Origin: an uncultured Acidobacterium sp.
Lineage (GTDB): Bacteria > Acidobacteriota > Vicinamibacteria > Vicinamibacterales > UBA2999
DNA: 64,000 nt
NCBI GenBank assembly: GCA_964513235.1
Contig: CAZEMI010000295.1
Coordinates: forward strand, 2,390-66,389
Direction: 5' to 3'
Part shown: positions 1-64,000 of the stretch, one piece after another
Layout of the letters: each line of letters begins with the position of its first letter
Numbering within the stretch: the stretch's first letter is position 1
Notes under the pieces: model-generated
Told to the model about the DNA's origin: nothing
Database searches by the model: none
What the model saw: only the letters and a program-made list of their open reading frames with translations
Made by a program: the position numbers and the translations under genes

Positions 1-86
1 TTGAACGAAACGTATTTCGCGAGCCAGGACGTGCGCGCGGTGTTCGCGCCCGGCCGCTCCGCGTCGTTAGTGATGACGGTGAAGTT

Positions 87-524
87 TTAAACCGTGATCG
101 TCTTCTCGATGATGAAGATGTTGTTCTCGGTTTCCTGGATCGTCACTTCGATCGTGTAGCGGACACCGCGCCCGGGATACTGCTTCCTGATCACCTCGAC
201 GACGCCGTCGAACACATACGCCGCGACGTTCTCGACGCTCGGCCCCTTGCCTTTCAGCATCACCACGCCTTCCGGCTCGAACAGGCCCTGGTCCAGGAAC
301 GTCTGGTCCTGCTCGGTGACCAGCATCTTGTGATCCATGAACCGCATCACGTTCTTGATGTCGCCAAACTCGAGCGACATGTCGAGATCGTCACGCGGAA
401 ACTCGTCGGCCGCCACCGCCACCTTCCCCTGCCACGTGTGGCCGTGGACGAATTTGCACTTTCCCGGGTAGCCAAGCTGGCGATGGCCGGTGTGGAACTT
501 GGCCGTGACGATGATCCTTTCCAT
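87..524 (-). CDS. queD: 6-carboxy-tetrahydropterin synthase / 6-pyruvoyl-tetrahydropterin synthase family (QueD-like)
   Basis: 145-aa ORF. It has the Cys-x3-His-Gly-His signature (GKCKFVHGHTW), and its size is typical of the PTPS/QueD fold. Confidence 0.75.
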   Translation of the reverse strand: MERIIVTAKFHTGHRQLGYPGKCKFVHGHTWQGKVAVAADEFPRDDLDMSLEFGDIKNVMRFMDHKMLVTEQDQTFLDQGLFEPEGVVMLKGKGPSVENVAAYVFDGVVEVIRKQYPGRGVRYTIEVTIQETENNIFIIEKTITV

Positions 525-663
525 TACGGATCGATTATAGACTTGCCGATGTGGATCGCCGGTTCCGCCGGTTCACGGTGACTACCAGCGAGACACCCAA
601 GCCCCAGTGACGAGGCCGAGTCTTTTGATCTGATGAATTCTTGAGCTTGTGATCTCAGAACCT

Positions 664-703
664 CAGATCAACAGGTCAACAGATCAATAGATCAACAGAT
701 CAT
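664..703. repeat. Five head-to-tail octamers: CAGATCAA CAGGTCAA CAGATCAA TAGATCAA CAGATCAT
   Basis: Read directly from the sequence. It lies in an AT-rich spacer, and the last copy overlaps the TGA stop (700-702, minus strand) of the permease gene. Six GATC tetramers fall between 627 and 701. Confidence 0.9.
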
Positions 704-3198
704 TCGTATCTCAGGGCATTCATCGGATCGACCTTTGACGCGCGCAGCGCCGGAATGAAGCCGGCGCCAAGAGCGACGAGCGCCAGGGCGAACGTCGCGC
801 CGGTCAGCACCATCGGATCGTGTCCTTCCAGTTCGAACAGCAACGACTGCGCGAGCCGGCCAACGCCGACGGCGACGATCAAACCGATCGTGCCGCCGAT
901 CACCGCCATCTTCACCACCTGTTTCATGACCAGGCCACGCACGGCCGCGCCGTCGGCGCCCAGCGCCATGCGCAATCCGAACTCGCGCGTCCGCTGCGCC
1001 ACCGTGTAGGCGAGCACACCGTAAAGGCCGATCGCGGCCAGCACCGTGGCCAGCAACGCAAACGCCAGCGACAGCGTGCTGATGATGCGATCCTGCGTGA
1101 CGTTCTCGCGAATCTGCGTCTCCATGGTCTTGACGTCCGACACGGGCAGCCCGGCGTCGAGCTTGCGGATCATCGCCGGAACGGTGGCCAACATCTGCTC
1201 GGGCGGTGTTGATGTGCGCAGGTAGAAATAGCCGTAGCCGAGGCGCTCTTCCTGGCGATAGGGCAGGAAATACTGCGGCGGCACCTCGCGTTTCACGTCG
1301 CTGTACTTGGCGTCCTGCACGAGGCCGACAATCTCGATGTCGGGCTTGGCGTTCGCACCGCCGAGTCCGAACCGCTTGCCGATCGGGTTATCGCCGAGGT
1401 TGAACTTCTTCGCGAACGACTGGTTGATGATGCCGACCTTCGGCGCGCCAAACGCGTCGGCGCGCGTGAACTCGCGGCCGGCCATCAGCGGAATGGCCAT
1501 CGTGCGGAAATAGCCAGGGCCCACGCCGTTGAACGACGCGTTGGTGTTGGTATCCGGTCCGGCGTCGAACCCTTCCACCACGAGGCTGTTGCCCCAGTTG
1601 TCGCCGGCCAGGACGGGCACCATGGTGGCCACCACGCTCGTCACGCCGGGCACCGCGGCAAATTCGTCCTCGATGCGCTCGAACAGCTGCCGCGTGCGTT
1701 CGGTATTGTAGGAGTTCATCTCGGGCGCCAGGCTGAACAGCAGCATGTGGTCCGCCTTCAACCCGAGGTCGACGCGGCTCACATTGAAGAGGCTCTTGGC
1801 GAACAGCCCGGCCGGCACCAGCAACGCCATCGACATGGCGATCTGCACGGTGGCGAGCGTGGTGCGGAACCGGCGAGCCGCCTTGGCGCCGCCCGGTTGG
1901 CCGGCCTGGTTCTTCAACGTCGATGCCAGGTCGGGCCGGGTGCTGTGCAGCGCCGGGAACAGGCCGAACGCGATCCCGGTCAGGATGGCGGCGCCACCTG
2001 CGAAGATCAGCATCGTGGCGCTCAACGAGAACGAGATCAGCGGGCCGTCGTCCGCGGGCATGATCGACGCAATGAGATCGAGCGTCCACTTCGCCACCAA
2101 CAGTCCGGCGATGGCGCCGAAGCTCGCCAGCATGATCGACTCGGTCAGCAGCTGCGTGATCAACTGGCGACGGTTCGCGCCGATCGACAGGCGCACCGCC
2201 ATCTCGGCGGATCGGCCCGCGCCGCGGACCAGCAGCAGGTTGGCGATGTTCGCGCACGCGATCAGCAACACGGTACCGGTGACGACGAGGAGGATCGTCA
2301 GCGGCGTGCGGGCTTCGTTGTCGAAGCTGCTCTGCCCGCGCTGACCCGGCTCCGTGGTGATCTGCCTGGCGCGGAAGCGCGCCATCGTCTGCTCGCTCAT
2401 GCCCTTCTGCAACGGCGCCTCGACGTCGTTGACGATCGCGCGATACGGTCCGTTGATCGCGACCGTGGCCTGTTCGATCGACACGCCGGGCTTCAGCCGG
2501 CCGAAGAGATAGGCCCAGTACTGACGGCGATTCTCGAAGCCGTTGAAGCCGGGATTCATCAAGCCACGCATGGTGACCGGCACGTACAGGTCGGGGTTCT
2601 GGCCGAGCGTGGTCGCGTTGAACCCGCGCGGCGCAACGCCGACCACCGTCATGGCCTGGCCGTTGATCACGAGGGTCTCATTGAGGATGGCGGGGTTCAG
2701 CTCGAAGCGGTTGCGCCAGTAGTCGTAACTGAGGACCACGACGAAATGACCGCCGATGGTCTGGTCGTCGTCGACGGTAAACAGCCGGCCCAGCGCGGGC
2801 GAAATGCCAAGCACGGGAAAATAACTGCCCGACACCAGCAACCCGTCGCCACCGCGCGACGTGCCCTGGTACCCCACACTCGCGCCGAAGCTTCGGTGCG
2901 CGGCGATGCCCGTGAAGCTGGTTTGCACCCGCTCGAGGTCGCGGAACATCGGGTAACTGAAAATCTCCTCGCAGCTGCCCGCCTGGCCGCACGACTGTGA
3001 CCCCGGCTTGGGGCCGGGCGCCCCGAGATTCACGAGCTCCCCGGGGCTCGGCACCGGCAGGGGCCGCAGCAGCATCTGGTCGAAGAGGGAGAAAATCGCC
3101 GAATTTGCGCCTATTCCGAGGGCCAGCGAGAGGATCGCGACCAGCGCAATGAACGGCGAGGCAAACAGGGTTCTGAAAGCAAGACGGATATTGGGCAT
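700..3198 (-). CDS. ABC transporter permease, MacB/FtsX type, duplicated ('ADOP'-like, two periplasmic-domain + FtsX halves)
   Basis: 832-aa ORF. The N-terminal TM segment is followed by a large extracytoplasmic domain and a 4-TM FtsX-like block, and this unit is repeated twice. The C-terminal ...KVDPMNALRYE ending is typical of this family. Confidence 0.85.
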   Translation of the reverse strand: MPNIRLAFRTLFASPFIALVAILSLALGIGANSAIFSLFDQMLLRPLPVPSPGELVNLGAPGPKPGSQSCGQAGSCEEIFSYPMFRDLERVQTSFTGIAAHRSFGASVGYQGTSRGGDGLLVSGSYFPVLGISPALGRLFTVDDDQTIGGHFVVVLSYDYWRNRFELNPAILNETLVINGQAMTVVGVAPRGFNATTLGQNPDLYVPVTMRGLMNPGFNGFENRRQYWAYLFGRLKPGVSIEQATVAINGPYRAIVNDVEAPLQKGMSEQTMARFRARQITTEPGQRGQSSFDNEARTPLTILLVVTGTVLLIACANIANLLLVRGAGRSAEMAVRLSIGANRRQLITQLLTESIMLASFGAIAGLLVAKWTLDLIASIMPADDGPLISFSLSATMLIFAGGAAILTGIAFGLFPALHSTRPDLASTLKNQAGQPGGAKAARRFRTTLATVQIAMSMALLVPAGLFAKSLFNVSRVDLGLKADHMLLFSLAPEMNSYNTERTRQLFERIEDEFAAVPGVTSVVATMVPVLAGDNWGNSLVVEGFDAGPDTNTNASFNGVGPGYFRTMAIPLMAGREFTRADAFGAPKVGIINQSFAKKFNLGDNPIGKRFGLGGANAKPDIEIVGLVQDAKYSDVKREVPPQYFLPYRQEERLGYGYFYLRTSTPPEQMLATVPAMIRKLDAGLPVSDVKTMETQIRENVTQDRIISTLSLAFALLATVLAAIGLYGVLAYTVAQRTREFGLRMALGADGAAVRGLVMKQVVKMAVIGGTIGLIVAVGVGRLAQSLLFELEGHDPMVLTGATFALALVALGAGFIPALRASKVDPMNALRYE

Positions 3199-3253
3199 GC
3201 CAGGTGTTTGGACGGATCCAGGGCACAGACGGTTTAGGACAAAATGTGGGCCG

Positions 3254-3643
3254 ATGGTGAAGACCTACGGGCTGACCCACGTGGCGGTCGCCGTCCGCGA
3301 TCTCGACCGCACCGAAGCATTTTATGGCGGGATCCTGGGCGCGAAAGTGGTGTATCGCGATGCCGGATTCCTGCAGATGCAGACGCCCGGGTCGCGTGAC
3401 GTGCTCGTGTTCGAGAAGGACGCGAAGAAGGCTGGCAAAGCCGGCGGCGTGCTGCACTTCGGATTCCGGCTGACGAAGGAGAAAGACATTGCCGCCGCGC
3501 GCGAAGCGGTGAAGAAGGCCGGCGGCACGATCATCGACACCGGTGAATTCGTTCCAGGTGAGCCGTACTTGTTCGCGAGCGATCCCGACGGCTACACGAT
3601 CGAGATCTGGTACGAGATCCCAACAGCGGTGGATCCGAAATAG
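3254..3643 (+). CDS. VOC (glyoxalase/bleomycin-resistance/dioxygenase) family protein
   Basis: I trimmed ORF 3008..3643 to the ATG at 3254 (MVKTYGLTHVAVAVRDLDRTEAFY...), which is a typical VOC N-terminus. The longer reading would overlap the divergent permease gene. Confidence 0.8.
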   Translation: MVKTYGLTHVAVAVRDLDRTEAFYGGILGAKVVYRDAGFLQMQTPGSRDVLVFEKDAKKAGKAGGVLHFGFRLTKEKDIAAAREAVKKAGGTIIDTGEFVPGEPYLFASDPDGYTIEIWYEIPTAVDPK

Positions 3644-3725
3644 CGATGGATCGCGCGACTGGCGATCGGATGCGCCGCAGTCACTTTGGCTCGGCCGCGT
3701 CGGGCGCCTCTTAGGACGAATAGGT
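3497..3725 (+). repeat. Left copy of an imperfect direct repeat (VOC 3' end + degraded start of a small membrane-protein gene)
   Basis: Core 3565-3650 matches 58082-58167 at 82 of 86 positions (counted by hand). Flanking similarity is weaker. This copy carries two deletions relative to the right copy downstream of the stop codon. Confidence 0.8.
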
Positions 3726-3754
3726 CGAGCTTTGCACACTTCTGCATAGGACTT

Positions 3755-3780
3755 GTTCGCATCTCACCCGTTCGGCGTTT
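3755..3780 (+). promoter_or_regulatory. GTTCGY-N14-GCGTTT motif, site a
   Basis: GTTCGCatctcacccgttcgGCGTTT; it ends 81 nt before the ATG at 3862. Confidence 0.45.
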
Positions 3781-3861
3781 CGTAGATGGGACGGACTAGG
3801 CTCCCCCCGACGCCGTTAGCAGTCACAAGTCAAAGAAACGGCGAGAAAGGCGGAGGACGCG

Positions 3862-4125
3862 ATGCCGTCCGATTGGAACCCGCCGCCATCACGTCTGCTC
3901 GTCCGGGAAGATCTGGTGGAGCGGTTATCTAAGAACTTGATAGTCAGCCTGGAGGACGACCCGGTGGAAGCCTGGGCCAAGCGGAGAATCTGGAGGACCC
4001 TGCACTCGCGCAGCGACCTCGTTGCGGGCGCTCGCGAAGGGCGAGCCGACTCCCGCGAGGCGCCCGTCGTGAACTTGCGGCGGTGGCGTCGCGACCAGCT
4101 ATACGAGCGCCGGAGCTCTGAGTGA
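3862..4125 (+). CDS. Putative antitoxin (assigned by position only)
   Basis: 87-aa ORF preceded by GGAGGA. Its TGA stop overlaps the ATG of the downstream PIN gene (ATGA). I recognised no family from the sequence. Confidence 0.45.
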   Translation: MPSDWNPPPSRLLVREDLVERLSKNLIVSLEDDPVEAWAKRRIWRTLHSRSDLVAGAREGRADSREAPVVNLRRWRRDQLYERRSSE

Positions 4126-4601
4126 TAGGGCCCACCCGAATCCCCCCACGGGTGGCCCTCGATACCGGCGTTCTTGCAAGCGCGGAAGGTCTTCACGGCC
4201 AGCGCAAGCAGACGGTCGCACAGGAATTGATCCGCAAACTGCCCAAGGACGCCACTATTCTGCCCGTACAGGCCCTGGGCGAGCTCTGCCATTTGCTCGT
4301 GGACAAGGCCCACCGCTCACCCGAAAGCGCGCGTGTCTCGATCTTGCACTGGCACGAGACGTTCCCCGTCGCCGGCACGTCCGATAATGTGTTGCTCGAA
4401 GCAGCGCTCGTGGTTACGTCGCGCAGGATCAGCATCTGGGAAGCGGTGATGGTCGCTGCCGCCAGCAACGCCGGCTGCCGGCTCCTGCTGTCTGAGAACT
4501 ACGCTCACGAATTCACCTGGGCCGGCGTCACAGTGGCGAATCCCTTCGCCAACCCCCGGCACCCGATTCTCGACAATCTGCTGAAGCTGTCCGATCGCTG
4601 A
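4122..4601 (+). CDS. PIN-domain ribonuclease toxin (VapC-like)
   Basis: 159 aa. The N-terminal ..VALDTGVL.. acidic motif and later conserved acidic/Ser-Thr positions (SIWEAVMVAAA, LLLSEN) fit the PIN fold. It is translationally coupled to the upstream small ORF. Confidence 0.65.
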   Translation: MIGPTRIPPRVALDTGVLASAEGLHGQRKQTVAQELIRKLPKDATILPVQALGELCHLLVDKAHRSPESARVSILHWHETFPVAGTSDNVLLEAALVVTSRRISIWEAVMVAAASNAGCRLLLSENYAHEFTWAGVTVANPFANPRHPILDNLLKLSDR

Positions 4602-4669
4602 CAGCCGAGTCGCACCCCGCGATAAGCGGATTAGGACCGGGCTTGGAATGCACGGCCCGAAAGGCGGGA

Positions 4670-4715
4670 CATTCCCAAGGGGCGCCGGTCATCTGCCAGC
4701 CGCCCCCTGGGAATG
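4670..4715 (+). terminator. Imperfect hairpin downstream of the PIN gene
   Basis: cattcccaagggg ... cccctgggaatg, with one bulge and a 21-nt loop. There is no T-tract. Confidence 0.3.
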
Positions 4716-4849
4716 CTGTGGGCCCCTACTGACTCAGAGGCCCGAACTGCAGGACCACCTGTGGTGAGTTCTCTCCTTTCTCTCGACTGCAGAACTACTG
4801 CTCCTGTCCGCCGCCTTCCGCCGAGTTTTCCGGACGGTCGATGGAGGGT

Positions 4850-4881
4850 CCCGGCAGTGCCAGTCGTACGGCACTGCCGGG
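4850..4881 (-). terminator. Perfect 12-bp GC-rich hairpin just 3' of the giant gene
   Basis: cccggcagtgcc-agtcgtac-ggcactgccggg, 13 nt after the TAA stop (4895-4897, minus strand). The U-tract is weak. Confidence 0.5.
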
Positions 4882-4894
4882 AAGTCGGGGGGAG

Positions 4895-7800
4895 TTATTG
4901 CGGTCCGAAGGTAATCACGAGTTGCGGAGCGACGGCGCCTTCGCGGCTCGACAACGACTGCTCCGGACCCGCGGCGGCGCCTTCCGAGCCGTCGCGAATC
5001 AGGAAGCCGTGCGCCGCGTTCAGCGAGTACATCTCCTGGACCAGGGTGGTGACGGTCCATGCACGCAATCCGGTGCCCGACGCCGCCGACGGCGAGGTCG
5101 CCACCGTGCCAGCCGCGGCCGGCTGATTGCTCCAGGTCACGGCGTTCTCCGCCCACGCCGCGGCGACGCGCATCGCGCGCAGCGTGCGTCCGTTCACCGC
5201 GGACATTGACTCGACCCGCAGCGTCGCTGACTGCACGGCGCACCCCTGCGGCGCCTGCGGCAGCGAGAAGTTGATCAACGCGCGCGCGTTGGCGCTGCCG
5301 TTCTTCGACCGGACCTGCAAGGACGAGTCGTCACCCTTGTTCTGCGACGGGCTGCCCTGGTCGATCCACGCATCCGCTATCGCGCTCAGCGTCACCGGCG
5401 CGCCGCAGTTGATCGGCGCCACCGTCCACGAGGACGAGGCCGGCGATGCGTCGATGTTGCCGACCGCATCGATGGCCCGCACCGCGAAGGTGTGCTCGCC
5501 GAGCGACAGGTTCGAGTACGACGCCGGCGACGTGCACGCGCCATAGGCGCCGCCGTCGAGCGAGCACTCGAAGGTCGTGTCAGGCTCGTTGGTCTCGAAC
5601 GAGAACGTCGCGGAGGTCGCGATCGTGCTCGCCGTCGGTGCCGACGTGATGGTCGTGTCGGGCGCCGTCGTGTCGAGCGGCGCGATCGTCCAGGTGTAGC
5701 TGGCCGGCGTCTGGTCGACGTTGCCCGTCGCATCGATGGCGCGGACGGACCACGTGTGCGGGCCGTGGCTCAGGCTCGTGTAGCTGACCGTCTGCGCGCA
5801 CGGCGCGAACGGCGCGGCGTCGAGGCTGCACTCGAAGGTCGCACCCGGATCGTTCGAGGCGGCGGTGAACGTCGCGCTCGTCACGGTAGAGGTCGCCGGC
5901 GGCTGCTCGACGATGCCGGTGGTCGGCGGCGTGAGGTCGATCAGCCACTCGTAGTCGTCCGGCGTGGCGTCGGTCAATCCGGCCGATCCAGTCGCGCGGA
6001 CCCGCACCTCGTGGAGGCCTTCGGCCAACCCGGTGTAGGTGACCGGCGACGTGCACGGCGCGAACGTCCCGAAGTCGAGCGCGCATTCGAACGTCGACCC
6101 CGCTTCGCTGGCCTCGAAGGTGAGGGTGGCGCTGGTCGCGCCGGTCGCTTCGAGGATGATGCCACCGGGTCCGTCAAGCGGACCGGTGAGGATGACTGTC
6201 TCCGGCGGCACGCCAATCGTCCAAGTGGCGGAGGCTGGGGAGGCGTCCGTGTTACCCGCCGCATCTACGGCGCGGACCGCGAACGTGTGAGTCCCTCCCG
6301 CAAGCCCCGCCAGCGTGGACGGCGAGCTGCACGCAGCAAATGCTGCCGCGTTCAGCGCACACTCGAACGTGCTGTTGGCCTCGGTGGCCGTGAACGTGAA
6401 CGTCGCGTCAGTGGCGGTCGTCGTTCCCGACGGCGCCGACGTCATCGACGTCTCGGGGGCGATGGTGTCGGCCGCCGCCGAGATCGACCAGTCGTAAGTC
6501 GCTGCGGTCGCATCGGCGAAGCCTGCGGAATCGACCGCGCGCACCGCGAAGGTGTGGTTACCCGAACTCAGTCCGGTGAGCTGGACCGGCGAGCTGCACA
6601 CGGCGAACGCCGCGCCGTCGAGCGAGCACTGGAACGTCAGTGGCGCCGCGCCGTTGTCGGTCGCCGAGAACACGAACGTCGCGTCGGCGGTATCGCTGAT
6701 TGCGGCCGGACCGGCATCGATCACTGTTTCCGGCGCCTGCTCCACCGTGAAGGTGTGGCTGGCCGGCGTGCCGTCAACGTTGCCCGCCTCGTCGATGGCG
6801 CGCACCTCGAAGGTGTGCGTGCCGACCGCCAGGCCGGAGATCGCCTCAGGCGAGCCGCACAGTTCGAACATGGCGCCGTCGAGGCTGCACTCGTAGGTCA
6901 GCGCCTCGGCCGGCGATGTCGCGTCGCTGCCGCTGAACGTGAACGCGGCGTCGATCGCGAGCGAGACCAGCGCCGGACCTGAGACGATCGTCGTCTCAGG
7001 CGCGGTGGCGTCGGACACCACGGTCCAGGTGTAGTCGGCCGGCGTCGCGTCGGCGTTGAGCGACGCATCGGTGGCGCGGACGAGCAGGGTGTGCTCACCG
7101 AGCGCCAGCGCCGTGAGCTCGAGCGGCGACGCGCAGCCGCTGAACGCCGCGCCGTCGAGCGCGCACTCGAAATCGAGATCCGCCACCGGCGCGTTGTCGG
7201 TGCCGGTGAAGATGAAGCTCGCCGTCGTGGCCGTGCCCAGGGCGGCCGGACCCGAAACAATCTGCGTATCGGGCGCCGCAATGTCGAGGATCTCCCAGGC
7301 GTAAGTCGCCGCGATCGCCTCGACCAGGAGGTTGGCCTTGTCGGGCTGCACCTCGAAGCTGCGGGCGCCCGGCAGCAGGCCGATGTAGGTCACCGGCGAC
7401 GTGCAGAACTGCGGCGCCCCGCCATCGAGCGTGCACAGCGCCAGCGACGCCGGATCGTCGATCGTGAAGGCGAACGTCGCGGTCGTCAGCTCCGTCGACC
7501 CGGCCACGCCGAGTGCATCCGCCTCTCCAGCAGGGCCCGAGATGATCGTGACCACCGGCGGCGTCATGTCGCCGGTCTGCCAGCTGTAGCTGGCCGGCGA
7601 TTCATCGATGATGCCCGCCGCGTTGACCGCGCGGACGTCGAGCTGATGCTCGCCGTGCGGCAGGTCCGTGAACGTCACCGGCGAGGTGCACGCCACGAAC
7701 GGCTGCGCCAGGTCGAGCGAGCACTCGAACGTCACGTTCGCCTGCGTGGAGGCGAACGTAAAGGTTGCCTCCGTCGCCTCACTTTGCGCCGCCGGGCCGG

Positions 7801-10800
7801 ACGTCACGCTCGTTTCCGGCACGCCGCCGGCTGTGAACGAGATGGTGGCCTCCGTCGGATCGACGTGGCCTGCCGAGTCGAGAGCGCGCACTGCGAGGGT
7901 GTGCGTCCCCTCGGCGAGGTCGACGGTCTCCAGTTCATACGGCGTGCTGCAACCCTCGAACGCGCCGTTATCGATCGAGCATTCGTAGCTCAAGTCGAGC
8001 GGCGGCGTCAGGTCGTCGGTCCCCGTGAAGAGGAACTGGAGGATCGGGCTCTCCCCAGGCACCCCTGGCAGCGGCGTCATCGAGACGATCGTGGTCTCCG
8101 GCGGGAGGCCGACCTCCCACGTATAGACCGCGGGCGTCGGATCCACGGTGGACGCCGGTAACCCGTCGACCACGCCCAGGGTCACGAGCGCCTGGACCTC
8201 GAATTCATGCGGACCTTCGAGGAGCCCAACCACCACCCACGGCGAGGTGCAGGGCGTCGGGCCATCGCCGTCGAGGAAGCACTGGAACGTGGCGCTCGGT
8301 TCCGGACTGGAGAACGTAAAGGTCGCCGTGGCCGCTCCGCTTGGGCTCGCGGGACCCGACACGATCGCCGTGTCGGGCGCGCCGATAACCGTCCACGAGT
8401 AGCTGGCCGGCGAGGCGTCCGTATGGTTGCCCGCGTCAACGGCGCGGACCTGCAGGGTGTGCGCGCCCGGCGCGACGGTGAGGTCGTAGGGCGAATCGCA
8501 CGCCGAGAAGATTCCGCCGTCGAGCGCGCACTCAAACGTCGTGTTGAACTCCGTCGCGACGAAGACGAAGGTCGCCTGCGTCGCCGCGGTGGTGGCCGGC
8601 GGGCCCGCCACGATCACCGTATCCGGCGGCACCGTGTCGAGCGACGGATCGATGATCCAGGTGAAGACCTCGAGCATCGACTCGATGTTGCCGGCCGCGT
8701 CGATGGCCCGGACCTGGAAGATGTGGGTGCCGGCCGCCAGGCCGCTCACCGTGTAGGGCGACGTGCACGCAGCGAAGGCGAATCCATCGAGTGAGCATTC
8801 GAAGCGCACGCCCGGCTCGGGGACGCTGACCTCGAAGCTGAAGGTCGCCGTCGTCGCCTCCGTCTCACTCGGCGGCCCGGAGAGAATCGTTGTCTCCGGC
8901 GCGGTCACATCGAGGAACGTCCACGTGCGGGTAGCTGGCGTCGCGTCGGCGTTGCCCGCAAGGTCGACCGCGCGCACGGCCAGCGTGTGCTCGCCGGGCA
9001 GCTCGAGGTCGGTCAGCGCGGAGATCAAATCGAGCGTGTGCGGCGACGAGCACGACAGGAACGGCTCGCCGTCGAGCGAGCACTCGAAGGCCAGATCGAG
9101 CACCGGGGTCCGGTTGTCGGTTCCCGCGAACTCGAACAGCACGGTGACCGACGCGTTCACTCCCGACGGCCCCACGCTGATGACGGTCTCCGGAGCCGTT
9201 ACGTCAGGCGGGAGCGTCACCGTCCACGTGTGGACGGCCGGGGTCTGGTCGGCGAACCCGTAAGTGTTCGTCGCCTGGATCTCGAACTCCTGGGTGCCGT
9301 CGATCAGCCCGCGGGCCTCGAAGGGCGATACACAGGAAGCGAACGGCGCGCCGTTGAGCGAGCACTGGAACGTGGCCGGCTGATCCGAGCTGAACACGAA
9401 CGTCGCCGTGTCGCTGCCGCTGGGCGAAGCCGGCGCGACCAGGATCGTGGTCTCGGGTTCACTGACGACCGTCCAGGTATAGCTGACCGGCGCACCGGTG
9501 ACGAGGGCCTCGTTGACCGCGCGCACCTGGAACGTGTGTTCGCCAGGCAGCAGGTCGCCGTAGACGGCCGGCAAGTCGCAGGCCTCAAACGGCAGGCCGT
9601 CCAGCGAGCACTCAAAGGTCGCCAGCGGATCGGTAGCCGAGAAGCTGAACGCCGCGTCGGGACTCCCGGAAATGGCCGCCGGACCGGCCAGCAGCGTCGT
9701 CACCGGACCGGTCGTATCGAGCTGGATCGTCCAGGCGTAGCTGGCCGTCGGACCGACGTTGAGCGCCTCGTCGATGGCCCGCACCTGGAACTGGTGCGCG
9801 CCCTCCAGCAGGTCGTTGTACACGGCCGGCGACACGCACCCTTCGAACGCGCCGCCGTCGATCGCGCACTCGAACAACGTCGCGAGCGGATCGGCAGACG
9901 CGAAGGCGAAGATGGCGTCGGTGCTGGCCGTCACAGCGGCCGGACCCGACTGGATCGTCGTCGTCAGCGCGATGCCGGCGGCGTCGACCGTCCAGGTATA
10001 GGTAGCCGGCGTGGCGTCGACGACGCCCGCCGTGTCGACGGCGCGCACGCGGAACATGTGGCTGCCGACGGCGAGGTCGCTGTAGGACACCGGCGCGGTG
10101 CATGCGGCGAACGGCGCGGCGTCGAGGGCGCACTCAAAGGTCGCGGCCCGGTTCGACGACACGTTGAACGTCGCGCTCGTGCTGGTGGTGCTCAGCGTGG
10201 GACCCGACAGGATCTGCGTATCGAGCAGCGTCGTGTCGGCCAGGATCGTCCAGCCATACCGCGCCGGGGTCGGGTCGGCCGTCCCCGAGGCGTCGAGCGC
10301 CCGCACGTCGAACGTGTGCGTCCCGAGCGCCAGGCCGGCATACGACGCCGGCGATGTGCAGGCCGCGAAGGCCGCGCCATCGAGCGCGCACTCGAACGCC
10401 GTGCCGAGCACCGACTGGAGCTCGAACGTGGCGCTCGTGCTGGTCGTGGTCAGCGTCGGACCGGACAGGATGGCCGTGTCGAGAATGACCGTGCCTGGCT
10501 GCGTCTGGATCGTCCAGGTGTAGCTGGCAGGAGTCGGGTCCTCGTTGCCGAGCGCATCGGTGGCGATGACCTGGAAGGTGTGGAACCCATCCGACAACGC
10601 CTCGAGGCTCACCGGCGACGTGCACAGCGCGAAGCCGGCCCCGTCGAGCGCGCATTCGAACGTCGCGGGCGCCGCGGTCGCGGTGAACGTAAACGTCGCG
10701 CTCGTGGTGGCGGTGACGCTCGCCGGGCCCGAGGTGATCATCGTGTTGACCTGGTCGGCGACGCCGATGATCGTCCACGTGAAGCTGGCCGGCGTGGGAT

Positions 10801-13800
10801 CGACGTTGAGGACCTGGTCGATCGCCCGTACCTGGAAGGTGTGGGCCCCTTCGGACAGCTGGACGTACTCGACCGGCGAGCTGCAGCCCGCGTAGGGCAA
10901 GCCATCGAGCGAGCACTCGAAGGTCGCCGCCTCGTCCGCCACGAACGCAAACTCGGCCGACGATGCGACCGTCAGTGCCGCGGGACGGCTCACGATGGTG
11001 GTGTTCGGTGCGATCCGTTCCGCCGGATCCATCGTCCACGAGTAGGTGGCGGGCGTCGTATCGGGGCCGAGCGTCGTGTGGATCGCGCGCACCTCGAGCG
11101 TGTGCGGTCCCGGCTGCAGGCTGCCGAGCTCCTCGGTGTAGTAGAGCGGCGTCCCGTTCGGGCCGAGCACCGCCGCTCCGCAAGACTCCGGCGCGCCGCC
11201 GTCGAGCGTGCACTCGAAGGTCACTTCGGTGCTGTTCGACGAGAACGTGAAGGCCGCTTCCGAGCTGGCTGTCACCGCCGGCGGACCAGACAGAATGATC
11301 GTGTCGGGCGGTCCACTGAGGGCATCGACGAACCAGGTGTAGGACTCAGGCGTCGCGTCGACGTTCCCCAGCGCGTCGGTCGCCCGCACGGCGAAGGTAT
11401 GGCTGCCGACGGCGAGGCCGGTGTAGGTGGCCGGCGAGAAGCACTCGGCGAACGGAGCGCCGTCGAGCGAGCATTCGAACGTCGCGAGCGGCTCCGGTTC
11501 CCCGGTCACCCCATCGAACGCCGAGAACTCGAACGTGGCATCCGCCAGCTCCGTGAGCGCCGCCGGACCGTTGTCCAGCGACGTCCGCGGCGCCGCCAGG
11601 TCGGGCGACACGATGTCCCAGTTGTAGTCGGCAGGCGTCGGATCGGTGATGCCGGCCGGACTGGTGGCGCGCACCTGGAACTCGTAGGTGCCGGGCAGCA
11701 AGCCGACGTACAGGTGCGGCGAGCTGCAGGGCGTCCACTGCCCGAATTCAACGAGCTGCGTCACCGGATTCAGAATGCCGATGATGCAGGCGAAGGTCGC
11801 GCCGGCGGTGTCCGACGAGAACGAGAACGCCGCGGTGGTCGAGGTGGTGTTCTCGAGGGCGCCAAGCTGCGTCGGCCCGAGATCGAGCGGACCGAGGTCG
11901 ATGGTCGTCTCCGGCGCGGCGCCGGGTCCGGCGATCGTCCAGGTATAGCTGGCCGGCGTCGGATCGGGGTTGCCGGACCAGTCAACCGCATACACCGTGA
12001 AGGTGTGCGTGCCCGTCACCAGATCCTGGTAGTTGAGCGGCGCGATGCAGGTATTCGGGATCGCCCCGTCCAGCGCGCACTGGAACGTCGCGTTCGGCTC
12101 GGTGGCGCTGAACACGAAGGTCGCGCGCGACGAGCCGGTGACGAGCGTCGGTCCGGTCGTGATGATGGTGTCGGGCGCCGTGACGTCGGTACCTTCCACC
12201 ATCCACTGGTAGCTCACCGGTTCGCCGGCGTTACCCGCGGCATCAGCCGCGCGCACCGCGAACACGTGCGGGCCAGCGACCAGGTCGAGATACGTCGCCG
12301 GCGACGTGCAGGTCACGAACGGCCCGCCGTCAATCGAGCAGCCGAAACTGGCGCCCGCCTGGTCGGCCGAGAAGGTGAATGTGGCCGTCGCGTCGGCGGT
12401 CGTTGGCGCCGGCGCCGATTCGATGACCGCCACGGGCGCGACAAAGAGGATCCACGGGTAAGTCGCGGGCGTCGGGTCGGCGTTGAGCGCCTGGTCCACG
12501 GCGCGGACCTGGAGCGTGTGCGTTCCGACGCCGGCCACCGTGACGCTGAGCGGCGACGCGCAGGGCGCGAACGCCGCGCCGTCCACGGCGCATTCGAACG
12601 TCAGGAGCAGCGCGGGCGTCGCGTTGCCGTCGTTGCCGGCGAACGTGAACTCCACCGTCGCGTCCAGGGTCCCGCTGGCCGGCGGGCCTGTGACGATCGC
12701 CGTCTCTGGCGCCGTCGTATCCGCGGCGTAGGTCCACGTGTGAGTGGCCGGCGTCGGATCGATGTTGTCGGTCGGCGTTTGCGTTCCCGTGCCGCCCAGT
12801 CCCTCGTCGATCGCCCGCACCTCGAACGTGTGCTGGCCGGGCGCAATCAGCGGGAAGGCCTCGAACAGGTTGAACGGGCTGATGCAGCTCACCCAGGCGG
12901 TGTTCAGCGTGCTGTCCAGCCGGCACTCATAGAGCAGCCGGACGGTCGGCGTCATGTTGTCCGTCCCGGTGAACTGGAACATCACATCGCTGGTGTTGTT
13001 CACCGGCACCACCGTCATGATCGTCTCAGGCGGCGCCGTGTCGAGCGACGGGACGACGTCCCAGCCGTATTCGATGGGCTCGACCGACGTGTTGCCGTTC
13101 GCATCGGTCGCGATGATGCGGAACAGGTGCGCGCCGGGCCCCAGGCCCGTGTAGGTCACACCCGACACGCACGGCAGGAACGGCTGCAGGTCGATCGAGC
13201 ATTCGAACGTCGCGCCCGGCACGCTGGCCGTGAACGTGAACATGGCCACCGGGCTGTCGGTCTCGCCACCAGTGGGGAACTCCGCCGGGTCGGTCGGCGC
13301 GATGTACGCCGGGCCCGACGTGATCGTCGTCCAGATGCCCAGGATCGACCACTCGTAGGTCGCCGGCGTCGGGTCGACGTTGCCTTCCAGATCGATGGCG
13401 CGCACCTGGAACACGTGCGGACCGATCTCATGCTCCAGGAACTGGAACAGGGCGCCGGCCGTGGACGACGGCGGCAGCGACGGGTCGAGGAAGCCGCACG
13501 GCGCGAACGACCCGCCGTCGATCGAGCACTGGAACGTGACGTCGGGCTCGTTGGCCGAGAAGATGAACGTCGCCTCGAAGAGCGGCGACACCACGCCCGG
13601 GCCCGAGATGATCGTCGTGTCGGGCGCCACGCCCGACGGCAACAGCGCGATCGTCCAGGTGTAGCTGGCCGGCGTCGGGTCGATGTTCCCCTGCACGTCG
13701 ATGGCGCGCACCTCGAAGGTGTGCGATCCCTCGCTCAGGTTGCTGAAGATCGTCGGGTTCTCGCAGACCTGCGTCTCCCAGGCCGCCGGATCGGTGCTGT

Positions 13801-16800
13801 CGAAGCGGCACTGATACGTCATCTCCCATGGCGCGTTGACGTCGTCGGTGCCCGTGAACGTGAGCGTTGCGTAGCGGCTGTTGCTCGGGTCGGCCGGATG
13901 CTCGACGATCGTCGTGTCGGGCTGTCCGGGGTGGGTAGTGGCCTCGCACACCACGGTGTAGCACTGCGCCGGCTCGAGATTGCCGGTGGCGCGGTTGCCG
14001 CCGCCGTCGATGTTGGCCACCTCGGCGAAGATCCCCCAGCCGCCGTTGCTGTCGGCCGTGTTCGCGGTGATGGTATGGACCGGCGCCGACACCTGAATGC
14101 CGTCACCGCCATTGCCGCTTGCCGTGTTGCGTTCGATCAGCGTCCCGGCGCCGGCCAGACCCGGAGCGCCGACGGCAATGCCGTCTCCGGTATTGCCGTT
14201 GGCCATGTTGCTGACCAGGACGTTGCTCGCGGAGTTTCCGTCGATGCTGACGCCGTTCCCGGTGGAGTTGCCGGCGATGTTCGACTCCAGCCGGTTGTTG
14301 GACGAATCGACCAGCGTGATGCCCGCCTGGTTGAAGCGCAGATCATTGCCACGCACCAGCGTGTTGTTGGCCTGCTCGAGGCTGACGCCGGCGCCGAGGT
14401 TCTGCTGAATCACGTTGACCGTCACCTGCACGCCATCGGACATGTAGATGTGCACGCCTGCGGCATTGCCCGTCAGCATGTTGCGGTCGATGACGTTGCC
14501 GTTCGAGGTATTCAGGATCTCGACGGCGACGCCCTGGTTGTTCGACACGGTGTTGCCCGTGACGATGTTGTCGCGGGCGAAGTCGAGAACGATGGCCAGG
14601 CCCGTCGAGTCGCTGATGCGGTTGTTCTCGAGCCGGTTGTTGTGTGATCCGGCGACACGGATTCCCTCCCCGAGCCCGGCGGTAATGGTGTTCCGCAGGA
14701 CGAGAGCGTTCTGCGTGCCGTCGAGCAGGGCGATGCCGGTGCCGTTTCCGAAGAGCGAATTGCCACGCACCGTCGCATCATCCGCATCCGACAGGAGGAT
14801 GCCGATCACCGACGTGGACGTCACCTGCAGCGCCGAGACGATGTTGCCGGTGGCGCTGCCGCTCAGGAACACGCCGGTCTCGAATTGCTGGACGCCGGTG
14901 GTGATCTCCGCCGGCACGGGCACCGTGTCGCGCACGCCGCCGCTGACGCTGCCGTCGGTGATCGTCACGTTGTCGAAGCCCGGATTGCGGATCCCGACGC
15001 CGGAGCCGACGCCGTCGACCAAATGGCCGTTGAGGTCCAGCGTGATGCCGTGCGCGCCGATGATCAGGCCGTCGGCCGGACAATCGATCAGGTCATTGAG
15101 CACCAGCGTGCTCTGCGTCAGCACCTGGCCGCAGCTCACCTGGGCCGGCACCGCCGGGATGCCAACGCTCCAGGCGTGGAGCGCGGGCGTCTCATCCGTC
15201 AGCCCCTCGAGATCGGTGGCCGCCACCGCGAACGTGTGCGGCCCCTCAGTCACGGAGTAGGACTGCGGCGACGCGCACGGCGCCAACGCGCTGCCGTCGA
15301 GCGCGCAGGCAAAGGTCGCGCCCGGCTCGTTGGACGTGAAGGTGAACGTCGCCGTGGTGTTGACGGTGCTCGGATCGGGTCCGGAGAGGATGGTCGTCTC
15401 CGGCGCCACGCCCGGCGGCGTAATCGCCCACGTGTAGGTGGCAGGCGTCGGATCGACGTTGCCCTGCTGATCGACAGCGCGCACCTCGAAGGTGTGCGTG
15501 CCCGCCGACAGCCCGGTGTAGGACTGCGGGCTCGTGCACGCCGCGAAGTCGGTGTCGAGCTGGCTGTCGAGACGGCACTGGTAGCTGAGGTCCGTCACGG
15601 GCGTCAGCGCGTCGAGCCCGCTGAAGGCAAAGCTCGCCTCGGTGGTGGTGGTCGGATTCGCGGGTCCGGCGCTGATCATCGTCTCGGGCGTGAGGACGTC
15701 GAGAAGCGCCGTGTTACCGCAGGCGATGTTGTAGCACTGCACCAGATGGCCCGTCGCCGGGTCCACCGGCCCACCGTCGTTGCCAAAGGCGTTGTTGCCG
15801 CCGCCATCGACGTTCCCCAACTCCACCCAGATGCCCCAGCCGAAGTTGTGATCCGCCGTGTTGGCCGTGATGGAGTGGCCGGTGCCGGGCACGTAGATGC
15901 CGTTGCCGGTATTGGAGTAGCTCTGATTGCGCTCGATCACGTTGCCGTTGCCGGCGGCCTGATCGAGAACCTGGATGCCGGACTCGCCGTTGCCGACGGC
16001 GCCGTTGCCAAACACCACGTTGCCGAGCGAGCCGGAGCCCAGCGAGATGCCGGCACCCATGGCGTCGACGGCCTCATTCCCCTCGATGCGGTTGTCGGTC
16101 GAGGCGGACAGCGCGATGCCGACCGAGCTGTAGCGGGTGAGATTGCCGCGCACGAGCGTGGCGGTGGCATTCTCGAGCGAGATACCGGCGCCCGAGACTT
16201 CGTCCACGGTGTTGCTGGTCACCTCGTTGCCCTGCGCCGCCGCTCCGCCGGGCACGCCGGCCACCACGATGCCGCCGGAGCCCGTCAGCACGATGTTGCC
16301 GGTGATGCGGTTGTTGTTCGCCGGATACACGATGACCGCGTCGATCGGATCGACCGTCGAATGCACGGCAATCGCTTCGCCGCTGTTAGCGGTCAGCAGG
16401 TTCGCCGAGACGGTGTTCTGGCTGACGCCCTCCAGGGCGATGCCGGCCCCGCCGGACGTGCTCACCTCGTTGCCGCTGATCGTGTTAGCGGCGCTCCGGC
16501 CTCCGACGTGGATACCGTCGCCACTCGCCGACCCCACGATGTTGCCGGACACGAGGGTGCCCTGCGTGCCGTTCAGCATCGCGATGCCGGTGCCGTTGGC
16601 CACCAGCACGTTGTCGCGGACCGTGTTGCCGTCGGCGTCCGACAGCTCGATGGCCGCCAGCTGGCTGCTAAAGATTCGGAGCGCCGAGACGATCGCGCCC
16701 GACGTGCCTGGCGTCAGCCGCACGCCGAAGTTGAACTCCTGGATCGTGCCGTTGCTGATCGTCACGTAGTCGTACCCTTGCGTGAGGATCCCGGTGCCCG

Positions 16801-19800
16801 ACGAGCCGCGGCCGTCGATCGTGAAGCCGTTGAGATCGACCGTGAGGCCGTCGGCCCCGATCACCAGCCCGTACTCCGGGCACTCGAGCAGATCGTTCTG
16901 CAGGATGACGCTGGTCAGCAGCACCTCGCCGCACGTGACGGTCGCAGCCACTGGCGGCGCGCTGACCTGCCATGTAGCCATCGCCGGCGTCGGATCGAGG
17001 TTGCCCGCGGCGTCGACGGCGCGCACCGCAAAGGTGTGCTGTCCGGGCGCGAGACCGCTGATGGTATGCGGCGAGGTGCAGGACGTCAGCGCGCCGCCGT
17101 CGAGGGAGCACAGGAACATGCTGCCGCTCTCGCTGGACGTGAAGCTGAACGTCGCCGCCGTCGACACCGTGACGGGATCCGGCCGCGCCGTGATGGTCGT
17201 CTCCGGCGCGGTGACGTCGGGCGCACCAAGGACGATGGTCCAGGTGTAGCTGGCCGGCGTCCCGTCGACGTTGCCGCCGAGGTCGAGCGCGCGCACCTGC
17301 ACCGTGTGGGTGCCAATCGACAGGCCGGTATAGGTCACCGGGTTGGTGCACGCCGTAAACGCGCCATCGTCGATACGGCATTCGTACTCCAGTTGATACC
17401 CGGGTGACTCGTTGTCCGACCCGGCGAACGTAATCGTCGCCGTCGTGCTCGAGGTGCCGTCGACCGGGCCGTTCGTGATGACGGTGTCGGGCGGCGCCGT
17501 GTCGAAGACGCCTGGCGTCGTCGGTGACACGGTCCAGGTGTAGGTCGCCGGCTCCCAGTCCACGTTGTGGGCGGGATCCTCGGCGCGCACCTGGAAGGTG
17601 TGCGTCCCGGCGCTCAAACCCTCGAACGCCAACGGACTGACACACGAGACCCAGCCTTCGCTCGGCGGCGGCGACGGCGGCTCGTTCGGATCCTGCGGCG
17701 GCGCCGGCGGATCCGCCGGGGCATCGAGGCGGCACGAGAAGTTCAGCGCCGTCAGCGGCGCGTAGTTGTCGATGCCGGTGAACTCGAATAGCTGCGGCGC
17801 GAGCGTGCTCGCCCCATTCGGCGGCGCGACGGTGATGAAGGTGTCGGGCCGGCCGAGATCGGGTGCGATGAGCGGCACGATCGCCGTGGTCTCGCACACC
17901 ACGCCCAGGCACTGCTCGAGATCCTGGTTGTTGCCGCTGGCACGGTTGCCGCCGCCGTCGATGCTCCCTTCCGCGCTGATGCCGTATAGCGCGTTGTTAT
18001 GGGCGTCGTTGGCCGTCACCGTGTGGCCGAGGCCCTGCACCGAGATGCCCACGCTGAGGTTCTGGTTGGACGTGTTGCCCTCGAGCAGGACGCCCGGGAC
18101 CGGGGTGCCGTTGGCGTCCAGCACCTCGCTCTCGATGGTGATGCCGTCGCCGCCCGTCACGTTCGCGACGTTGCGCAACGCACGGAGGCCGGTGGCGCCG
18201 CCGCCGAACTCGAACCCGCTCTGCGACGAGTGGGTGGCGTCGTTGGCCTCGATCAGGTTGTTGCTCCCGCCGCCCACGGTGACGCCGCTCGGGTTCCACC
18301 GCACGTCGTTGCCGCGCACCAGCGTGTCACGGGACGCCGCCACGTTAATGCCGGAGTCGGACGACCGATGGACGATGTTGTTGATGACATGGTTGCCGTT
18401 CGAATCCTGGATGTAGACGCCCGCGTCGCCGGCGTGGCTCATGGCGTTGCCGTCGATCAGGTTGTTGTGCGACCCGAGCGTCAGGTAGAAGCCGGCGTCG
18501 CCGGTGTGGAACACGCTGTTGCCGCGGAACAGGTTGTTGCGCGAGCCCTCGACGCGGAAGCCGCCGTCGCTGTCGCTCAGCAGCGGATTGGACGTGTAGC
18601 CCGAGATGTGGTTGGACTCGATGCGGTGGCCGCTGACATCCGACATGTACATCGCGAAGCCCGAGTTGCCCTCGAATCGGTTCCTGTAGACCGCGCTGCC
18701 TTCGGATCCGAGCCGCAGACCAAGGGCGTCGGCGTTGCCGACGAAGTAGTTGTCGCGAATCTCGTTGCCAATCCGGCCGTTGTCGGCGTTCACCAGATCG
18801 ACGCCGGCGATGGAATTGCGCGCCAGCGTCAGGAATTCGAGCACGTTGTAGGTGGTGCCGGCCGTCAGGTGGACGCCGGTCCCGAACTCCTGCACCGTGC
18901 CGTTGGTGATCACGACATTCGTGAACCCGCTGTTGCGGATGCCGGCGGGCAGGCCTTCCTCTTGCCCCGCATACACCGCGCCGGGCGGCAGCGGCTGCCC
19001 TGGCACGGGCGCCATGTAGTTGAGGCCGTCGATGGTGTGGCCGCCGAGGTCGAGCATGATGTTCGACGCGCCGATGACAAGACCCTCGGCCGGGCAGTCA
19101 ATCAGGTCGTTGCCGACCAGCGTGCTCTCGGTGATCGTCTGGCCGCAGGCGACGGTCGTCGGCACCGTCGGCGCCGCGGGTCGCGGCGGCGCCGGCGCAT
19201 TGGGATCGGTCGGCGCAAACCGCAGTTGCAGCTGCGGCCCCTGTGGACTGTCGGCAATGGTGTCCTTGGAGCTGAAGACCTGCTCCGCACCTTGCGGGTC
19301 GTTTTCCGCCGCGTCGCGCATGAGGAACCCGTAATTCGGCATGCCGCCGCTGAGCATCGCCGCCACGGCCGCCGTGACGTCCCACTCCTGGAACATCGCG
19401 CCGGAACCCGACGGCTGCCCGTCGTCTCGCGGGCCGACGTTGAACGTCGGGGGCTGGGTGTTCCAGGTCACCTGGTTCTCCTGCCACGGCGCGGCAATCG
19501 GCCTGGCTACGATCAGCCGTCCTTCGGTGCCGCCCTGCGCAAAAAGGCGCAGCGTCGCGGACTGGAGCGCGCACTGCGGCAGATCGGTGGGCAGCTCGAA
19601 GTACACCAGGGCTCGGGCATTGGTCCCACCCGCCTCGGAGCCCTCGGATCGGACGGTCAGGCCGAGATCGATCCCGTAGTTGACAAACGCTTCAAACTCG
19701 TCGACCCACGTGTCGGCGGCCGCCGGCAGCGTCAGGTTGGCGTCTTCGCATGTCGTCGCAGTGAGGATCGTCCAGGTGTAGCGCGCCGGCGACGGATCGA

Positions 19801-22657
19801 TATTGTCGCCGCCATCGAGCGCGCGGACCTCGAACGTGTGCGTCCCGGTGGCCAGGTCGGAGAAAATCGCCGGGTTCGCGCACTCGCCGATCAGCCCCCA
19901 GTCCTGGCCGTCGATGCGGCATTCGAACTCGATCAGGTTGGCCGCCGTCAGATTGTCGGTCCCGGTGAACGTGAAGGCGGCGCCGCGGCTGCTCGTCACC
20001 GGCGGCGGAGCGGAGAGAATCGTCGTGTCGGGAGGAACCGTGTCGGCCGCGTCCACCCAGGTGTGCGAGGCCGGTGTCGGATCGACGTTACCGGCCCGAT
20101 CGATCGCGCGTACCAGCAACTGGTTGCTGCCCGAGGACAGTTGGTACTTGACCGACCCTACGATCTTCCCATCGGGGTCGATAATCCACGGCGAGGCGCA
20201 GCTCACCCAATCGAGCAGCGGGTCCGGAGTCTGCGTCAGCGGCGGCGGCGGCGCGGTGGGGTCAACCGGCTCCGGCGGCTCGAGCGGATCGAAGTTGATG
20301 ATCCGGCACTGGAACAGGAACTCGCCGGGGGCGCTGGCGTTGTCGAGGCCCGCAAACTCGAAGACGCCGCCGCCGTCGGTGGTGGTCGGCGCCGACACGA
20401 TGATCGTGTCCGGGGGCGTCGTGTCCGGCGGCAGCGGCACGCCGTCGAACTCGTACGCGCCGACGTCGCAGGCCAGGTTCTTCGGTCGCGTCACGCCGCG
20501 CTGGTCGGTCAGCAGGCACGGCGACAGGGCCGCGTCGACAGAGATGCTGGCGGCGGTCAACGCATGGGTCATCGTGGGGCCGCCGTTGTCGGCCAGGGCC
20601 AGCACCGTCGCCAGCACGTTGACGTTGGTCCGGTCCTTGGGGCCGACGAAGCCGCACCGGGTGCCGCCGTCGTGGTTGCCGCCCTCGGTGGTGAACGGCA
20701 CGACGCAGTCGTCGCTGCCCACGTTGCCGGCGACCAGCGAGTTCTGGAACCGCACGCCCTTGTGAGGCGCCAGCGCGGTCGCCAGCGTGATGCCCAGTTC
20801 TTCGGTCGGAATGCCCATGCCGGCGCCGCTTGGGGCGGCATTGCGGGTGATGGTGACATGGACCAGGTGGAGGCCGGCGTCGGCGTCGACGTACACGCCA
20901 CCGCCCGCCTGGGCGGCGAGGTTTCCGGACAGCGTCGTGTTCTGAACCTCGAACGCACCGTCGCTGCCGTGATAGATGCCGGCGCCCCGTCCGCATTCCT
21001 TGAGCTCGTGTTCCGGCAGGCAGATCGCGCGGTTGTCCCAGAACGTCGTGCCGGAGATGCGCATGGTGCTGTCGGCGACGATGTTGAGGCCGCCGGCGTT
21101 GGTGGCGGTGTTGGAAAGGATGTTCGAGTCGATGATGGCGAACTCGCCGCTGCTGCCGTTCTCGATGCCGCCGCCGTCGAGCGTGGCGGTGTTGTTGCGG
21201 ATCGTGACCCGCTCGAGATCCACGCGCATGCCGCTGTTCCACACGCCGCCGCCCCCACGCTGCGTCGTGTTGTCGCGCACGACGGTGTCGGCGATCCGAA
21301 CGATGCCAAAGGAATGGATCGAGATGCCGCCGCCATCGCCGTAGCCGTTGTTCCCGGCGATGGTCGAATCGGTTATCGTCACGGTTCCTGGACCGTCGAA
21401 CACCAGGCAGCCGCCGCCCTCGTCCGCCGGCTCGAGCAGCTCGCCGTCCGGCAGGATTGGCGTATCGCGGGGGATGGGCGTGCCGTCTGGTCCGGGTACG
21501 AATTCCGTTCCGGGCCGAACACCGCCGGCGCCATTTCCCGTACACATCATCTGGTCGATCACCACCGGCCGATCGCTCTCGGAGGCGAAGGCGCCGCCCT
21601 CGCCGCCGGCCAGGTTGTCGGTGAACGTGCCGCGGACGATCGAGGCGGTCGCCTTGGTCCCGACCTTGACACCGCCGCCGCCGGCCACGGCGATGTTATG
21701 CGTCACCAAGGCGTCGGTCAGCGTGAGCACGCCCTCCATCTCGTTGGCGACACCGCCACCGGCGGCGCCCGATTGGTTGCCGGTGATCGTGGCGTAGGTG
21801 ATCGTCGCGCGGCTCTGCTGCCCCGCCAGGTTTCGCTCGCCGGCGTTGTAGACGCCGCCACCGCCGCCGGCCGCATGGTTGCCCGAGATCGTGACGCCGG
21901 CGTCCGCCGTGCCGCTCACCGTCAACTGGCCGCGGGTGACGTAGACGCCGCCGCCCATGGCCCCGCTCGAGTTGTCCTGGATCGCCGAGCGCTCGATGAT
22001 GAGGCTGCCGCCCTCGTTGCCGTCCGCGTACAGGCCGCCGCCATTGCCGGTGGCGACGTTATTCAGGACGGCCACGTCGATCAACCGCACGGCGCCGCGG
22101 GAGACGCTGGCAATCGCGCCGCCGTCACCGGGGGCCCACCCGTTTCGCAGGGTCAGGCTCGAGAACGTCACGGCGCCGGCCGTCCCGTGGATCTCGAACA
22201 GCCGATCGACCGCCGTCTGCTCGACGGCGCCGAACGGCGCCGTCCCGCCGTCGATGATCGTCGCCCGCCCGGGCGCGCCGGTGATCGTCAGCGGCGCGGT
22301 GATGTCGAGATCACCGACCGTGATGTCGTTCTCGTTCGTCGGCACGCGCATCAGCGCGAACACGCCGGGCGGCATCTGGATGACGTCGGCCTCGATCGTC
22401 GTGTTCGCCTCCTGGATCGCCGCGCGCAGCGAGCACGTGCCGGCATTGGTCCGGCACACGCCGTCGCCCGGAAAGGCGTCGACACGATCGATCGGATCGT
22501 TGACCACGAAGGTCGAGGCCGAGAACAGCCGTACCTCTCCCATGACGGTGAGCAGCGCCGCGATGGCGACGCCGCCCGCCAACGCAAACGCTGCGTGTCG
22601 CGGGAAGAGACGAGACAGGACTGATCTGACACGGCCGTGGAGGGGGAGCTTCCTCAT
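4895..22657 (-). CDS. Giant secreted/cell-surface protein (5,920 aa): N-terminal anchor/signal, CSLREA-type motif, Gly-rich beta-helix, 2 DNRLRE-like modules, 3 PbH1/NosD-like beta-helices, 38 Ig-like repeats
   Basis: - A single uninterrupted 17.76-kb ORF.
- Hydrophobic N-terminus (AFALAGGVAIAALLTVMG).
- GTCSLRAAIQEAN motif.
- GGGGV/GGGI turn repeats ending ..DQRGVTRP..CDVGAYEF.
- Repeated modules read directly from the translation. Confidence 0.92.
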   Translation of the reverse strand: MRKLPLHGRVRSVLSRLFPRHAAFALAGGVAIAALLTVMGEVRLFSASTFVVNDPIDRVDAFPGDGVCRTNAGTCSLRAAIQEANTTIEADVIQMPPGVFALMRVPTNENDITVGDLDITAPLTITGAPGRATIIDGGTAPFGAVEQTAVDRLFEIHGTAGAVTFSSLTLRNGWAPGDGGAIASVSRGAVRLIDVAVLNNVATGNGGGLYADGNEGGSLIIERSAIQDNSSGAMGGGVYVTRGQLTVSGTADAGVTISGNHAAGGGGGVYNAGERNLAGQQSRATITYATITGNQSGAAGGGVANEMEGVLTLTDALVTHNIAVAGGGGVKVGTKATASIVRGTFTDNLAGGEGGAFASESDRPVVIDQMMCTGNGAGGVRPGTEFVPGPDGTPIPRDTPILPDGELLEPADEGGGCLVFDGPGTVTITDSTIAGNNGYGDGGGISIHSFGIVRIADTVVRDNTTQRGGGGVWNSGMRVDLERVTIRNNTATLDGGGIENGSSGEFAIIDSNILSNTATNAGGLNIVADSTMRISGTTFWDNRAICLPEHELKECGRGAGIYHGSDGAFEVQNTTLSGNLAAQAGGGVYVDADAGLHLVHVTITRNAAPSGAGMGIPTEELGITLATALAPHKGVRFQNSLVAGNVGSDDCVVPFTTEGGNHDGGTRCGFVGPKDRTNVNVLATVLALADNGGPTMTHALTAASISVDAALSPCLLTDQRGVTRPKNLACDVGAYEFDGVPLPPDTTPPDTIIVSAPTTTDGGGVFEFAGLDNASAPGEFLFQCRIINFDPLEPPEPVDPTAPPPPLTQTPDPLLDWVSCASPWIIDPDGKIVGSVKYQLSSGSNQLLVRAIDRAGNVDPTPASHTWVDAADTVPPDTTILSAPPPVTSSRGAAFTFTGTDNLTAANLIEFECRIDGQDWGLIGECANPAIFSDLATGTHTFEVRALDGGDNIDPSPARYTWTILTATTCEDANLTLPAAADTWVDEFEAFVNYGIDLGLTVRSEGSEAGGTNARALVYFELPTDLPQCALQSATLRLFAQGGTEGRLIVARPIAAPWQENQVTWNTQPPTFNVGPRDDGQPSGSGAMFQEWDVTAAVAAMLSGGMPNYGFLMRDAAENDPQGAEQVFSSKDTIADSPQGPQLQLRFAPTDPNAPAPPRPAAPTVPTTVACGQTITESTLVGNDLIDCPAEGLVIGASNIMLDLGGHTIDGLNYMAPVPGQPLPPGAVYAGQEEGLPAGIRNSGFTNVVITNGTVQEFGTGVHLTAGTTYNVLEFLTLARNSIAGVDLVNADNGRIGNEIRDNYFVGNADALGLRLGSEGSAVYRNRFEGNSGFAMYMSDVSGHRIESNHISGYTSNPLLSDSDGGFRVEGSRNNLFRGNSVFHTGDAGFYLTLGSHNNLIDGNAMSHAGDAGVYIQDSNGNHVINNIVHRSSDSGINVAASRDTLVRGNDVRWNPSGVTVGGGSNNLIEANDATHSSQSGFEFGGGATGLRALRNVANVTGGDGITIESEVLDANGTPVPGVLLEGNTSNQNLSVGISVQGLGHTVTANDAHNNALYGISAEGSIDGGGNRASGNNQDLEQCLGVVCETTAIVPLIAPDLGRPDTFITVAPPNGASTLAPQLFEFTGIDNYAPLTALNFSCRLDAPADPPAPPQDPNEPPSPPPSEGWVSCVSPLAFEGLSAGTHTFQVRAEDPAHNVDWEPATYTWTVSPTTPGVFDTAPPDTVITNGPVDGTSSTTATITFAGSDNESPGYQLEYECRIDDGAFTACTNPVTYTGLSIGTHTVQVRALDLGGNVDGTPASYTWTIVLGAPDVTAPETTITARPDPVTVSTAATFSFTSSESGSMFLCSLDGGALTSCTSPHTISGLAPGQHTFAVRAVDAAGNLDPTPAMATWQVSAPPVAATVTCGEVLLTSVILQNDLLECPEYGLVIGADGLTVDLNGFTIDGRGSSGTGILTQGYDYVTISNGTIQEFNFGVRLTPGTSGAIVSALRIFSSQLAAIELSDADGNTVRDNVLVANGTGIAMLNGTQGTLVSGNIVGSASGDGIHVGGRSAANTISGNEVSTSGGAGIALEGVSQNTVSANLLTANSGEAIAVHSTVDPIDAVIVYPANNNRITGNIVLTGSGGIVVAGVPGGAAAQGNEVTSNTVDEVSGAGISLENATATLVRGNLTRYSSVGIALSASTDNRIEGNEAVDAMGAGISLGSGSLGNVVFGNGAVGNGESGIQVLDQAAGNGNVIERNQSYSNTGNGIYVPGTGHSITANTADHNFGWGIWVELGNVDGGGNNAFGNDGGPVDPATGHLVQCYNIACGNTALLDVLTPETMISAGPANPTTTTEASFAFSGLDALTPVTDLSYQCRLDSQLDTDFAACTSPQSYTGLSAGTHTFEVRAVDQQGNVDPTPATYTWAITPPGVAPETTILSGPDPSTVNTTATFTFTSNEPGATFACALDGSALAPCASPQSYSVTEGPHTFAVAATDLEGLTDETPALHAWSVGIPAVPAQVSCGQVLTQSTLVLNDLIDCPADGLIIGAHGITLDLNGHLVDGVGSGVGIRNPGFDNVTITDGSVSGGVRDTVPVPAEITTGVQQFETGVFLSGSATGNIVSALQVTSTSVIGILLSDADDATVRGNSLFGNGTGIALLDGTQNALVLRNTITAGLGEGIRVAGSHNNRLENNRISDSTGLAIVLDFARDNIVTGNTVSNNQGVAVEILNTSNGNVIDRNMLTGNAAGVHIYMSDGVQVTVNVIQQNLGAGVSLEQANNTLVRGNDLRFNQAGITLVDSSNNRLESNIAGNSTGNGVSIDGNSASNVLVSNMANGNTGDGIAVGAPGLAGAGTLIERNTASGNGGDGIQVSAPVHTITANTADSNGGWGIFAEVANIDGGGNRATGNLEPAQCYTVVCEATTHPGQPDTTIVEHPADPSNSRYATLTFTGTDDVNAPWEMTYQCRFDSTDPAAWETQVCENPTIFSNLSEGSHTFEVRAIDVQGNIDPTPASYTWTIALLPSGVAPDTTIISGPGVVSPLFEATFIFSANEPDVTFQCSIDGGSFAPCGFLDPSLPPSSTAGALFQFLEHEIGPHVFQVRAIDLEGNVDPTPATYEWSILGIWTTITSGPAYIAPTDPAEFPTGGETDSPVAMFTFTASVPGATFECSIDLQPFLPCVSGVTYTGLGPGAHLFRIIATDANGNTSVEPIEYGWDVVPSLDTAPPETIMTVVPVNNTSDVMFQFTGTDNMTPTVRLLYECRLDSTLNTAWVSCISPFNLFEAFPLIAPGQHTFEVRAIDEGLGGTGTQTPTDNIDPTPATHTWTYAADTTAPETAIVTGPPASGTLDATVEFTFAGNDGNATPALLLTFECAVDGAAFAPCASPLSVTVAGVGTHTLQVRAVDQALNADPTPATYPWILFVAPVAVIESAPAPTTADATATFTFSADQAGASFGCSIDGGPFVTCTSPATYLDLVAGPHVFAVRAADAAGNAGEPVSYQWMVEGTDVTAPDTIITTGPTLVTGSSRATFVFSATEPNATFQCALDGAIPNTCIAPLNYQDLVTGTHTFTVYAVDWSGNPDPTPASYTWTIAGPGAAPETTIDLGPLDLGPTQLGALENTTSTTAAFSFSSDTAGATFACIIGILNPVTQLVEFGQWTPCSSPHLYVGLLPGTYEFQVRATSPAGITDPTPADYNWDIVSPDLAAPRTSLDNGPAALTELADATFEFSAFDGVTGEPEPLATFECSLDGAPFAECFSPATYTGLAVGSHTFAVRATDALGNVDATPESYTWFVDALSGPPDTIILSGPPAVTASSEAAFTFSSNSTEVTFECTLDGGAPESCGAAVLGPNGTPLYYTEELGSLQPGPHTLEVRAIHTTLGPDTTPATYSWTMDPAERIAPNTTIVSRPAALTVASSAEFAFVADEAATFECSLDGLPYAGCSSPVEYVQLSEGAHTFQVRAIDQVLNVDPTPASFTWTIIGVADQVNTMITSGPASVTATTSATFTFTATAAPATFECALDGAGFALCTSPVSLEALSDGFHTFQVIATDALGNEDPTPASYTWTIQTQPGTVILDTAILSGPTLTTTSTSATFELQSVLGTAFECALDGAAFAACTSPASYAGLALGTHTFDVRALDASGTADPTPARYGWTILADTTLLDTQILSGPTLSTTSTSATFNVSSNRAATFECALDAAPFAACTAPVSYSDLAVGSHMFRVRAVDTAGVVDATPATYTWTVDAAGIALTTTIQSGPAAVTASTDAIFAFASADPLATLFECAIDGGAFEGCVSPAVYNDLLEGAHQFQVRAIDEALNVGPTASYAWTIQLDTTGPVTTLLAGPAAISGSPDAAFSFSATDPLATFECSLDGLPFEACDLPAVYGDLLPGEHTFQVRAVNEALVTGAPVSYTWTVVSEPETTILVAPASPSGSDTATFVFSSDQPATFQCSLNGAPFASCVSPFEARGLIDGTQEFEIQATNTYGFADQTPAVHTWTVTLPPDVTAPETVISVGPSGVNASVTVLFEFAGTDNRTPVLDLAFECSLDGEPFLSCSSPHTLDLISALTDLELPGEHTLAVRAVDLAGNADATPATRTWTFLDVTAPETTILSGPPSETEATTATFSFEVSVPEPGVRFECSLDGFAFAACTSPYTVSGLAAGTHIFQVRAIDAAGNIESMLEVFTWIIDPSLDTVPPDTVIVAGPPATTAATQATFVFVATEFNTTFECALDGGIFSACDSPYDLTVAPGAHTLQVRAVDAGNHTDASPASYSWTVIGAPDTAIVSGPASPSGAATATFTFSSPEPSATFQCFLDGDGPTPCTSPWVVVGLLEGPHEFEVQALVTLGVVDGLPASTVDPTPAVYTWEVGLPPETTIVSMTPLPGVPGESPILQFLFTGTDDLTPPLDLSYECSIDNGAFEGCSTPYELETVDLAEGTHTLAVRALDSAGHVDPTEATISFTAGGVPETSVTSGPAAQSEATEATFTFASTQANVTFECSLDLAQPFVACTSPVTFTDLPHGEHQLDVRAVNAAGIIDESPASYSWQTGDMTPPVVTIISGPAGEADALGVAGSTELTTATFAFTIDDPASLALCTLDGGAPQFCTSPVTYIGLLPGARSFEVQPDKANLLVEAIAATYAWEILDIAAPDTQIVSGPAALGTATTASFIFTGTDNAPVADLDFECALDGAAFSGCASPLELTALALGEHTLLVRATDASLNADATPADYTWTVVSDATAPETTIVSGPALVSLAIDAAFTFSGSDATSPAEALTYECSLDGAMFELCGSPEAISGLAVGTHTFEVRAIDEAGNVDGTPASHTFTVEQAPETVIDAGPAAISDTADATFVFSATDNGAAPLTFQCSLDGAAFAVCSSPVQLTGLSSGNHTFAVRAVDSAGFADATAATYDWSISAAADTIAPETSMTSAPSGTTTATDATFTFTATEANSTFECALNAAAFAACSSPSTLAGLAGGTHTFAVRAVDAAGNTDASPASATWTIGVPPETVILTGPLDGPGGIILEATGATSATLTFEASEAGSTFECALDFGTFAPCTSPVTYTGLAEGLHEVRVRATGSAGLTDATPDDYEWLIDLTPPTTGIVEQPPATSTVTSATFTAASNDPGATFECSLDAAPFAPCAQTVSYTSLSHGPHTWSVRAIDATGNVDQTPASYTWTIAPLDTTAPDTTITSAPTASTIATSATFSFETNEPDTTFECSLDGGAYGACTSPASYSNLSLGEHTFAVRAIDAVGNIDASPASSSWTVAPINCGAPVTLSAIADAWIDQGSPSQNKGDDSSLQVRSKNGSANARALINFSLPQAPQGCAVQSATLRVESMSAVNGRTLRAMRVAAAWAENAVTWSNQPAAAGTVATSPSAASGTGLRAWTVTTLVQEMYSLNAAHGFLIRDGSEGAAAGPEQSLSSREGAVAPQLVITFGPQ
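4898..5410 (-). other. C-terminal DNRLRE-like (CBM-like beta-sandwich) module of the giant protein
   Basis: NCGAPVTLSAIADAWIDQGSPSQNKGDDSSLQVRS..ARALINFSLP..CAVQSATLRV....WAENAVTWSNQP. The same pattern recurs five more times in this window. The family name is from memory. Confidence 0.55.
5411..13940 (-). repeat. 31 consecutive ~81-100-aa Ig-like repeats (consensus PDTTIxSGP..T..TxATFTFxxxExxxTFECxLDGxxFxxCxSPxxYxxLxxGxHTFxVRAxDxAGNxDxTPAxYxWTV)
   Basis: I counted repeat by repeat in the translation. Two Cys are conserved per repeat. Seven more copies lie further N-terminal in the same protein. Confidence 0.85.
13950..19160 (-). other. Three PbH1/NosD-like parallel beta-helix modules (about 17880-19160, 15700-16960, 13950-15160) alternating with 3 and 2 Ig-like repeats
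   Basis: Each module opens with a ..CGQ/E.(I/L)..S..L.NDL(I/L)(D/E)CP..GL(V/I)IGA..I.LDL.GH.(I/V)DG.. type motif. It continues with about 22-aa N/G-rich helix turns and closes with ..(I/V)DGGGN.A.GN. Confidence 0.6.
19215..19760 (-). other. Internal DNRLRE-like module of the giant protein
   Basis: TTCEDANLTLPAAADTWVDEFEAFVNYG...ARALVYFELP..CALQSATLRLFA...WQENQVTWNTQP. Confidence 0.55.
20450..22480 (-). other. CSLREA-type motif plus Gly-rich (choice-of-anchor-Q-like) beta-helix region
   Basis: CSLRAAIQEAN is followed by about 25 turns carrying GGG(G)(V/I/L) motifs, and the region ends NGGPTMTHAL...DQRGVTRP..CDVGAYEF. Confidence 0.55.
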
Positions 22658-22752
22658 CGTGCGCCTCGTGATGTTCGATCTGGCGGGACGCGGTGCTTGG
22701 CGACAGCGCGTCCCGGCGTTAGGCTGAACCGAATTCTTTGTCCATGTCTCGG

Positions 22753-22778
22753 AAACGCTGCGACGTCAGAAAGCGAAC
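22753..22778 (-). promoter_or_regulatory. GTTCGY-N14-GCGTTT motif, site b
   Basis: GTTCGCtttctgacgtcgcaGCGTTT on the minus strand; 95 nt upstream of the giant-gene ATG (22657). Confidence 0.45.
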
Positions 22779-22866
22779 GATCGACGCGCGTTTTTTGCTT
22801 GCGTTGTGTGGAGTGGAGGTCGCGCGGCGAGCGATGCGCGATGCGAGCAGACGCCTGCGTCCCGTG

Positions 22867-22892
22867 AAACGCCGAACCCGTTGAAAGCGAAC
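22867..22892 (-). promoter_or_regulatory. GTTCGY-N14-GCGTTT motif, site c
   Basis: GTTCGCtttcaacgggttcgGCGTTT on the minus strand. Confidence 0.4.
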
Positions 22893-23029
22893 GATCGCGC
22901 GATCGACGACGCGGCGCGGCTGCGTCGGGTGATCAACGCGATCGCGGTGTCACGTGTCGTCGTGTGGTGTGGTTGACGGAATCGCGCTGCGGCGGCAGCG
23001 CGGTGCGGGCAGACGCCCGCATCGCGTGT

Positions 23030-23055
23030 AAACGCCGGCGGCGATGAAAGCGAAC
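23030..23055 (-). promoter_or_regulatory. GTTCGY-N14-GCGTTT motif, site d
   Basis: GTTCGCtttcatcgccgccgGCGTTT on the minus strand. Confidence 0.4.
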
Positions 23056-23190
23056 GATGCGGACGAGGTTGATGTGCGTCACCGCGACCCACCTCGCGTG
23101 AGCGCGGCGACGACGCGCGCGCCGTCGTCATTTGGCGCCGGTGATCAGCAACAGCTTCAGGGCGTCATGACCGTACGGCGCGGCGATGCG

Positions 23191-23236
23191 GCCGGCTTCG
23201 GGCGGCCACGGAAAGGGTGGCCGCCGCGAAGCCGGC
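23191..23236 (-). terminator. Long GC-rich hairpin 3' of the 963-aa gene
   Basis: gccggcttcgggcggccac-ggaaagg-gtggccgccgcgaagccggc: 18 bp paired, one bulge, 7-nt loop. It starts 12 nt after the stop (23248-23250, minus strand). There is no clear U-tract. Confidence 0.55.
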
Positions 23237-23247
23237 GCGACCGGCGG

Positions 23248-26139
23248 CTAGCTGCCTGCCGGTCCAAGGTGCACGATGAGTTGCGGCGGCTGCGAGTCCT
23301 TCTCCCGCGCGTGGAACTGCTGCTCGGCGTCGGCGTTCTCCTCGGCGTCGCGAATGACGAAGCCGTGATTTGTTGCGGCGCCGATCATCTCGACGAGCAG
23401 CCGGGTGACATTCCATTCGACATAGCCGGTGCCGGCGGCGGCCGTCGCCGCCGTGCCCGCGGTGGATGGCCGGTCCTCCCACGTCACCCTGGTTTCACTC
23501 CACGACGACCCGGCGCCCAGCGCGTGCAGCGTCCGTCCGGCCTGTGCCGATGCCGCATACAGCCGCAGCGTGGCGGAGGCGACACCGCAGCCGGCCGGGA
23601 CGGCCGGCATGTCGAACCGCACCAGCGCCCGGGCGTTGTTGCCATCACGCTTCGACACCACCTTCAGGATCGAATCCGTGCCCTTGTTCGAGCTCGAGCT
23701 GTTCTGGTCGACCCACGCGTCGGCCATCGCGCTGAGCGTGATCGGCCCGCCGCAATCGACCGGTCCCAGCGCCGGCGCAACCACCGCCCACACCTGCGTC
23801 GCCGGCGTCGGATCGGTGTTGCCCGCGGCGTCGGTGGCGCGGACCGCGAAGCTATGACTGCCCGTGCCGAGCTGCGCCAGTTGCACCGGCGACGCGCACG
23901 CGGTGAACGCCGCGCCGTCGAGCGAGCACCGGAATGTCGCCCCAGCGTCAGAGGCCGCGAAACTGATCGACGCCGTGGTGGCCGTCGTCGTTGCTGCCGG
24001 GCCGGAGAGGATCGTGGTATCCGGCGGCGTGAGGTCTGGCGGCGGCACGATCGTCCAGCCGTAGCGCGCCGCCGTCGGGTCGAGGTTGCCGGCGGCGTCC
24101 ATCGACGTCACCGCGAAGGTGTGGACCCCGAGGCTCAACCCGCCGTAAACCTGCGGCGCTGCGCACGCGCTGAACGCGGCGCCGTCGAGCGAGCACTGGA
24201 ACGTCGCCTCCGCTTCGGAAGTGCCGAACGTGAATGTGGCGGAGGTCTCGCTGGTGGTGGCCAGCGGCGCCGAGATGATGGTGGTCTCCGGCGGCGTCGT
24301 ATCCGCGACCGTCGCAGCCGCGCAGACGATGCCGAGGCACTGGGCCGGTTCCTTGTTGCCGCTGGCCGTGTTGCCGCCGCCGTCGATGATGCCGGGCGCG
24401 CCGCTGATGCCCCAGCCGCTGTTGTCAAAGACGACGTTGTTGGAGAGCGTGTGGCCGCCTTTGGCGGCCGTGATGCCGTCGGATCCGTTCCCGGCGGCAA
24501 GGTTGCCATGCAGCAGGTTCCCCTGTTCCGGGGCGTCGTCGGCGACATAGAAGCCCATGGCGCCGTTTCGGGATGCGACATTGAACGACACGATGTTGCC
24601 GAGCGACCCGCCGCCAAGCTCGATGCCGATGCCGGTCGAGCGGCTGGCATTGTTGCCGGACACGAGATTGCGGCTCGACCCGTCCATCTGCAGTCCGCCG
24701 GGGCTCAATTGCAGATCGTTGTCGCGCACCACCCCGTCGTTGGCGCTGTTGAGCGTGATGCCGCTGTCGGACATCGACCGCGTGCTGTTGGCAATCAGCC
24801 AGTTGCGATCGGAAGCCTCCACCAGGATGCCGGTGTCGCCGCTGGCGATGAGCCGGTTGCGCTCGAGCAGGTTGTCGTTCGAGCCATCGCGGAGCTCGAT
24901 GCCACCGTCGCTGTTCGACGACACGACGTTGTTCAGCAGCGTGTTGCGCTCGGCATGCTCGAGGCCGACGCCGAGATCGCCGCCGCCGCTGATGGTGTTG
25001 GCCTCAATCCAGTTCTCCCGCGAATGCCGCAGCAGCATGCCCGCGCCACGATGGAGGTCCATGGTGTTGCCGACGACCTTCGCGCGTGTGGTGCCGCTCA
25101 CCATCGCCACGCCGGCGCCGTTGTTGCTCAGCGCGTTGCCGATGATCTCGTTTCCAGGCGCCGCGTCGAACAGCTGGACGCCGGCAATCTCGTTCCCTTC
25201 CAGCCTCACGCGTGTCACGACATTGGCGCCGGCGCGCCCGATCAGCTCGACGCCGTAATCGAACTCGCGAATCGTCCCGTTTCTCACGGTCACGAGCGTG
25301 TAACCGTCGTTGAAGATACCGGTGCCCAGGCCGACGCCGTCAACCAGGTGGTCGTTGAGATCGACGATGATGCGTGACGCGCCGATGATCAATCCGTCGC
25401 CCGGACAGTCCAGCAGGTCGGCGGTGAGCAGCGTGCTCTCGGTGATCACGTCGCCGCAGCTCACCGCGGCGGCGGCCGGCGGCGCCGGCGTGCCGGTCTC
25501 CTCCGCGGGCGCGGCAAACCGGATCACGAGCTGAGGCGGATCGTTCCCTTTCTCACGGCTGTGGAAGCCATGGCCGCCACTCATGTCGGAGAGCTCGGCC
25601 GCATCGCGCAACACGAAGCCGTGGTTGGCGCCGGCGAGCATCGCCGCCACCTGACTGGCGACGTTCCACTGCATATAGCCGCCACGCGACCACGTGACGG
25701 CGGCCTCGCCGACCGTGGCGGGCTGGTTGTCCCACGTGATGCCGCTTTCCGCCCACGCGCTCGCCGCCGCCACTGCCTCCACGCGGATGCCGGCCTGATC
25801 CTCGGGCGAGTACAGGCGCAGCCGTGCCGATTGCACCACGCAACCCTCCGGCGTGCCGGAGGGCACCGGGAATCGGACGACCGATCGGGTACGTCCCGTC
25901 GGCGCGGGCAGGTCGGGGTCGACCGGTGAGCCGCCGTCGACGTTGAGGATTCCATCGGTAGCGAAGTTCGCGGACGGGACGTTCTCGTAGATCCACGCGT
26001 CGGCGTCAGCCGTGATCACCAGGGTGGTCTCGGCGCAGGCGATTGTTTCCGATCGCGCGCCGATGCTGGCCGTGGCGAGCAATGCGGCGACGCTCGCACA
26101 CGCGGTGAGACGGCGAAGAGCGGACGGGGAACGGGTCAT
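23248..26139 (-). CDS. Secreted protein (963 aa): signal peptide, DNRLRE-like module, PbH1/NosD-like beta-helix, 2 Ig-like repeats, DNRLRE-like module
   Basis: - Signal-like N-terminus (LTACASVAALLATASIGARS).
- CAETTLVITADADAWIYENVPSANF...WAESGITWDNQP.
- VSCGDVITESTLLTADLLDCPGDGLIIGASRIIVDLNDHLVDG plus helix turns.
- Two xTFxCSLDGAAFxAC repeats.
- VDCGGPITLSAMADAWVDQNSSSSNKG...WSETRVTWEDRP. Confidence 0.9.
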   Translation of the reverse strand: MTRSPSALRRLTACASVAALLATASIGARSETIACAETTLVITADADAWIYENVPSANFATDGILNVDGGSPVDPDLPAPTGRTRSVVRFPVPSGTPEGCVVQSARLRLYSPEDQAGIRVEAVAAASAWAESGITWDNQPATVGEAAVTWSRGGYMQWNVASQVAAMLAGANHGFVLRDAAELSDMSGGHGFHSREKGNDPPQLVIRFAAPAEETGTPAPPAAAAVSCGDVITESTLLTADLLDCPGDGLIIGASRIIVDLNDHLVDGVGLGTGIFNDGYTLVTVRNGTIREFDYGVELIGRAGANVVTRVRLEGNEIAGVQLFDAAPGNEIIGNALSNNGAGVAMVSGTTRAKVVGNTMDLHRGAGMLLRHSRENWIEANTISGGGDLGVGLEHAERNTLLNNVVSSNSDGGIELRDGSNDNLLERNRLIASGDTGILVEASDRNWLIANSTRSMSDSGITLNSANDGVVRDNDLQLSPGGLQMDGSSRNLVSGNNASRSTGIGIELGGGSLGNIVSFNVASRNGAMGFYVADDAPEQGNLLHGNLAAGNGSDGITAAKGGHTLSNNVVFDNSGWGISGAPGIIDGGGNTASGNKEPAQCLGIVCAAATVADTTPPETTIISAPLATTSETSATFTFGTSEAEATFQCSLDGAAFSACAAPQVYGGLSLGVHTFAVTSMDAAGNLDPTAARYGWTIVPPPDLTPPDTTILSGPAATTTATTASISFAASDAGATFRCSLDGAAFTACASPVQLAQLGTGSHSFAVRATDAAGNTDPTPATQVWAVVAPALGPVDCGGPITLSAMADAWVDQNSSSSNKGTDSILKVVSKRDGNNARALVRFDMPAVPAGCGVASATLRLYAASAQAGRTLHALGAGSSWSETRVTWEDRPSTAGTAATAAAGTGYVEWNVTRLLVEMIGAATNHGFVIRDAEENADAEQQFHAREKDSQPPQLIVHLGPAGS

Positions 26140-26184
26140 GGGGACTCCTCAGCTATTCGATTGATGCCTCTCCAACGCCCGTTA

Positions 26185-26210
26185 AAACGCCGTACCCGGT
26201 CTGTGCGAAC
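26185..26210 (-). promoter_or_regulatory. GTTCGY-N14-GCGTTT motif, site e
   Basis: GTTCGCacagaccgggtacgGCGTTT on the minus strand; 45 nt upstream of the ATG at 26139. Confidence 0.45.
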
Positions 26211-26225
26211 GCGGGAATTTCCGCC

Positions 26226-26251
26226 GTTCGTTTCACAGCGCGCTGGCGTTT
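26226..26251 (+). promoter_or_regulatory. GTTCGY-N14-GCGTTT motif, site f (back-to-back with site e)
   Basis: GTTCGTttcacagcgcgctgGCGTTT on the plus strand, pointing at the small ORF at 26259/26295. Confidence 0.4.
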
Positions 26252-26550
26252 TAAACGAGTGCGGAGCACGCCCTTGCGCCGTCACGGACGACGGATGACT
26301 GCCGGGATCCGCGGCTGTGCGCTCGCGTTAGCCGGTCTCGCCGTTTCCGGCGCCGCGGCGCAGGCGGGCGCCAGCTACGTGATCGGCGCAGGACGTGCTC
26401 GCGATCAGCGGCTTCGATCACGCGAGCCTGTCCGGCAGATTTACGGTGGAAGGTGAGGGGTCGTTCAGCTTTCAGCTGCGCGCCGGGGGCGCACGGTGCG
26501 CCAATTCGAAAGCGGGCTGAAGTAGTTGCGTCGGGGATCGATGCGCGCGG

Positions 26551-29541
26551 CTACCGGCGGCTGCCGGTGAGCGCGCGCAATTCCTGATCCCAGTTGAGGA
26601 CGACGTCGATGTGCGTCACCGGCGATCGATCGCGCGGATCGCGCACCAGCAAGAACCGGCGGCCGTCGGCGCTGATGTCGTAGCTGCGCACTGAGGCGAG
26701 CGCGAGGTAGTCGCCAGACACGACGCGACTGGGCCGCGACAGCACCACGCGCGTGTCGCTGGCGAACTTCACCACCATGATCGTCAGCCCGTCGGGCTCG
26801 TCCGATCGCGCGTAGTAGAGCCGCCCGCCATCGCGCGACCACACCGGTCCGGTCCCGCCGTCGGTTGAAACCTGGTACACGGTCTGCGCTGTCGGATACT
26901 CGGTGATGTAGACCTCGTCGCGGCCAGACTCGTTCGAGCTGTACGCCATCCACCGTCCATCCGGAGAGAACTCCGGATGATCTTCGCGCGCGTCCGTGCG
27001 CAGGAACACACGCGGCTTGCGATCCTTGATGGACAGCACCCAGATGTCGTTGTCGGTAGTCGGGCTGGTCTCGACGTAGGCGAGCTCCGACGCGTCGGGC
27101 GACCACGAGCCGGCCCATTGATCGCGAGGTCCTTCCAGCAGCACATGCGGCGCGGCGCTCCCGTCGGTCGGCATCCAGAACAAGTTGTAGACGCCGCTCG
27201 GCGACAGCCGGCCAAAGACGATTCGCGCGCCGTCGGTTGACCACAATGGCCACAGCCCTTCGGTAATGCGGCGGCGCACCTGGCGCGCGAAGTCGAACGC
27301 GCAGACGAACGGACGGCCACCGGTCCAGCACGTGAACAGCGCCGACAGCCCGTCCGGCGACACGTCGGGGCGCATGTACGCGCCGTCGTCGACGCCGGTG
27401 GGTGAGCTGCGGCCGTCGGCATCGACCCACAGCAACGTACGTGATTCATCCGGGAACACCGGACCGGGAACGTAGAAGAAGGTGCGCCCGTCTGTCGAAA
27501 ACGCGAACTGTGCCGCGCCGACGTTGAGCTGATTGCGGTAGCTGAACAGCGATTGCATGACGCCGTCGAGCAGCTTCAACGGCGGACCCAGCGCGGTCAG
27601 CGTCGACGGGTCAAAGGCCATCGCCATCAACTGGCCCTGCCTCATGAACACGAGGTGACCCGTGCCGACGTAGCGGCCGTCCGAGGCATCCTTCAGGATC
27701 ACGCGCCGCTCGCCCGTATTGAGCCGCTTCGCGATCAGCGTCGTCGACGCCGCGGCGACGCCCGAGACGGCGGTGAACAACACGGTCTCGTTGTCCGGCA
27801 GCACATGCGGCAGCCGGTGCGCGAACTCCGCCTCGGCGTCGTCCAGTCGCGTCAACTGTGTTGGCGCGCCACCAGACGCGTTGACGCTCCACAGCCCGCC
27901 CGCAAATCGCCCGAACACAATCTCCGATGTTCCGCGCCACGCAATGCCGTAGACATCCGACTCCGCGAACCGCGGCACGACCGTGCTGGCGCCGGGTGGG
28001 CGCACTCGCCGAACGACTTCGGTCACCGTCGTGGCCTCGCCGCCGGTTGACGGAACTATGCGAATCAGGTTCCCGGTGACAAAGGCCAGCGAGTTGCCGT
28101 CGGGCGAAAACGCCGGGCTCGACGCGCCGTCGGTCTCGTCGAGCGGTTCGGCCGTCGATTCCGTCAGCCGGCGAATGTAGATCTGCCGGGCCGTACCGGT
28201 CTGGCCGACGAACGCCAGGCGGTTGCCATTGGGCGAGACGGTGAACGCGGTCGAGAGCGGTCGATCGAACGCCGGATCCTCTTTCAGGTGCGCAGCGGGC
28301 AGCAGCGGCACGACCAGCTTGGTCACCATCGGGGGGGCCGCGCCGCCGGCGAATCGGCCGAGCGCGGCAACGCCAAGGCCGGTCAGTGCGGCGAGCGAAA
28401 CGGCAACAGCCGCCGCAATCTTGGACCACCGCCGCCGTGCTTGTGGCAGCGCGCAGGCGCCCTGCAGCGCGCAGGCTTTCGCCAGCGGCGCACGCGGTGT
28501 GTGATCGACCAGCGCGGCAGCCAGATCGGCCGCCATCTCGGATACGTGTTCGTATCGCTCGCCCGGATTGTGGTGCGTCGCGCGATCAATCGCGAGTCGC
28601 AGGCTGACCGGCACGTCGGGCAGCAGATCCTTGACCTGCTTGGCGCGCCGGTCCCAATGAATACGCCGCACTTCGCCGAGCGTCCGCCCCATGACCGGGT
28701 ATCCGCCGGTCAACAGGTGGAACAACAGCACACCCAAACTGTAGATGTCGCTTCGCGGCGTCGCGTCCTGCCCCTCGAGCAGTTCCGGAGCCGCATACAG
28801 CGGCGTTCCGGGGAAGGTCATGCCCAGGACGGCGTTGTCGTCGGTGAGGTCGAGCCCTGTCCCGAAGTCCATCAGGACCAGCCGCCCGCCCCGCTCGCGC
28901 ATCACGTTCTGCGCCTTCAAATCGCGATGCACGAGCCCGGCGCGATGCACCGCGCTCACGGCGTGGCCCAACTCGACGCCCAGCAGCGCCGTCTCGCGTG
29001 TGCTGAAAGGGCCCGCCGTGGACACAATCTGCTCGAGGGTGCGCCCCTGGATGAACTCCATCCAAATCCCGACGCGGCCCGCGATTAGATCGGCGCCATA
29101 GATCGTGGCGACGTTTGGATGGTTGAGCCGCGCCATCATCGAGGCCTCGCGGATCACTGCGGATCCGACGGCCGCCTCCGAACATCGATCGCGCAACAGC
29201 TTCAACGCGACTTGGCGCGACAGGTGCGGATCCCAGGCGCGAAATACCTCGCCGTTGGAACCTTCGCCGACGCGTTCGAGGATTTCGAGTCGTCCCCAGT
29301 GCCACGGTTCGCCCTGCCGCGCGAGCTCGGCCGGCTTGTTCTGCTCCACCAGCGTTTGATCCACCAGCTTGGCCATCCGCCGATGGAAGTCGCCGACCGC
29401 GTCGAGCGTTCTCAACTGGCGGACCGCCTCGCTTTTTGAGTGCGACGATTCGGCGGCGCTCCAATTGATGGGATCGCCGTCCGCAACTGCCGCGGCGAGA
29501 TCGACCAATGAATCCGGATCCGCCTCGGGTCTATCGGACAC
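26551..29541 (-). CDS. Transmembrane Ser/Thr protein kinase with C-terminal extracytoplasmic TolB-like (PD40/WD40-like) beta-propeller repeats
   Basis: - Hanks kinase motifs: VALKLL, HRDLKAQNV, MDFGTG, YAAPELL.
- One TM segment (WSKIAAAVAVSLAALTGLGVAAL).
- About 580 aa of repeated ..SPDG..(L/I)(A/V)(F/Y).. propeller blades.
- I trimmed the ORF-track start (29601) to the GTG at 29541, which sits 7 nt after GGAGGAG and overlaps the sigma-gene stop by 11 nt. Confidence 0.9.
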   Translation of the reverse strand: MSDRPEADPDSLVDLAAAVADGDPINWSAAESSHSKSEAVRQLRTLDAVGDFHRRMAKLVDQTLVEQNKPAELARQGEPWHWGRLEILERVGEGSNGEVFRAWDPHLSRQVALKLLRDRCSEAAVGSAVIREASMMARLNHPNVATIYGADLIAGRVGIWMEFIQGRTLEQIVSTAGPFSTRETALLGVELGHAVSAVHRAGLVHRDLKAQNVMRERGGRLVLMDFGTGLDLTDDNAVLGMTFPGTPLYAAPELLEGQDATPRSDIYSLGVLLFHLLTGGYPVMGRTLGEVRRIHWDRRAKQVKDLLPDVPVSLRLAIDRATHHNPGERYEHVSEMAADLAAALVDHTPRAPLAKACALQGACALPQARRRWSKIAAAVAVSLAALTGLGVAALGRFAGGAAPPMVTKLVVPLLPAAHLKEDPAFDRPLSTAFTVSPNGNRLAFVGQTGTARQIYIRRLTESTAEPLDETDGASSPAFSPDGNSLAFVTGNLIRIVPSTGGEATTVTEVVRRVRPPGASTVVPRFAESDVYGIAWRGTSEIVFGRFAGGLWSVNASGGAPTQLTRLDDAEAEFAHRLPHVLPDNETVLFTAVSGVAAASTTLIAKRLNTGERRVILKDASDGRYVGTGHLVFMRQGQLMAMAFDPSTLTALGPPLKLLDGVMQSLFSYRNQLNVGAAQFAFSTDGRTFFYVPGPVFPDESRTLLWVDADGRSSPTGVDDGAYMRPDVSPDGLSALFTCWTGGRPFVCAFDFARQVRRRITEGLWPLWSTDGARIVFGRLSPSGVYNLFWMPTDGSAAPHVLLEGPRDQWAGSWSPDASELAYVETSPTTDNDIWVLSIKDRKPRVFLRTDAREDHPEFSPDGRWMAYSSNESGRDEVYITEYPTAQTVYQVSTDGGTGPVWSRDGGRLYYARSDEPDGLTIMVVKFASDTRVVLSRPSRVVSGDYLALASVRSYDISADGRRFLLVRDPRDRSPVTHIDVVLNWDQELRALTGSRR

Positions 29542-30148
29542 GTTCCATCTCCTCCGCAAGCTTGACCAGAGCCCGCGCGACCAGCATGCGTGCCGCATCA
29601 CGGGACGGTTTTTTCAGCAGGGTGGCGATCTCGGCGTAGCTGTGGCCCAACTCGAGGCGTGCGATCACCGCTTGGCGCTCCTCGTCGTTCAGCCGGTTCT
29701 GCAGAGCCGCTTCATAGCGTTCGAGGGCCTCACGGCCAATCGTGTCTTCCAGAGGCGAGGGGGCGCCATCCTGAATTCCCGTGTCGAGCATGCCGATCGG
29801 CGGCCGGCGCGTGGCATTTCTCTTCTGATCCTTGATCCGGTTGATGACGCCCTGGCGCAGGTACGCCAGCAGCGCACCTTCGCCGAGATACTCAAAGCGT
29901 TCGATGTGCTTGATCGAATGGAGCAGCGTCTCCTGCACGAGGTCGACCGTCTCCATCAGGTCGCGGCTCCATCGAGGCAGACGTCCACTCGCCCACCGCA
30001 AAAGGGCTGGCAAATGCCGGGCATACAGGGCCTCCAACGCGGCCTTGTCACCCGCCCGCGCTCGCTCAATCAATAGCGGCGACGCATCAACGGGCGGACG
30101 AAGTTCCTGGGCCGCGGGCGGCGCGGGGTCTCGGGGGGATTGCACCAT
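29531..30148 (-). CDS. ECF-type (group 4) sigma-70 family RNA polymerase sigma factor
   Basis: 205 aa. Region 2 reads ..LEALYARHLPALLRWA...DLVQETLLHSIKHIERF. Region 4 is an HTH: ..LNDEERQAVIARLELGHSYAEIATLLKKPSRDAARMLVARAL. No regions 1.1 or 3 are present. Confidence 0.9.
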   Translation of the reverse strand: MVQSPRDPAPPAAQELRPPVDASPLLIERARAGDKAALEALYARHLPALLRWASGRLPRWSRDLMETVDLVQETLLHSIKHIERFEYLGEGALLAYLRQGVINRIKDQKRNATRRPPIGMLDTGIQDGAPSPLEDTIGREALERYEAALQNRLNDEERQAVIARLELGHSYAEIATLLKKPSRDAARMLVARALVKLAEEMERVR

Positions 30149-30199
30149 ATGCTCCGCTCAAGGCGGTGTTCTGCCTGCATCAACGTCACACGATTCCCA

Positions 30200-30262
30200 G
30201 GGAGTTTCATAATGTGAGCTAACTTCAGTTCAAATGCAATCAAACATTAAAGAAATTCTGGC
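30200..30262 (-). promoter_or_regulatory. AT-rich spacer upstream of the sigma gene, with a weak hairpin/T-run after the 186-aa gene; candidate sigma-70-type promoter region
   Basis: A local drop in G+C is visible by eye. On the minus strand it reads ..ggccgagtgcggccagaatttctttaatgtttgattgcatttgaactgaagttagctcacattatgaa.. I could not fix exact -35/-10 hexamers. Confidence 0.3.
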
Positions 30263-30280
30263 CGCACTCGGCCCCTGAAC

Positions 30281-30841
30281 CTACCGGCTCACCGGCGTGC
30301 GATTGATCAGCGGATACGCGCTTTTTACGCCAGGAACACTGGCAAATGCCCGCGCGACATCGATGGCCGCCAAGGGACTGGCCGCCCGCCCGACGAACGC
30401 ATTCGCCACGCCGGGCACTGCACGGATCTGCGTTAAATCTGCGGTGCCGGTGAGCTCCGCGGCCGTCATCCCCTCGCTGACGAGGATCGCCACATCCGAG
30501 GTGAGCAGCCTGCGGTTCGCAACTGTCCGTGGCTTGCCGGGCTCGTACAGAACGACGCGACCTCGGGTGCCCGGGTTCGCCGACTCCTGGTCCGCAAGCA
30601 ACTGGGCCAGGCGCGCGAGGGTCGTGACGTTACTGATACTCAAGACGGTGACGTCAGGCGAATTCGCGTCGCGGTTGTGCGCGCCGGTCCAATCCAGTTC
30701 CAGTTCGTCGAGCGCCACCACGAACGTGCGCGGCTCCGGACTGGGAACCGTGAGTTCCACGCCGGCCTGCACGAAACCGATGGCAGGCGTGACGGCAAAC
30801 AGGATGACCACCGCGAACCCACGAAGCACGAACATGCTCAT
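30281..30841 (-). CDS. Secreted 186-aa protein of unknown function (possible stand-alone subtilase-propeptide-like / external chaperone protein)
   Basis: I trimmed ORF 30281..31015 to the ATG at 30841 (MSMFVLRGFAVVILFAVTPAIGFVQAG, signal-like), which is preceded by GGAGGG. The longer reading runs through the 20-bp tandem repeats. Confidence 0.6.
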   Translation of the reverse strand: MSMFVLRGFAVVILFAVTPAIGFVQAGVELTVPSPEPRTFVVALDELELDWTGAHNRDANSPDVTVLSISNVTTLARLAQLLADQESANPGTRGRVVLYEPGKPRTVANRRLLTSDVAILVSEGMTAAELTGTADLTQIRAVPGVANAFVGRAASPLAAIDVARAFASVPGVKSAYPLINRTPVSR

Positions 30842-30871
30842 CTCACCCTCCGGCCAGTTGCGTACTGCGTA

Positions 30872-30900
30872 ATAATATGGCACAGCTAGCGGCCGCTGAA
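30872..30900 (-). promoter_or_regulatory. Candidate sigma-70-type promoter TTCAGC-N17-TATTAT for the 186-aa gene
   Basis: Read on the minus strand. The -35-like hexamer lies inside the first 20-bp repeat unit, and the -10-like hexamer lies about 30 nt upstream of the ATG. Confidence 0.3.
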
Positions 30901-30975
30901 TACATCGAGCGGACTCTGAATACACCGAGCGGACGCTGAATACACCGAGCAGGCGCTGAATACGCTGAATACACG
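30891..30975. repeat. 20-bp tandem repeat, about 4.3 copies (CTGAATACAYCGAGCGGACG consensus)
   Basis: Units start at 30896, 30916 and 30936, with a truncated/duplicated unit at 30956-30975. They lie between the divergent 186-aa and protease genes. Confidence 0.9.
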
Positions 30976-30980
30976 GTCTA

Positions 30981-31006
30981 AAACGCCACCGCGGGGAAAA
31001 ACGAAC
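30981..31006 (-). promoter_or_regulatory. GTTCGY-N14-GCGTTT motif, site g
   Basis: GTTCGTttttccccgcggtgGCGTTT on the minus strand; 139 nt upstream of the ATG at 30841 (the 186-aa / sigma / kinase gene string). Confidence 0.45.
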
Positions 31007-31044
31007 AGACCGCACCGCGCGGACGCTTTACGCGCACGCGTTCG

Positions 31045-31070
31045 GTTCGCTTTCCAGCGTCATGGCGTTT
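31045..31070 (+). promoter_or_regulatory. GTTCGY-N14-GCGTTT motif, site h
   Basis: GTTCGCtttccagcgtcatgGCGTTT; it ends only 11 nt before the ATG at 31082. Confidence 0.45.
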
Positions 31071-31081
31071 AGCCCACCGGG

Positions 31082-34000
31082 ATGCTGTCTCGCGTCGCTC
31101 GCTTTCTGCCTGTCCTTTTAGTCGTAGTGCTGCCCGGGATGGCGGCGGCGCAGGATACGACACCGCCTGACTCGTTCATCGACAGCGGGCCGCCCGCAGG
31201 CGGAACGATCACCGTGGGATCGGCGGCGTTCACATTCCACGCCACCGACGTCGACAACAGCGGCACGCCCACGACCGGCCTGGCGTGTTCCTACCGGCTC
31301 GCCCCCATTGAAACGTCCTACCGAACACCCGTGGCGTGCACGAGCACACCCGACAGCGGCGTCGCGCTTTACAATTCCCTCGAGAACGGGTCGTACACGT
31401 TCTTCGTGCGCGCGCACGATGCGGCGGGCAATGTTGACGTGTCACCGGCCACGCGTGCATTCACGGTGGATCGGGGCCCCGACCCGCTCCTCGAGAACCA
31501 GTGGCACCTGAAGTCGCGCACGATTGAGCTTGCGGGCTCGAATGTCCGCACCGTCTGGCCGAATTACATGGGCACCGGGGTGGCCGTTGGCGTCGTCGAT
31601 GACGGGCTTCAGCACACGCACCCCGACTTGCAGGCAAACTACTCGAGCGCGCTGTCGTGGGACTTCAACTTCAGCGATCCCGACCCGTCGCCTTTGAGCG
31701 GCAGCGCGCACGGCACGGCGGTGGCCGGCGTGGCCGCCGCGCGTACGGGCAACGCCATCGGCGTCAGCGGCGCGGCGCCGCGTGCCACGCTGGCCGGCAT
31801 GCGGCTGCTCGCCGCGGCCTTCTCGGACCTGACCGAAGCCGCCGCGTTCGGCCACCAGCCCGACGCCATCCACATTGTCAACAACTCGTGGGGCCCGACC
31901 GACGATGGCGCCACGCTCGAAGGGCCCGGATCGCTGGCGGCCGCGGCCATCGAGCAGGCGGTTCGCACGGGACGCGGAGGCCTTGGACGCATTTTCGTCT
32001 GGGCGGTTGGCAACGGCCGCAACGGCGTGGCCGAGGCGGACAACTGCAACTTCGACGGCTACGCCAACAGCCGCTTCGTGCTCTCGGTCGGCTCGGTCAA
32101 CGACCAGGCCACGCAGGCCGCGTACAGCGAATCGTGCTCGGCCCTTCTGGTGACCGCGCCCTCAAGCGACACCGACCCGGCGAGGCGTAAGATCACCACC
32201 ACCGATTTGGTGGGCGGCTTCGGCTCCGACGCCGGCGATTACACCAGCACATTCGGCGGCACCTCCGCGGCGGCGCCGCTGGTGAGCGGCACGGTGGCGT
32301 TGATGCTGGAACGGCGTCCCACGCTCTCGTGGCGCGACGTGAAGTACATCCTGCGCGAAACCAGCTCGCGCACCGCGATCGTCGACGGCTCCGCGAACTG
32401 GACCCCCGGCTCGCTCCCGCACAGCGAACGTTACGGCTTTGGTCTCATTGACGCCGAAGCGGCCGTGGCGAGGGCCGCCACGTGGACCAGTGTGCCGCCC
32501 GAAAGCGCGGTACCGGCGGCGACCGACATCGCCGGCATCGCGATTCCCGACAACAACACGCTGGGCTCGACGCGGACGATCGTCATCGGCAACGACTACG
32601 CCGGCTTCGTCGTCGAGCACGTGGAGATCCAGTTCAGCGCCACGCATCCGCGCCGCGGCGATTTGCAGGTGACGCTCGAGTCGCCCTCGGCCGTGACCAG
32701 CACGCTCGCGACGCTTCGTCCTTCAGACACGCAGGCGAACTTCTCCTCGTGGCGCTTCCGCTCGGTGCGCCACTGGGGCGAGCCGGCCAACGGCACGTGG
32801 CGCCTCACCGTCGCCGACCGCCGTATCGGGATGGTCGGGACGCTCAACCAGTGGACGCTGCGCATCTTCGGGACCTATCGCGGATACGTCCGTGGCCGCG
32901 TCACGGCTGGGGGCGCGCCGCAGCCCGGCGTCACGGTTCTGGTCTACGACAACCTGGGCGCGCTGGCTCGCAGCGCTTCGACCGACAGCGCCGGTGATTA
33001 CACGGTCGACGGGCTCGTGTCGGGCAACTACCGCGTGCACGTTGAGGCGCCCGCCGCCTACCTCCATCAGGCCTACAACGGCGTCACCTGCGTGGCGGCG
33101 TGCGCGGCGACCACGGGTCAGCTCGTCGCGGTCACCGAAGGCGAGGAAACCACCGGCATCAACTTCGCGCTGACACCGCGCGCGGCCATCTCGGGTGTGG
33201 CGCCGGCGACGGGATCGATCCTGGGCGGAACGCTGGTCGCGATTTCAGGCGTCGGGTTTACCACGCCGGCGACGGTCACCGTCGGCGGCACGGCGGCTAC
33301 CAGCGTCACGCTGGTAAGCAGCACGAGCATGACTGCCGTGACACCGGCCGGCGCGGCCGGCGCGGCAGACGTCACGGTGACCTTTGTGGACCAACAGACG
33401 GCGACGCTCGCGCAGGCGTTCACCTACGTGACGCCGCCGCCCCTCGTCCTCACGAGTGTCGTGCTCAGCCCGGTCAGTCCCGTGCAGGCGGGGACCACGG
33501 TGACGGTGGTTGCCGGGTCGACGGGCGGGACATCGCCGCAGTTTCAGTTCTGGCGCTACAACGTCGGCACGCTCCTGTGGTCGCTCGTGCGCGACTTCGG
33601 CGCGAGCGCCACCTACACCTGGCCGGCGGCGGAAGTTCAGGAAGGCACGTATGTCTTCCTCGTGTATGCACGAAGCGCCGGTTCGGCGTCGCCGTTCGAC
33701 AGCTCGTTCCAGACCGGCCATTTCATCGTGACCGCGCCGGTGCCGCCGGTGCGCTTGACGAAGGTCTCGATCACTCCGCGCTCCGTCATTCAACACGGCA
33801 CGACCATGGTCATGACGGCCACGGCGACCGGCGGGGCCGGCGTGATCGAATACGAGTTCAGGCGTGTGAACGCGGGCGCCGGCGACTGGACCGTGGTCAA
33901 GCCTTACAGCGTTCCGGGCGCCACGTTGACGTGGACGCCGGGTCTGCCCGAGGTGGGCGGCTACGTGTTCGAGGTGCGCGCGCGCAGCGAGGGCTCGACC

Positions 34001-37000
34001 TCGCCCCTGGAGGACGCTTACGGCAGCATTCTCGTCGTGGTGACCGCGAATGCGCCGGCCGTCTTGACCGGCGTCAGCACGACACCGTCATCGCCGGCCG
34101 CCGCCGGCACGTCCGTCACCTGGCGCGCGCATGCGAGCAGCGGCGTGGCGCCGCTCGAGTACCAATTCTGGCGCCACCACGAAGAGTCGCAGACCTGGTC
34201 GCTGGCGCAGAATTTCTCCACCGCCGCGACCTACACGTGGGCCACCACCGCGTCCGATGCCGGCACCTACGTCGTCCAGGCGCGCGTGCGCAGCACGGGA
34301 TCGATTGCGGCGTACGAGAGCCTCTATCAAACCGGACGATTCAACCTCAGCAACGGCCCGTCTCCCGCCGTGATCACGTCGATGATTCCCAGACCGAGCG
34401 CTCCGGTGTCCCCCGGCACGGCGGTGACGTTGACGGCGCGCGCGACGGGTGGAGCCGCCCCGCTCGAATACCAGTTCTGGCACTACGACGCCACGGTCGA
34501 GAGCTGGGTGGTGTTGCGGGACTTCAGCATCAGCAACACGCACACCTGGACGGCGACGGCCGGCGTGCACCTGTTTCACATTCGCGTCCGCAGCACCGGA
34601 TCCACAAGCGTCGACAGTTCATGGACGAGCCCGTCGTGGTTCACGGTTGCCAGCGGCAGTCCGCCGCGCCTCACCGGCGTGACCGGGCCGGGCTCAACAG
34701 TCGCCGCGCCGGCGATGGCGACGTGGACGGCGCAGGCGACCGGCGGCGGTGACAACGAGTATCAGTTCTATCGCTACCATGAGCAGACCGGGCTGTGGGC
34801 GATGGTGCGGGAGTATGACGCCAGCGCGTCATACTCCTGGTCCACCGCGGCGACCGACGCCGGCACGTATCTCATCCAGGCGCGCGCCAGGCGTGCGGGA
34901 TCGGCTCTGCCATTCGAGAGCGTCTTCCAGACCGGCTGGTACGCCATCAGCGACGGTGCCGCCGCACAGCTCACGTCGCTGACTCCCAGCACGGGCGCAT
35001 CCGTTCAGCCCGGCAACACGGTGATCTGGACGGCCGTCTCGAGCGGCGCCGCCTCACCGGAGTATCAGTTCAGGCGCCTCGACGCGTCGACCGGCGAATC
35101 GGCCATCGTACAGGAGTTCGGTTCGAGCGCTCAGTACGCGTGGACGCCCGAAGTCACCGACATCGGGACCTACAAGTTCCAGGTCCGAGTACGCAAGGCC
35201 GGCGCCGCGACGTACGACCACTGGCTAGACAGCTCGTGGTTCGTCGTGTCAAACGGCGCCATTCCAGCAATTACCGGCGTGACCACGTCGAGTTCTCCGC
35301 TCACGGTCGGAGCCATGGCGACGTGGACGGCGCTGGCGGCAGGCGGCGTGGCCCCGCTCCAATTCCAGTTCTGGCGGCATCACCTGGAATCGAAGACGTG
35401 GTCGCTCGAGCAGGATTACTCGGCGTCGAATGTCTTCACGTGGGTGACCACGAGCAGCGACCCCGGCACGTATGTGATGCAGGTGCGGGCACGCAGCGTC
35501 GGCGCCGCGGCGCCGTTCGAGAGCCTGTTCGACGCCGCGGCGGTCGTCGTCCAGCCGCTTCCGCCCGAGACCACGATCGAGTCGGCGCCCGCCGCCACGA
35601 CCCTCGACACGAGCGCCACCTTCACGTTCGCCGCCAGTGAGGCCGGCTCGACGTTCGAATGTTCGCTCGATGCGGCCGCGTTCAGCGGGTGCGTGTCGGG
35701 CGTCACCTACACGGGGCTGAGCGTGAGCGCGCACAGCTTCAGCGTGCGCGCCATCGGCGCCGCCGGCAGCATCGACCTGACGCCGGCCACCCACGCCTGG
35801 ACGATCGTTCCGCCGGACATCACTCCGCCGGACACAACCATCGACTCCTCGCCGTCCACCTCCACGTCGACGTCGGCGACGTTCACGTTCTCGGCGAGCG
35901 AAGGCGGCTCGACGTTCCAATGTTCGCTCGACACCGCCCCCTATGCCGCCTGCACGTCCCCCAGGACGTACACGGGGCTCAGCGCCACCGCGCATACCTT
36001 TGCCGTGAAGGCGACCGACCTGTCGGGCAACACCGACCTCACGCCTGCAACTCACGCGTGGACGGTGCTGCCGCCGGACATCATCCCGCCGCAGACAACG
36101 ATCTCGTCCTCGCCGCCGGCGACGACCATCTCGACGAGCGCGACGTTCGAGTTCACTGCCGACGAGGCCGGGTCGACGTTCGAATGCAAACTCGATAGCG
36201 GATCGTACAGCGCGTGCACCTCGCCGCGGACCTACACCACCCTCGCCGACGGCGCGCATACGTTCGAGGTGCGTGCCACCGACGGCGCCGGCAACATCGA
36301 CCTGACGCCCGCGACGCACAACTGGACGATCGTGGCGCCGGACTGCGGCTCGCCCGTCACCTTGATCGCCACCGGCGACAGCTGGCTCGAGCAGAGCAGC
36401 CCGACGAGCAACAAGGGCACTGACTCGCCGCTGAAAGTGAAATCGCAGAGCGGGAACGGCAACATGCGCGCGCTGGTCCGGTTCGCGATGCCGGCGATGA
36501 CGCCGGGATGCCTCGTGCAGTCCGCCACGCTGAGCTTGTTTGCGGCGTCAGCCACGACCGGCCGCACGCTGAACGCCGTGCGGATAACGGGGTCGTGGAC
36601 CGAATCCGTCGTGACCTGGAGCAACCAGCCCGCGACCGCCGGCACGGAGGCGGCGGCGGCCGCGGCCGCGGCATCCGGCAACGTGGAGTGGACGGTCACC
36701 TCACAGGTGCAGGCGATGTACGACGCAGCGATCCTGAACGGCTTCCTGGTCCGCGACGCCACCGAGAACGGCCCGGGCAGCGAACAGGAGTTCCGCAGCC
36801 GGGAGGATGGCCAGACGCCGCCCACCCTCGAGGTGTCGTTTGTCGCCTCGAGCACGCGGTCGTCCGGAGGCCCCGCGGCGCCGCCGCCTCCCGCGCCGGC
36901 GCCGCTCGACGCCTGCGCGGCGCCGATGACGCTATCGGCGTCCGCTGATGCGTGGCTCGATCAGAACAGCTCGTCGACCAACAAGGGCACCGATACGATT

Positions 37001-37435
37001 CTGAAGGTCCAATCCAAGCGGCCGCGCGACAACTTCCGCGCGCTGTTGCTGTTCCCGTTGCTTCCCGGCATACCGGCAGGCTGCGTCGTGGAGTCGGCAG
37101 TGCTCAGGCTGTATGCCGCGTCCGGCAAGAGCGGCCGCTCCCTGGAGGTGCTGCGCGTGACGTCGCCGTGGTCCGAGGACCTCGTCACGTGGAAGAGCCA
37201 GCCGCGCATCGATCACCTGCCTGCCGCATCAACGGCGTCCGACCTCGGCTGGCTGGAATGGACCGTCACGCCGCACGTGCAGCTGATGGTCGCCGGCGCA
37301 TCCAATCACGGCTGGATGGTGCGTGACGCGAGGGAGAATGGCGATGCCGAGCAGCAGTTCCACGCCCGCGACAAGGGCGAGCATCCGCCCGAGCTGGTGC
37401 TGACCCTGGCGCCGGCGCCGGGCACGCAGCGGTAG
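31082..37435 (+). CDS. Secreted multidomain kexin/furin-like S8 serine protease (2,117 aa)
   Basis: Domain order, read from the translation:
- Signal peptide (FLPVLLVVVLPGMAAAQ).
- One Ig-like repeat.
- S8B catalytic domain: VGVVDDGL (Asp), HGTAVAG (His), NSWGPTDDG, GGTSAAAPLVSG (Ser).
- P/homo-B domain: ..HPRRGDLQVTLESPS..GTWRLTVAD..GTLNQWTLRIFG.
- CarboxypepD_reg-like domain.
- IPT/TIG domain.
- Seven ~100-aa repeats.
- Three Ig-like repeats.
- Two DNRLRE-like modules. Confidence 0.9.
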   Translation: MLSRVARFLPVLLVVVLPGMAAAQDTTPPDSFIDSGPPAGGTITVGSAAFTFHATDVDNSGTPTTGLACSYRLAPIETSYRTPVACTSTPDSGVALYNSLENGSYTFFVRAHDAAGNVDVSPATRAFTVDRGPDPLLENQWHLKSRTIELAGSNVRTVWPNYMGTGVAVGVVDDGLQHTHPDLQANYSSALSWDFNFSDPDPSPLSGSAHGTAVAGVAAARTGNAIGVSGAAPRATLAGMRLLAAAFSDLTEAAAFGHQPDAIHIVNNSWGPTDDGATLEGPGSLAAAAIEQAVRTGRGGLGRIFVWAVGNGRNGVAEADNCNFDGYANSRFVLSVGSVNDQATQAAYSESCSALLVTAPSSDTDPARRKITTTDLVGGFGSDAGDYTSTFGGTSAAAPLVSGTVALMLERRPTLSWRDVKYILRETSSRTAIVDGSANWTPGSLPHSERYGFGLIDAEAAVARAATWTSVPPESAVPAATDIAGIAIPDNNTLGSTRTIVIGNDYAGFVVEHVEIQFSATHPRRGDLQVTLESPSAVTSTLATLRPSDTQANFSSWRFRSVRHWGEPANGTWRLTVADRRIGMVGTLNQWTLRIFGTYRGYVRGRVTAGGAPQPGVTVLVYDNLGALARSASTDSAGDYTVDGLVSGNYRVHVEAPAAYLHQAYNGVTCVAACAATTGQLVAVTEGEETTGINFALTPRAAISGVAPATGSILGGTLVAISGVGFTTPATVTVGGTAATSVTLVSSTSMTAVTPAGAAGAADVTVTFVDQQTATLAQAFTYVTPPPLVLTSVVLSPVSPVQAGTTVTVVAGSTGGTSPQFQFWRYNVGTLLWSLVRDFGASATYTWPAAEVQEGTYVFLVYARSAGSASPFDSSFQTGHFIVTAPVPPVRLTKVSITPRSVIQHGTTMVMTATATGGAGVIEYEFRRVNAGAGDWTVVKPYSVPGATLTWTPGLPEVGGYVFEVRARSEGSTSPLEDAYGSILVVVTANAPAVLTGVSTTPSSPAAAGTSVTWRAHASSGVAPLEYQFWRHHEESQTWSLAQNFSTAATYTWATTASDAGTYVVQARVRSTGSIAAYESLYQTGRFNLSNGPSPAVITSMIPRPSAPVSPGTAVTLTARATGGAAPLEYQFWHYDATVESWVVLRDFSISNTHTWTATAGVHLFHIRVRSTGSTSVDSSWTSPSWFTVASGSPPRLTGVTGPGSTVAAPAMATWTAQATGGGDNEYQFYRYHEQTGLWAMVREYDASASYSWSTAATDAGTYLIQARARRAGSALPFESVFQTGWYAISDGAAAQLTSLTPSTGASVQPGNTVIWTAVSSGAASPEYQFRRLDASTGESAIVQEFGSSAQYAWTPEVTDIGTYKFQVRVRKAGAATYDHWLDSSWFVVSNGAIPAITGVTTSSSPLTVGAMATWTALAAGGVAPLQFQFWRHHLESKTWSLEQDYSASNVFTWVTTSSDPGTYVMQVRARSVGAAAPFESLFDAAAVVVQPLPPETTIESAPAATTLDTSATFTFAASEAGSTFECSLDAAAFSGCVSGVTYTGLSVSAHSFSVRAIGAAGSIDLTPATHAWTIVPPDITPPDTTIDSSPSTSTSTSATFTFSASEGGSTFQCSLDTAPYAACTSPRTYTGLSATAHTFAVKATDLSGNTDLTPATHAWTVLPPDIIPPQTTISSSPPATTISTSATFEFTADEAGSTFECKLDSGSYSACTSPRTYTTLADGAHTFEVRATDGAGNIDLTPATHNWTIVAPDCGSPVTLIATGDSWLEQSSPTSNKGTDSPLKVKSQSGNGNMRALVRFAMPAMTPGCLVQSATLSLFAASATTGRTLNAVRITGSWTESVVTWSNQPATAGTEAAAAAAAASGNVEWTVTSQVQAMYDAAILNGFLVRDATENGPGSEQEFRSREDGQTPPTLEVSFVASSTRSSGGPAAPPPPAPAPLDACAAPMTLSASADAWLDQNSSSTNKGTDTILKVQSKRPRDNFRALLLFPLLPGIPAGCVVESAVLRLYAASGKSGRSLEVLRVTSPWSEDLVTWKSQPRIDHLPAASTASDLGWLEWTVTPHVQLMVAGASNHGWMVRDARENGDAEQQFHARDKGEHPPELVLTLAPAPGTQR
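33430..35550 (+). repeat. Seven ~100-aa Ig-fold repeats with an (E/Q)YQF(W/R)R...W.......Y.W......G.Y...(V/A)R.R core (Y_Y_Y-like)
   Basis: Counted in the translation. The family assignment is from memory and is tentative. Confidence 0.6.
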
Positions 37436-37489
37436 CGCTCCCGACCCACGCCCGGGAAAGGCCGATCTCAATCAACGAGTATTGGGCGG

Positions 37490-38830
37490 CTAGCGGTGAG
37501 TGACCGCGCGGGTGGGCGCCGTCGAGCGATGGACGGCGATCGCGGCAGCGACGGCGAAGAGCGCGGCGTTAGCGGGAATCTGCAAGCTGAAGTCGACGAG
37601 CTCCTGCAGACCGATGGCGGCGAGCGCCGCGATCGCGCCGATGCGCAGCCACGGCAGTTCCGCGTCCTGACGAAGGCGCGCGCGCACGGCACGAACGAAC
37701 AACGTGAAGACAATCAATACGGGAATGCCAACCAGGAGTCCGCCTTCCGCGGCCAGCTGCAGGTAATCGCTGTGGGCGGCGGAATAGTGATGTGTCAATG
37801 ACGGGTTGGCGTAGAGAATCGTCGCCGTGCCATAGCTGTTGACGCCGGTGCCGGTGGCGGCGAAATCGCGGATGATGCCGATGGCATCCCGCCATGCGGT
37901 GGCGCGCTCGCGCAGATCGACGCGCGCCGTTGAGGTGAATCGGCCGTTGATTGCGTCCAGACCCACCCACCCAACGGCGCCGGCCGGCAGCGCAAGGAGG
38001 AATGCCACGATCACCGCGCGCCGCCACCCCCGCTCGCCGGCCACGAAGCAGATCGCGATCAGTGCCAGGGCGGCGGCAAGCGACGCCATCGCCGATCGCG
38101 ACATCGTCATCACCAGCGCCAGAGCCATCACCGCCAGGCCGAACGCGCAGAGTACGATGCGCGCGGCCGGCGGCGAGGCGCACCACAGCAGGCGCCGGCG
38201 CCAGCCGCGGAGGGCGACCAGCCGCGTCGCGGCCAAACGCTCGCAGAGCCGCCCGAGGCCGAGCGGAATCGCCATCAGCATCCAGCCGCCAAAATGGTTG
38301 CGGTTGACAAAGGGCCCGAACGGCTCGCTGACGCCTTGGGGCTGCCAGAAGCCATAAATGCGCCCATCGCTGCCGCGCTCTTGCGCGATACCGATGAGCG
38401 CAATGCCCACGCTCAGCACGAACACTGCATCAGCCAGCCGGCGCGCGTCACGCGGCGTCAGCACTGCCGAGAGCCCGATGAAGAGCAGCGTGAACGACGA
38501 AAAGAAGAGGAGACCCCTGGAGGTTGCGGCGGGATCGATCGACAGCGCATGGGCCGGCGGGGGCCGCGCAACGGCCGCTGCCAGCGTGTATCCGAGATCG
38601 AGTTCGGTCAGGAAACGGCCGGCCGCGGGCGAGATGGTGTCGAGGACGGGGGCCGGAAGCGGAAGGAGCTGAGCGAGGATTGAGACGAGAACGCAGGCAA
38701 GCGCTGCGCTCAGAGAGACGGGCAGGGTCTGGGCACGAATTCCGCGCCAGATACTCGCAGCGCCCACAACGACTGCGGCGGCGACCAGTGGCGCCCAAGC
38801 CCATGGATACACCGCCCCGAAGGCCAGCAC
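37490..38830 (-). CDS. O-antigen ligase / Wzy_C family membrane protein
   Basis: 446 aa, polytopic. It has ..RNHFGGWMLMAIPLG.. and ..HSDYLQLAAEGGLLVG.. motifs typical of O-antigen ligase-like proteins. Confidence 0.75.
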   Translation of the reverse strand: MLAFGAVYPWAWAPLVAAAVVVGAASIWRGIRAQTLPVSLSAALACVLVSILAQLLPLPAPVLDTISPAAGRFLTELDLGYTLAAAVARPPPAHALSIDPAATSRGLLFFSSFTLLFIGLSAVLTPRDARRLADAVFVLSVGIALIGIAQERGSDGRIYGFWQPQGVSEPFGPFVNRNHFGGWMLMAIPLGLGRLCERLAATRLVALRGWRRRLLWCASPPAARIVLCAFGLAVMALALVMTMSRSAMASLAAALALIAICFVAGERGWRRAVIVAFLLALPAGAVGWVGLDAINGRFTSTARVDLRERATAWRDAIGIIRDFAATGTGVNSYGTATILYANPSLTHHYSAAHSDYLQLAAEGGLLVGIPVLIVFTLFVRAVRARLRQDAELPWLRIGAIAALAAIGLQELVDFSLQIPANAALFAVAAAIAVHRSTAPTRAVTHR

Positions 38831-38877
38831 GGCCCAGGCGAGGAGAGCGGCGGTCGCGACCGTGATCAGTGTGGGGC

Positions 38878-40458
38878 TTAATGCAAATGCGCGACGACGT
38901 TCCGCGACCGAACGCGGGATCCTGCATCGCGCGGCACGGCCCGCCGCGGCGTCCGGTCATCGCTGTTGGTCTGCGCCAGAGGACGAACCCCGTTCCAGCG
39001 TCGAAGCAGCACTTGCGTGAACGTGCGGTCGATCTCACCCGCCATACCCTCGCCGATCCAGCAGACCGCCGATACCGGGCACTCGGCCGCCTGGCGATGA
39101 TGCAGCGTCAGCGTGCCGGAGGGCAGCGGAAACACCATCCGCCATTGCGGCGTCGCCGGCTCGGCGTCGCTGCGAATCCATTCCCACGTGCCGCCACCCG
39201 TGGCCCACACGCGAACCGGCGGCCCGAGCGCGTGACAGACGTCGGTGTCGCGAAGCCGCACGATCGCTCTCGAGAAGGTCGAACGCTCGAGCACGAAACG
39301 GACAGCGTCGAACAGCTCCGCCGTGCTCGACGCGGCGTGGAGCCGCTCCCTGGCCTCGCGCATGGCGACTGCTGCCGCCACCAGCTCGCGTTGATGACGC
39401 AGCGGCCGCCACATCGCGACGGTCAGCGCGCTCAGTTCCGGAATACGCAGCTGCTGGATGCCGACCAGCGCGCACACGCCCAACATGGCGAACGCCAGGC
39501 CGACCGGCTTGCCAGTGGGGTTCATGAACAACAGCGACACCAGGCCAAGCAGGGCGGCAATCGCATACAACACCAGAACCGCGGAACGGTGCGACAGGCC
39601 GCGCTCGATTAGCGCGTGATGGATATGACGACGGTCGGCCGCGAAAATCGGCCGGCCGCTCAGCACGCGCCGCACGATCACCAGCATCGTGTCGACGATC
39701 GGCAACGCCAACGCGAAAACGGGCATGGCGATTGCGAATGCGGCGGCGCTCTTCTGGGAAGTATGAATCGAGACCACCGCAAGCGTGAACCCGAGCAGGT
39801 AGCTTCCCGAATCGCCCAGAAAGATCGACGCCGGATTGAAGTTGTAACGCAGGAATCCGGCGCTGGCCCCGGCGAGTACAGCGAGCAGCAACACCGCGTC
39901 GGGCTGTCCGGTCACGAGCGACGCAAACAAGAGCGACAACGTGGCGAAAATCGCCGTGCCCGTGGCGAGCCCGTCGAGTCCGTCGATCAGGTTGAAGGCG
40001 TTGGTGATCCCGACGATCCACAGGACGGTTACGGGCAGAGAGAACACTCCGAACTCAAAGCCGGCGCCGTCGTAACTCCAGGTGTCGATGATTCGGAATC
40101 CGAGGAGCCACGCCAGCGCGGCGATGGCGATCTGCGCTCCAAGCTTCGTCCGGGGCGACAGGCCCCACAGGTCGTCCCACATGCCGACGGCGAGCATCAG
40201 TCCGGCCAGCGACAGAATCTGCAGTGTGGCGGCCTCCGGATTGGGCTGCCATTGCCCCGCGGCCAGCAACGTCGCAAGCGTCACGATCATTGCCAGGTAG
40301 ATCGCGAGCCCGCCGATACGAGGTGTCGGTACTGCGTGGCGCTTGCGGTGGTCGGGGACGTCGAGCCAGCCGCGCCGCCCGCAAAGAGCGCGGACACCGA
40401 CCGTGAGCGCCATCGACGCGCCGGCGGCAATCACGAACCCGATCAGATATTCAAACAT
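38878..40458 (-). CDS. Polyprenyl-phosphate sugar-1-phosphate transferase, MraY/WecA (glycosyltransferase family 4) type, with a long C-terminal cytoplasmic extension
   Basis: ..DHRKRHAVPTPRIGGLAIY.., ..NAFNLIDGLDGLATG.., multiple TM segments, then about 190 extra C-terminal residues. Confidence 0.85.
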   Translation of the reverse strand: MFEYLIGFVIAAGASMALTVGVRALCGRRGWLDVPDHRKRHAVPTPRIGGLAIYLAMIVTLATLLAAGQWQPNPEAATLQILSLAGLMLAVGMWDDLWGLSPRTKLGAQIAIAALAWLLGFRIIDTWSYDGAGFEFGVFSLPVTVLWIVGITNAFNLIDGLDGLATGTAIFATLSLLFASLVTGQPDAVLLLAVLAGASAGFLRYNFNPASIFLGDSGSYLLGFTLAVVSIHTSQKSAAAFAIAMPVFALALPIVDTMLVIVRRVLSGRPIFAADRRHIHHALIERGLSHRSAVLVLYAIAALLGLVSLLFMNPTGKPVGLAFAMLGVCALVGIQQLRIPELSALTVAMWRPLRHQRELVAAAVAMREARERLHAASSTAELFDAVRFVLERSTFSRAIVRLRDTDVCHALGPPVRVWATGGGTWEWIRSDAEPATPQWRMVFPLPSGTLTLHHRQAAECPVSAVCWIGEGMAGEIDRTFTQVLLRRWNGVRPLAQTNSDDRTPRRAVPRDAGSRVRSRNVVAHLH

Positions 40459-40471
40459 GGTGCGGAAAGCA

Positions 40472-41836
40472 TCACGGCGCGGCAGCAGACGGGATGGCGA
40501 GCCGTGCGCTGATGCGCGACGGCGCCTGCACGATGCTGGCGCGCCGGAGCGGCAGCAGCGAAAACAGAATGCCCAGGATGGTCAGTTGCTTGAGCACGCC
40601 GCCAAGCACCACCTCGAGGTCGCGGTCAACCTGGCAGACGCTGAAGGCCGTCAATACGAACAGCGTTGGTCCCGCGATCGTCCGCAGCGATCGGAGCAGA
40701 GTCGCGAGTGTCCCCAGGAAGAGGCCGAGGATCGCCATGCCGGTGAGACAGCTCCAGACGCCGCCGTGGAGATAAAAGTTGCCGAGATGGCTGATGCCCA
40801 CCGCCACTCGCCCTTGCGCCTCTGGCGAGACTCCCCAGAATTCCGTGGCGAAGCGTAAGCCCCACCCGATCTGCTTGTCGGCATAGGCGGCTCGAGGGAC
40901 AAACGCCGAGATGAGGACGTTCCCCCACAACGAGTCCGATTGATACGGAATCACCGACGGCACCAGCGACTGCGTCACGACCAGCGAGTCGAACCCGTGG
41001 AACCGATTCTGGATGGCGGCAACCGCCCACTGCGGCCACGTCAGGCCCGAATACTCTCGCGCGCGCGGCAGCGCCTCGAGGTACCCGATGCCGCCGCCGA
41101 GCCCGCGATCGGCGTAGGTCTTCATCGCGCCAATCCACAGAAACAACGGCAATCCGACGATCGCCACGGTCATCGCGATCCGGCGCGGTGACAGTTCCGC
41201 GCCGATGCAGTACCCAATCAGCGCAGCGAGGAGCGGCTGCAGCGTGGACTCGCGGGAGAGCGACAACCGATCGTCGACGACCAGCGTGGCTGCGACGACG
41301 ACCGCCGTCAGCCATGCCGCGCCGGCACGCGCGCCGGCGGGGCGCCGTCCGCACGTGAAGGCCATCGAAAACACACCCGCCAGGACCGCCCACCCCAGCG
41401 TCTCGATCGGCGTCGTCGCCCAATCGGGCAGCCCGATCTCTCCCTCTGCATTCAGGCGCAGTAATCCGTGGCAGATCATGCCGGCGCCGACGAGCGTCGC
41501 CGCCACGTCGAGCGACAGCGGCGTGATCTCCCGCGGCGACGATCTGCCGCACGGGATGATCGCCACGGCGAGCAGATAACCGACGATCAGGATTGCCAAC
41601 GACAGCGTCGTGAGCATCAGCGCGCCGAGGATCGCTGTGGCCGGCGCGGCGGCGACCCGCTCGTGCACGTCGAGCCAATCCGGCTGCAGGTGCAGCAGCG
41701 TCGCTCGCGTCAGCACATGAATGGCATACAGCACGAGTAGCGGCGACAGCAAGTCGATATATCCGCGCTGCAGGCGGCGTGAGGCATAGAGGCCTGCGAC
41801 GATCACGAGTGCGAGCGCGGCCAGTGCGAAGAACAC
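40472..41836 (-). CDS. Polytopic membrane protein, candidate repeat-unit polymerase (Wzy-like)
   Basis: 454 aa with 10 or more hydrophobic segments. The call rests on position inside the polysaccharide operon, with no diagnostic motif. Confidence 0.5.
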   Translation of the reverse strand: MFFALAALALVIVAGLYASRRLQRGYIDLLSPLLVLYAIHVLTRATLLHLQPDWLDVHERVAAAPATAILGALMLTTLSLAILIVGYLLAVAIIPCGRSSPREITPLSLDVAATLVGAGMICHGLLRLNAEGEIGLPDWATTPIETLGWAVLAGVFSMAFTCGRRPAGARAGAAWLTAVVVAATLVVDDRLSLSRESTLQPLLAALIGYCIGAELSPRRIAMTVAIVGLPLFLWIGAMKTYADRGLGGGIGYLEALPRAREYSGLTWPQWAVAAIQNRFHGFDSLVVTQSLVPSVIPYQSDSLWGNVLISAFVPRAAYADKQIGWGLRFATEFWGVSPEAQGRVAVGISHLGNFYLHGGVWSCLTGMAILGLFLGTLATLLRSLRTIAGPTLFVLTAFSVCQVDRDLEVVLGGVLKQLTILGILFSLLPLRRASIVQAPSRISARLAIPSAAAP

Positions 41837-41837
41837 G

Positions 41838-43229
41838 TTACGATCCTGGCGCTACCCAGAGCGTGCGCGCCCACGTCCACGACCGCGACTGAGTGACCAG
41901 CGGCGTTCGATGGTTGAACCACGCCGGCGAAGGCCGTTCACCGGACCGGCCCATCCAGACGCGATACACGCCGGCCCGATCGTCGGTGGGCGGAAGGCCG
42001 TCGCGAACGAAATGCACCTTCCAGCGTCCGTTGACCGGCGCGAAGGCCTTGAATGCTTCGGCGTTGGCGACGACGACCGCGCCATCGGGAATCGAGCGAC
42101 GGATGGAGGCTTGCAGCCCGGCTTGCGCGTCGAGGTATTGCTGGTGAGTGCGCGACAGCACCACGGCGCTCAGCACGAACGTCGCCACCACTGCCACATG
42201 TGCGGCCGGCCGCGTCGTCCAGCGCAGCGAGGCAGCGTGGCTTGAAAGGCAACTCGCCGCGGGCAATGCTGCCAGTAACGACACAGGGAGCAGGAACCTC
42301 ATCCCAGGCACCCAGCCGGCGATCCCGTGGCCGATGCCGTCGCGATAGTAGTAGAACGCCGCGAGCACGATGACGGCCGCGCAGGTCAGCGGGATCGCCC
42401 ACGTTCGGGAATGGCGCGGCGACAGCGCCGCCCATCCGGCCAGCGGGGCAACCGCGAGCGCACACAGGTAAAAGACCAGAAACTGGGGCCAGTAGCGCCC
42501 GTCAAACGCCAGATGATGGTTGAGGATCCAATACGGCGTCAGCAAGGCGTGGCCGGTCACCATGACGTTGTAGAGTCCCATCAGGACGACGAACGGCAGC
42601 GCGCCGGCCGCGAGGCGACCCAGCGGGCGCAGGTCGCCGCCTGCCCGCTCGATCCACCAGAGCGTAGCGAATAGAATGGCGACGGGCGCGAGCCACAGGT
42701 GAAGCAACACCGCCGCTCCGAAGGCGGCGCCCGCGGCGACCGGCCGCGGACGGTCTCGCAACAGCAGCGACACCCCCACCAGACTCAAGACCGACGCCGG
42801 AACCATGCCGAGCAGCGTGCGTGAGTAGTACAGCATGCCGGGTTGCAGAAAATACACGGCGCTCCAGGCTTCCGACAGACCGGCGCGACGCAGCATGCCG
42901 CGAAACACGAATCCGCCGGCAAGGAAGAACGACGGCGCGACGACGAATGCCAAGCGCCATTGGGTCGCGACCGCCGGCACGAGCAGCGCGGCGTGGAACG
43001 GAGAAAATTTCGAGATCCGATGACCGCGCCACTCGAGTTCGGCATCGACGTTGAGATGCACGAGCTCGAGAAATGGCGTGCCCTGCGCCAGCGCCAGCGA
43101 CAGGATGTTGGCTTCGTCGTCAATCGCGTAGGTCACCGGGAAGTACCACAGCCACACAAGAACGTAGGCGCCGACCAGTGCGCCGAAGGTGAGGCGGCCG
43201 AGGCGCTCGCGGTCTGAGGCCCGTTTCAT
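41838..43229 (-). CDS. GT-C fold membrane glycosyltransferase (ArnT/PMT, GT39/83-like)
   Basis: I trimmed the start to the ATG at 43229, which forms an ATGA overlap with the upstream stop. The first loop carries a DDE motif (TYAIDDEANIL). About 11 TM segments are followed by a soluble C-terminal domain. Confidence 0.6.
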   Translation of the reverse strand: MKRASDRERLGRLTFGALVGAYVLVWLWYFPVTYAIDDEANILSLALAQGTPFLELVHLNVDAELEWRGHRISKFSPFHAALLVPAVATQWRLAFVVAPSFFLAGGFVFRGMLRRAGLSEAWSAVYFLQPGMLYYSRTLLGMVPASVLSLVGVSLLLRDRPRPVAAGAAFGAAVLLHLWLAPVAILFATLWWIERAGGDLRPLGRLAAGALPFVVLMGLYNVMVTGHALLTPYWILNHHLAFDGRYWPQFLVFYLCALAVAPLAGWAALSPRHSRTWAIPLTCAAVIVLAAFYYYRDGIGHGIAGWVPGMRFLLPVSLLAALPAASCLSSHAASLRWTTRPAAHVAVVATFVLSAVVLSRTHQQYLDAQAGLQASIRRSIPDGAVVVANAEAFKAFAPVNGRWKVHFVRDGLPPTDDRAGVYRVWMGRSGERPSPAWFNHRTPLVTQSRSWTWARTLWVAPGS

Positions 43230-44404
43230 GCCAGGCGTCGTCCTTCGTCCTCGCGAAGCAGCCGCGTCGCCAGGCTGGCGACGTAGTCGGGCTCGATGTC
43301 GTGCAGGCATTGCCCGCTGCGAGAGTGGCTGCACCCCGGGACGACCCCGCGATGGATGTGGATGCATGGACTGCACCGCAGGGTCGTCCGATACACCGCT
43401 TGCGCTGACGGACCGACCGGCGCATAGCGCTCGGGGCTGTTGGGACCGAACAGTCCCACTGTCGGCGTGCCCATGGCCGCGGCGAGGTGCATCACACCGG
43501 TGTCGTTGCTGACCAGCAGCGCGCAGCGGCGCAACAATTCAGCGGTGTGCGTGATTGAGGGCAAATCCATCGCTGCCACGGCGGTCAATCTGCACCCGCG
43601 CGCGAATTCGGCCGCCAGCGGAAGCTCGGCGCGGGTGCCGGTGAGGACGAAGCGGTCGACGCCGGCGCGCTCGTGGAGCAATTCCGCAAGTCGCGCGAAC
43701 CGCGCTATCGGCCAGCGTCGCGCGACCGCCGACGAACCGCACCCGACATGCAGCGCCACGGTGCGCCAGGGCTGCGCCAGGCGATGCTGTTGCCACCACT
43801 GATTCACCCACTCGATGGCCGGCGCCGGGACCGGCAGCGGGAGCGCGGATTCGCATTGCAGGGCCGGTTCGATGGTTCGCGCGAGCGCGCAGTACGCGTC
43901 CCACATCGAATCCCGGCCGCTCAGCGGCACCGTCATCGTCTGGAACCGTGACCGCGGACTGCCGTCGGCTGCCAGCCCGATGCGGTTCGCGATCCCGGTC
44001 AATGATAGAAATGCGGCGACGAGCACCAGATGCTGCTCGAAATCAATGACGACGTCGTAGGCTTCGCGACGTAGCTCCCGGATCTTTGCCAGGAACCGGC
44101 CGGGTGTCGCATCCGCGCCCCCGGGATCGAACGAATGCACTCGCACGCGGTGGATGGTCCCGAGCACTGGTCGGGTCGCCGGTCCAGCCAGCACGCCGAT
44201 GGTGAGCTCCGGGCGCCTTCGCTGCAGATGCGCGATGACGGAGCGCATCAACACGGCGTCGCCCATGCCGACGAGTTTCACCATCAACACGCGCGTCGCG
44301 GTCGGCGGAGGCTCAACCGCGTGCGGGTGCGGCCGTGGCATCGTCCGCAAGGCGCTTTCGACCAGGCGATTGGAGATCTTCAGCAGTCGACGGGCCGCAG
44401 ACAT
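43226..44404 (-). CDS. Glycosyltransferase family 9 (heptosyltransferase-like)
   Basis: ..VKLVGMGDAVLMRSVIAHL.. and ..LVSNDTGVMHLAAAMGTPTVGLFGP.. motifs. Start trimmed to the ATG at 44404, directly after the upstream stop. Confidence 0.8.
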   Translation of the reverse strand: MSAARRLLKISNRLVESALRTMPRPHPHAVEPPPTATRVLMVKLVGMGDAVLMRSVIAHLQRRRPELTIGVLAGPATRPVLGTIHRVRVHSFDPGGADATPGRFLAKIRELRREAYDVVIDFEQHLVLVAAFLSLTGIANRIGLAADGSPRSRFQTMTVPLSGRDSMWDAYCALARTIEPALQCESALPLPVPAPAIEWVNQWWQQHRLAQPWRTVALHVGCGSSAVARRWPIARFARLAELLHERAGVDRFVLTGTRAELPLAAEFARGCRLTAVAAMDLPSITHTAELLRRCALLVSNDTGVMHLAAAMGTPTVGLFGPNSPERYAPVGPSAQAVYRTTLRCSPCIHIHRGVVPGCSHSRSGQCLHDIEPDYVASLATRLLREDEGRRLA

Positions 44405-44406
44405 GG

Positions 44407-45585
44407 CTATTCGGCGGAGGCGGGCACGGCGATCTGGTTGTAAAGCGCAGCGACGCGGCGCGCCGTGCGATCGATCGAGTAGCGGCACCGGACCAGCGGC
44501 GATGCGGCGCTGGCGAGCCGGTCACGCAGCGCCGCGTCGGTGACCAGACCGGTGATGGCGCGCGCGAGAGCGGCGCTGTCTCCGGGCGGTACCAGGCGGC
44601 CGTCCACGCCATCCGCGATGATTGATGGCGGCGCGCCCGCGTCACACGCAATCACCGGCACGCCGGCGGCCATCGCCTCGATGATCACCTGGCCGAACGG
44701 CTCGGGGTTGATGCTGCAATGGACCACGATGTCCGATTGATCGAGCAGCGCTCCCACATCTCGCACCACGCCGTCGAACTGGATCCGGTCAGCCAGTCCC
44801 GCGCGGGCGACGTCGCGTTGGAGCACCGCGGCGAACCCGGCGTCCGCGGCCGTCGTGGGGCCGCCCGCGATCACGAATCGCGTGTCCGGATGTTCAGCCA
44901 GCACTCGGCGGGCTGCATCGACGAACACGCGATGACCCTTCCACTCCGCGATCCGGCCCAGCAGCACCACTCTGGGCGGTTGCGCGCGGCGCGGCCGCGG
45001 CCGGTCTGGCAGATAGGCAACGCCATCGGGAATCGTCCGCACCGTCGGCCCGCCCAATTCAGGGAGGCAGATCGACGCGGCGGTCGCCGCCGAATTGCAA
45101 ATGACAATGCGCGGCCCCCATCGCACCAGCGTTCGAATCGCCGCGGCGGTCAGTGCCGGCAAGTACGGCGGCGCGATGATGTCGCGAACGTGCCAGAGCA
45201 ATACCGGCGCTCGCCGCGGCAGTGCCAGCGACAGCAGATGCGCCTTCAACCCGTTCGAATGAATCACGTCGGGTCGCCAGGCGGCGGCGATCCGCCGAAG
45301 CCGCGCCGCGTAGACGATCACCGACACGGCGCTGCCGATCATGCCGCGAACGAGATGATGGCGGTTGACTCGGGCCATGTTCGCGGGCATCGGCAGAGAG
45401 ATGACGCGGCATCCCGGGATGCGTCGAAACTCTCTCGCCAGCGGTCCATCGGAGCCCAGCACCACCAGCGGCCGGATGCGCCGCCGATCGAGCGCCGACA
45501 CCAGACGCAGCAGCGCGATGGTGCCGCCGGTCACCAGTGCCGACGGTTCCAGGAACATCACCCGCGCGGCACGTGGCCGATTCAT
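44407..45585 (-). CDS. Glycosyltransferase family 4 (GT-B, RfaB-like)
   Basis: ..GGTIALLRL.., ..GRIAEWKGH.., ..EPFGQVIIEAMAAGVPVIA.. motifs. The start forms an ATGA overlap with the upstream gene. Confidence 0.85.
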   Translation of the reverse strand: MNRPRAARVMFLEPSALVTGGTIALLRLVSALDRRRIRPLVVLGSDGPLAREFRRIPGCRVISLPMPANMARVNRHHLVRGMIGSAVSVIVYAARLRRIAAAWRPDVIHSNGLKAHLLSLALPRRAPVLLWHVRDIIAPPYLPALTAAAIRTLVRWGPRIVICNSAATAASICLPELGGPTVRTIPDGVAYLPDRPRPRRAQPPRVVLLGRIAEWKGHRVFVDAARRVLAEHPDTRFVIAGGPTTAADAGFAAVLQRDVARAGLADRIQFDGVVRDVGALLDQSDIVVHCSINPEPFGQVIIEAMAAGVPVIACDAGAPPSIIADGVDGRLVPPGDSAALARAITGLVTDAALRDRLASAASPLVRCRYSIDRTARRVAALYNQIAVPASAE

Positions 45586-46664
45586 GACTGGTATACCGCG
45601 GCCGTCGCGCGCGCGACGTCCGGCCACGTGTGCGTGCGCGCCCAGAGGCGCGCGCGGAGGGCACGCGCCTGCGCCTCGTCCGGAGAGGTCAGCACCTGGA
45701 GCAACATCGCCGCCAGGGGCCAGCCACCATCCTCACTGACTGGGTACAACAGATCGGCCGGGAACTCCGCGAGCGACGCGTGGCGCGTCGCCACCACTGG
45801 CACACCGACCGCGAACGCCTCGAGCACGGGCAATCCAAATCCCTCATAGAGCGACGGCATCGCCACCACGTCGGCCGCGGCATACATCAGCGGCAGCTCA
45901 TGCTCCGGCACGAAATCGCGTTGGCGCACGCGATCGCTGATGCCCAGCGACGCGATCTGCGCGCGCTGAGCCGGCGTGAAGCGGCCTCCCACCTGCAGCA
46001 GCCGGGTGCGCGGGTCGATCGACGCCAGCCGCGCGATGGCGGCGAGCAGATCCTCGATGTTCTTACGCGGTACGCACGAACCGATGTGCAGGACGAGCCG
46101 GTCGTGCCGGGCCACGCCGGCGAGGCGCCGCCCGCGCGCGCGCGCGGCGGGTTGATCGTCCACAAAGAAGCGCTCGTCAACACCGAGCGGCTGCACCAGC
46201 GATCGTTGGGCGAGCCGCGGGTAATGTGCGATCAACGACCGCCGCGTCGAGTGCGAGTCACACACACACGCGTCCGCGGTCTGCAGGCCATCACACACCC
46301 ACTCGTTCACGCGTCTGACAACGCGGTCGCGCAGCGTCGGAATCGTGGTCCGCCGATGCAGCGCCAGCAGGTCATGCACCGTGACGACCGTCCGCGTCTG
46401 GGGCGACCGCCGATGCAGGAGGTGTGCGTACGACTGGTCGAGTACGTGCACGAGGTCCCAGCGCGACCAGTCAACCGTGTACGGATGAATCAGCCACCGC
46501 GCCGCAAACCGGCTCCACGGTGGATACGCGGGATCGACGTGCATGGCCACCTGCCACCCTCGTCCAAGCGCACCCGGCAGGTGCAGCGCCATGGCCGCCG
46601 CGTAGCGATCCATCGATCGCCATCCTTCCAGACGGAGACTGGGCACGAGCAGAACGCGCGTCAT
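45582..46664 (-). CDS. Glycosyltransferase family 4
   Basis: ..EGFGLPVLEAFAVGVPVVA.. motif. Start trimmed to the ATG at 46664 (ATGA overlap). Confidence 0.8.
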   Translation of the reverse strand: MTRVLLVPSLRLEGWRSMDRYAAAMALHLPGALGRGWQVAMHVDPAYPPWSRFAARWLIHPYTVDWSRWDLVHVLDQSYAHLLHRRSPQTRTVVTVHDLLALHRRTTIPTLRDRVVRRVNEWVCDGLQTADACVCDSHSTRRSLIAHYPRLAQRSLVQPLGVDERFFVDDQPAARARGRRLAGVARHDRLVLHIGSCVPRKNIEDLLAAIARLASIDPRTRLLQVGGRFTPAQRAQIASLGISDRVRQRDFVPEHELPLMYAAADVVAMPSLYEGFGLPVLEAFAVGVPVVATRHASLAEFPADLLYPVSEDGGWPLAAMLLQVLTSPDEAQARALRARLWARTHTWPDVARATAAVYQS

Positions 46665-47887
46665 TGCGCCGACACCGACGCGTGCCGCGTCAGGCGCCGC
46701 AGCGGCGAGCACGGCGCCGCGCTGCCCGAGGCCCTTGCCCGCGGCGCACGTGCCCCCAGCGGCGGCGTGATCGCCCGCCGGATGCCCCGGGCCAGGTGTC
46801 GAGCCGCGATGTCGTACGACAGCAGCCGCGCTGCCAGCGGACGTCCGTACAACCGCCGCTGAAGCAGTTCGGGATTCTGCGCCAGGCGGCACAGCAGGCG
46901 CGCCAGACCGGTCGGGTGATCCGCGTCTTTGACGCCGTGGAACGGCAGCAGCGAGCCGCACCGCCTGACGAACGATCGCGATCGCTCGATGTCGGTGACC
47001 ACCGCATAGACGTTGCAGGCCAGGTATTCGGGGAGCTTCGCCGACCAGGTGAAGCGGCCGTCGAGATCGTTCGACATCGTGACCAGGCCGACATCCATCA
47101 GCGAGTAATATGCGGGCAGCTGGTCGTGCGGAATGTGGCCGGTGAAGATCACGCGCTCGGAGATCCCGGCTTCCTCGGCCAGCGCCTTCAGCCGTTCGAG
47201 CCCCGGCCCGTCACCCACGACCAACCCCGCAACCGGCACGTCGTCCAGTTCCCGCAAGGCCAGGACCAAGTCCCAGCCCGGCACCATGTCCGGCGAGCGC
47301 GATTGCGCCAGATGCCCCACCACGCCCACGACCAGCTTTCCCTTCAGGCCGAACTGTTCCTGCAGCCGAGTGGCGTCGACCGGAGCGACTTCTCTGAGGT
47401 CCACCGCTCCCGGCACGCACACCACGTTGGCCACGCCGCGCGATCGCAGGTAGCACCGGTGATAGGGCGACCACACGGCCCACAGATCGGCGTAGCGCCA
47501 CAACACTCGTTCGAGCGCCACCCCGATCAGGCCGCGAATCGGCGCGCCGTTCTTACGATGGGTGCTGTAGACCTCGTCGCCGTTGCCGATGCCGAGCCGG
47601 GAGCCAAACAGCCACTTGGCGATGATTCCGCCAATCAGTCCCGAGTAGCCGAACAGTTCTACGTAGATCAGGTCGGGACGGCTGCGGTACGCCGCCCCCA
47701 CCAGGCCGCCAATCGCGCGGAGCTTGCCTCCGAACGAATCGCGGTAGAGGACCTGACTCGCCGGGTCGCAGGGAATGCGGCGGCGGAACTGCCGTACTCG
47801 CCGCCCGTCGGTCGAGTCCTCGGCCGAGTTGGCGAAGAACAGGATCCGCGGGAGCGCGCCGGGCGGTTTGCTCGACTTGTCACTCAT
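46661..47887 (-). CDS. Glycosyltransferase (GT-B fold, GT4-like, divergent)
   Basis: 408 aa. The N-terminal Rossmann-like half (ILFFANS..) and position in the operon support the call, but the EX7E region is weak. Confidence 0.65.
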   Translation of the reverse strand: MSDKSSKPPGALPRILFFANSAEDSTDGRRVRQFRRRIPCDPASQVLYRDSFGGKLRAIGGLVGAAYRSRPDLIYVELFGYSGLIGGIIAKWLFGSRLGIGNGDEVYSTHRKNGAPIRGLIGVALERVLWRYADLWAVWSPYHRCYLRSRGVANVVCVPGAVDLREVAPVDATRLQEQFGLKGKLVVGVVGHLAQSRSPDMVPGWDLVLALRELDDVPVAGLVVGDGPGLERLKALAEEAGISERVIFTGHIPHDQLPAYYSLMDVGLVTMSNDLDGRFTWSAKLPEYLACNVYAVVTDIERSRSFVRRCGSLLPFHGVKDADHPTGLARLLCRLAQNPELLQRRLYGRPLAARLLSYDIAARHLARGIRRAITPPLGARAPRARASGSAAPCSPLRRLTRHASVSAQ

Positions 47888-47938
47888 GAATTCTTCGTCC
47901 TCGGGGGAGAGCGAAACAGGTGTGTCAGTGCCGGGTGA

Positions 47939-49183
47939 TCACGCGCACGCCGCGCCGCCGTCGCCGGTCAGATGCCAATGCACGCCAAGCGTCGATGCCA
48001 CGGCGGCGAGCGAGAGATGCCGGTCGAATGCGGCCAGGGCCGCGGCCGCGAGGCGATGACGCGCAAACGGATTGGCCAGCAGCTCGATCGTCGCGCGCGC
48101 GAAATCGTCAGGGCCGTCGGCGATTGCCACCGCGTGCCGCACGACGTCGAGGCCTTCGACGCCTTTCGTCGTGGTCAGGATCGCCTTGCCATGACGGCAC
48201 CCGTCGACGATCTTCAGGCGCGTGCCGCTGCCATGGTGAATCGGTGCCACGACGACGGCGGCATCGTTGTACAGCCGCAGGAGATCGGGTGCGGGATCCA
48301 TGAGATCGACGCCGGGTGGCAGCGCCGCTCGGCGCGTCAACCCGACGGCGCCGCGGCCGGCCAGAATCAGCCGTGCGTCGGGGCGCGCCGCGATCACGAT
48401 TGGCCAGACGGCGCGCAACAGCCAGTCTGCCCCGTTTGCGTTTGGACCGTACGCGAAGTTCGCGACCATCAGGACGCGGGGCGCATGACCGAGACGCGGC
48501 GCGGGGCTCGGCAGCGGCGCCATGCCGCTCGGCACGACCGTCACGGGTGCGCGCGACACAAGCTCGCTGATGCGCTGCTGATCGACCGCCGAAACGGCCC
48601 ACACCTCGTCCACGGTCGCGAGGTGCCGAAGTGCGACGCGCCGAACGCCGCGCCAGTTCGCCCACGGGCCGGCGCGCTGCAACAGCGGCACCGTCCGGAT
48701 CAGTTCTCGAGCCAGGAACTCGTCGGCATCATGACAGTCGATCACCAGGCGCCCGCTGAACACCCGCCGGATGTCGGGCACCAGATGCAGGAACAACGAC
48801 CGCGCAATCACGGTGTTCGGGCGCAGCTCGCGGATGGCCTCGACGAAGAAATCCGCCAGCCGCGAAGTGTCCAGCCACCACCCAAACGGGTGATCCCCGC
48901 TGCAGGTGGCGTAGCCGAGTTTCCGGACGATGGTCGATCGCCAGGAAGTCTCCGTGCGCAGGGGGATCCGGCCGGCAAGCACGATCTGGCCCCGCAGCGC
49001 GGCCGCCTCCTCCGCAACCGTGAGATCGCGGCGCGGCGACGCGAGCGCCAGCATGGGCGTCCAGCCAAGGCGCTGGAGGACCGCGACGTGCTGGGCATCG
49101 CGAATAGCGTTGCCGGCTCGTGCTGGAAAAGGCGACTCCGGAAGCAGCAAGAGGGCGCGGTGCTGGTCGGCGTTGATCGACAT
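47939..49183 (-). CDS. Glycosyltransferase family 4
   Basis: ..LLLLPESPFPARAGNAIRD.., ..VVAPIHHGSGTRLKIVDGCRHGKAILTT.. motifs. Start trimmed to the ATG at 49183. Confidence 0.7.
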   Translation of the reverse strand: MSINADQHRALLLLPESPFPARAGNAIRDAQHVAVLQRLGWTPMLALASPRRDLTVAEEAAALRGQIVLAGRIPLRTETSWRSTIVRKLGYATCSGDHPFGWWLDTSRLADFFVEAIRELRPNTVIARSLFLHLVPDIRRVFSGRLVIDCHDADEFLARELIRTVPLLQRAGPWANWRGVRRVALRHLATVDEVWAVSAVDQQRISELVSRAPVTVVPSGMAPLPSPAPRLGHAPRVLMVANFAYGPNANGADWLLRAVWPIVIAARPDARLILAGRGAVGLTRRAALPPGVDLMDPAPDLLRLYNDAAVVVAPIHHGSGTRLKIVDGCRHGKAILTTTKGVEGLDVVRHAVAIADGPDDFARATIELLANPFARHRLAAAALAAFDRHLSLAAVASTLGVHWHLTGDGGAACA

Positions 49184-49185
49184 CG

Positions 49186-50232
49186 TTAGTGCAGCGTGGT
49201 GACGGCGGTATAGGCGGCTTCCAACCGCCCGCCGAGGCGCTTGACTGAGTACTCGTGCCTGACGAGCTCGGACAGATCCGGTTCCGCAGGCGCCCACACG
49301 GCCTTCAGCACTGCTGACCTGATTGACGCGCGGTCGCGCGGATTGCAGTAGGAGACAAGATCGTCGAAGTACTCACGCGTCGCGCCCTGCTCGGTAATCG
49401 CAACCCGGCAGCCGAGCCCGGCCGCCTCGAGCGCCGCAAGGCCGCAGGTTTCACGCAGGCTCGGCTGCACGTACACGCCCGCGACCTTCATCGCCGCCAG
49501 CACCACCTCGTGTGGTTGTACGCCGACGAACCAGTGACGGCCGCGAGCCGCCGCCTTGCAGCGCGGCAAGTAATCGTCGGTATCTTCCGGTGAGGGATCG
49601 CCGATGAACATGACCCGTACCGGTGTGTCGTCGAGAGCCTCGATCAACGCGAGCTGGTTCTTGACCGCGTGAAAGGAACCCACGCAGAGCACGACCTGTG
49701 AATCGGCCAGCACGTCATGCATCCACGGCGGCAACGCCATGGCGTCGCCGCCGGACACGCGCACGGCGTTTGGCACGACGCGCAGACGATCGGTGGGGAC
49801 GCGGGCGTGCCGAGTCAACCGATCGGCCTCGGCGTGCGACGCCGGCAACAGCAAGTCCGGAAAGGCGAGGAAATGTCTAATCTCGCGCTCGTCCGTCGGT
49901 GGCTGCCAGCTTGGACTGCCAAGACGATGGAGGGCATGGCGCACCTCGCGTAGCAGCCACGGGCGCCGAGGCCGCTCGCACCAGAGCGTTGGCGTCACCA
50001 CCAGGGGACGGCCGAAGGCTTTGAGCCGGGGCCAGCACTCCCAGCCGACGCAGTGAAAGTAATGAATCACGTCAAACGACCCGATCCGATCCCGCCATTG
50101 GTCGTACAGGATGACGGTGTGCCCGCGACGCTGCAGCTCCTCACGGCATGTCAGCAGCATTTGTTCGCCGCCGCCGGCGACCGCGAAGGCCAACGGATGC
50201 GTGAGAAACGCGATCCTGAGCGGCCCGGTCAT
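49186..50232 (-). CDS. Glycosyltransferase family 4
   Basis: ..RIAFLTHPLAFAVAGGGEQ.., ..ETCGLAALEAAGLGCRVAIT.. motifs. Start trimmed to the ATG at 50232. Confidence 0.8.
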   Translation of the reverse strand: MTGPLRIAFLTHPLAFAVAGGGEQMLLTCREELQRRGHTVILYDQWRDRIGSFDVIHYFHCVGWECWPRLKAFGRPLVVTPTLWCERPRRPWLLREVRHALHRLGSPSWQPPTDEREIRHFLAFPDLLLPASHAEADRLTRHARVPTDRLRVVPNAVRVSGGDAMALPPWMHDVLADSQVVLCVGSFHAVKNQLALIEALDDTPVRVMFIGDPSPEDTDDYLPRCKAAARGRHWFVGVQPHEVVLAAMKVAGVYVQPSLRETCGLAALEAAGLGCRVAITEQGATREYFDDLVSYCNPRDRASIRSAVLKAVWAPAEPDLSELVRHEYSVKRLGGRLEAAYTAVTTLH

Positions 50233-50251
50233 GACCGGAAGATCGTGCCGG

Positions 50252-51286
50252 TCACGCGGCCAGGTCGGCGAGCAGCGCCGTCGCGCGGCTGACGTAGGTG
50301 TGCGCGCTCGCAATCGACGCGGCGCGCTCGCGCACGCGGCGAGCCCACCGGTGGTCGCCGAGGAGGCGATCCAGCTTGTCGTCGATCTCGGCTGGGTCGC
50401 GGTAGTAGACGGCCGCGTCATCCTCGGGAAAGAACTCGGCCTGCTCGCGGGTGAAACTGGAGAGCATGACGCCGCCGCCGCCCGGAATTTCGAAGGTGCG
50501 CATGTTATGCCCCGGCATGTTCAAATCGCTCAGCACGTTCAGGCTCACCGCGGCCGCGGCATATGCGGCGGCGCACTGCCGCGCCACGAGCGCACGCGAA
50601 TGCGTGATATGGCGGGTGCCGCTCGCCGCGCGCGTCCAGCGGTTGCCCCACAGCCCGACGGTGTGACGCGTAACGGCGCGGAGATGGGCTTCACGCTTGT
50701 CGGTGTGATTACCGACGAACACCACCGAATGGGCCGGTCCGCAGCTGGCGCAGACGGGGTTCGGCGCGCTGGTCGCGAAGGCAGGGTCTACACCAAACGG
50801 CAAATATGCAGCGGCAACTCCCGTTTGCCTCAGCTGCCGCGCCAGGTCGCGCTGCCAGATCCAGACCCGCGTGTACTCGGCGAGGATCGCCACCAGATCG
50901 CGCCGTTGCGCCGAAGTGTGCCGCGGATCAAGCGGCACGCCGCAGTACGGGTTGTCTGGATAGTAGTTGCCGATCGGGATGCCAAGCGTGTGGCGGATCA
51001 ATCGCACGGTGGCCGCATGCAGGTAGGTCCCCTTGATCACCAGCACGAAGTCCGGACGCGTGCGGCGAATAATCGCCACCGTCTGGGCGTTCATCCGCTG
51101 CCACAGCCACCCGCGCAGCAGCCGCCGCACGGCACGGCATTGCGCGCCGGGCAGGGCGGAGTAATACGCGCGGTCGCAATCGAACCGGCTCACCTGCTTG
51201 CCCAGCCGTTCGAACGCGCGCGCAAAGCTCGCCGCCAGTTGACCTGGGCCCATGGGCCCGATCACCATCACACGATCTGGAGACAT
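50252..51286 (-). CDS. CgeB-like glycosyltransferase (Glyco_trans_1_2-type C-terminal domain)
   Basis: ..NMRTFEIPGGGGVMLSSFTREQAEFFPEDDAAVYY.. resembles CgeB-family proteins (from memory). Confidence 0.65.
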   Translation of the reverse strand: MSPDRVMVIGPMGPGQLAASFARAFERLGKQVSRFDCDRAYYSALPGAQCRAVRRLLRGWLWQRMNAQTVAIIRRTRPDFVLVIKGTYLHAATVRLIRHTLGIPIGNYYPDNPYCGVPLDPRHTSAQRRDLVAILAEYTRVWIWQRDLARQLRQTGVAAAYLPFGVDPAFATSAPNPVCASCGPAHSVVFVGNHTDKREAHLRAVTRHTVGLWGNRWTRAASGTRHITHSRALVARQCAAAYAAAAVSLNVLSDLNMPGHNMRTFEIPGGGGVMLSSFTREQAEFFPEDDAAVYYRDPAEIDDKLDRLLGDHRWARRVRERAASIASAHTYVSRATALLADLAA

Positions 51287-52437
51287 CGTTCAGGTGCCAA
51301 CAGGTTGCGCAGCTCGATCACCAGCCGCGGTGCCACGACCGCCGGCGCGAACGATCGCTCGACGCAGGCCCGGCCCGCCGCGGCGATCGCGCGGCGGCGT
51401 TCGCAATCACGCGCCAGCGCCACGGCCGCCGCGGCAATCTGCGCGTCATGCTCGGCGTGACTGATCGGCGCTTCACGATCCCATTCCAAGCCCTCGGCAC
51501 CCTCCGCGTTGGCGACCACCGGAACTCCGTACGCCATCGCCTCCAGCACTTTCACTTTCATGCCGGTACCGACGGTGGCGGCGTTCACGAGCACCGACAA
51601 CTGTTCGAAGACGACCCGTGGATCGCGGACGTCTTCGATGATCTCGACACCCGCGATCTCGCACTCCTCGCGCAGGTAGCGGCTCGCATCCCAACCGGCG
51701 ACGAGGCAGCGCACGCCGGGCATCTCCTGCCGGATCAACGGCACGATCCGCGACACGAAACGCCGCGCCGCGGCGCGGCTCGGTTCCCAGAACATCGAGC
51801 CGATGAACCCGATTGCCGGCTGGCGCGGCGGCCCCACGGGGTCGTAGAGACCGGCGTCGATGCAGAGCGGAACGACGGACACGCGAGCCGCCGGCGCCAG
51901 CGCGCGTGTCAGGTCGGCCAGCCGGCGCGTCACGACACGGATCCGGCCAATCCGATCGATCGTCATCCGTTCGGCACGCCGCGCGATCAGGCTTCGCCGG
52001 CGATCGGTCAGCGAGTTCCCGGCCTGGAGGTCGACATGCCGCAGGCACTGGACGCTGCACACCACATTGCGGAAGCCCTCCACCGCCCGCCCCGTCGATA
52101 GGTGTTCGGCGAAAATGACGTCCACGCCACGCTGGGCGAGCGACCGCGCCGTGCGGCCGAACTGAGAGGCAGACAATTCCCAGTCGGCACGCCAGGCCGA
52201 GCGGAGCTTTCGCTCGAGGAGCGCGGATGGCTCCGGGGGATCGATGCTCGTGAACGCGATGTTGGTTTCGGCGAAGTACGAGGCCGGCTCCTCGGGCCCG
52301 CGCGATCGGGTGCGCAGATACAGGACGCTGATCTCGTGACCTGACGCATCGAGCGCTCTGAGGAGGGGTCCATAGTAGCGCGAGGCGGTACTGGCCCACG
52401 GATACGGCGACTCGGGCAGGAGAATGAGTATCTTCAT
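51268..52437 (-). CDS. Glycosyltransferase family 4
   Basis: ..MKILILLPESPYPW.., ..GTGMKVKVLEAMAYGVPVVA.. motifs. Start trimmed to the ATG at 52437 (ATGA overlap). Confidence 0.8.
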   Translation of the reverse strand: MKILILLPESPYPWASTASRYYGPLLRALDASGHEISVLYLRTRSRGPEEPASYFAETNIAFTSIDPPEPSALLERKLRSAWRADWELSASQFGRTARSLAQRGVDVIFAEHLSTGRAVEGFRNVVCSVQCLRHVDLQAGNSLTDRRRSLIARRAERMTIDRIGRIRVVTRRLADLTRALAPAARVSVVPLCIDAGLYDPVGPPRQPAIGFIGSMFWEPSRAAARRFVSRIVPLIRQEMPGVRCLVAGWDASRYLREECEIAGVEIIEDVRDPRVVFEQLSVLVNAATVGTGMKVKVLEAMAYGVPVVANAEGAEGLEWDREAPISHAEHDAQIAAAAVALARDCERRRAIAAAGRACVERSFAPAVVAPRLVIELRNLLAPERCLQIV

Positions 52438-53891
52438 GGCTGAAAGACGAGCGCGCGATCGTGACGTCGCAAAATGAGGAACACGCCGGCGGCGCCGACA
52501 ACAGCGCCGCATGCCGCCATCGCGGCGAGAGCCGTGATCACGTTGGTCACGCGCGCTTCAAGGAGACGCTGAACGACCAGCGCCGCCACGACGGCGACGA
52601 TCGCGCCGACCATGGTGCGCAATCTCGATTCGTGACCCAGCGTCAGGAAGGACCGCCGCAACAGGAGCGTCGTGAACCCGACACCCGCGAGCCAGAGTCC
52701 CACCGCGGCGGCAATCGACGTCCCGCCGAGCCACGGATGCAACAGCACGCCGGCGACGCCGGCAATCAACACCCACGCCAGCATCGTCATCGCCGTGAGA
52801 TCGGCCCGGCCGGCGCCTTCGATGACGGCGGCATCGATCGACGTCACGCCGATAATCCCGTGACCGAGCGCCAGCGCCACGAGAATCGGGCCGCCGTGGG
52901 TCCTCATCTCAGGGCCGATCCACACTTCGAAAAAGGCCGGACCCAGCGTGACGAGAGGTAGCGTCAACGTCAGCGACGCGCACAACAGCATGCGGCGCAG
53001 CGTCCCATGCTGGCGGCGCAGCTCGTCGATCTGCGCGGTGGCGTGCAGCGCGCTCGCCCGCGAGTAGAACATCGACGTGGAGACGCCGCCGAGCAGGTTC
53101 ACTCTCGCTGCCAGTTGCGCCGCGACGGCGTAGTGCGCCAGTCCCGTGACCGATCCCACAACTGCGATGATCAGGCGATCGAGCTGCAGCATCATCAGCA
53201 TCGCGATCCGGCCCGTGCACGACCAGCCGCTGAACGCGATCATCTCGGCGAGCCGGGCGCGTTCGAACCGAGGCGCGTGCGACACCCTCGGCAGCGTTTG
53301 CTGCGCGGCGCGCAGTGACAGGAAGAGCGTGGCGATCGCCACCAGCAAATTGGCGGCGATCGCCGCGGTCAGCGACGGCTGGATGCGGACCGCCACGATC
53401 GTCGCGAGCGGCAGCAATGCGCTGCCGGCCAGGAGCACGCGGCCGAGGGCGTCGAACCGTTGCTGCGCGCGCAGCAGCGCATGGACCAGACTCGACTGCA
53501 GCGAGAGCGTCACGGCGATGGCGGCGAGCGCCACCACGAGGTCGAGCTGCCGCGGGAGGCGCGCGCCGGCCAGCTGCGCGAGCGATGGCGTCGAGATCAT
53601 CGCCACCACTCCGGCGGCAATCCCAATGCCCAGCAGCACCCCGGCTGTCGTGTGGAAGCGTGACGCCAGCATCGCAGTTCGGCCATGCGCCAGGTCGTCG
53701 GCAAAGTACCGCGTCGATGCCCATGGCAGGCCCAAATCGACATACATGGCGTAAGAAGTGACGGTGACGATCAGCAGGTAGAGCCCGAAGTCGGCGACCC
53801 CGAGGGCGTCAATCAGTGCCGGTGTCACCAGCAGAGTGCCGGCGCCGCCCGCCGCCGCGGCGGTCAGCGACCAGAGGGCGCCGCGCCTCAT
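52434..53891 (-). CDS. Wzx-like oligosaccharide flippase (MOP/polysaccharide biosynthesis protein family)
   Basis: 485 aa with about 12-14 TM segments. The N-terminal ..LIDALGVADFGLYLLIVTVTSY.. is typical of this family. Confidence 0.8.
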   Translation of the reverse strand: MRRGALWSLTAAAAGGAGTLLVTPALIDALGVADFGLYLLIVTVTSYAMYVDLGLPWASTRYFADDLAHGRTAMLASRFHTTAGVLLGIGIAAGVVAMISTPSLAQLAGARLPRQLDLVVALAAIAVTLSLQSSLVHALLRAQQRFDALGRVLLAGSALLPLATIVAVRIQPSLTAAIAANLLVAIATLFLSLRAAQQTLPRVSHAPRFERARLAEMIAFSGWSCTGRIAMLMMLQLDRLIIAVVGSVTGLAHYAVAAQLAARVNLLGGVSTSMFYSRASALHATAQIDELRRQHGTLRRMLLCASLTLTLPLVTLGPAFFEVWIGPEMRTHGGPILVALALGHGIIGVTSIDAAVIEGAGRADLTAMTMLAWVLIAGVAGVLLHPWLGGTSIAAAVGLWLAGVGFTTLLLRRSFLTLGHESRLRTMVGAIVAVVAALVVQRLLEARVTNVITALAAMAACGAVVGAAGVFLILRRHDRALVFQP

Positions 53892-56050
53892 GCCCTGCTC
53901 TCCGCCGGCGGCGGATCGTGATACAGGCCGTATTCGGCGCGGTAATAGCGCGAGTAGTAATAGGCATCGCGCGCCAGGTCGACACGGTTCAGGACGCTGC
54001 CCAGCACGCGCGCGCCTACGGCGTCGAGGCGCTCAATCGCGGCCTGCACGGTGGCGCGGCTCGACATCTCCGAGCCGATCACCAGCAGCACGCCGGCCGT
54101 GACGCGGGCCAGCACGGCCGTGTCGGCCACCGCCATCACCGGCGGCGAATCGAGAACGACCCACTCGTAGTCCTCGGTGAGGCGGCGCAGCGTATCGGTG
54201 AACTGCGCGGTCGCGACCAGCTCCACCGGATTGGGCGGCAACCGCCCGGCGAGAAGCAGCGACAGGCCCGGAACATCGGTGCTGCGGATCGCGTCGGCCA
54301 GCGAGGCCTTGCCCACCATGACGTTGGTCAGGCCGGGCTCGGCGGCCTGCCCGAACAGCTGGTGCAGACGCGGCCGCCGTAAGTCGGCATCGATCAGAAT
54401 CACGCGCGCCCCCAGTTGCGCCAGCCCGACGGCGAGATTGCTCGCCACCGTCGTCTTGCCCTCGTTGGTAATGGCGCTGGTGACCAACACCGATCGTCCG
54501 CGTGGTTGAAAGGGGGAGAACAGCACGTTGGTCTGCACGACATGCAACGCTTCCCGGAACCCCGCGGGCACGTCGCTGCTCACCAGCGGCGCGCCGCGTT
54601 GCTGGGCGGCGGGAATCTCCGGCACCAGTCCGAGAAAGGGCAGGCCGAAACGCTCGCGAATCTCTTCCGGCGACTTGATGCGATCGTCCAGCGCTTCGAC
54701 GCCGACGACGAGCACCAGCGCGAGGAGCATGCCGCCGATGGCGGCGAGCATGATGTTGCGGCCGATACGCGGTGAGACCGGCAGCCGCGGCACTTCGGCC
54801 TCATCGACGATCCGGATGTTGTTCGTGCGCAGCTCGCTCGACACGCCGGTCTCGTTCGCGCGCTGCAGGAGGCTCTGGTAGACCTGACGAGAGCTCTCCA
54901 CTTCGCGCTGGAGGACGCCGTATTCGATCGCCGCCCGGGTCATCGACAGCGCCTCGCGCTTCTGTGCGTCGAGTGCGACGGTCAGGCTCTTTTCCAGGGC
55001 CTCGGCGGCGGCGAACTCGTGCTGCACGGCGCTCGCGATCTTCGCAACTTCCTGATCCAGCCGCGTCTCAGCCTGTGTCACGGCGGCGCCGAGGTTGATC
55101 AGATCAGGATGGCGATTGCCGACCTTCTGCATCAGTTCGCCGTGCTGCCGCTTCAGGGTCAACAGTTCGGCTTTGAGCTGCCGGATGAACGAGTCCGACA
55201 GAATTGCCGGGAACGCATCCAGCGCGGCGGGCTCCGCCGATACTGCGCGGAGCTGGTTGTAGAGCGTCTCTTTCTCGATCCGCACTGTCTTGGCCCTGGT
55301 TACCGCGGTATTGAGGTCGGCGAGCTTCTGCACGACGATGTTCTGTGTGTCGTCGACCGCGATCGCCTGGTTCGCCTCGCGGTAGCGCTGTAAGGCGACC
55401 TCGGCGGCTTCGACTTGCGCGCGCTGCTCGGTCAATCGCTCCGCCAGCCAGCCCGAGGCTTCGCGCGACGACAGCAGCCGGAATTCGAGGTTCTGCCGGA
55501 TGTAACTCTTGGCGTGAGCGTTCACCACGCTCGCCGCGAGCGCGGCATCGGGGGAACGGTAGGTGAGGTCCACAATGCGGCTGTTGCGAACCGGAACCAC
55601 ATCGAGCCCGGCCAGCAAGCGATCGATGGCCACGGCGGCCACGGTGTGATCGACATCAGGCCGGAGGGCTGGATGACTCCATAACGCGAGCGCGTCGAGC
55701 GTCTTCCGGGCCAGGCTTCGGCTCAGCAGGACGTTGTATTGAGTCTGATAGTAATCGGCGCGCGATTGCGTCTCCTCGATGACCTGCTCGAAACTGATGA
55801 CATTGGGGGTGTCGGCCTCGATGAGAATCTTGGCGCGCGCCTCGAAGATCGGCGCGGCCGTAAAGCTGTGCACGGCCGCGCTCAGCAGCACGATGGCAAA
55901 CGCGCTCGACGCGACCCACCGGCGCTTGGAGAGAATTCGGCCATACTCGATCAATCGCGCCGGCTCGAATTGCAGCTCGGTCCACGAGAGGCGCGCCGGC
56001 CCATCGCCTCGCGGCCGTTGCGGCGTCGAATCTGAGGATGTGTTCATCAA
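53888..56050 (-). CDS. Polysaccharide co-polymerase / tyrosine autokinase (Wzc/GumC-like: Wzz domain + coiled coil + P-loop CpsD-like domain)
   Basis: Walker A ..TSAITNEGKTTVASNLA.. and ..ILIDADLRRPRL... The N-terminal TM + Wzz-like region is followed by a long coiled coil. Confidence 0.9.
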   Translation of the reverse strand: MMNTSSDSTPQRPRGDGPARLSWTELQFEPARLIEYGRILSKRRWVASSAFAIVLLSAAVHSFTAAPIFEARAKILIEADTPNVISFEQVIEETQSRADYYQTQYNVLLSRSLARKTLDALALWSHPALRPDVDHTVAAVAIDRLLAGLDVVPVRNSRIVDLTYRSPDAALAASVVNAHAKSYIRQNLEFRLLSSREASGWLAERLTEQRAQVEAAEVALQRYREANQAIAVDDTQNIVVQKLADLNTAVTRAKTVRIEKETLYNQLRAVSAEPAALDAFPAILSDSFIRQLKAELLTLKRQHGELMQKVGNRHPDLINLGAAVTQAETRLDQEVAKIASAVQHEFAAAEALEKSLTVALDAQKREALSMTRAAIEYGVLQREVESSRQVYQSLLQRANETGVSSELRTNNIRIVDEAEVPRLPVSPRIGRNIMLAAIGGMLLALVLVVGVEALDDRIKSPEEIRERFGLPFLGLVPEIPAAQQRGAPLVSSDVPAGFREALHVVQTNVLFSPFQPRGRSVLVTSAITNEGKTTVASNLAVGLAQLGARVILIDADLRRPRLHQLFGQAAEPGLTNVMVGKASLADAIRSTDVPGLSLLLAGRLPPNPVELVATAQFTDTLRRLTEDYEWVVLDSPPVMAVADTAVLARVTAGVLLVIGSEMSSRATVQAAIERLDAVGARVLGSVLNRVDLARDAYYYSRYYRAEYGLYHDPPPAESRA

Positions 56051-56862
56051 AAGTACCTGGTCGGCACCACGATGGTGTCGCCCGATCGAATCGGATCGTG
56101 CAACCGCGCCTTGATTTCGCGCTGCTCGCCGTCGACGGTCCGAATCACGCGTACCCGATTCAACGCGCCCACGTTCGTGGCGCCTCCGGCCAGCGCCAGC
56201 GCCTGCAGCAGCGTCAACTCGCCTGGCACCGGATACCTGCCTGGATTCTTCACTTCGCCGAACACATAGACCGACTCCACGCGCGGCGCGAACACCGTGT
56301 CGCCGTCTTGGAGGGCTACGCTGCGCGACAGACTGTTGGTTTCGAGGTCGCGGACCGCAACGCGGGTCACTTCGCTCCCCTCCACTTGGCCCGGGAGAAT
56401 CGGGCGCGTCGCGCCTGACGACCTCACCACCACAACCTCGCCCGATGCCACGGCGGTCAACGCGCCGGCGCGGGCAATGACCTCGATCAACGTCGTCTCG
56501 CCCGTCAACGGGTAGGCGCCCGGCTGTCGCACTTCGCCGACGACAAACACGCGCTGGCTGCGGTAGTGCTCGACGGCGACGGCCACTTGCGGCGCGTTGA
56601 TGAAACCGTCGGCGAGCAGCCGCTGCAGCTCGCTTTCGAACTGCCGCAGGGTCCGTCCGCCGGCGCTGACGCGGCCGAGCAGCGGAAAACTGAACGAGCC
56701 ATCGGCGTCGACGGCGTAGCGGCTCGAGAGTCCCGCATGGTCGAAGACGCTGATGGCAAGCACGTCTTGCGGCCCAATCAGGTAATCGCGAGGCTGCGCA
56801 GACGCACCACTAGCCGCGACGCATATCAAAGTGAGCACACGAGCGCACCTCATGGCAGTCAT
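56047..56862 (-). CDS. Polysaccharide export outer-membrane/periplasmic protein (Wza-like: Poly_export + SLBB domains)
   Basis: Signal peptide, ..YLIGPQDVLAISVF.. and ..GDTIVVP.. motifs. It is the first gene of the operon. Confidence 0.9.
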   Translation of the reverse strand: MTAMRCARVLTLICVAASGASAQPRDYLIGPQDVLAISVFDHAGLSSRYAVDADGSFSFPLLGRVSAGGRTLRQFESELQRLLADGFINAPQVAVAVEHYRSQRVFVVGEVRQPGAYPLTGETTLIEVIARAGALTAVASGEVVVVRSSGATRPILPGQVEGSEVTRVAVRDLETNSLSRSVALQDGDTVFAPRVESVYVFGEVKNPGRYPVPGELTLLQALALAGGATNVGALNRVRVIRTVDGEQREIKARLHDPIRSGDTIVVPTRYF

Positions 56863-56943
56863 CCGCAGAACGTGAAACCGCGCGGGCTCCGCCCCTCTCG
56901 CTTACATGGTCCTGGAGGGGCGCGGCGCGGCCGTATTCTCCTT

Positions 56944-56969
56944 AAACGCCACGACCGCCCAAAACGAAC
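56944..56969 (-). promoter_or_regulatory. GTTCGY-N14-GCGTTT motif, site i
   Basis: GTTCGTtttgggcggtcgtgGCGTTT on the minus strand; 81 nt upstream of the wza-like ATG (56862). Confidence 0.45.
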
Positions 56970-57012
56970 TGGCGCATTACGCCGTATACTGCTTCGCGTG
57001 CGACTGCACAGA

Positions 57013-58011
57013 ATGAGGGAAGCGATCGGCGTCGCCGTGGTCGGCGCAGTCTGCGCGTGTCAGTCCCCGCAGCCCGCAGCAGCGCCCGGCATCGTCCGCA
57101 TTGACGGCTCGAGCACGCTGTTTCCGCTCACCAGGGCCGTCATCCAGGACTTCACCAAGGAGCGTCACGCACCGCAATTCAGGCTGACGATGTCTGGAAC
57201 CGCTCATGGCTTCGAACAACTGTGCGGCGGCCGGACCGATCTGAGCGCGGCGAGCCGTCCGATTCGCCGCGCGGAGATCGAGGCGTGTCATGAAGCCGGC
57301 GTGACTTTCATTGAGTTGCCGATCGCCTACGACGGAATCGCGGCCGTCGTCCACCCGCGCGCCACGTGGATCGACGACATCACCGTGGAGGAACTCAGGA
57401 TGCTGTGGCACCCCAGCGCGCAGGGTCGCGTCCACCATTGGAGCCAGATCCGGTCGCAGTGGCCGGACCGGGCCGTTCGTCTCTACGGCGCCGACACCCA
57501 GTCAGGCACGTACGATTACTTCACCGCCGCCGTCAACGGCGAGGAGGGCGCGAGCCGTCATGACTTCACCGGCAGCGTCAACGACGACGACGTGGTCGAC
57601 GCCGTTGCCCGCGATGAGCTGGCGTTTGCATTCATACCAATGGCCTACTACGAGAAACATCGGCACCGCGTGAAAGTCGTTGCCGTCAGCGTCGCGGCGG
57701 GGCAGCGTCCGGTCACACCCAGCGCGGACACGATCAGAGCCGGAACCTATCAACCGCTGTCGCGGCCGCTGTTCATCTATGTCCGGAAGCAGGCGCTGAC
57801 CCACGAAGGAATCCCGGAGTTCGTCGACTTTTACCTCTTGGTCGCCGCTCGATTGGCGCAGCGGCTCGGCTACATCTCGTTGGCTCCGCAGGCGTACGAC
57901 CTTGCCGCCGAGCGGCGAAGGGCCCAATGGACCGGAACCATTTTCGGCGAAGGTGGATCGCAGGTCGGGCTCACCATGAACACCCTGCTCGAAAAGGCAC
58001 GGCTGCGCTAA
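57013..58011 (+). CDS. PstS-family phosphate-binding periplasmic protein (orphan, no pstCAB nearby)
   Basis: I trimmed ORF 56566..58011 to the ATG at 57013. Lipoprotein-like N-terminus (VVGAVCAC). ..IDGSSTLFPLTRAV..SGTAHGF..L..GRTDLSAASR.. is typical of PstS/PBP2 proteins. Confidence 0.75.
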   Translation: MREAIGVAVVGAVCACQSPQPAAAPGIVRIDGSSTLFPLTRAVIQDFTKERHAPQFRLTMSGTAHGFEQLCGGRTDLSAASRPIRRAEIEACHEAGVTFIELPIAYDGIAAVVHPRATWIDDITVEELRMLWHPSAQGRVHHWSQIRSQWPDRAVRLYGADTQSGTYDYFTAAVNGEEGASRHDFTGSVNDDDVVDAVARDELAFAFIPMAYYEKHRHRVKVVAVSVAAGQRPVTPSADTIRAGTYQPLSRPLFIYVRKQALTHEGIPEFVDFYLLVAARLAQRLGYISLAPQAYDLAAERRRAQWTGTIFGEGGSQVGLTMNTLLEKARLR

Positions 58012-58012
58012 C

Positions 58013-58305
58013 GGCGCGCCAGGCCGTGAAGACCGCGGGCGACAAGACCACCGACACCGGAGAATTCATCCCGGGTGATTCGTACTTGTTCGCGAGCGAA
58101 CCCGACGGCTACACGATCGAGATCTGGTGCGAGATTCCAACACCGGTGGATCCGAAATAGCGATGGACCCTGCAACGCTGGCAAGCGCTTCGATCTGGCT
58201 GGCGATGATCGTGCTCGGCGGATTCGCGATCTACCGGGTCAGGACCCGCCGCAGCCATATCGGCTCCGCGGCAGCGGGCACCGTTTACGACATCATTCAG
58301 GACGA
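58013..58305 (+). repeat. Right copy of the imperfect direct repeat (VOC 3' fragment + start of the small membrane-protein gene)
   Basis: Core 58082-58167 matches 3565-3650 at 82 of 86 positions. Confidence 0.8.
58020..58160 (+). pseudogene. 3' fragment (last ~47 codons) of a VOC/glyoxalase gene paralogous to 3254..3643
   Basis: ARQAVKTAGDKTTDTGEFIPGDSYLFASEPDGYTIEIWCEIPTPVDPK aligns with AREAVKKAGGTIIDTGEFVPGEPYLFASDPDGYTIEIWYEIPTAVDPK. No N-terminal part is present, because the PstS-like gene ends at 58011. Confidence 0.75.
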
Positions 58306-58390
58306 AAAGCGCAAGGCGATCGAGATCGTGGTGGCCGACAAGGCCGCCGCGCGCGACTTCGAGCACGGTGAAGACGACAAAGATCCCTGA
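58163..58390 (+). CDS. Small single-TM membrane protein (75 aa)
   Basis: MDPATLASASIWLAMIVLGGFAIYRV... starts 2 nt after the VOC-fragment stop. A deleted and degraded copy of its start follows the intact VOC gene at 3646-3712. Confidence 0.5.
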   Translation: MDPATLASASIWLAMIVLGGFAIYRVRTRRSHIGSAAAGTVYDIIQDEKRKAIEIVVADKAAARDFEHGEDDKDP

Positions 58391-58864
58391 CACCAGGGCC
58401 ACAGATGGCGCAGATGATACCGAGCGGTTTGAAGCTGGTGGTGCCAGCCGCTTTTACCTCTTCTCGACGGCCCGCACGACATTTCTCGAGCCGCTTCATC
58501 CCGTCGATCTTTTCGGTGTCGCCAACTTTCGCGGCATCGAGGCTCCGCCGCAGCACCGCGATGGACTCGTCATAGGTCTTGAGCGGCACCGGGAACGGAT
58601 GGCGTGCGCGCGTGGATTGAGTCCGCGCTTCAGGGCGCCAAGTACGGACGTGGTAATGCCGGACGAGTGCCAGTCCATGCCCGTCACGCTGCCGAGCGCC
58701 TGGAACCAGGACGGATCGCTCAGCCGGCTGAGGAGCGCCGAATGGCCGTAGTGATGGATGACACTCTCGGAGATCGCGGTGCCAAGCGTCGTCATGCGCG
58801 TGGCCAGCCACTGCGGCACGCGTCCGCCATGCAGCGGCAGATCGGCAACGCCCGAACTCTTCAT
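58293..58864 (-). pseudogene. Truncated/frameshifted DUF763-like gene
   Basis: The N-terminus MKSSGVADLPLHGGRVPQWLATRMTTLG..LLSRLSDPSWFQALGSVTGMDWHSSGITTSVLGALKRGL matches my recollection of DUF763. The reading frame breaks near 58560-58620, and the total length is far below the ~380 aa expected for that family. Confidence 0.5.
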
Positions 58865-58873
58865 TTCTACATT

Positions 58874-60340
58874 TTACCGGGTCATGGAGCGTTCAGCGGA
58901 CCCTGAGTAGTTGATGAAAACGGTCTTCAACTCCGTAAAAAAGTTCAGACCCTCTTCCGCCATCTCGCGCGCCCCGACGCCCGTCGATTTCGTCCCACCA
59001 AACGGCAGCTGTGCTTCGCCGCCGACCGTGGGCTCGTTGACGTGGACCATCCCGACCTCGACATCCTCGACAAACCGCATCACCGACGTGATGTCCGACG
59101 TGAAGATCGACGTAGTGAGGCCGTACTCGACGGCGTTGGCGAACTTCAGTGCTTCATCGAGCGACGAGGCGGTGGCTACCGAAAGGACGGGTCCGAAGAT
59201 TTCTTCCTTGAAGATGCGCATCGCCGGCGACACGCCGTCGAAAATGGTTGGCTCGATGAAGAACCCCTGCGACAGCGCGTCCGGACGCGTGCCACCGGTG
59301 ACGAGCCGGGCGCCTTCGCCCTGTCCCACCTTGATGTAGTCCATCACCGTTTTCCATTGGCGATCGTCCACCGAGGGTCCCATGTCGGACGAGTCGCTGA
59401 GCCCGGGACCCAGGCGAATCTTCTTCGCTGCCGCCACCAGGCGCTCGAGCAGCGCGTTCTTGATATCCGGGTGCGCGATCACGCGCGAGGTGGCGGTGCA
59501 GCGCTGTCCGGTGGATCCGAACGCGCCGCCGTGAATGGCGGTGGCGGCCTTGTCGAGATCCGCGTCGGGCAGCACGATCACCGCGTTCTTGCCGCCCATC
59601 TCGCAGGTGACCTTCGCGCCCCGCCTGGCCGCCTTCACGTAAAGCTCGCCGCCGATCTTGTTCGAGCCTGTGAATGAGATGGCGCGCAGCTCCGGTGCGT
59701 TCACCATGGCCTCGCCAACTTCGGATCCGCTGCCGACCAGCATGTTGAAGACGCCCGGAGGCAAGCCGGCCTCTTCATAAATCTCGGCCAGCAGAATTGA
59801 GGTGGCCGGCGTGAGCTCGGCGGGCTTGAACACCACGCAGTTGCCCGAGACGATGGCCGGCGCGCTCTTCCACACCGGAATCGCCCACGGAAAATTCCAC
59901 GGTGCGATCAGTCCCACCGCGCCAAGCGGCTGGCGGATGGTGTAGGTGAAACAGTCGCGTGATTCCGACGGCAGCGTCTTGCCGTGCATCCGGAACCCTT
60001 CGCCCGCGTAGTACTCCAACAGCGAAATCCCCTTCAGCACCTCGCCGCGCGCTTCCTTGAAGATCTTCCCTTCCTCCCGCGTCAGTGTGCGCGCGATCTC
60101 CTCGACACGGCGGCGGGCGATGTCGGCGGCGCGCCACAATACGCGCCCGCGCTCGGGGCCCGGAGTTTTCTTCCACGCCGGGAACGCCGCGACGGCGGCG
60201 TCGATGGCGAGCCGGACATCAGCGGCTGTCGCGAGCGGATACTCGGCAATCACATCACTGGTGTCGGCAGGGTTGATGTTCTTGGAGATCTTTTTGGAAG
60301 CGGGCTGGTGCCATTTCCCATTCACGTACGAGCTGTTCAT
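58874..60340 (-). CDS. NAD(P)-dependent aldehyde dehydrogenase family protein
   Basis: 488 aa. ..APWNFP.., ..FTGS...G.., ..ELGGKN-like (CEMGGKNA).., and the catalytic Cys context ..GQRCTA... Confidence 0.9.
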
Positions 60341-61848
60341 CAGGCGGCCATCTTATCCGAACGAGCCTGCGCGTTTCTCCCCATGAGGACGAGGTAGATA
60401 ATCGCGCTGAGCGTGAACGTCACGAACCATGCGTAGGTATAGAGGTGATCGAAGAAGGTCGGATTCGGCACCACGCCACCTGGCGTCATCGCCGCGCGCG
60501 CGAATCCCGGAACCACCGGCAGGATCGACACGACCAACGCGATCATCGCCTTGCCATTGACGCCGCCGCGGTAACTGTAGCGGCCGTCGAGCTTGAACAG
60601 ATCCGGCAGCGACAACTCCTGGCCGCGCAGGAGCCAGTAGTCGGCGATCAGGATGCCGCCGACCGCGCCCATCAGGCTCGAATACCCAATCAGCCACGTG
60701 AAGATGTACGCAGCTGCATCCGCGTAGAGCTTCCACGGCATCATCACGATGCCGAGTGCGGCCGTGATCAAACCGCCGGTGACGTAACTGATCTTCGTCG
60801 GCGCGAGGCTCGAAAAATCATTCGCCGGTGAGACCACATTCGCGGCCATGTTGGTCGTGATCTGCGCCGCAAGAATCACGAGCGCGCCGAAAATGACGAC
60901 CGTCGGGCTACCGATGCGCGCGATCAGCACCACCGGATCCCAGACCGCTTCGCCGAAGATCACGATCGTCGCGCTGGTCACCGCCACGCCCAGAAACGCA
61001 AACGCCGTCATCGTCGCCGGCAATCCCAGGGCCTGGCCCAGGGCTTGTGAGCGCTGCGACTTCGCGTAACGCGTGAAGTCGGGAATGTTGAGGCTTAGCG
61101 TCGCCCAGTAGCCGACATTGGCGGTCAGCGCCGCGGGAAACAACGTCCAGAACGGTGTGTTGCCCTGCTGCAGCCTTGGCGCTTCGGAGAGAATGCGGCT
61201 CAGCCCGCCGCCGTTGTTGATCGCCCAGATCAGCAGCGCCACGCCGCCCCCGAGTAGCATGGGCGCCGACCAGCTCTCGAGCAGCTTGATGCCTTCGAGG
61301 CCGCGAATGATGATCGCGACCTGCACCAGCCAGAAGATCGCCAACGAAATCCAGATGCCGCCGGGGACGTTCGCCCAGCCACCCCACGCGGCGACCAGCA
61401 GCGTTTGCAAAGCGAGCGCGCCGATCCAGGTTTGGATGCCGAACCAGCCGCAGGCCACGATCGCGCGCAGGATCGCCGGCACGTTGGCGCCCTTGACGCC
61501 GAACGCCGCGCGGCAGAGCACCGGAAACGACACGCCGTACTTCGTGCCGGCGTGGGCGTTGAGGATCATCGGAACGAGGACGATGGCGTTGCCGAGGAGG
61601 ATGGTGACGAGGGCTTGCGACCACGTCATGCCTTGCTGCATGAGTCCCGAGGCGAGCGTATAGGTGGTGATCACCACGCTCATGCCGATCCACAGCGCCG
61701 CGATGTGATACGTGGACCACGTCCGGCTCGCTAGCGACGTGGGTGCGAGGTCGGGATTCCAGAGTGGGCTGGAGGAAACGTCTTCGGTCAGTTCAACGAA
61801 ATCGTGCCGGGAGGACGGCTCGTTCGAGTGGTGCCGGGAGGACGGCAC
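60340..61848 (-). CDS. NCS1-family nucleobase/hydantoin/allantoin:cation symporter
   Basis: ..NPDLAPTSLASRTWSTYHIAALWIGMSV.. and 12 TM segments. The track start is a GTG at 61848; an alternative GTG (VELTED..) lies further in, so the start is uncertain. Confidence 0.85.
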   Translation of the reverse strand: MPSSRHHSNEPSSRHDFVELTEDVSSSPLWNPDLAPTSLASRTWSTYHIAALWIGMSVVITTYTLASGLMQQGMTWSQALVTILLGNAIVLVPMILNAHAGTKYGVSFPVLCRAAFGVKGANVPAILRAIVACGWFGIQTWIGALALQTLLVAAWGGWANVPGGIWISLAIFWLVQVAIIIRGLEGIKLLESWSAPMLLGGGVALLIWAINNGGGLSRILSEAPRLQQGNTPFWTLFPAALTANVGYWATLSLNIPDFTRYAKSQRSQALGQALGLPATMTAFAFLGVAVTSATIVIFGEAVWDPVVLIARIGSPTVVIFGALVILAAQITTNMAANVVSPANDFSSLAPTKISYVTGGLITAALGIVMMPWKLYADAAAYIFTWLIGYSSLMGAVGGILIADYWLLRGQELSLPDLFKLDGRYSYRGGVNGKAMIALVVSILPVVPGFARAAMTPGGVVPNPTFFDHLYTYAWFVTFTLSAIIYLVLMGRNAQARSDKMAA

Positions 61849-61915
61849 TTTAGTGCCGTCCCTCTGTGGCGCGTCCCTCTGTGGCGCGTCCCTCGGCCGC
61901 GTATCCCTCGGCGTC
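61804..61915. repeat. Short tandem and inverted repeats straddling the PreA-like stop / NCS1 start junction
   Basis: gtgccgggaggacggc occurs twice (61804, 61831). gtccctctgtggcgc occurs twice (61858, 61873), followed by two degenerate copies. The left and right sets are mutually complementary (gaggacggcac / gtgccgtccctc). Confidence 0.8.
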
Positions 61916-62989
61916 GTGCCCGCCGTGGTACTCTTTGCCTTCGGGCCGCCGAATCTGCGAGTGCACCACCACGTTGCCGCGGCGCATCCCCCGGAAATCC
62001 TCGATCGATCGGTAGCCGCGCTTCTCCATGAATTGCTGCATCCCCTCGATCAGCGTTTTGATCACGTTGGGGCCGATCGCGCGATCGAGCATCGCCGCCG
62101 TACACACTTGCACCGTGCCGCAGCCGAGCAGCATGTAGTTGAGCGCGTGGGCGAAGGTGCTGACGCCGCCAATGCCCGAGAAAGCCTTGTCGGGAAACGC
62201 GTTGGTCAGCTGCGACATTTTCGCGAGCGACTGCGGAAGAATGGCCGGGCCGCCGAGGCCGCCGCTCGAGACGAGCCCGTCGACGTTCATCTCGAAATCG
62301 AGCGTCTCCGGATCGATCAACGGCAGCGACGGGAAGGTGTTCGACGACACGATCGCATCCGCGCCGCCGCGGAACGCCGCCGCCGCTTCTTCGACGATGT
62401 CGGTCGTCGAGGGCGTGAGCTTGGCCCACACCGGGACCTTGGCCACTTCCTTCACGACCTCGGTGACGATCGACACCTGCGCCTGGTCTTTGCCGATGTT
62501 GGAGCCCATGTCCTTGCGATCCATGTGCGGGCACGACAGGTTGAGCTCGAACGCGTCGGCGCCCTCGTCTTGACACGCCTTCGCCAGCGTCTGCCAGTGC
62601 ACGAGCTCCTTGTCGCTGCCCGAGCCCGCCATGATCGACGCGATCAGCATGCGATCGGGATACGCCTTCTTGATGCCGGCGATCTTCGGGATCCACCAGT
62701 CGAGCGGCTTGTCGGAGATGAGCTCCCAGTTCCACGACGAGTGCAGCGCCGTGTCGGGCCGCTTCTGCATCGACAGCTGGCCGTCGAGCGTCGAGCGCAG
62801 GAACTTGGTCTTCGGCCCCGCGACGTTGGTCACCGGGTGAAGGCCGATGGTCTTGGTGACCACGCCGCCCCAGCCGGCGTCGAACGCACGCATGATGTTG
62901 CTGTCAGATTCGGTGGGCGGCGCCGAAGACAGCAGGAACGGGTTGGTGAACTTCAGGCCCGTGAACGTGACCGAGATGTCCGGCGTCAT
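61850..62989 (-). CDS. Dihydropyrimidine dehydrogenase PreA-like subunit (dihydroorotate dehydrogenase-like TIM barrel), lacking a ferredoxin-type tail
   Basis: ..LKFTNPFLLSSAPPT.., ..ELNLSCPH.., ..VWAKLTP.., ..SSGGLGGPAI.. motifs. The C-terminus ends in a repetitive AEG(Y/R)A(A/T) tail. Confidence 0.85.
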   Translation of the reverse strand: MTPDISVTFTGLKFTNPFLLSSAPPTESDSNIMRAFDAGWGGVVTKTIGLHPVTNVAGPKTKFLRSTLDGQLSMQKRPDTALHSSWNWELISDKPLDWWIPKIAGIKKAYPDRMLIASIMAGSGSDKELVHWQTLAKACQDEGADAFELNLSCPHMDRKDMGSNIGKDQAQVSIVTEVVKEVAKVPVWAKLTPSTTDIVEEAAAAFRGGADAIVSSNTFPSLPLIDPETLDFEMNVDGLVSSGGLGGPAILPQSLAKMSQLTNAFPDKAFSGIGGVSTFAHALNYMLLGCGTVQVCTAAMLDRAIGPNVIKTLIEGMQQFMEKRGYRSIEDFRGMRRGNVVVHSQIRRPEGKEYHGGHDAEGYAAEGRATEGRATEGRH

Positions 62990-63055
62990 AAGCGCGGATT
63001 ATAAGGGCTTGAGGTCCTGAGGGCTTGAGGTCCTGAAAGCCAAGCCCTCAAGTCC

Positions 63056-63636
63056 TCAGGTCCGCAAGCCCTGGGCGAAGCAGAAGGGATGCCCACGATT
63101 CCGGCAGACATATTCGACGTAACCGCCGCGTTTAGCCATGAAGTGGCTGAAGTGGCCTGAAACCACGCAAATCATGGGGTGGCGGATCTTCTGCGTATGA
63201 TCCGCCGAAGCGCCTTGCGCGAAGGCGGACAGCTCCTTCAGGAACGAGTGGCCGCAGAAACACGCATACTCCTCGAACCCGTCCCGCGTGGTCACGTGAC
63301 GTACGCGGTGGCCGAAGAGCCCGCAGAGATACCTCACCTTCTTCTTGAACGTCGTGGTGGGCGCGTAGGGATCATGGTCGGCTGGAAACAGCAGCGGATG
63401 CCCGCACTGCGTGTCACGTATTCGTGACAGCCGTCCCGGTCGGCCAGCTTCTCGTAGTGGTGCTTGCCGAGGAAGCACGACAGCGTAGGCCGCACGCGGG
63501 TGATCGACCGGTCCTCGGCGAGGTAGCGACTCCCGCAGCGGCACCGCCGCTCGCGGCTGTCCGCCTGCTTGAACACGTGGTTGTCGACGTGATGTCCCCA
63601 GAGCGCGCACGACCGTTTTTGCAGCTGAGCTCCCAT
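63056..63636 (-). pseudogene. Cys/His-rich protein built from four C-x3-G(H/K)...EY.C..CGH-type repeats, interrupted by a frameshift near 63405-63418
   Basis: ORF 63334..63636 carries repeats 1 and 2a. ORF 63056..63610, in another frame, carries repeats 2b, 3 and 4. The repeat pattern continues exactly across the frame switch (..DGCHEYVTR | QCGHPLLF..). Confidence 0.45.
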
Positions 63637-63685
63637 AACATTCCCCTCTATTCCGGAATGTGCAAAATCCCCTCCGACCGGCTCA

Positions 63686-63869
63686 TTTCGCTAAGTTGGG
63701 GTCAGACTGCGATTTTTAGCGAAACGCTAAGTTGGGGCCAGACTGCCCCTGGGAATCTTGGTTGCGCGGGCCGACAAAAATGCAAGAACCGAAGCCTGAC
63801 CCCGGCTCGGAGTCTGGCCCCGGCTTAGCGAAACGCTAAAAATCGCAGTCTGACCCCGGCTTAGCGAAA
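63686..63869 (+). ncRNA. 184-nt extended hairpin element (36-bp + 20-bp stems, symmetric AAA/AAA internal loop, 66-nt apical region) in the hydantoinase leader; could be a structured RNA or a REP/MITE-like element
   Basis: 63686-63721 pairs with 63834-63869, and 63725-63744 pairs with 63811-63830. The only four non-Watson-Crick positions are T:G, which are G-U wobbles only in the plus-strand transcript. Confidence 0.45.
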
Positions 63870-63890
63870 TCGAAATATAGTTGGCGAGCC

Positions 63891-64000
63891 ATGAGCATGC
63901 TGATCAAGAACGGCCACGTCGTCACCGCGACAGACGACTACGTTGGCGATGTGTTCATCGAGGGCGAAAGGATCACCACGATTGGATCGGCCCTCTCTAT
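63891..64000 (+). CDS. Dihydropyrimidinase / D-hydantoinase (5' partial, continues beyond the window)
   Basis: MSMLIKNGHVVTATDDYVGDVFIEGERITTIG.. is the typical N-terminus of cyclic amidohydrolases, and the genomic context (PreA-like, NCS1) agrees. Confidence 0.6.
   Translation, partial: MSMLIKNGHVVTATDDYVGDVFIEGERITTIGSALS

Follow-up and report, generated by a model that had tools for sequence, protein, structure and literature searches.

Subtilase propeptides are textbook intramolecular chaperones, and they are able to work in trans in vitro. What, then, stands in for the propeptide when a secreted subtilase has none on its own chain? The question is raised by two divergent genes in the window, the 64,000-nucleotide stretch of DNA analysed here. 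One encodes a prodomain-less, secreted S8 protease of the kexin/furin type (2,117 amino acids; positions 31082–37435, forward strand) and the other a secreted protein of 186 amino acids (positions 30281–30841, reverse strand), which is homologous to the prodomain that kexin-like subtilases carry at their N terminus but stands alone. Both lie where the first-pass annotation of this DNA had put them. We consider it probable that the 186-amino-acid protein is a kexin-like subtilase prodomain that has been turned into a separate gene.

A furin-like protease without a prodomain

The catalytic domain and P domain of the protease (residues 133–598; positions 31478–32875, forward strand) align with residues 7–466 of mature furin (phmmer against PDB sequences, E = 5.7e-87); the match of the Aeromonas protease ASP in the same search is far weaker (E = 1e-26). 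Pfam places Peptidase_S8 at residues 164–437 and the P_proprotein domain (PF01483) at residues 511–595 (E = 4e-25), followed downstream by CarboxypepD_reg, by TIG and by Ig-like repeats. Two CBM96 carbohydrate-binding modules lie in the C-terminal region (positions 36356–37432, forward strand); the top-scoring stretch is residues 1759–1919. The catalytic triad (D173, H210 and S395) and the oxyanion residue N311 are all intact, and each is conserved in 116–120 of the 121 aligned relatives. Two further residues, D274 and D325, correspond in the alignment to furin D258 and D306, the aspartates of the S1 pocket that receives a basic P1 residue; of the 121 relatives, 118 conserve the first and 113 the second. 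The order of the triad, the P domain and the acidic S1 pocket are all as expected of subfamily S8B, but the N-terminal prodomain that its members carry in the same chain is missing.

Where that prodomain would normally be, the signal peptide is followed only by an Ig-like domain of the Y_Y_Y/Big_13 type (residues 24–130; positions 31151–31471, forward strand). Models for I9, S8_pro-domain and Fervidolysin_NPro (Pfam) find no match in the 2,117 residues, and the furin alignment begins at residue 133. This agrees with the first-pass reading of the protein as a signal peptide, one Ig-like repeat and an S8B domain with no propeptide. That reading would have fallen had a cryptic prodomain been hidden in residues 24–135, a candidate that we reject because the segment is homologous to the C-terminal Y_Y_Y-like Ig repeats of the same protein (BLASTP, E = 1e-11). 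In the nearest relatives of the protease, the signal peptide is followed directly by DPLLExQWHLK. The window protease is without a cis prodomain.

The neighbouring gene encodes a prodomain homologue

The start of the small gene (MSMFVLRG...) is backed by an alignment with three homologues and by a GGAGG located 5–6 nucleotides 5′ of it. Residues 1–27 of its product form a signal peptide (positions 30761–30841, reverse strand), and the mature protein is predicted to consist of two alpha/beta subdomains (AF2 model, pLDDT 89.9). The C-terminal sequence is ...AYPLINRTPVSR, the last residue of which is a conserved arginine, Arg186. Directly 3′ of the stop codon is a terminator-like GC hairpin and then a T-rich tail (positions 30260–30273, reverse strand).

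Direct searches with the 186-amino-acid protein against Pfam (including PF05922, PF22148 and PF16470), NCBIfam and PDB sequences gave no match, nor did a profile of its family against PDB sequences. The AF2 model has, in residues 110–181, the element order of the propeptide superfamily. Among the PDB structures that Foldseek matched to two AF2 models of the small protein there was no subtilase propeptide and no ORF2, the ASP partner (chain B of PDB 3WQB); the best were tandem RRM-type structures with ferredoxin-like folds (E at least 0.02). We count the RRM matches neither way, because propeptides share the general ferredoxin-like topology. Taken by themselves, the missing Pfam, NCBIfam and PDB sequence matches and the lack of a significant Foldseek match would fit an unrelated secreted protein that is a neighbour by chance and has a superficial likeness to propeptides.

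Comparison with relatives effectively refutes that explanation, the chances of which we put close to nil. About 90 secreted proteins, all free-standing and roughly 200 amino acids long, make up the family of the small protein. Its residues 30–186 align with residues 49–190 of P0030 (BLASTP, E = 2e-20), a kexin-like protease with a fused prodomain, the catalytic domain of which is 56% identical to that of the window protease; the alignment stops at the final residue of the small protein. Profiles of the free-standing family (alignment A2, n = 43) and of cis prodomains (alignment A4, n = 29) align with 100% probability in hhalign (E = 4.3e-38, 152 columns), and the homology covers the entire mature length. 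Judged by sequence, then, the small-protein family is homologous to true prodomains found in cis on kexin-like S8 proteases, with which it shares the motifs LALDE..., LVLYE.G.PR, TRR.LT and PGV..A.PLL.R. The resemblance to a propeptide that the first-pass annotation had proposed with low confidence was correct. Of the comparisons that it had suggested, that of profiles links the protein to cis prodomains, whereas Foldseek gave no significant match and the ORF2 family model (ORF_2_N, PF18492) gave none among the free-standing members.

The family is largely outside existing prodomain models. Fervidolysin_NPro-like (PF22148) is matched by 6 of the 29 cis forms (best E = 3.9e-9) and by 2 of the 43 free-standing members at E = 0.017 or weaker, so that the window protein is tied to this model only through the cis forms. 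The furin/kexin prodomain (S8_pro-domain, PF16470) does this job in the proteases with the most similar catalytic domains and is carried by more distant bacterial relatives of the window protease (44–51% identity), but it weakly touches only 4 of the 29 cis forms (best E = 1.3e-3) and has no match in the window protein. In a literature search of incomplete coverage, we found no description of this free-standing family.

The small protein ends at the point where the fused forms have their basic processing site. Of the 78 proteins of at most 300 amino acids with a profile match that extends to the profile end, 58 have a C-terminal arginine that falls precisely on the final position of the profile. 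The same position is taken, in 49 fused proteins, by the KR of ...LARQQxKR, which precedes the catalytic ...PNDPLFxxQWHL by 4–6 residues. Unlike the cis prodomains, the small protein is not part of a longer chain but has a signal peptide and a stop codon to itself; it is in effect already ‘cleaved’, and an autoprocessing step is thus not needed.

Small gene and protease are linked across genomes

Whether the gene pair co-occurs in other genomes, a check proposed in the first-pass annotation, has a positive answer. A family member is encoded immediately upstream of the protease in all five of the propeptide-less relatives that were sampled (P0007, P0008, P0015, P0033 and P0039), and in most of the five the stop codon of the small gene overlaps the protease start (ATGA or GTGA). 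The same tandem order occurs in L013 and L014, and a small gene is directly upstream of a kexin-like protease in nine distinct loci, which also speaks against a chance neighbour (the search for related loci was run with an 11-sequence subset of the 43-sequence family alignment). Within the subfamily of the window, the clusters of L030/L031 and of the P0255 contig include a protease orthologue; in the lineage of the window, this holds for three of the five long contigs, with identical protease architecture. No adjacent protease was found within the available sequence of L001–L003, L012, L015, L016 and L027, among which are the three contigs whose family members are most similar to the small protein; in L027 there is none within 10 kb.

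Fused, tandem and divergent forms are all present in one protease clade. The hosts are soil and groundwater bacteria, comprising Rokubacteria/Methylomirabilota metagenome-assembled genomes and a probable acidobacterial lineage. The arrangement recurs in many uncultured bacteria and is outside current annotation models. Together, these observations indicate that a prodomain was severed exactly where it would be processed and was retained as a separate gene, under either translational coupling or co-regulation.

A proposed prodomain in trans

We propose that the small protein is exported separately from the propeptide-less protease, as both have a signal peptide, and that outside the cytoplasm the small protein would perform in trans the role of a covalently attached propeptide. 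Its C-terminal tail would lie in the substrate groove in the manner of an autoprocessing product, with Arg186 in the S1 pocket formed by D274 and D325, and would keep the enzyme inhibited until the enzyme later degrades the small protein, which would leave an active protease. We infer this binding, the help with folding, the inhibition and the later degradation from the homology, the shared end point and the gene linkage described above.

Some subtilases fold without a propeptide, so the chaperone part of this proposal cannot be taken for granted. The small protein could be an inhibitor only: the protease would fold unaided, and in the periplasm or on the cell surface the small protein would block its activity until it is secreted or a trigger arrives. 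It would then work like the stand-alone propeptide-like inhibitors of eukaryotes: POIA1 of Pleurotus, yeast PBI2, Arabidopsis SPI-1, TgMIC5 and Plasmodium SUB1-ProM are potent inhibitors for which a chaperone role has not been shown (PMC6993865). The conserved C-terminal arginine and the S1 aspartates also speak for occupancy of the active site and are silent on folding. However, the targets of those inhibitors keep their own cis propeptides, and the partner proteases here have none. The small protein is also the orthologue of a cis prodomain, the place of which it has taken, and its one-to-one translational coupling to the protease in relatives suits a folding partner required in stoichiometric amounts more than it does a regulator. 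Stand-alone proteins of the I9 type are single-domain, regarded as inhibitors and possibly convergent, whereas the small protein has an extra N-terminal subdomain. A role in inhibition alone therefore seems unlikely to us.

The closest known parallel to a prodomain in trans is the one that the first-pass annotation had cited as a precedent, the ASP/ORF2 pair of Aeromonas sobria (PDB 3WQB), in which ORF2 helps a kexin-like protease without a propeptide to fold and also inhibits it for a time, and the C-terminal lysine of ORF2 is located at the catalytic centre of ASP (PMC5638518). The organization is alike. Both proteases are of the kexin-like S8 type with a P domain and no propeptide, both have a small partner from a neighbouring gene that is exported separately (here predicted from the signal peptides), and the last residue of the partner is basic, a lysine in ORF2 and an arginine in the small protein. 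The two systems differ in gene order, as orf2 is downstream of asp and the small gene is upstream of the protease in relatives and divergent from it in the window; in the protease, which in the window is far nearer to furin than to ASP; and in origin, as the clade of the window protease includes fused relatives that document the split from a cis prodomain. Homology of the small protein to Aeromonas ORF2 is not supported: ORF_2_N matches none of the 43 free-standing members at E values up to 1, and 2 of the 29 cis forms at 1.7e-4, which is below threshold. The precedent stands as an analogy.

In the literature searched, ASP/ORF2, present in Aeromonas and a few gamma-proteobacteria, was the sole natural case of a propeptide-less subtilase with a separate partner gene. 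Our results indicate a second solution, apparently independent and much more widespread. It extends known principles and adds no new one, but it offers a natural system in which to ask what the covalent attachment of a propeptide contributes. It also provides a rule by which proteins now labelled hypothetical can be annotated as one family, and a practical hint for the expression of furin-like bacterial enzymes, namely that the neighbouring gene be co-expressed.

A shared promoter-like motif and a conserved regulatory cluster

Two copies of the motif GTTCGY-N14-GCGTTT lie back to back between the two genes, as the first-pass annotation had reported. One, GTTCGTTTTTCCCCGCGGTGGCGTTT (positions 30981–31006, reverse strand), is oriented towards the small gene; the other, GTTCGCTTTCCAGCGTCATGGCGTTT (positions 31045–31070, forward strand), is oriented towards the protease and ends 11 nucleotides 5′ of its ATG. 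The window has nine exact copies compared with 1.1 expected, and none of 100 shuffles gave as many as 10 matches at up to one mismatch. Besides the small gene and the protease, the promoter-like motif is common to a 5,920-amino-acid surface protein, a CBM96/beta-helix protein and an exopolysaccharide operon. It is conserved upstream of the orthologous small gene in L001–L003, L025–L028 and L030, and in L030 the protease orthologue is also preceded by its own copy. Both the linkage of the genes and the motif that they share are therefore conserved. Given the same motif in front of both divergent genes, the two proteins should be made together.

Downstream of the small gene is a gene for an ECF-type sigma factor (positions 29531–30148, reverse strand), which has sigma-70 regions 2 and 4 only (PF04542 and PF08281) and scores above the cut-off of TIGR02937. 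The third gene of the cluster encodes a Ser/Thr protein kinase with a PD40/Tricorn-like beta-propeller (positions 26551–29601, reverse strand) and directly follows the sigma factor gene, apparently with no anti-sigma gene, both in the window and in seven contigs related to it. Every long contig of the subfamily (L025–L028, L030, L031 and the P0255 contig) keeps this order of small gene, sigma factor and kinase, which is also present in L002 and L003. We infer that the ECF sigma factor reads the GTTCGY-N14-GCGTTT motif, and the protease and small gene would probably belong to a regulon that depends on this sigma factor and the adjacent kinase.

Such constant company raises another explanation, in which the small protein has been co-opted as a functional part of the ECF sigma factor and Ser/Thr kinase module. 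It might be a secreted ligand, a protease-labile signal or a protein with another target, and its proximity to the protease might be a by-product of regulon clustering. In the contigs that keep the order of the three genes, the divergent neighbour of the small gene is a MASE9 histidine kinase instead of the protease; the multi-pass membrane protein in this position in L001–L003 is the same kind of kinase (no copy of it is within the 64-kb window). As described above, L027 has no protease nearby. The same domain is also fused to the non-protease Sortilin/BNR propeller proteins P0158 and P0170, and is thus not exclusively a protease accessory. Against this stand the protease orthologues, with identical architecture and motif, in the clusters of three of the five long contigs, and the situation beyond the subfamily, where the small gene is coupled to a protease and no sigma factor is nearby. 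A protease partner also explains the conserved, product-like C-terminal arginine. We find a signalling role without the protease improbable and prefer the prodomain in trans.

The two ideas could be joined if consumption of the small protein by the protease were sensed, for example by the PD40/Tricorn-like propeller of the kinase. We hold this to be a long shot; if true, it would couple maturation of the protease to sigma factor activity and to the output of the whole extracellular-matrix regulon. More broadly, the free-standing prodomains may form a widespread, unannotated family that has repeatedly been split from and re-fused to kexin-like proteases, and even to non-protease propellers.

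The 5′ leader of the small gene contains, between the motif and the start codon, a 20-nucleotide tandem repeat of 3.8 copies (positions 30888–30963, reverse strand).

A kexin-like protease without its own propeptide

The gene at 31082–37435 (+) is an ORF encoding a 2,117-residue protein with a typical signal peptide. Pfam places a Y_Y_Y/Big_13-type Ig-like segment at about residues 89–130, a Peptidase_S8 domain at residues 164–437 and a proprotein-convertase P domain at residues 511–595, and C-terminal of the P domain come CarboxypepD_reg, TIG, many Ig-like repeats and two C-terminal CBM96 modules. Against PDB sequences, residues 133–598 match mature furin residues 7–466 (E 5.7e-87); the protease also matches kexin (8e-79) and Aeromonas ASP (1e-26). 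The catalytic triad (D173, H210 and S395) and the oxyanion Asn (N311) are present, and D274 and D325 correspond to the two aspartates that line the S1 pocket of furin; all are conserved among relatives.

The first-pass annotation had claimed that this protease lacks a prodomain, and our searches agree. The Pfam scan gave zero matches to the propeptide models I9, S8_pro-domain and Fervidolysin_NPro. A prodomain hidden in residues 24–130 was considered and rejected, because this segment shares homology with the Ig repeats at the C-terminal end of the same protein (E 1e-11).

A free-standing family of prodomain homologues

Across 240 bp, and divergent from the protease, lies the small gene (30281–30841, −), which encodes a 186-residue secreted protein. 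Its start, as chosen in the initial annotation, is backed by the alignment of homologues and by a GGAGG just upstream. The protein has no matches in Pfam, NCBIfam or PDB sequences. A word-indexed search recovered only three homologues, and a full HMMER search with the profile of these three returned 128 cluster representatives. About two-thirds are free-standing secreted proteins of 180–260 amino acids, which share the signature motifs LALDExELDW, ANPG, LVLYExGxPR, TRRLLTREVA and PGVxxAYPLLKRxxxxR-stop; about one-third are proteins of 600–2,400 amino acids in which the match is confined to the N terminus. Five of the seven long members scanned are S8 proteases (four with a P domain), in which the S8 domain begins right behind the prodomain-like match. 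The long proteins with such an N terminus are mostly kexin-like proteases.

The same family was reached from the protease side. With the N-terminal 603 residues of the protease as the query, we retrieved relatives at 54–63% identity from Rokubacteria, Vicinamibacterales and unnamed metagenome-assembled genomes (MAGs), most of which pass from signal peptide directly to DPLLExQWHLK. P0030, a relative at 56% identity, has about 190 additional N-terminal residues that align with residues 30–186 of the small protein (32% identity, E 2e-20), the alignment ending at the last residue of the small protein; a truncated sequence (P0019, 60% identity) is of the same fused type. In a profile–profile comparison, the free-standing family (43 sequences) matches 29 prodomains from fused proteases end to end over 152 columns (100% probability, E 4.3e-38). 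Of these 29, six hit Pfam Fervidolysin_NPro-like (best E 3.9e-9); weak matches were also seen to the furin-type S8_pro-domain (four prodomains) and to ORF_2_N (two). Together, the profile homology and these Pfam matches indicate that the small protein is almost certainly a divergent member of the subtilase-prodomain superfamily, which exists in fused and free forms, although current Pfam models do not capture it. The resemblance to a subtilase propeptide, first proposed by eye, thus holds at the level of sequence profiles. We found no description of the free-standing family in the literature searched, the coverage of which is incomplete.

An AlphaFold2 model built with the 43-sequence alignment (pLDDT 89.9, pTM 0.82) has an N-terminal subdomain with strands at 27–32, 38–50, 64–68 and 93–99 and a helix at 75–88, and a C-terminal subdomain ordered β(110–121), α(127–130), β(138–141), β(148–152), α(156–167), β(172–181). 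In the latter, the modelled elements follow the β-α-β-β-α-β order reported for subtilase propeptides (PMC6993865). A Foldseek search of PDB with the model returned nothing significant, the top hits being tandem RRMs at E 0.02 or weaker. The modelled fold is compatible with a propeptide, and is not decisive.

A C terminus at the processing site

We ran a hidden Markov model of the free-standing family over all retrieved proteins. Among proteins of up to 300 amino acids that reach the profile end (n = 78), the final Arg falls exactly at the last profile position in 58; the others are, for the most part, pieces of fused genes cut short by a contig end. This position corresponds, in 49 fused proteases, to the R of ...LARQQxKR, and the start of the catalytic domain (...PNDPLFxxQWHL) follows after 4–6 residues. 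This KR position is where a kexin-like enzyme would cleave off its own prodomain. Because its terminal Arg aligns with this KR, the free-standing protein corresponds to a prodomain that ends at P1. From this end point and the conserved acidic S1 pocket, Arg186 is predicted to sit in the active site of the protease as a product mimic.

A like logic is found in Aeromonas, where ORF2 is both chaperone and temporary inhibitor and its C-terminal Lys is located at the catalytic centre of the Lys-specific ASP (PMC5638518). The two systems look functionally alike, but by sequence the small protein falls outside the ORF2 family, the gene order differs and the protease here resembles furin far more than ASP.

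The most economical reading as a whole, which we regard as likely, is a split propeptide that would be made and exported separately from the protease, act in trans as a folding template for its neighbour and serve as a product-like temporary inhibitor of it. That the partner is the protease of the window is very likely, whereas the dual chaperone-plus-inhibitor role is a somewhat less secure, if still favoured, component. A role as inhibitor only is improbable; eukaryotic stand-alone I9-like inhibitors differ from the small protein, whose partner protease has no propeptide of its own.

Linkage of the small gene and the protease

Scanning GTDB genomes and JGI metagenomes from the small-protein side turned up 15 loci. 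A kexin-like protease gene directly follows the small gene on the same strand in the distinct loci L004 (identical to L007–L010), L005, L006, L013 and L014, and in L004, L005 and L006 the stop codon of the first gene and the start codon of the second overlap in an ATGA or GTGA. Conversely, each of the four propeptide-less relatives checked (P0007, P0015, P0039 and P0033) has a family member immediately upstream, with a 4-nt overlap in three and a 24-nt gap in one; with P0008, the L005 protease, this becomes five of five sampled. The co-occurrence in other genomes that the propeptide proposal called for is thus found, and adjacency by chance is excluded.

No protease adjoins the free-standing gene in L012 (malate dehydrogenase downstream) or in L015 and L016 (FG-GAP repeat protein downstream). 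Elsewhere, the prodomain-like module forms the N terminus of Sortilin/BNR-type β-propeller proteins (P0158, 616 amino acids; P0170, 1,131 amino acids) in which no protease domain was found. In view of these fusions and the FG-GAP neighbours, the module may serve non-subtilase proteins or mark protease substrates.

The closest homologues of the small protein (L001–L003) have no adjacent protease on their 1.5-kb contigs; an orthologue of the window's ECF sigma factor comes after the small gene in L002 and L003, and longer contigs of this subfamily were found by way of the sigma factor. Their conserved cluster comprises a divergent MASE9 histidine kinase gene, the small gene, the ECF sigma factor, a Ser/Thr kinase and one more, variable gene. 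The variable gene is a protease orthologue in L030/L031 (1,855 amino acids, 2,580 bits), with the same Y_Y_Y/S8/P/CarboxypepD_reg/TIG/CBM96 architecture and likewise no prodomain, and again on the P0255 contig (1,943 amino acids, convergent, then Wzy_C as in the window). An orthologue of the 5,920-residue protein of the window fills this place in L025, and L027 has nothing comparable within 10 kb. The contents of this slot therefore link the small gene to the protease in three of the five long contigs. The protease of the window, for its part, takes the divergent slot that the histidine kinase fills in related contigs. A role tied to the sigma/kinase module instead of the protease would fit the invariant small–sigma–kinase order and the occurrence of the domain on Sortilin/BNR propeller proteins; against the recurrent pairing with propeptide-less proteases, we consider it very unlikely.

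In the window, the ECF sigma factor and, directly after it, a Ser/Thr kinase of about 1,000 residues with a PD40/Tricorn-like β-propeller occupy 26551–30148 (−). This pair is kept in all related contigs (L025–L031), where it usually lies across from a MASE9-PAS hybrid histidine kinase, with a sigma-54 activator close by. Among named relatives, those nearest to the sigma factor and the protease are Vicinamibacterales MAGs; the window itself derives from a soil metagenome.

A shared upstream motif

The motif GTTCGY-N14-GCGTTT occurs in nine exact copies in the window against 1.1 expected: 3755–3780, 26226–26251 and 31045–31070 (+), and 22753–22778, 22867–22892, 23030–23055, 26185–26210, 30981–31006 and 56944–56969 (−), with a one-mismatch copy at 40636–40661 (−). 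Each copy with an assignable downstream gene is directed at that gene: three copies at the 5,920-residue gene and one each at a 963-residue CBM96/β-helix gene, the small gene, the protease and the Wza-like first gene of an exopolysaccharide cluster. It is kept ahead of the small gene in L001–L003 and L025–L031, back to back with a second copy that faces the divergent gene, and copies also lie ahead of the orthologues of the protease (in L030) and of the giant protein (in L025); the motif is absent from the 21 other loci searched. The motif is probably a lineage-specific promoter or activator site, and would mark a lineage-specific regulon, often as back-to-back pairs. The neighbouring ECF sigma factor may plausibly be the one that reads it.

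Only 11 nt, without a Shine–Dalgarno sequence, separate the motif from the protease ATG (31070–31082), against 44 nt in L030. Because of this spacing, the protease mRNA may be nearly leaderless, or the motif may not be a simple −35/−10 pair. A terminator-like hairpin lies 3′ of the small gene. The 5′ leader of this gene, between motif and start codon, holds a 20-nt tandem repeat (AGCGGACGCTGAATACACCG, 3.8 copies, 89% matches) at 30888–30963, which has no evident function and was not seen in the upstream regions of L001–L003. No large gene lies downstream of the plus-strand copy at 26226, for which a 65-residue ORF (26259–26456, +) with a signal-peptide-like N terminus is the sole candidate; it sits in the gap that runs up to the 3′ end of the kinase gene, which is convergent with it.

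Other genes of the window

The 5,920-residue protein is a single ORF (4895–22657, −), with CBM96, a right-handed β-helix/NosD region and Ig-like domains in its first 2,000 residues; its L025 orthologue comes after the kinase gene. The 963-residue secreted protein (23248–26139, −) has CBM96 at both ends, a NosD/β-helix core and Y_Y_Y-like Ig repeats of the kind seen in the protease, and looks like a module-sharing member of the motif regulon. The exopolysaccharide-type cluster (37490–56862, −) is a long same-strand run, with the motif ahead of its first gene and strongly positive AT skew throughout, and includes Wzy_C/O-antigen-ligase-like (37490–38830, −), Wzc-like (53888–56050, −) and Wza-like (56047–56862, −) genes. 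A lower-GC stretch at 3862–4601 (+) contains ORFs of 87 and 159 residues, both downstream of the motif copy at 3755. The latter resembles, by eye, a PIN/VapC-type toxin; in L027 a PIN gene comes after the kinase gene.
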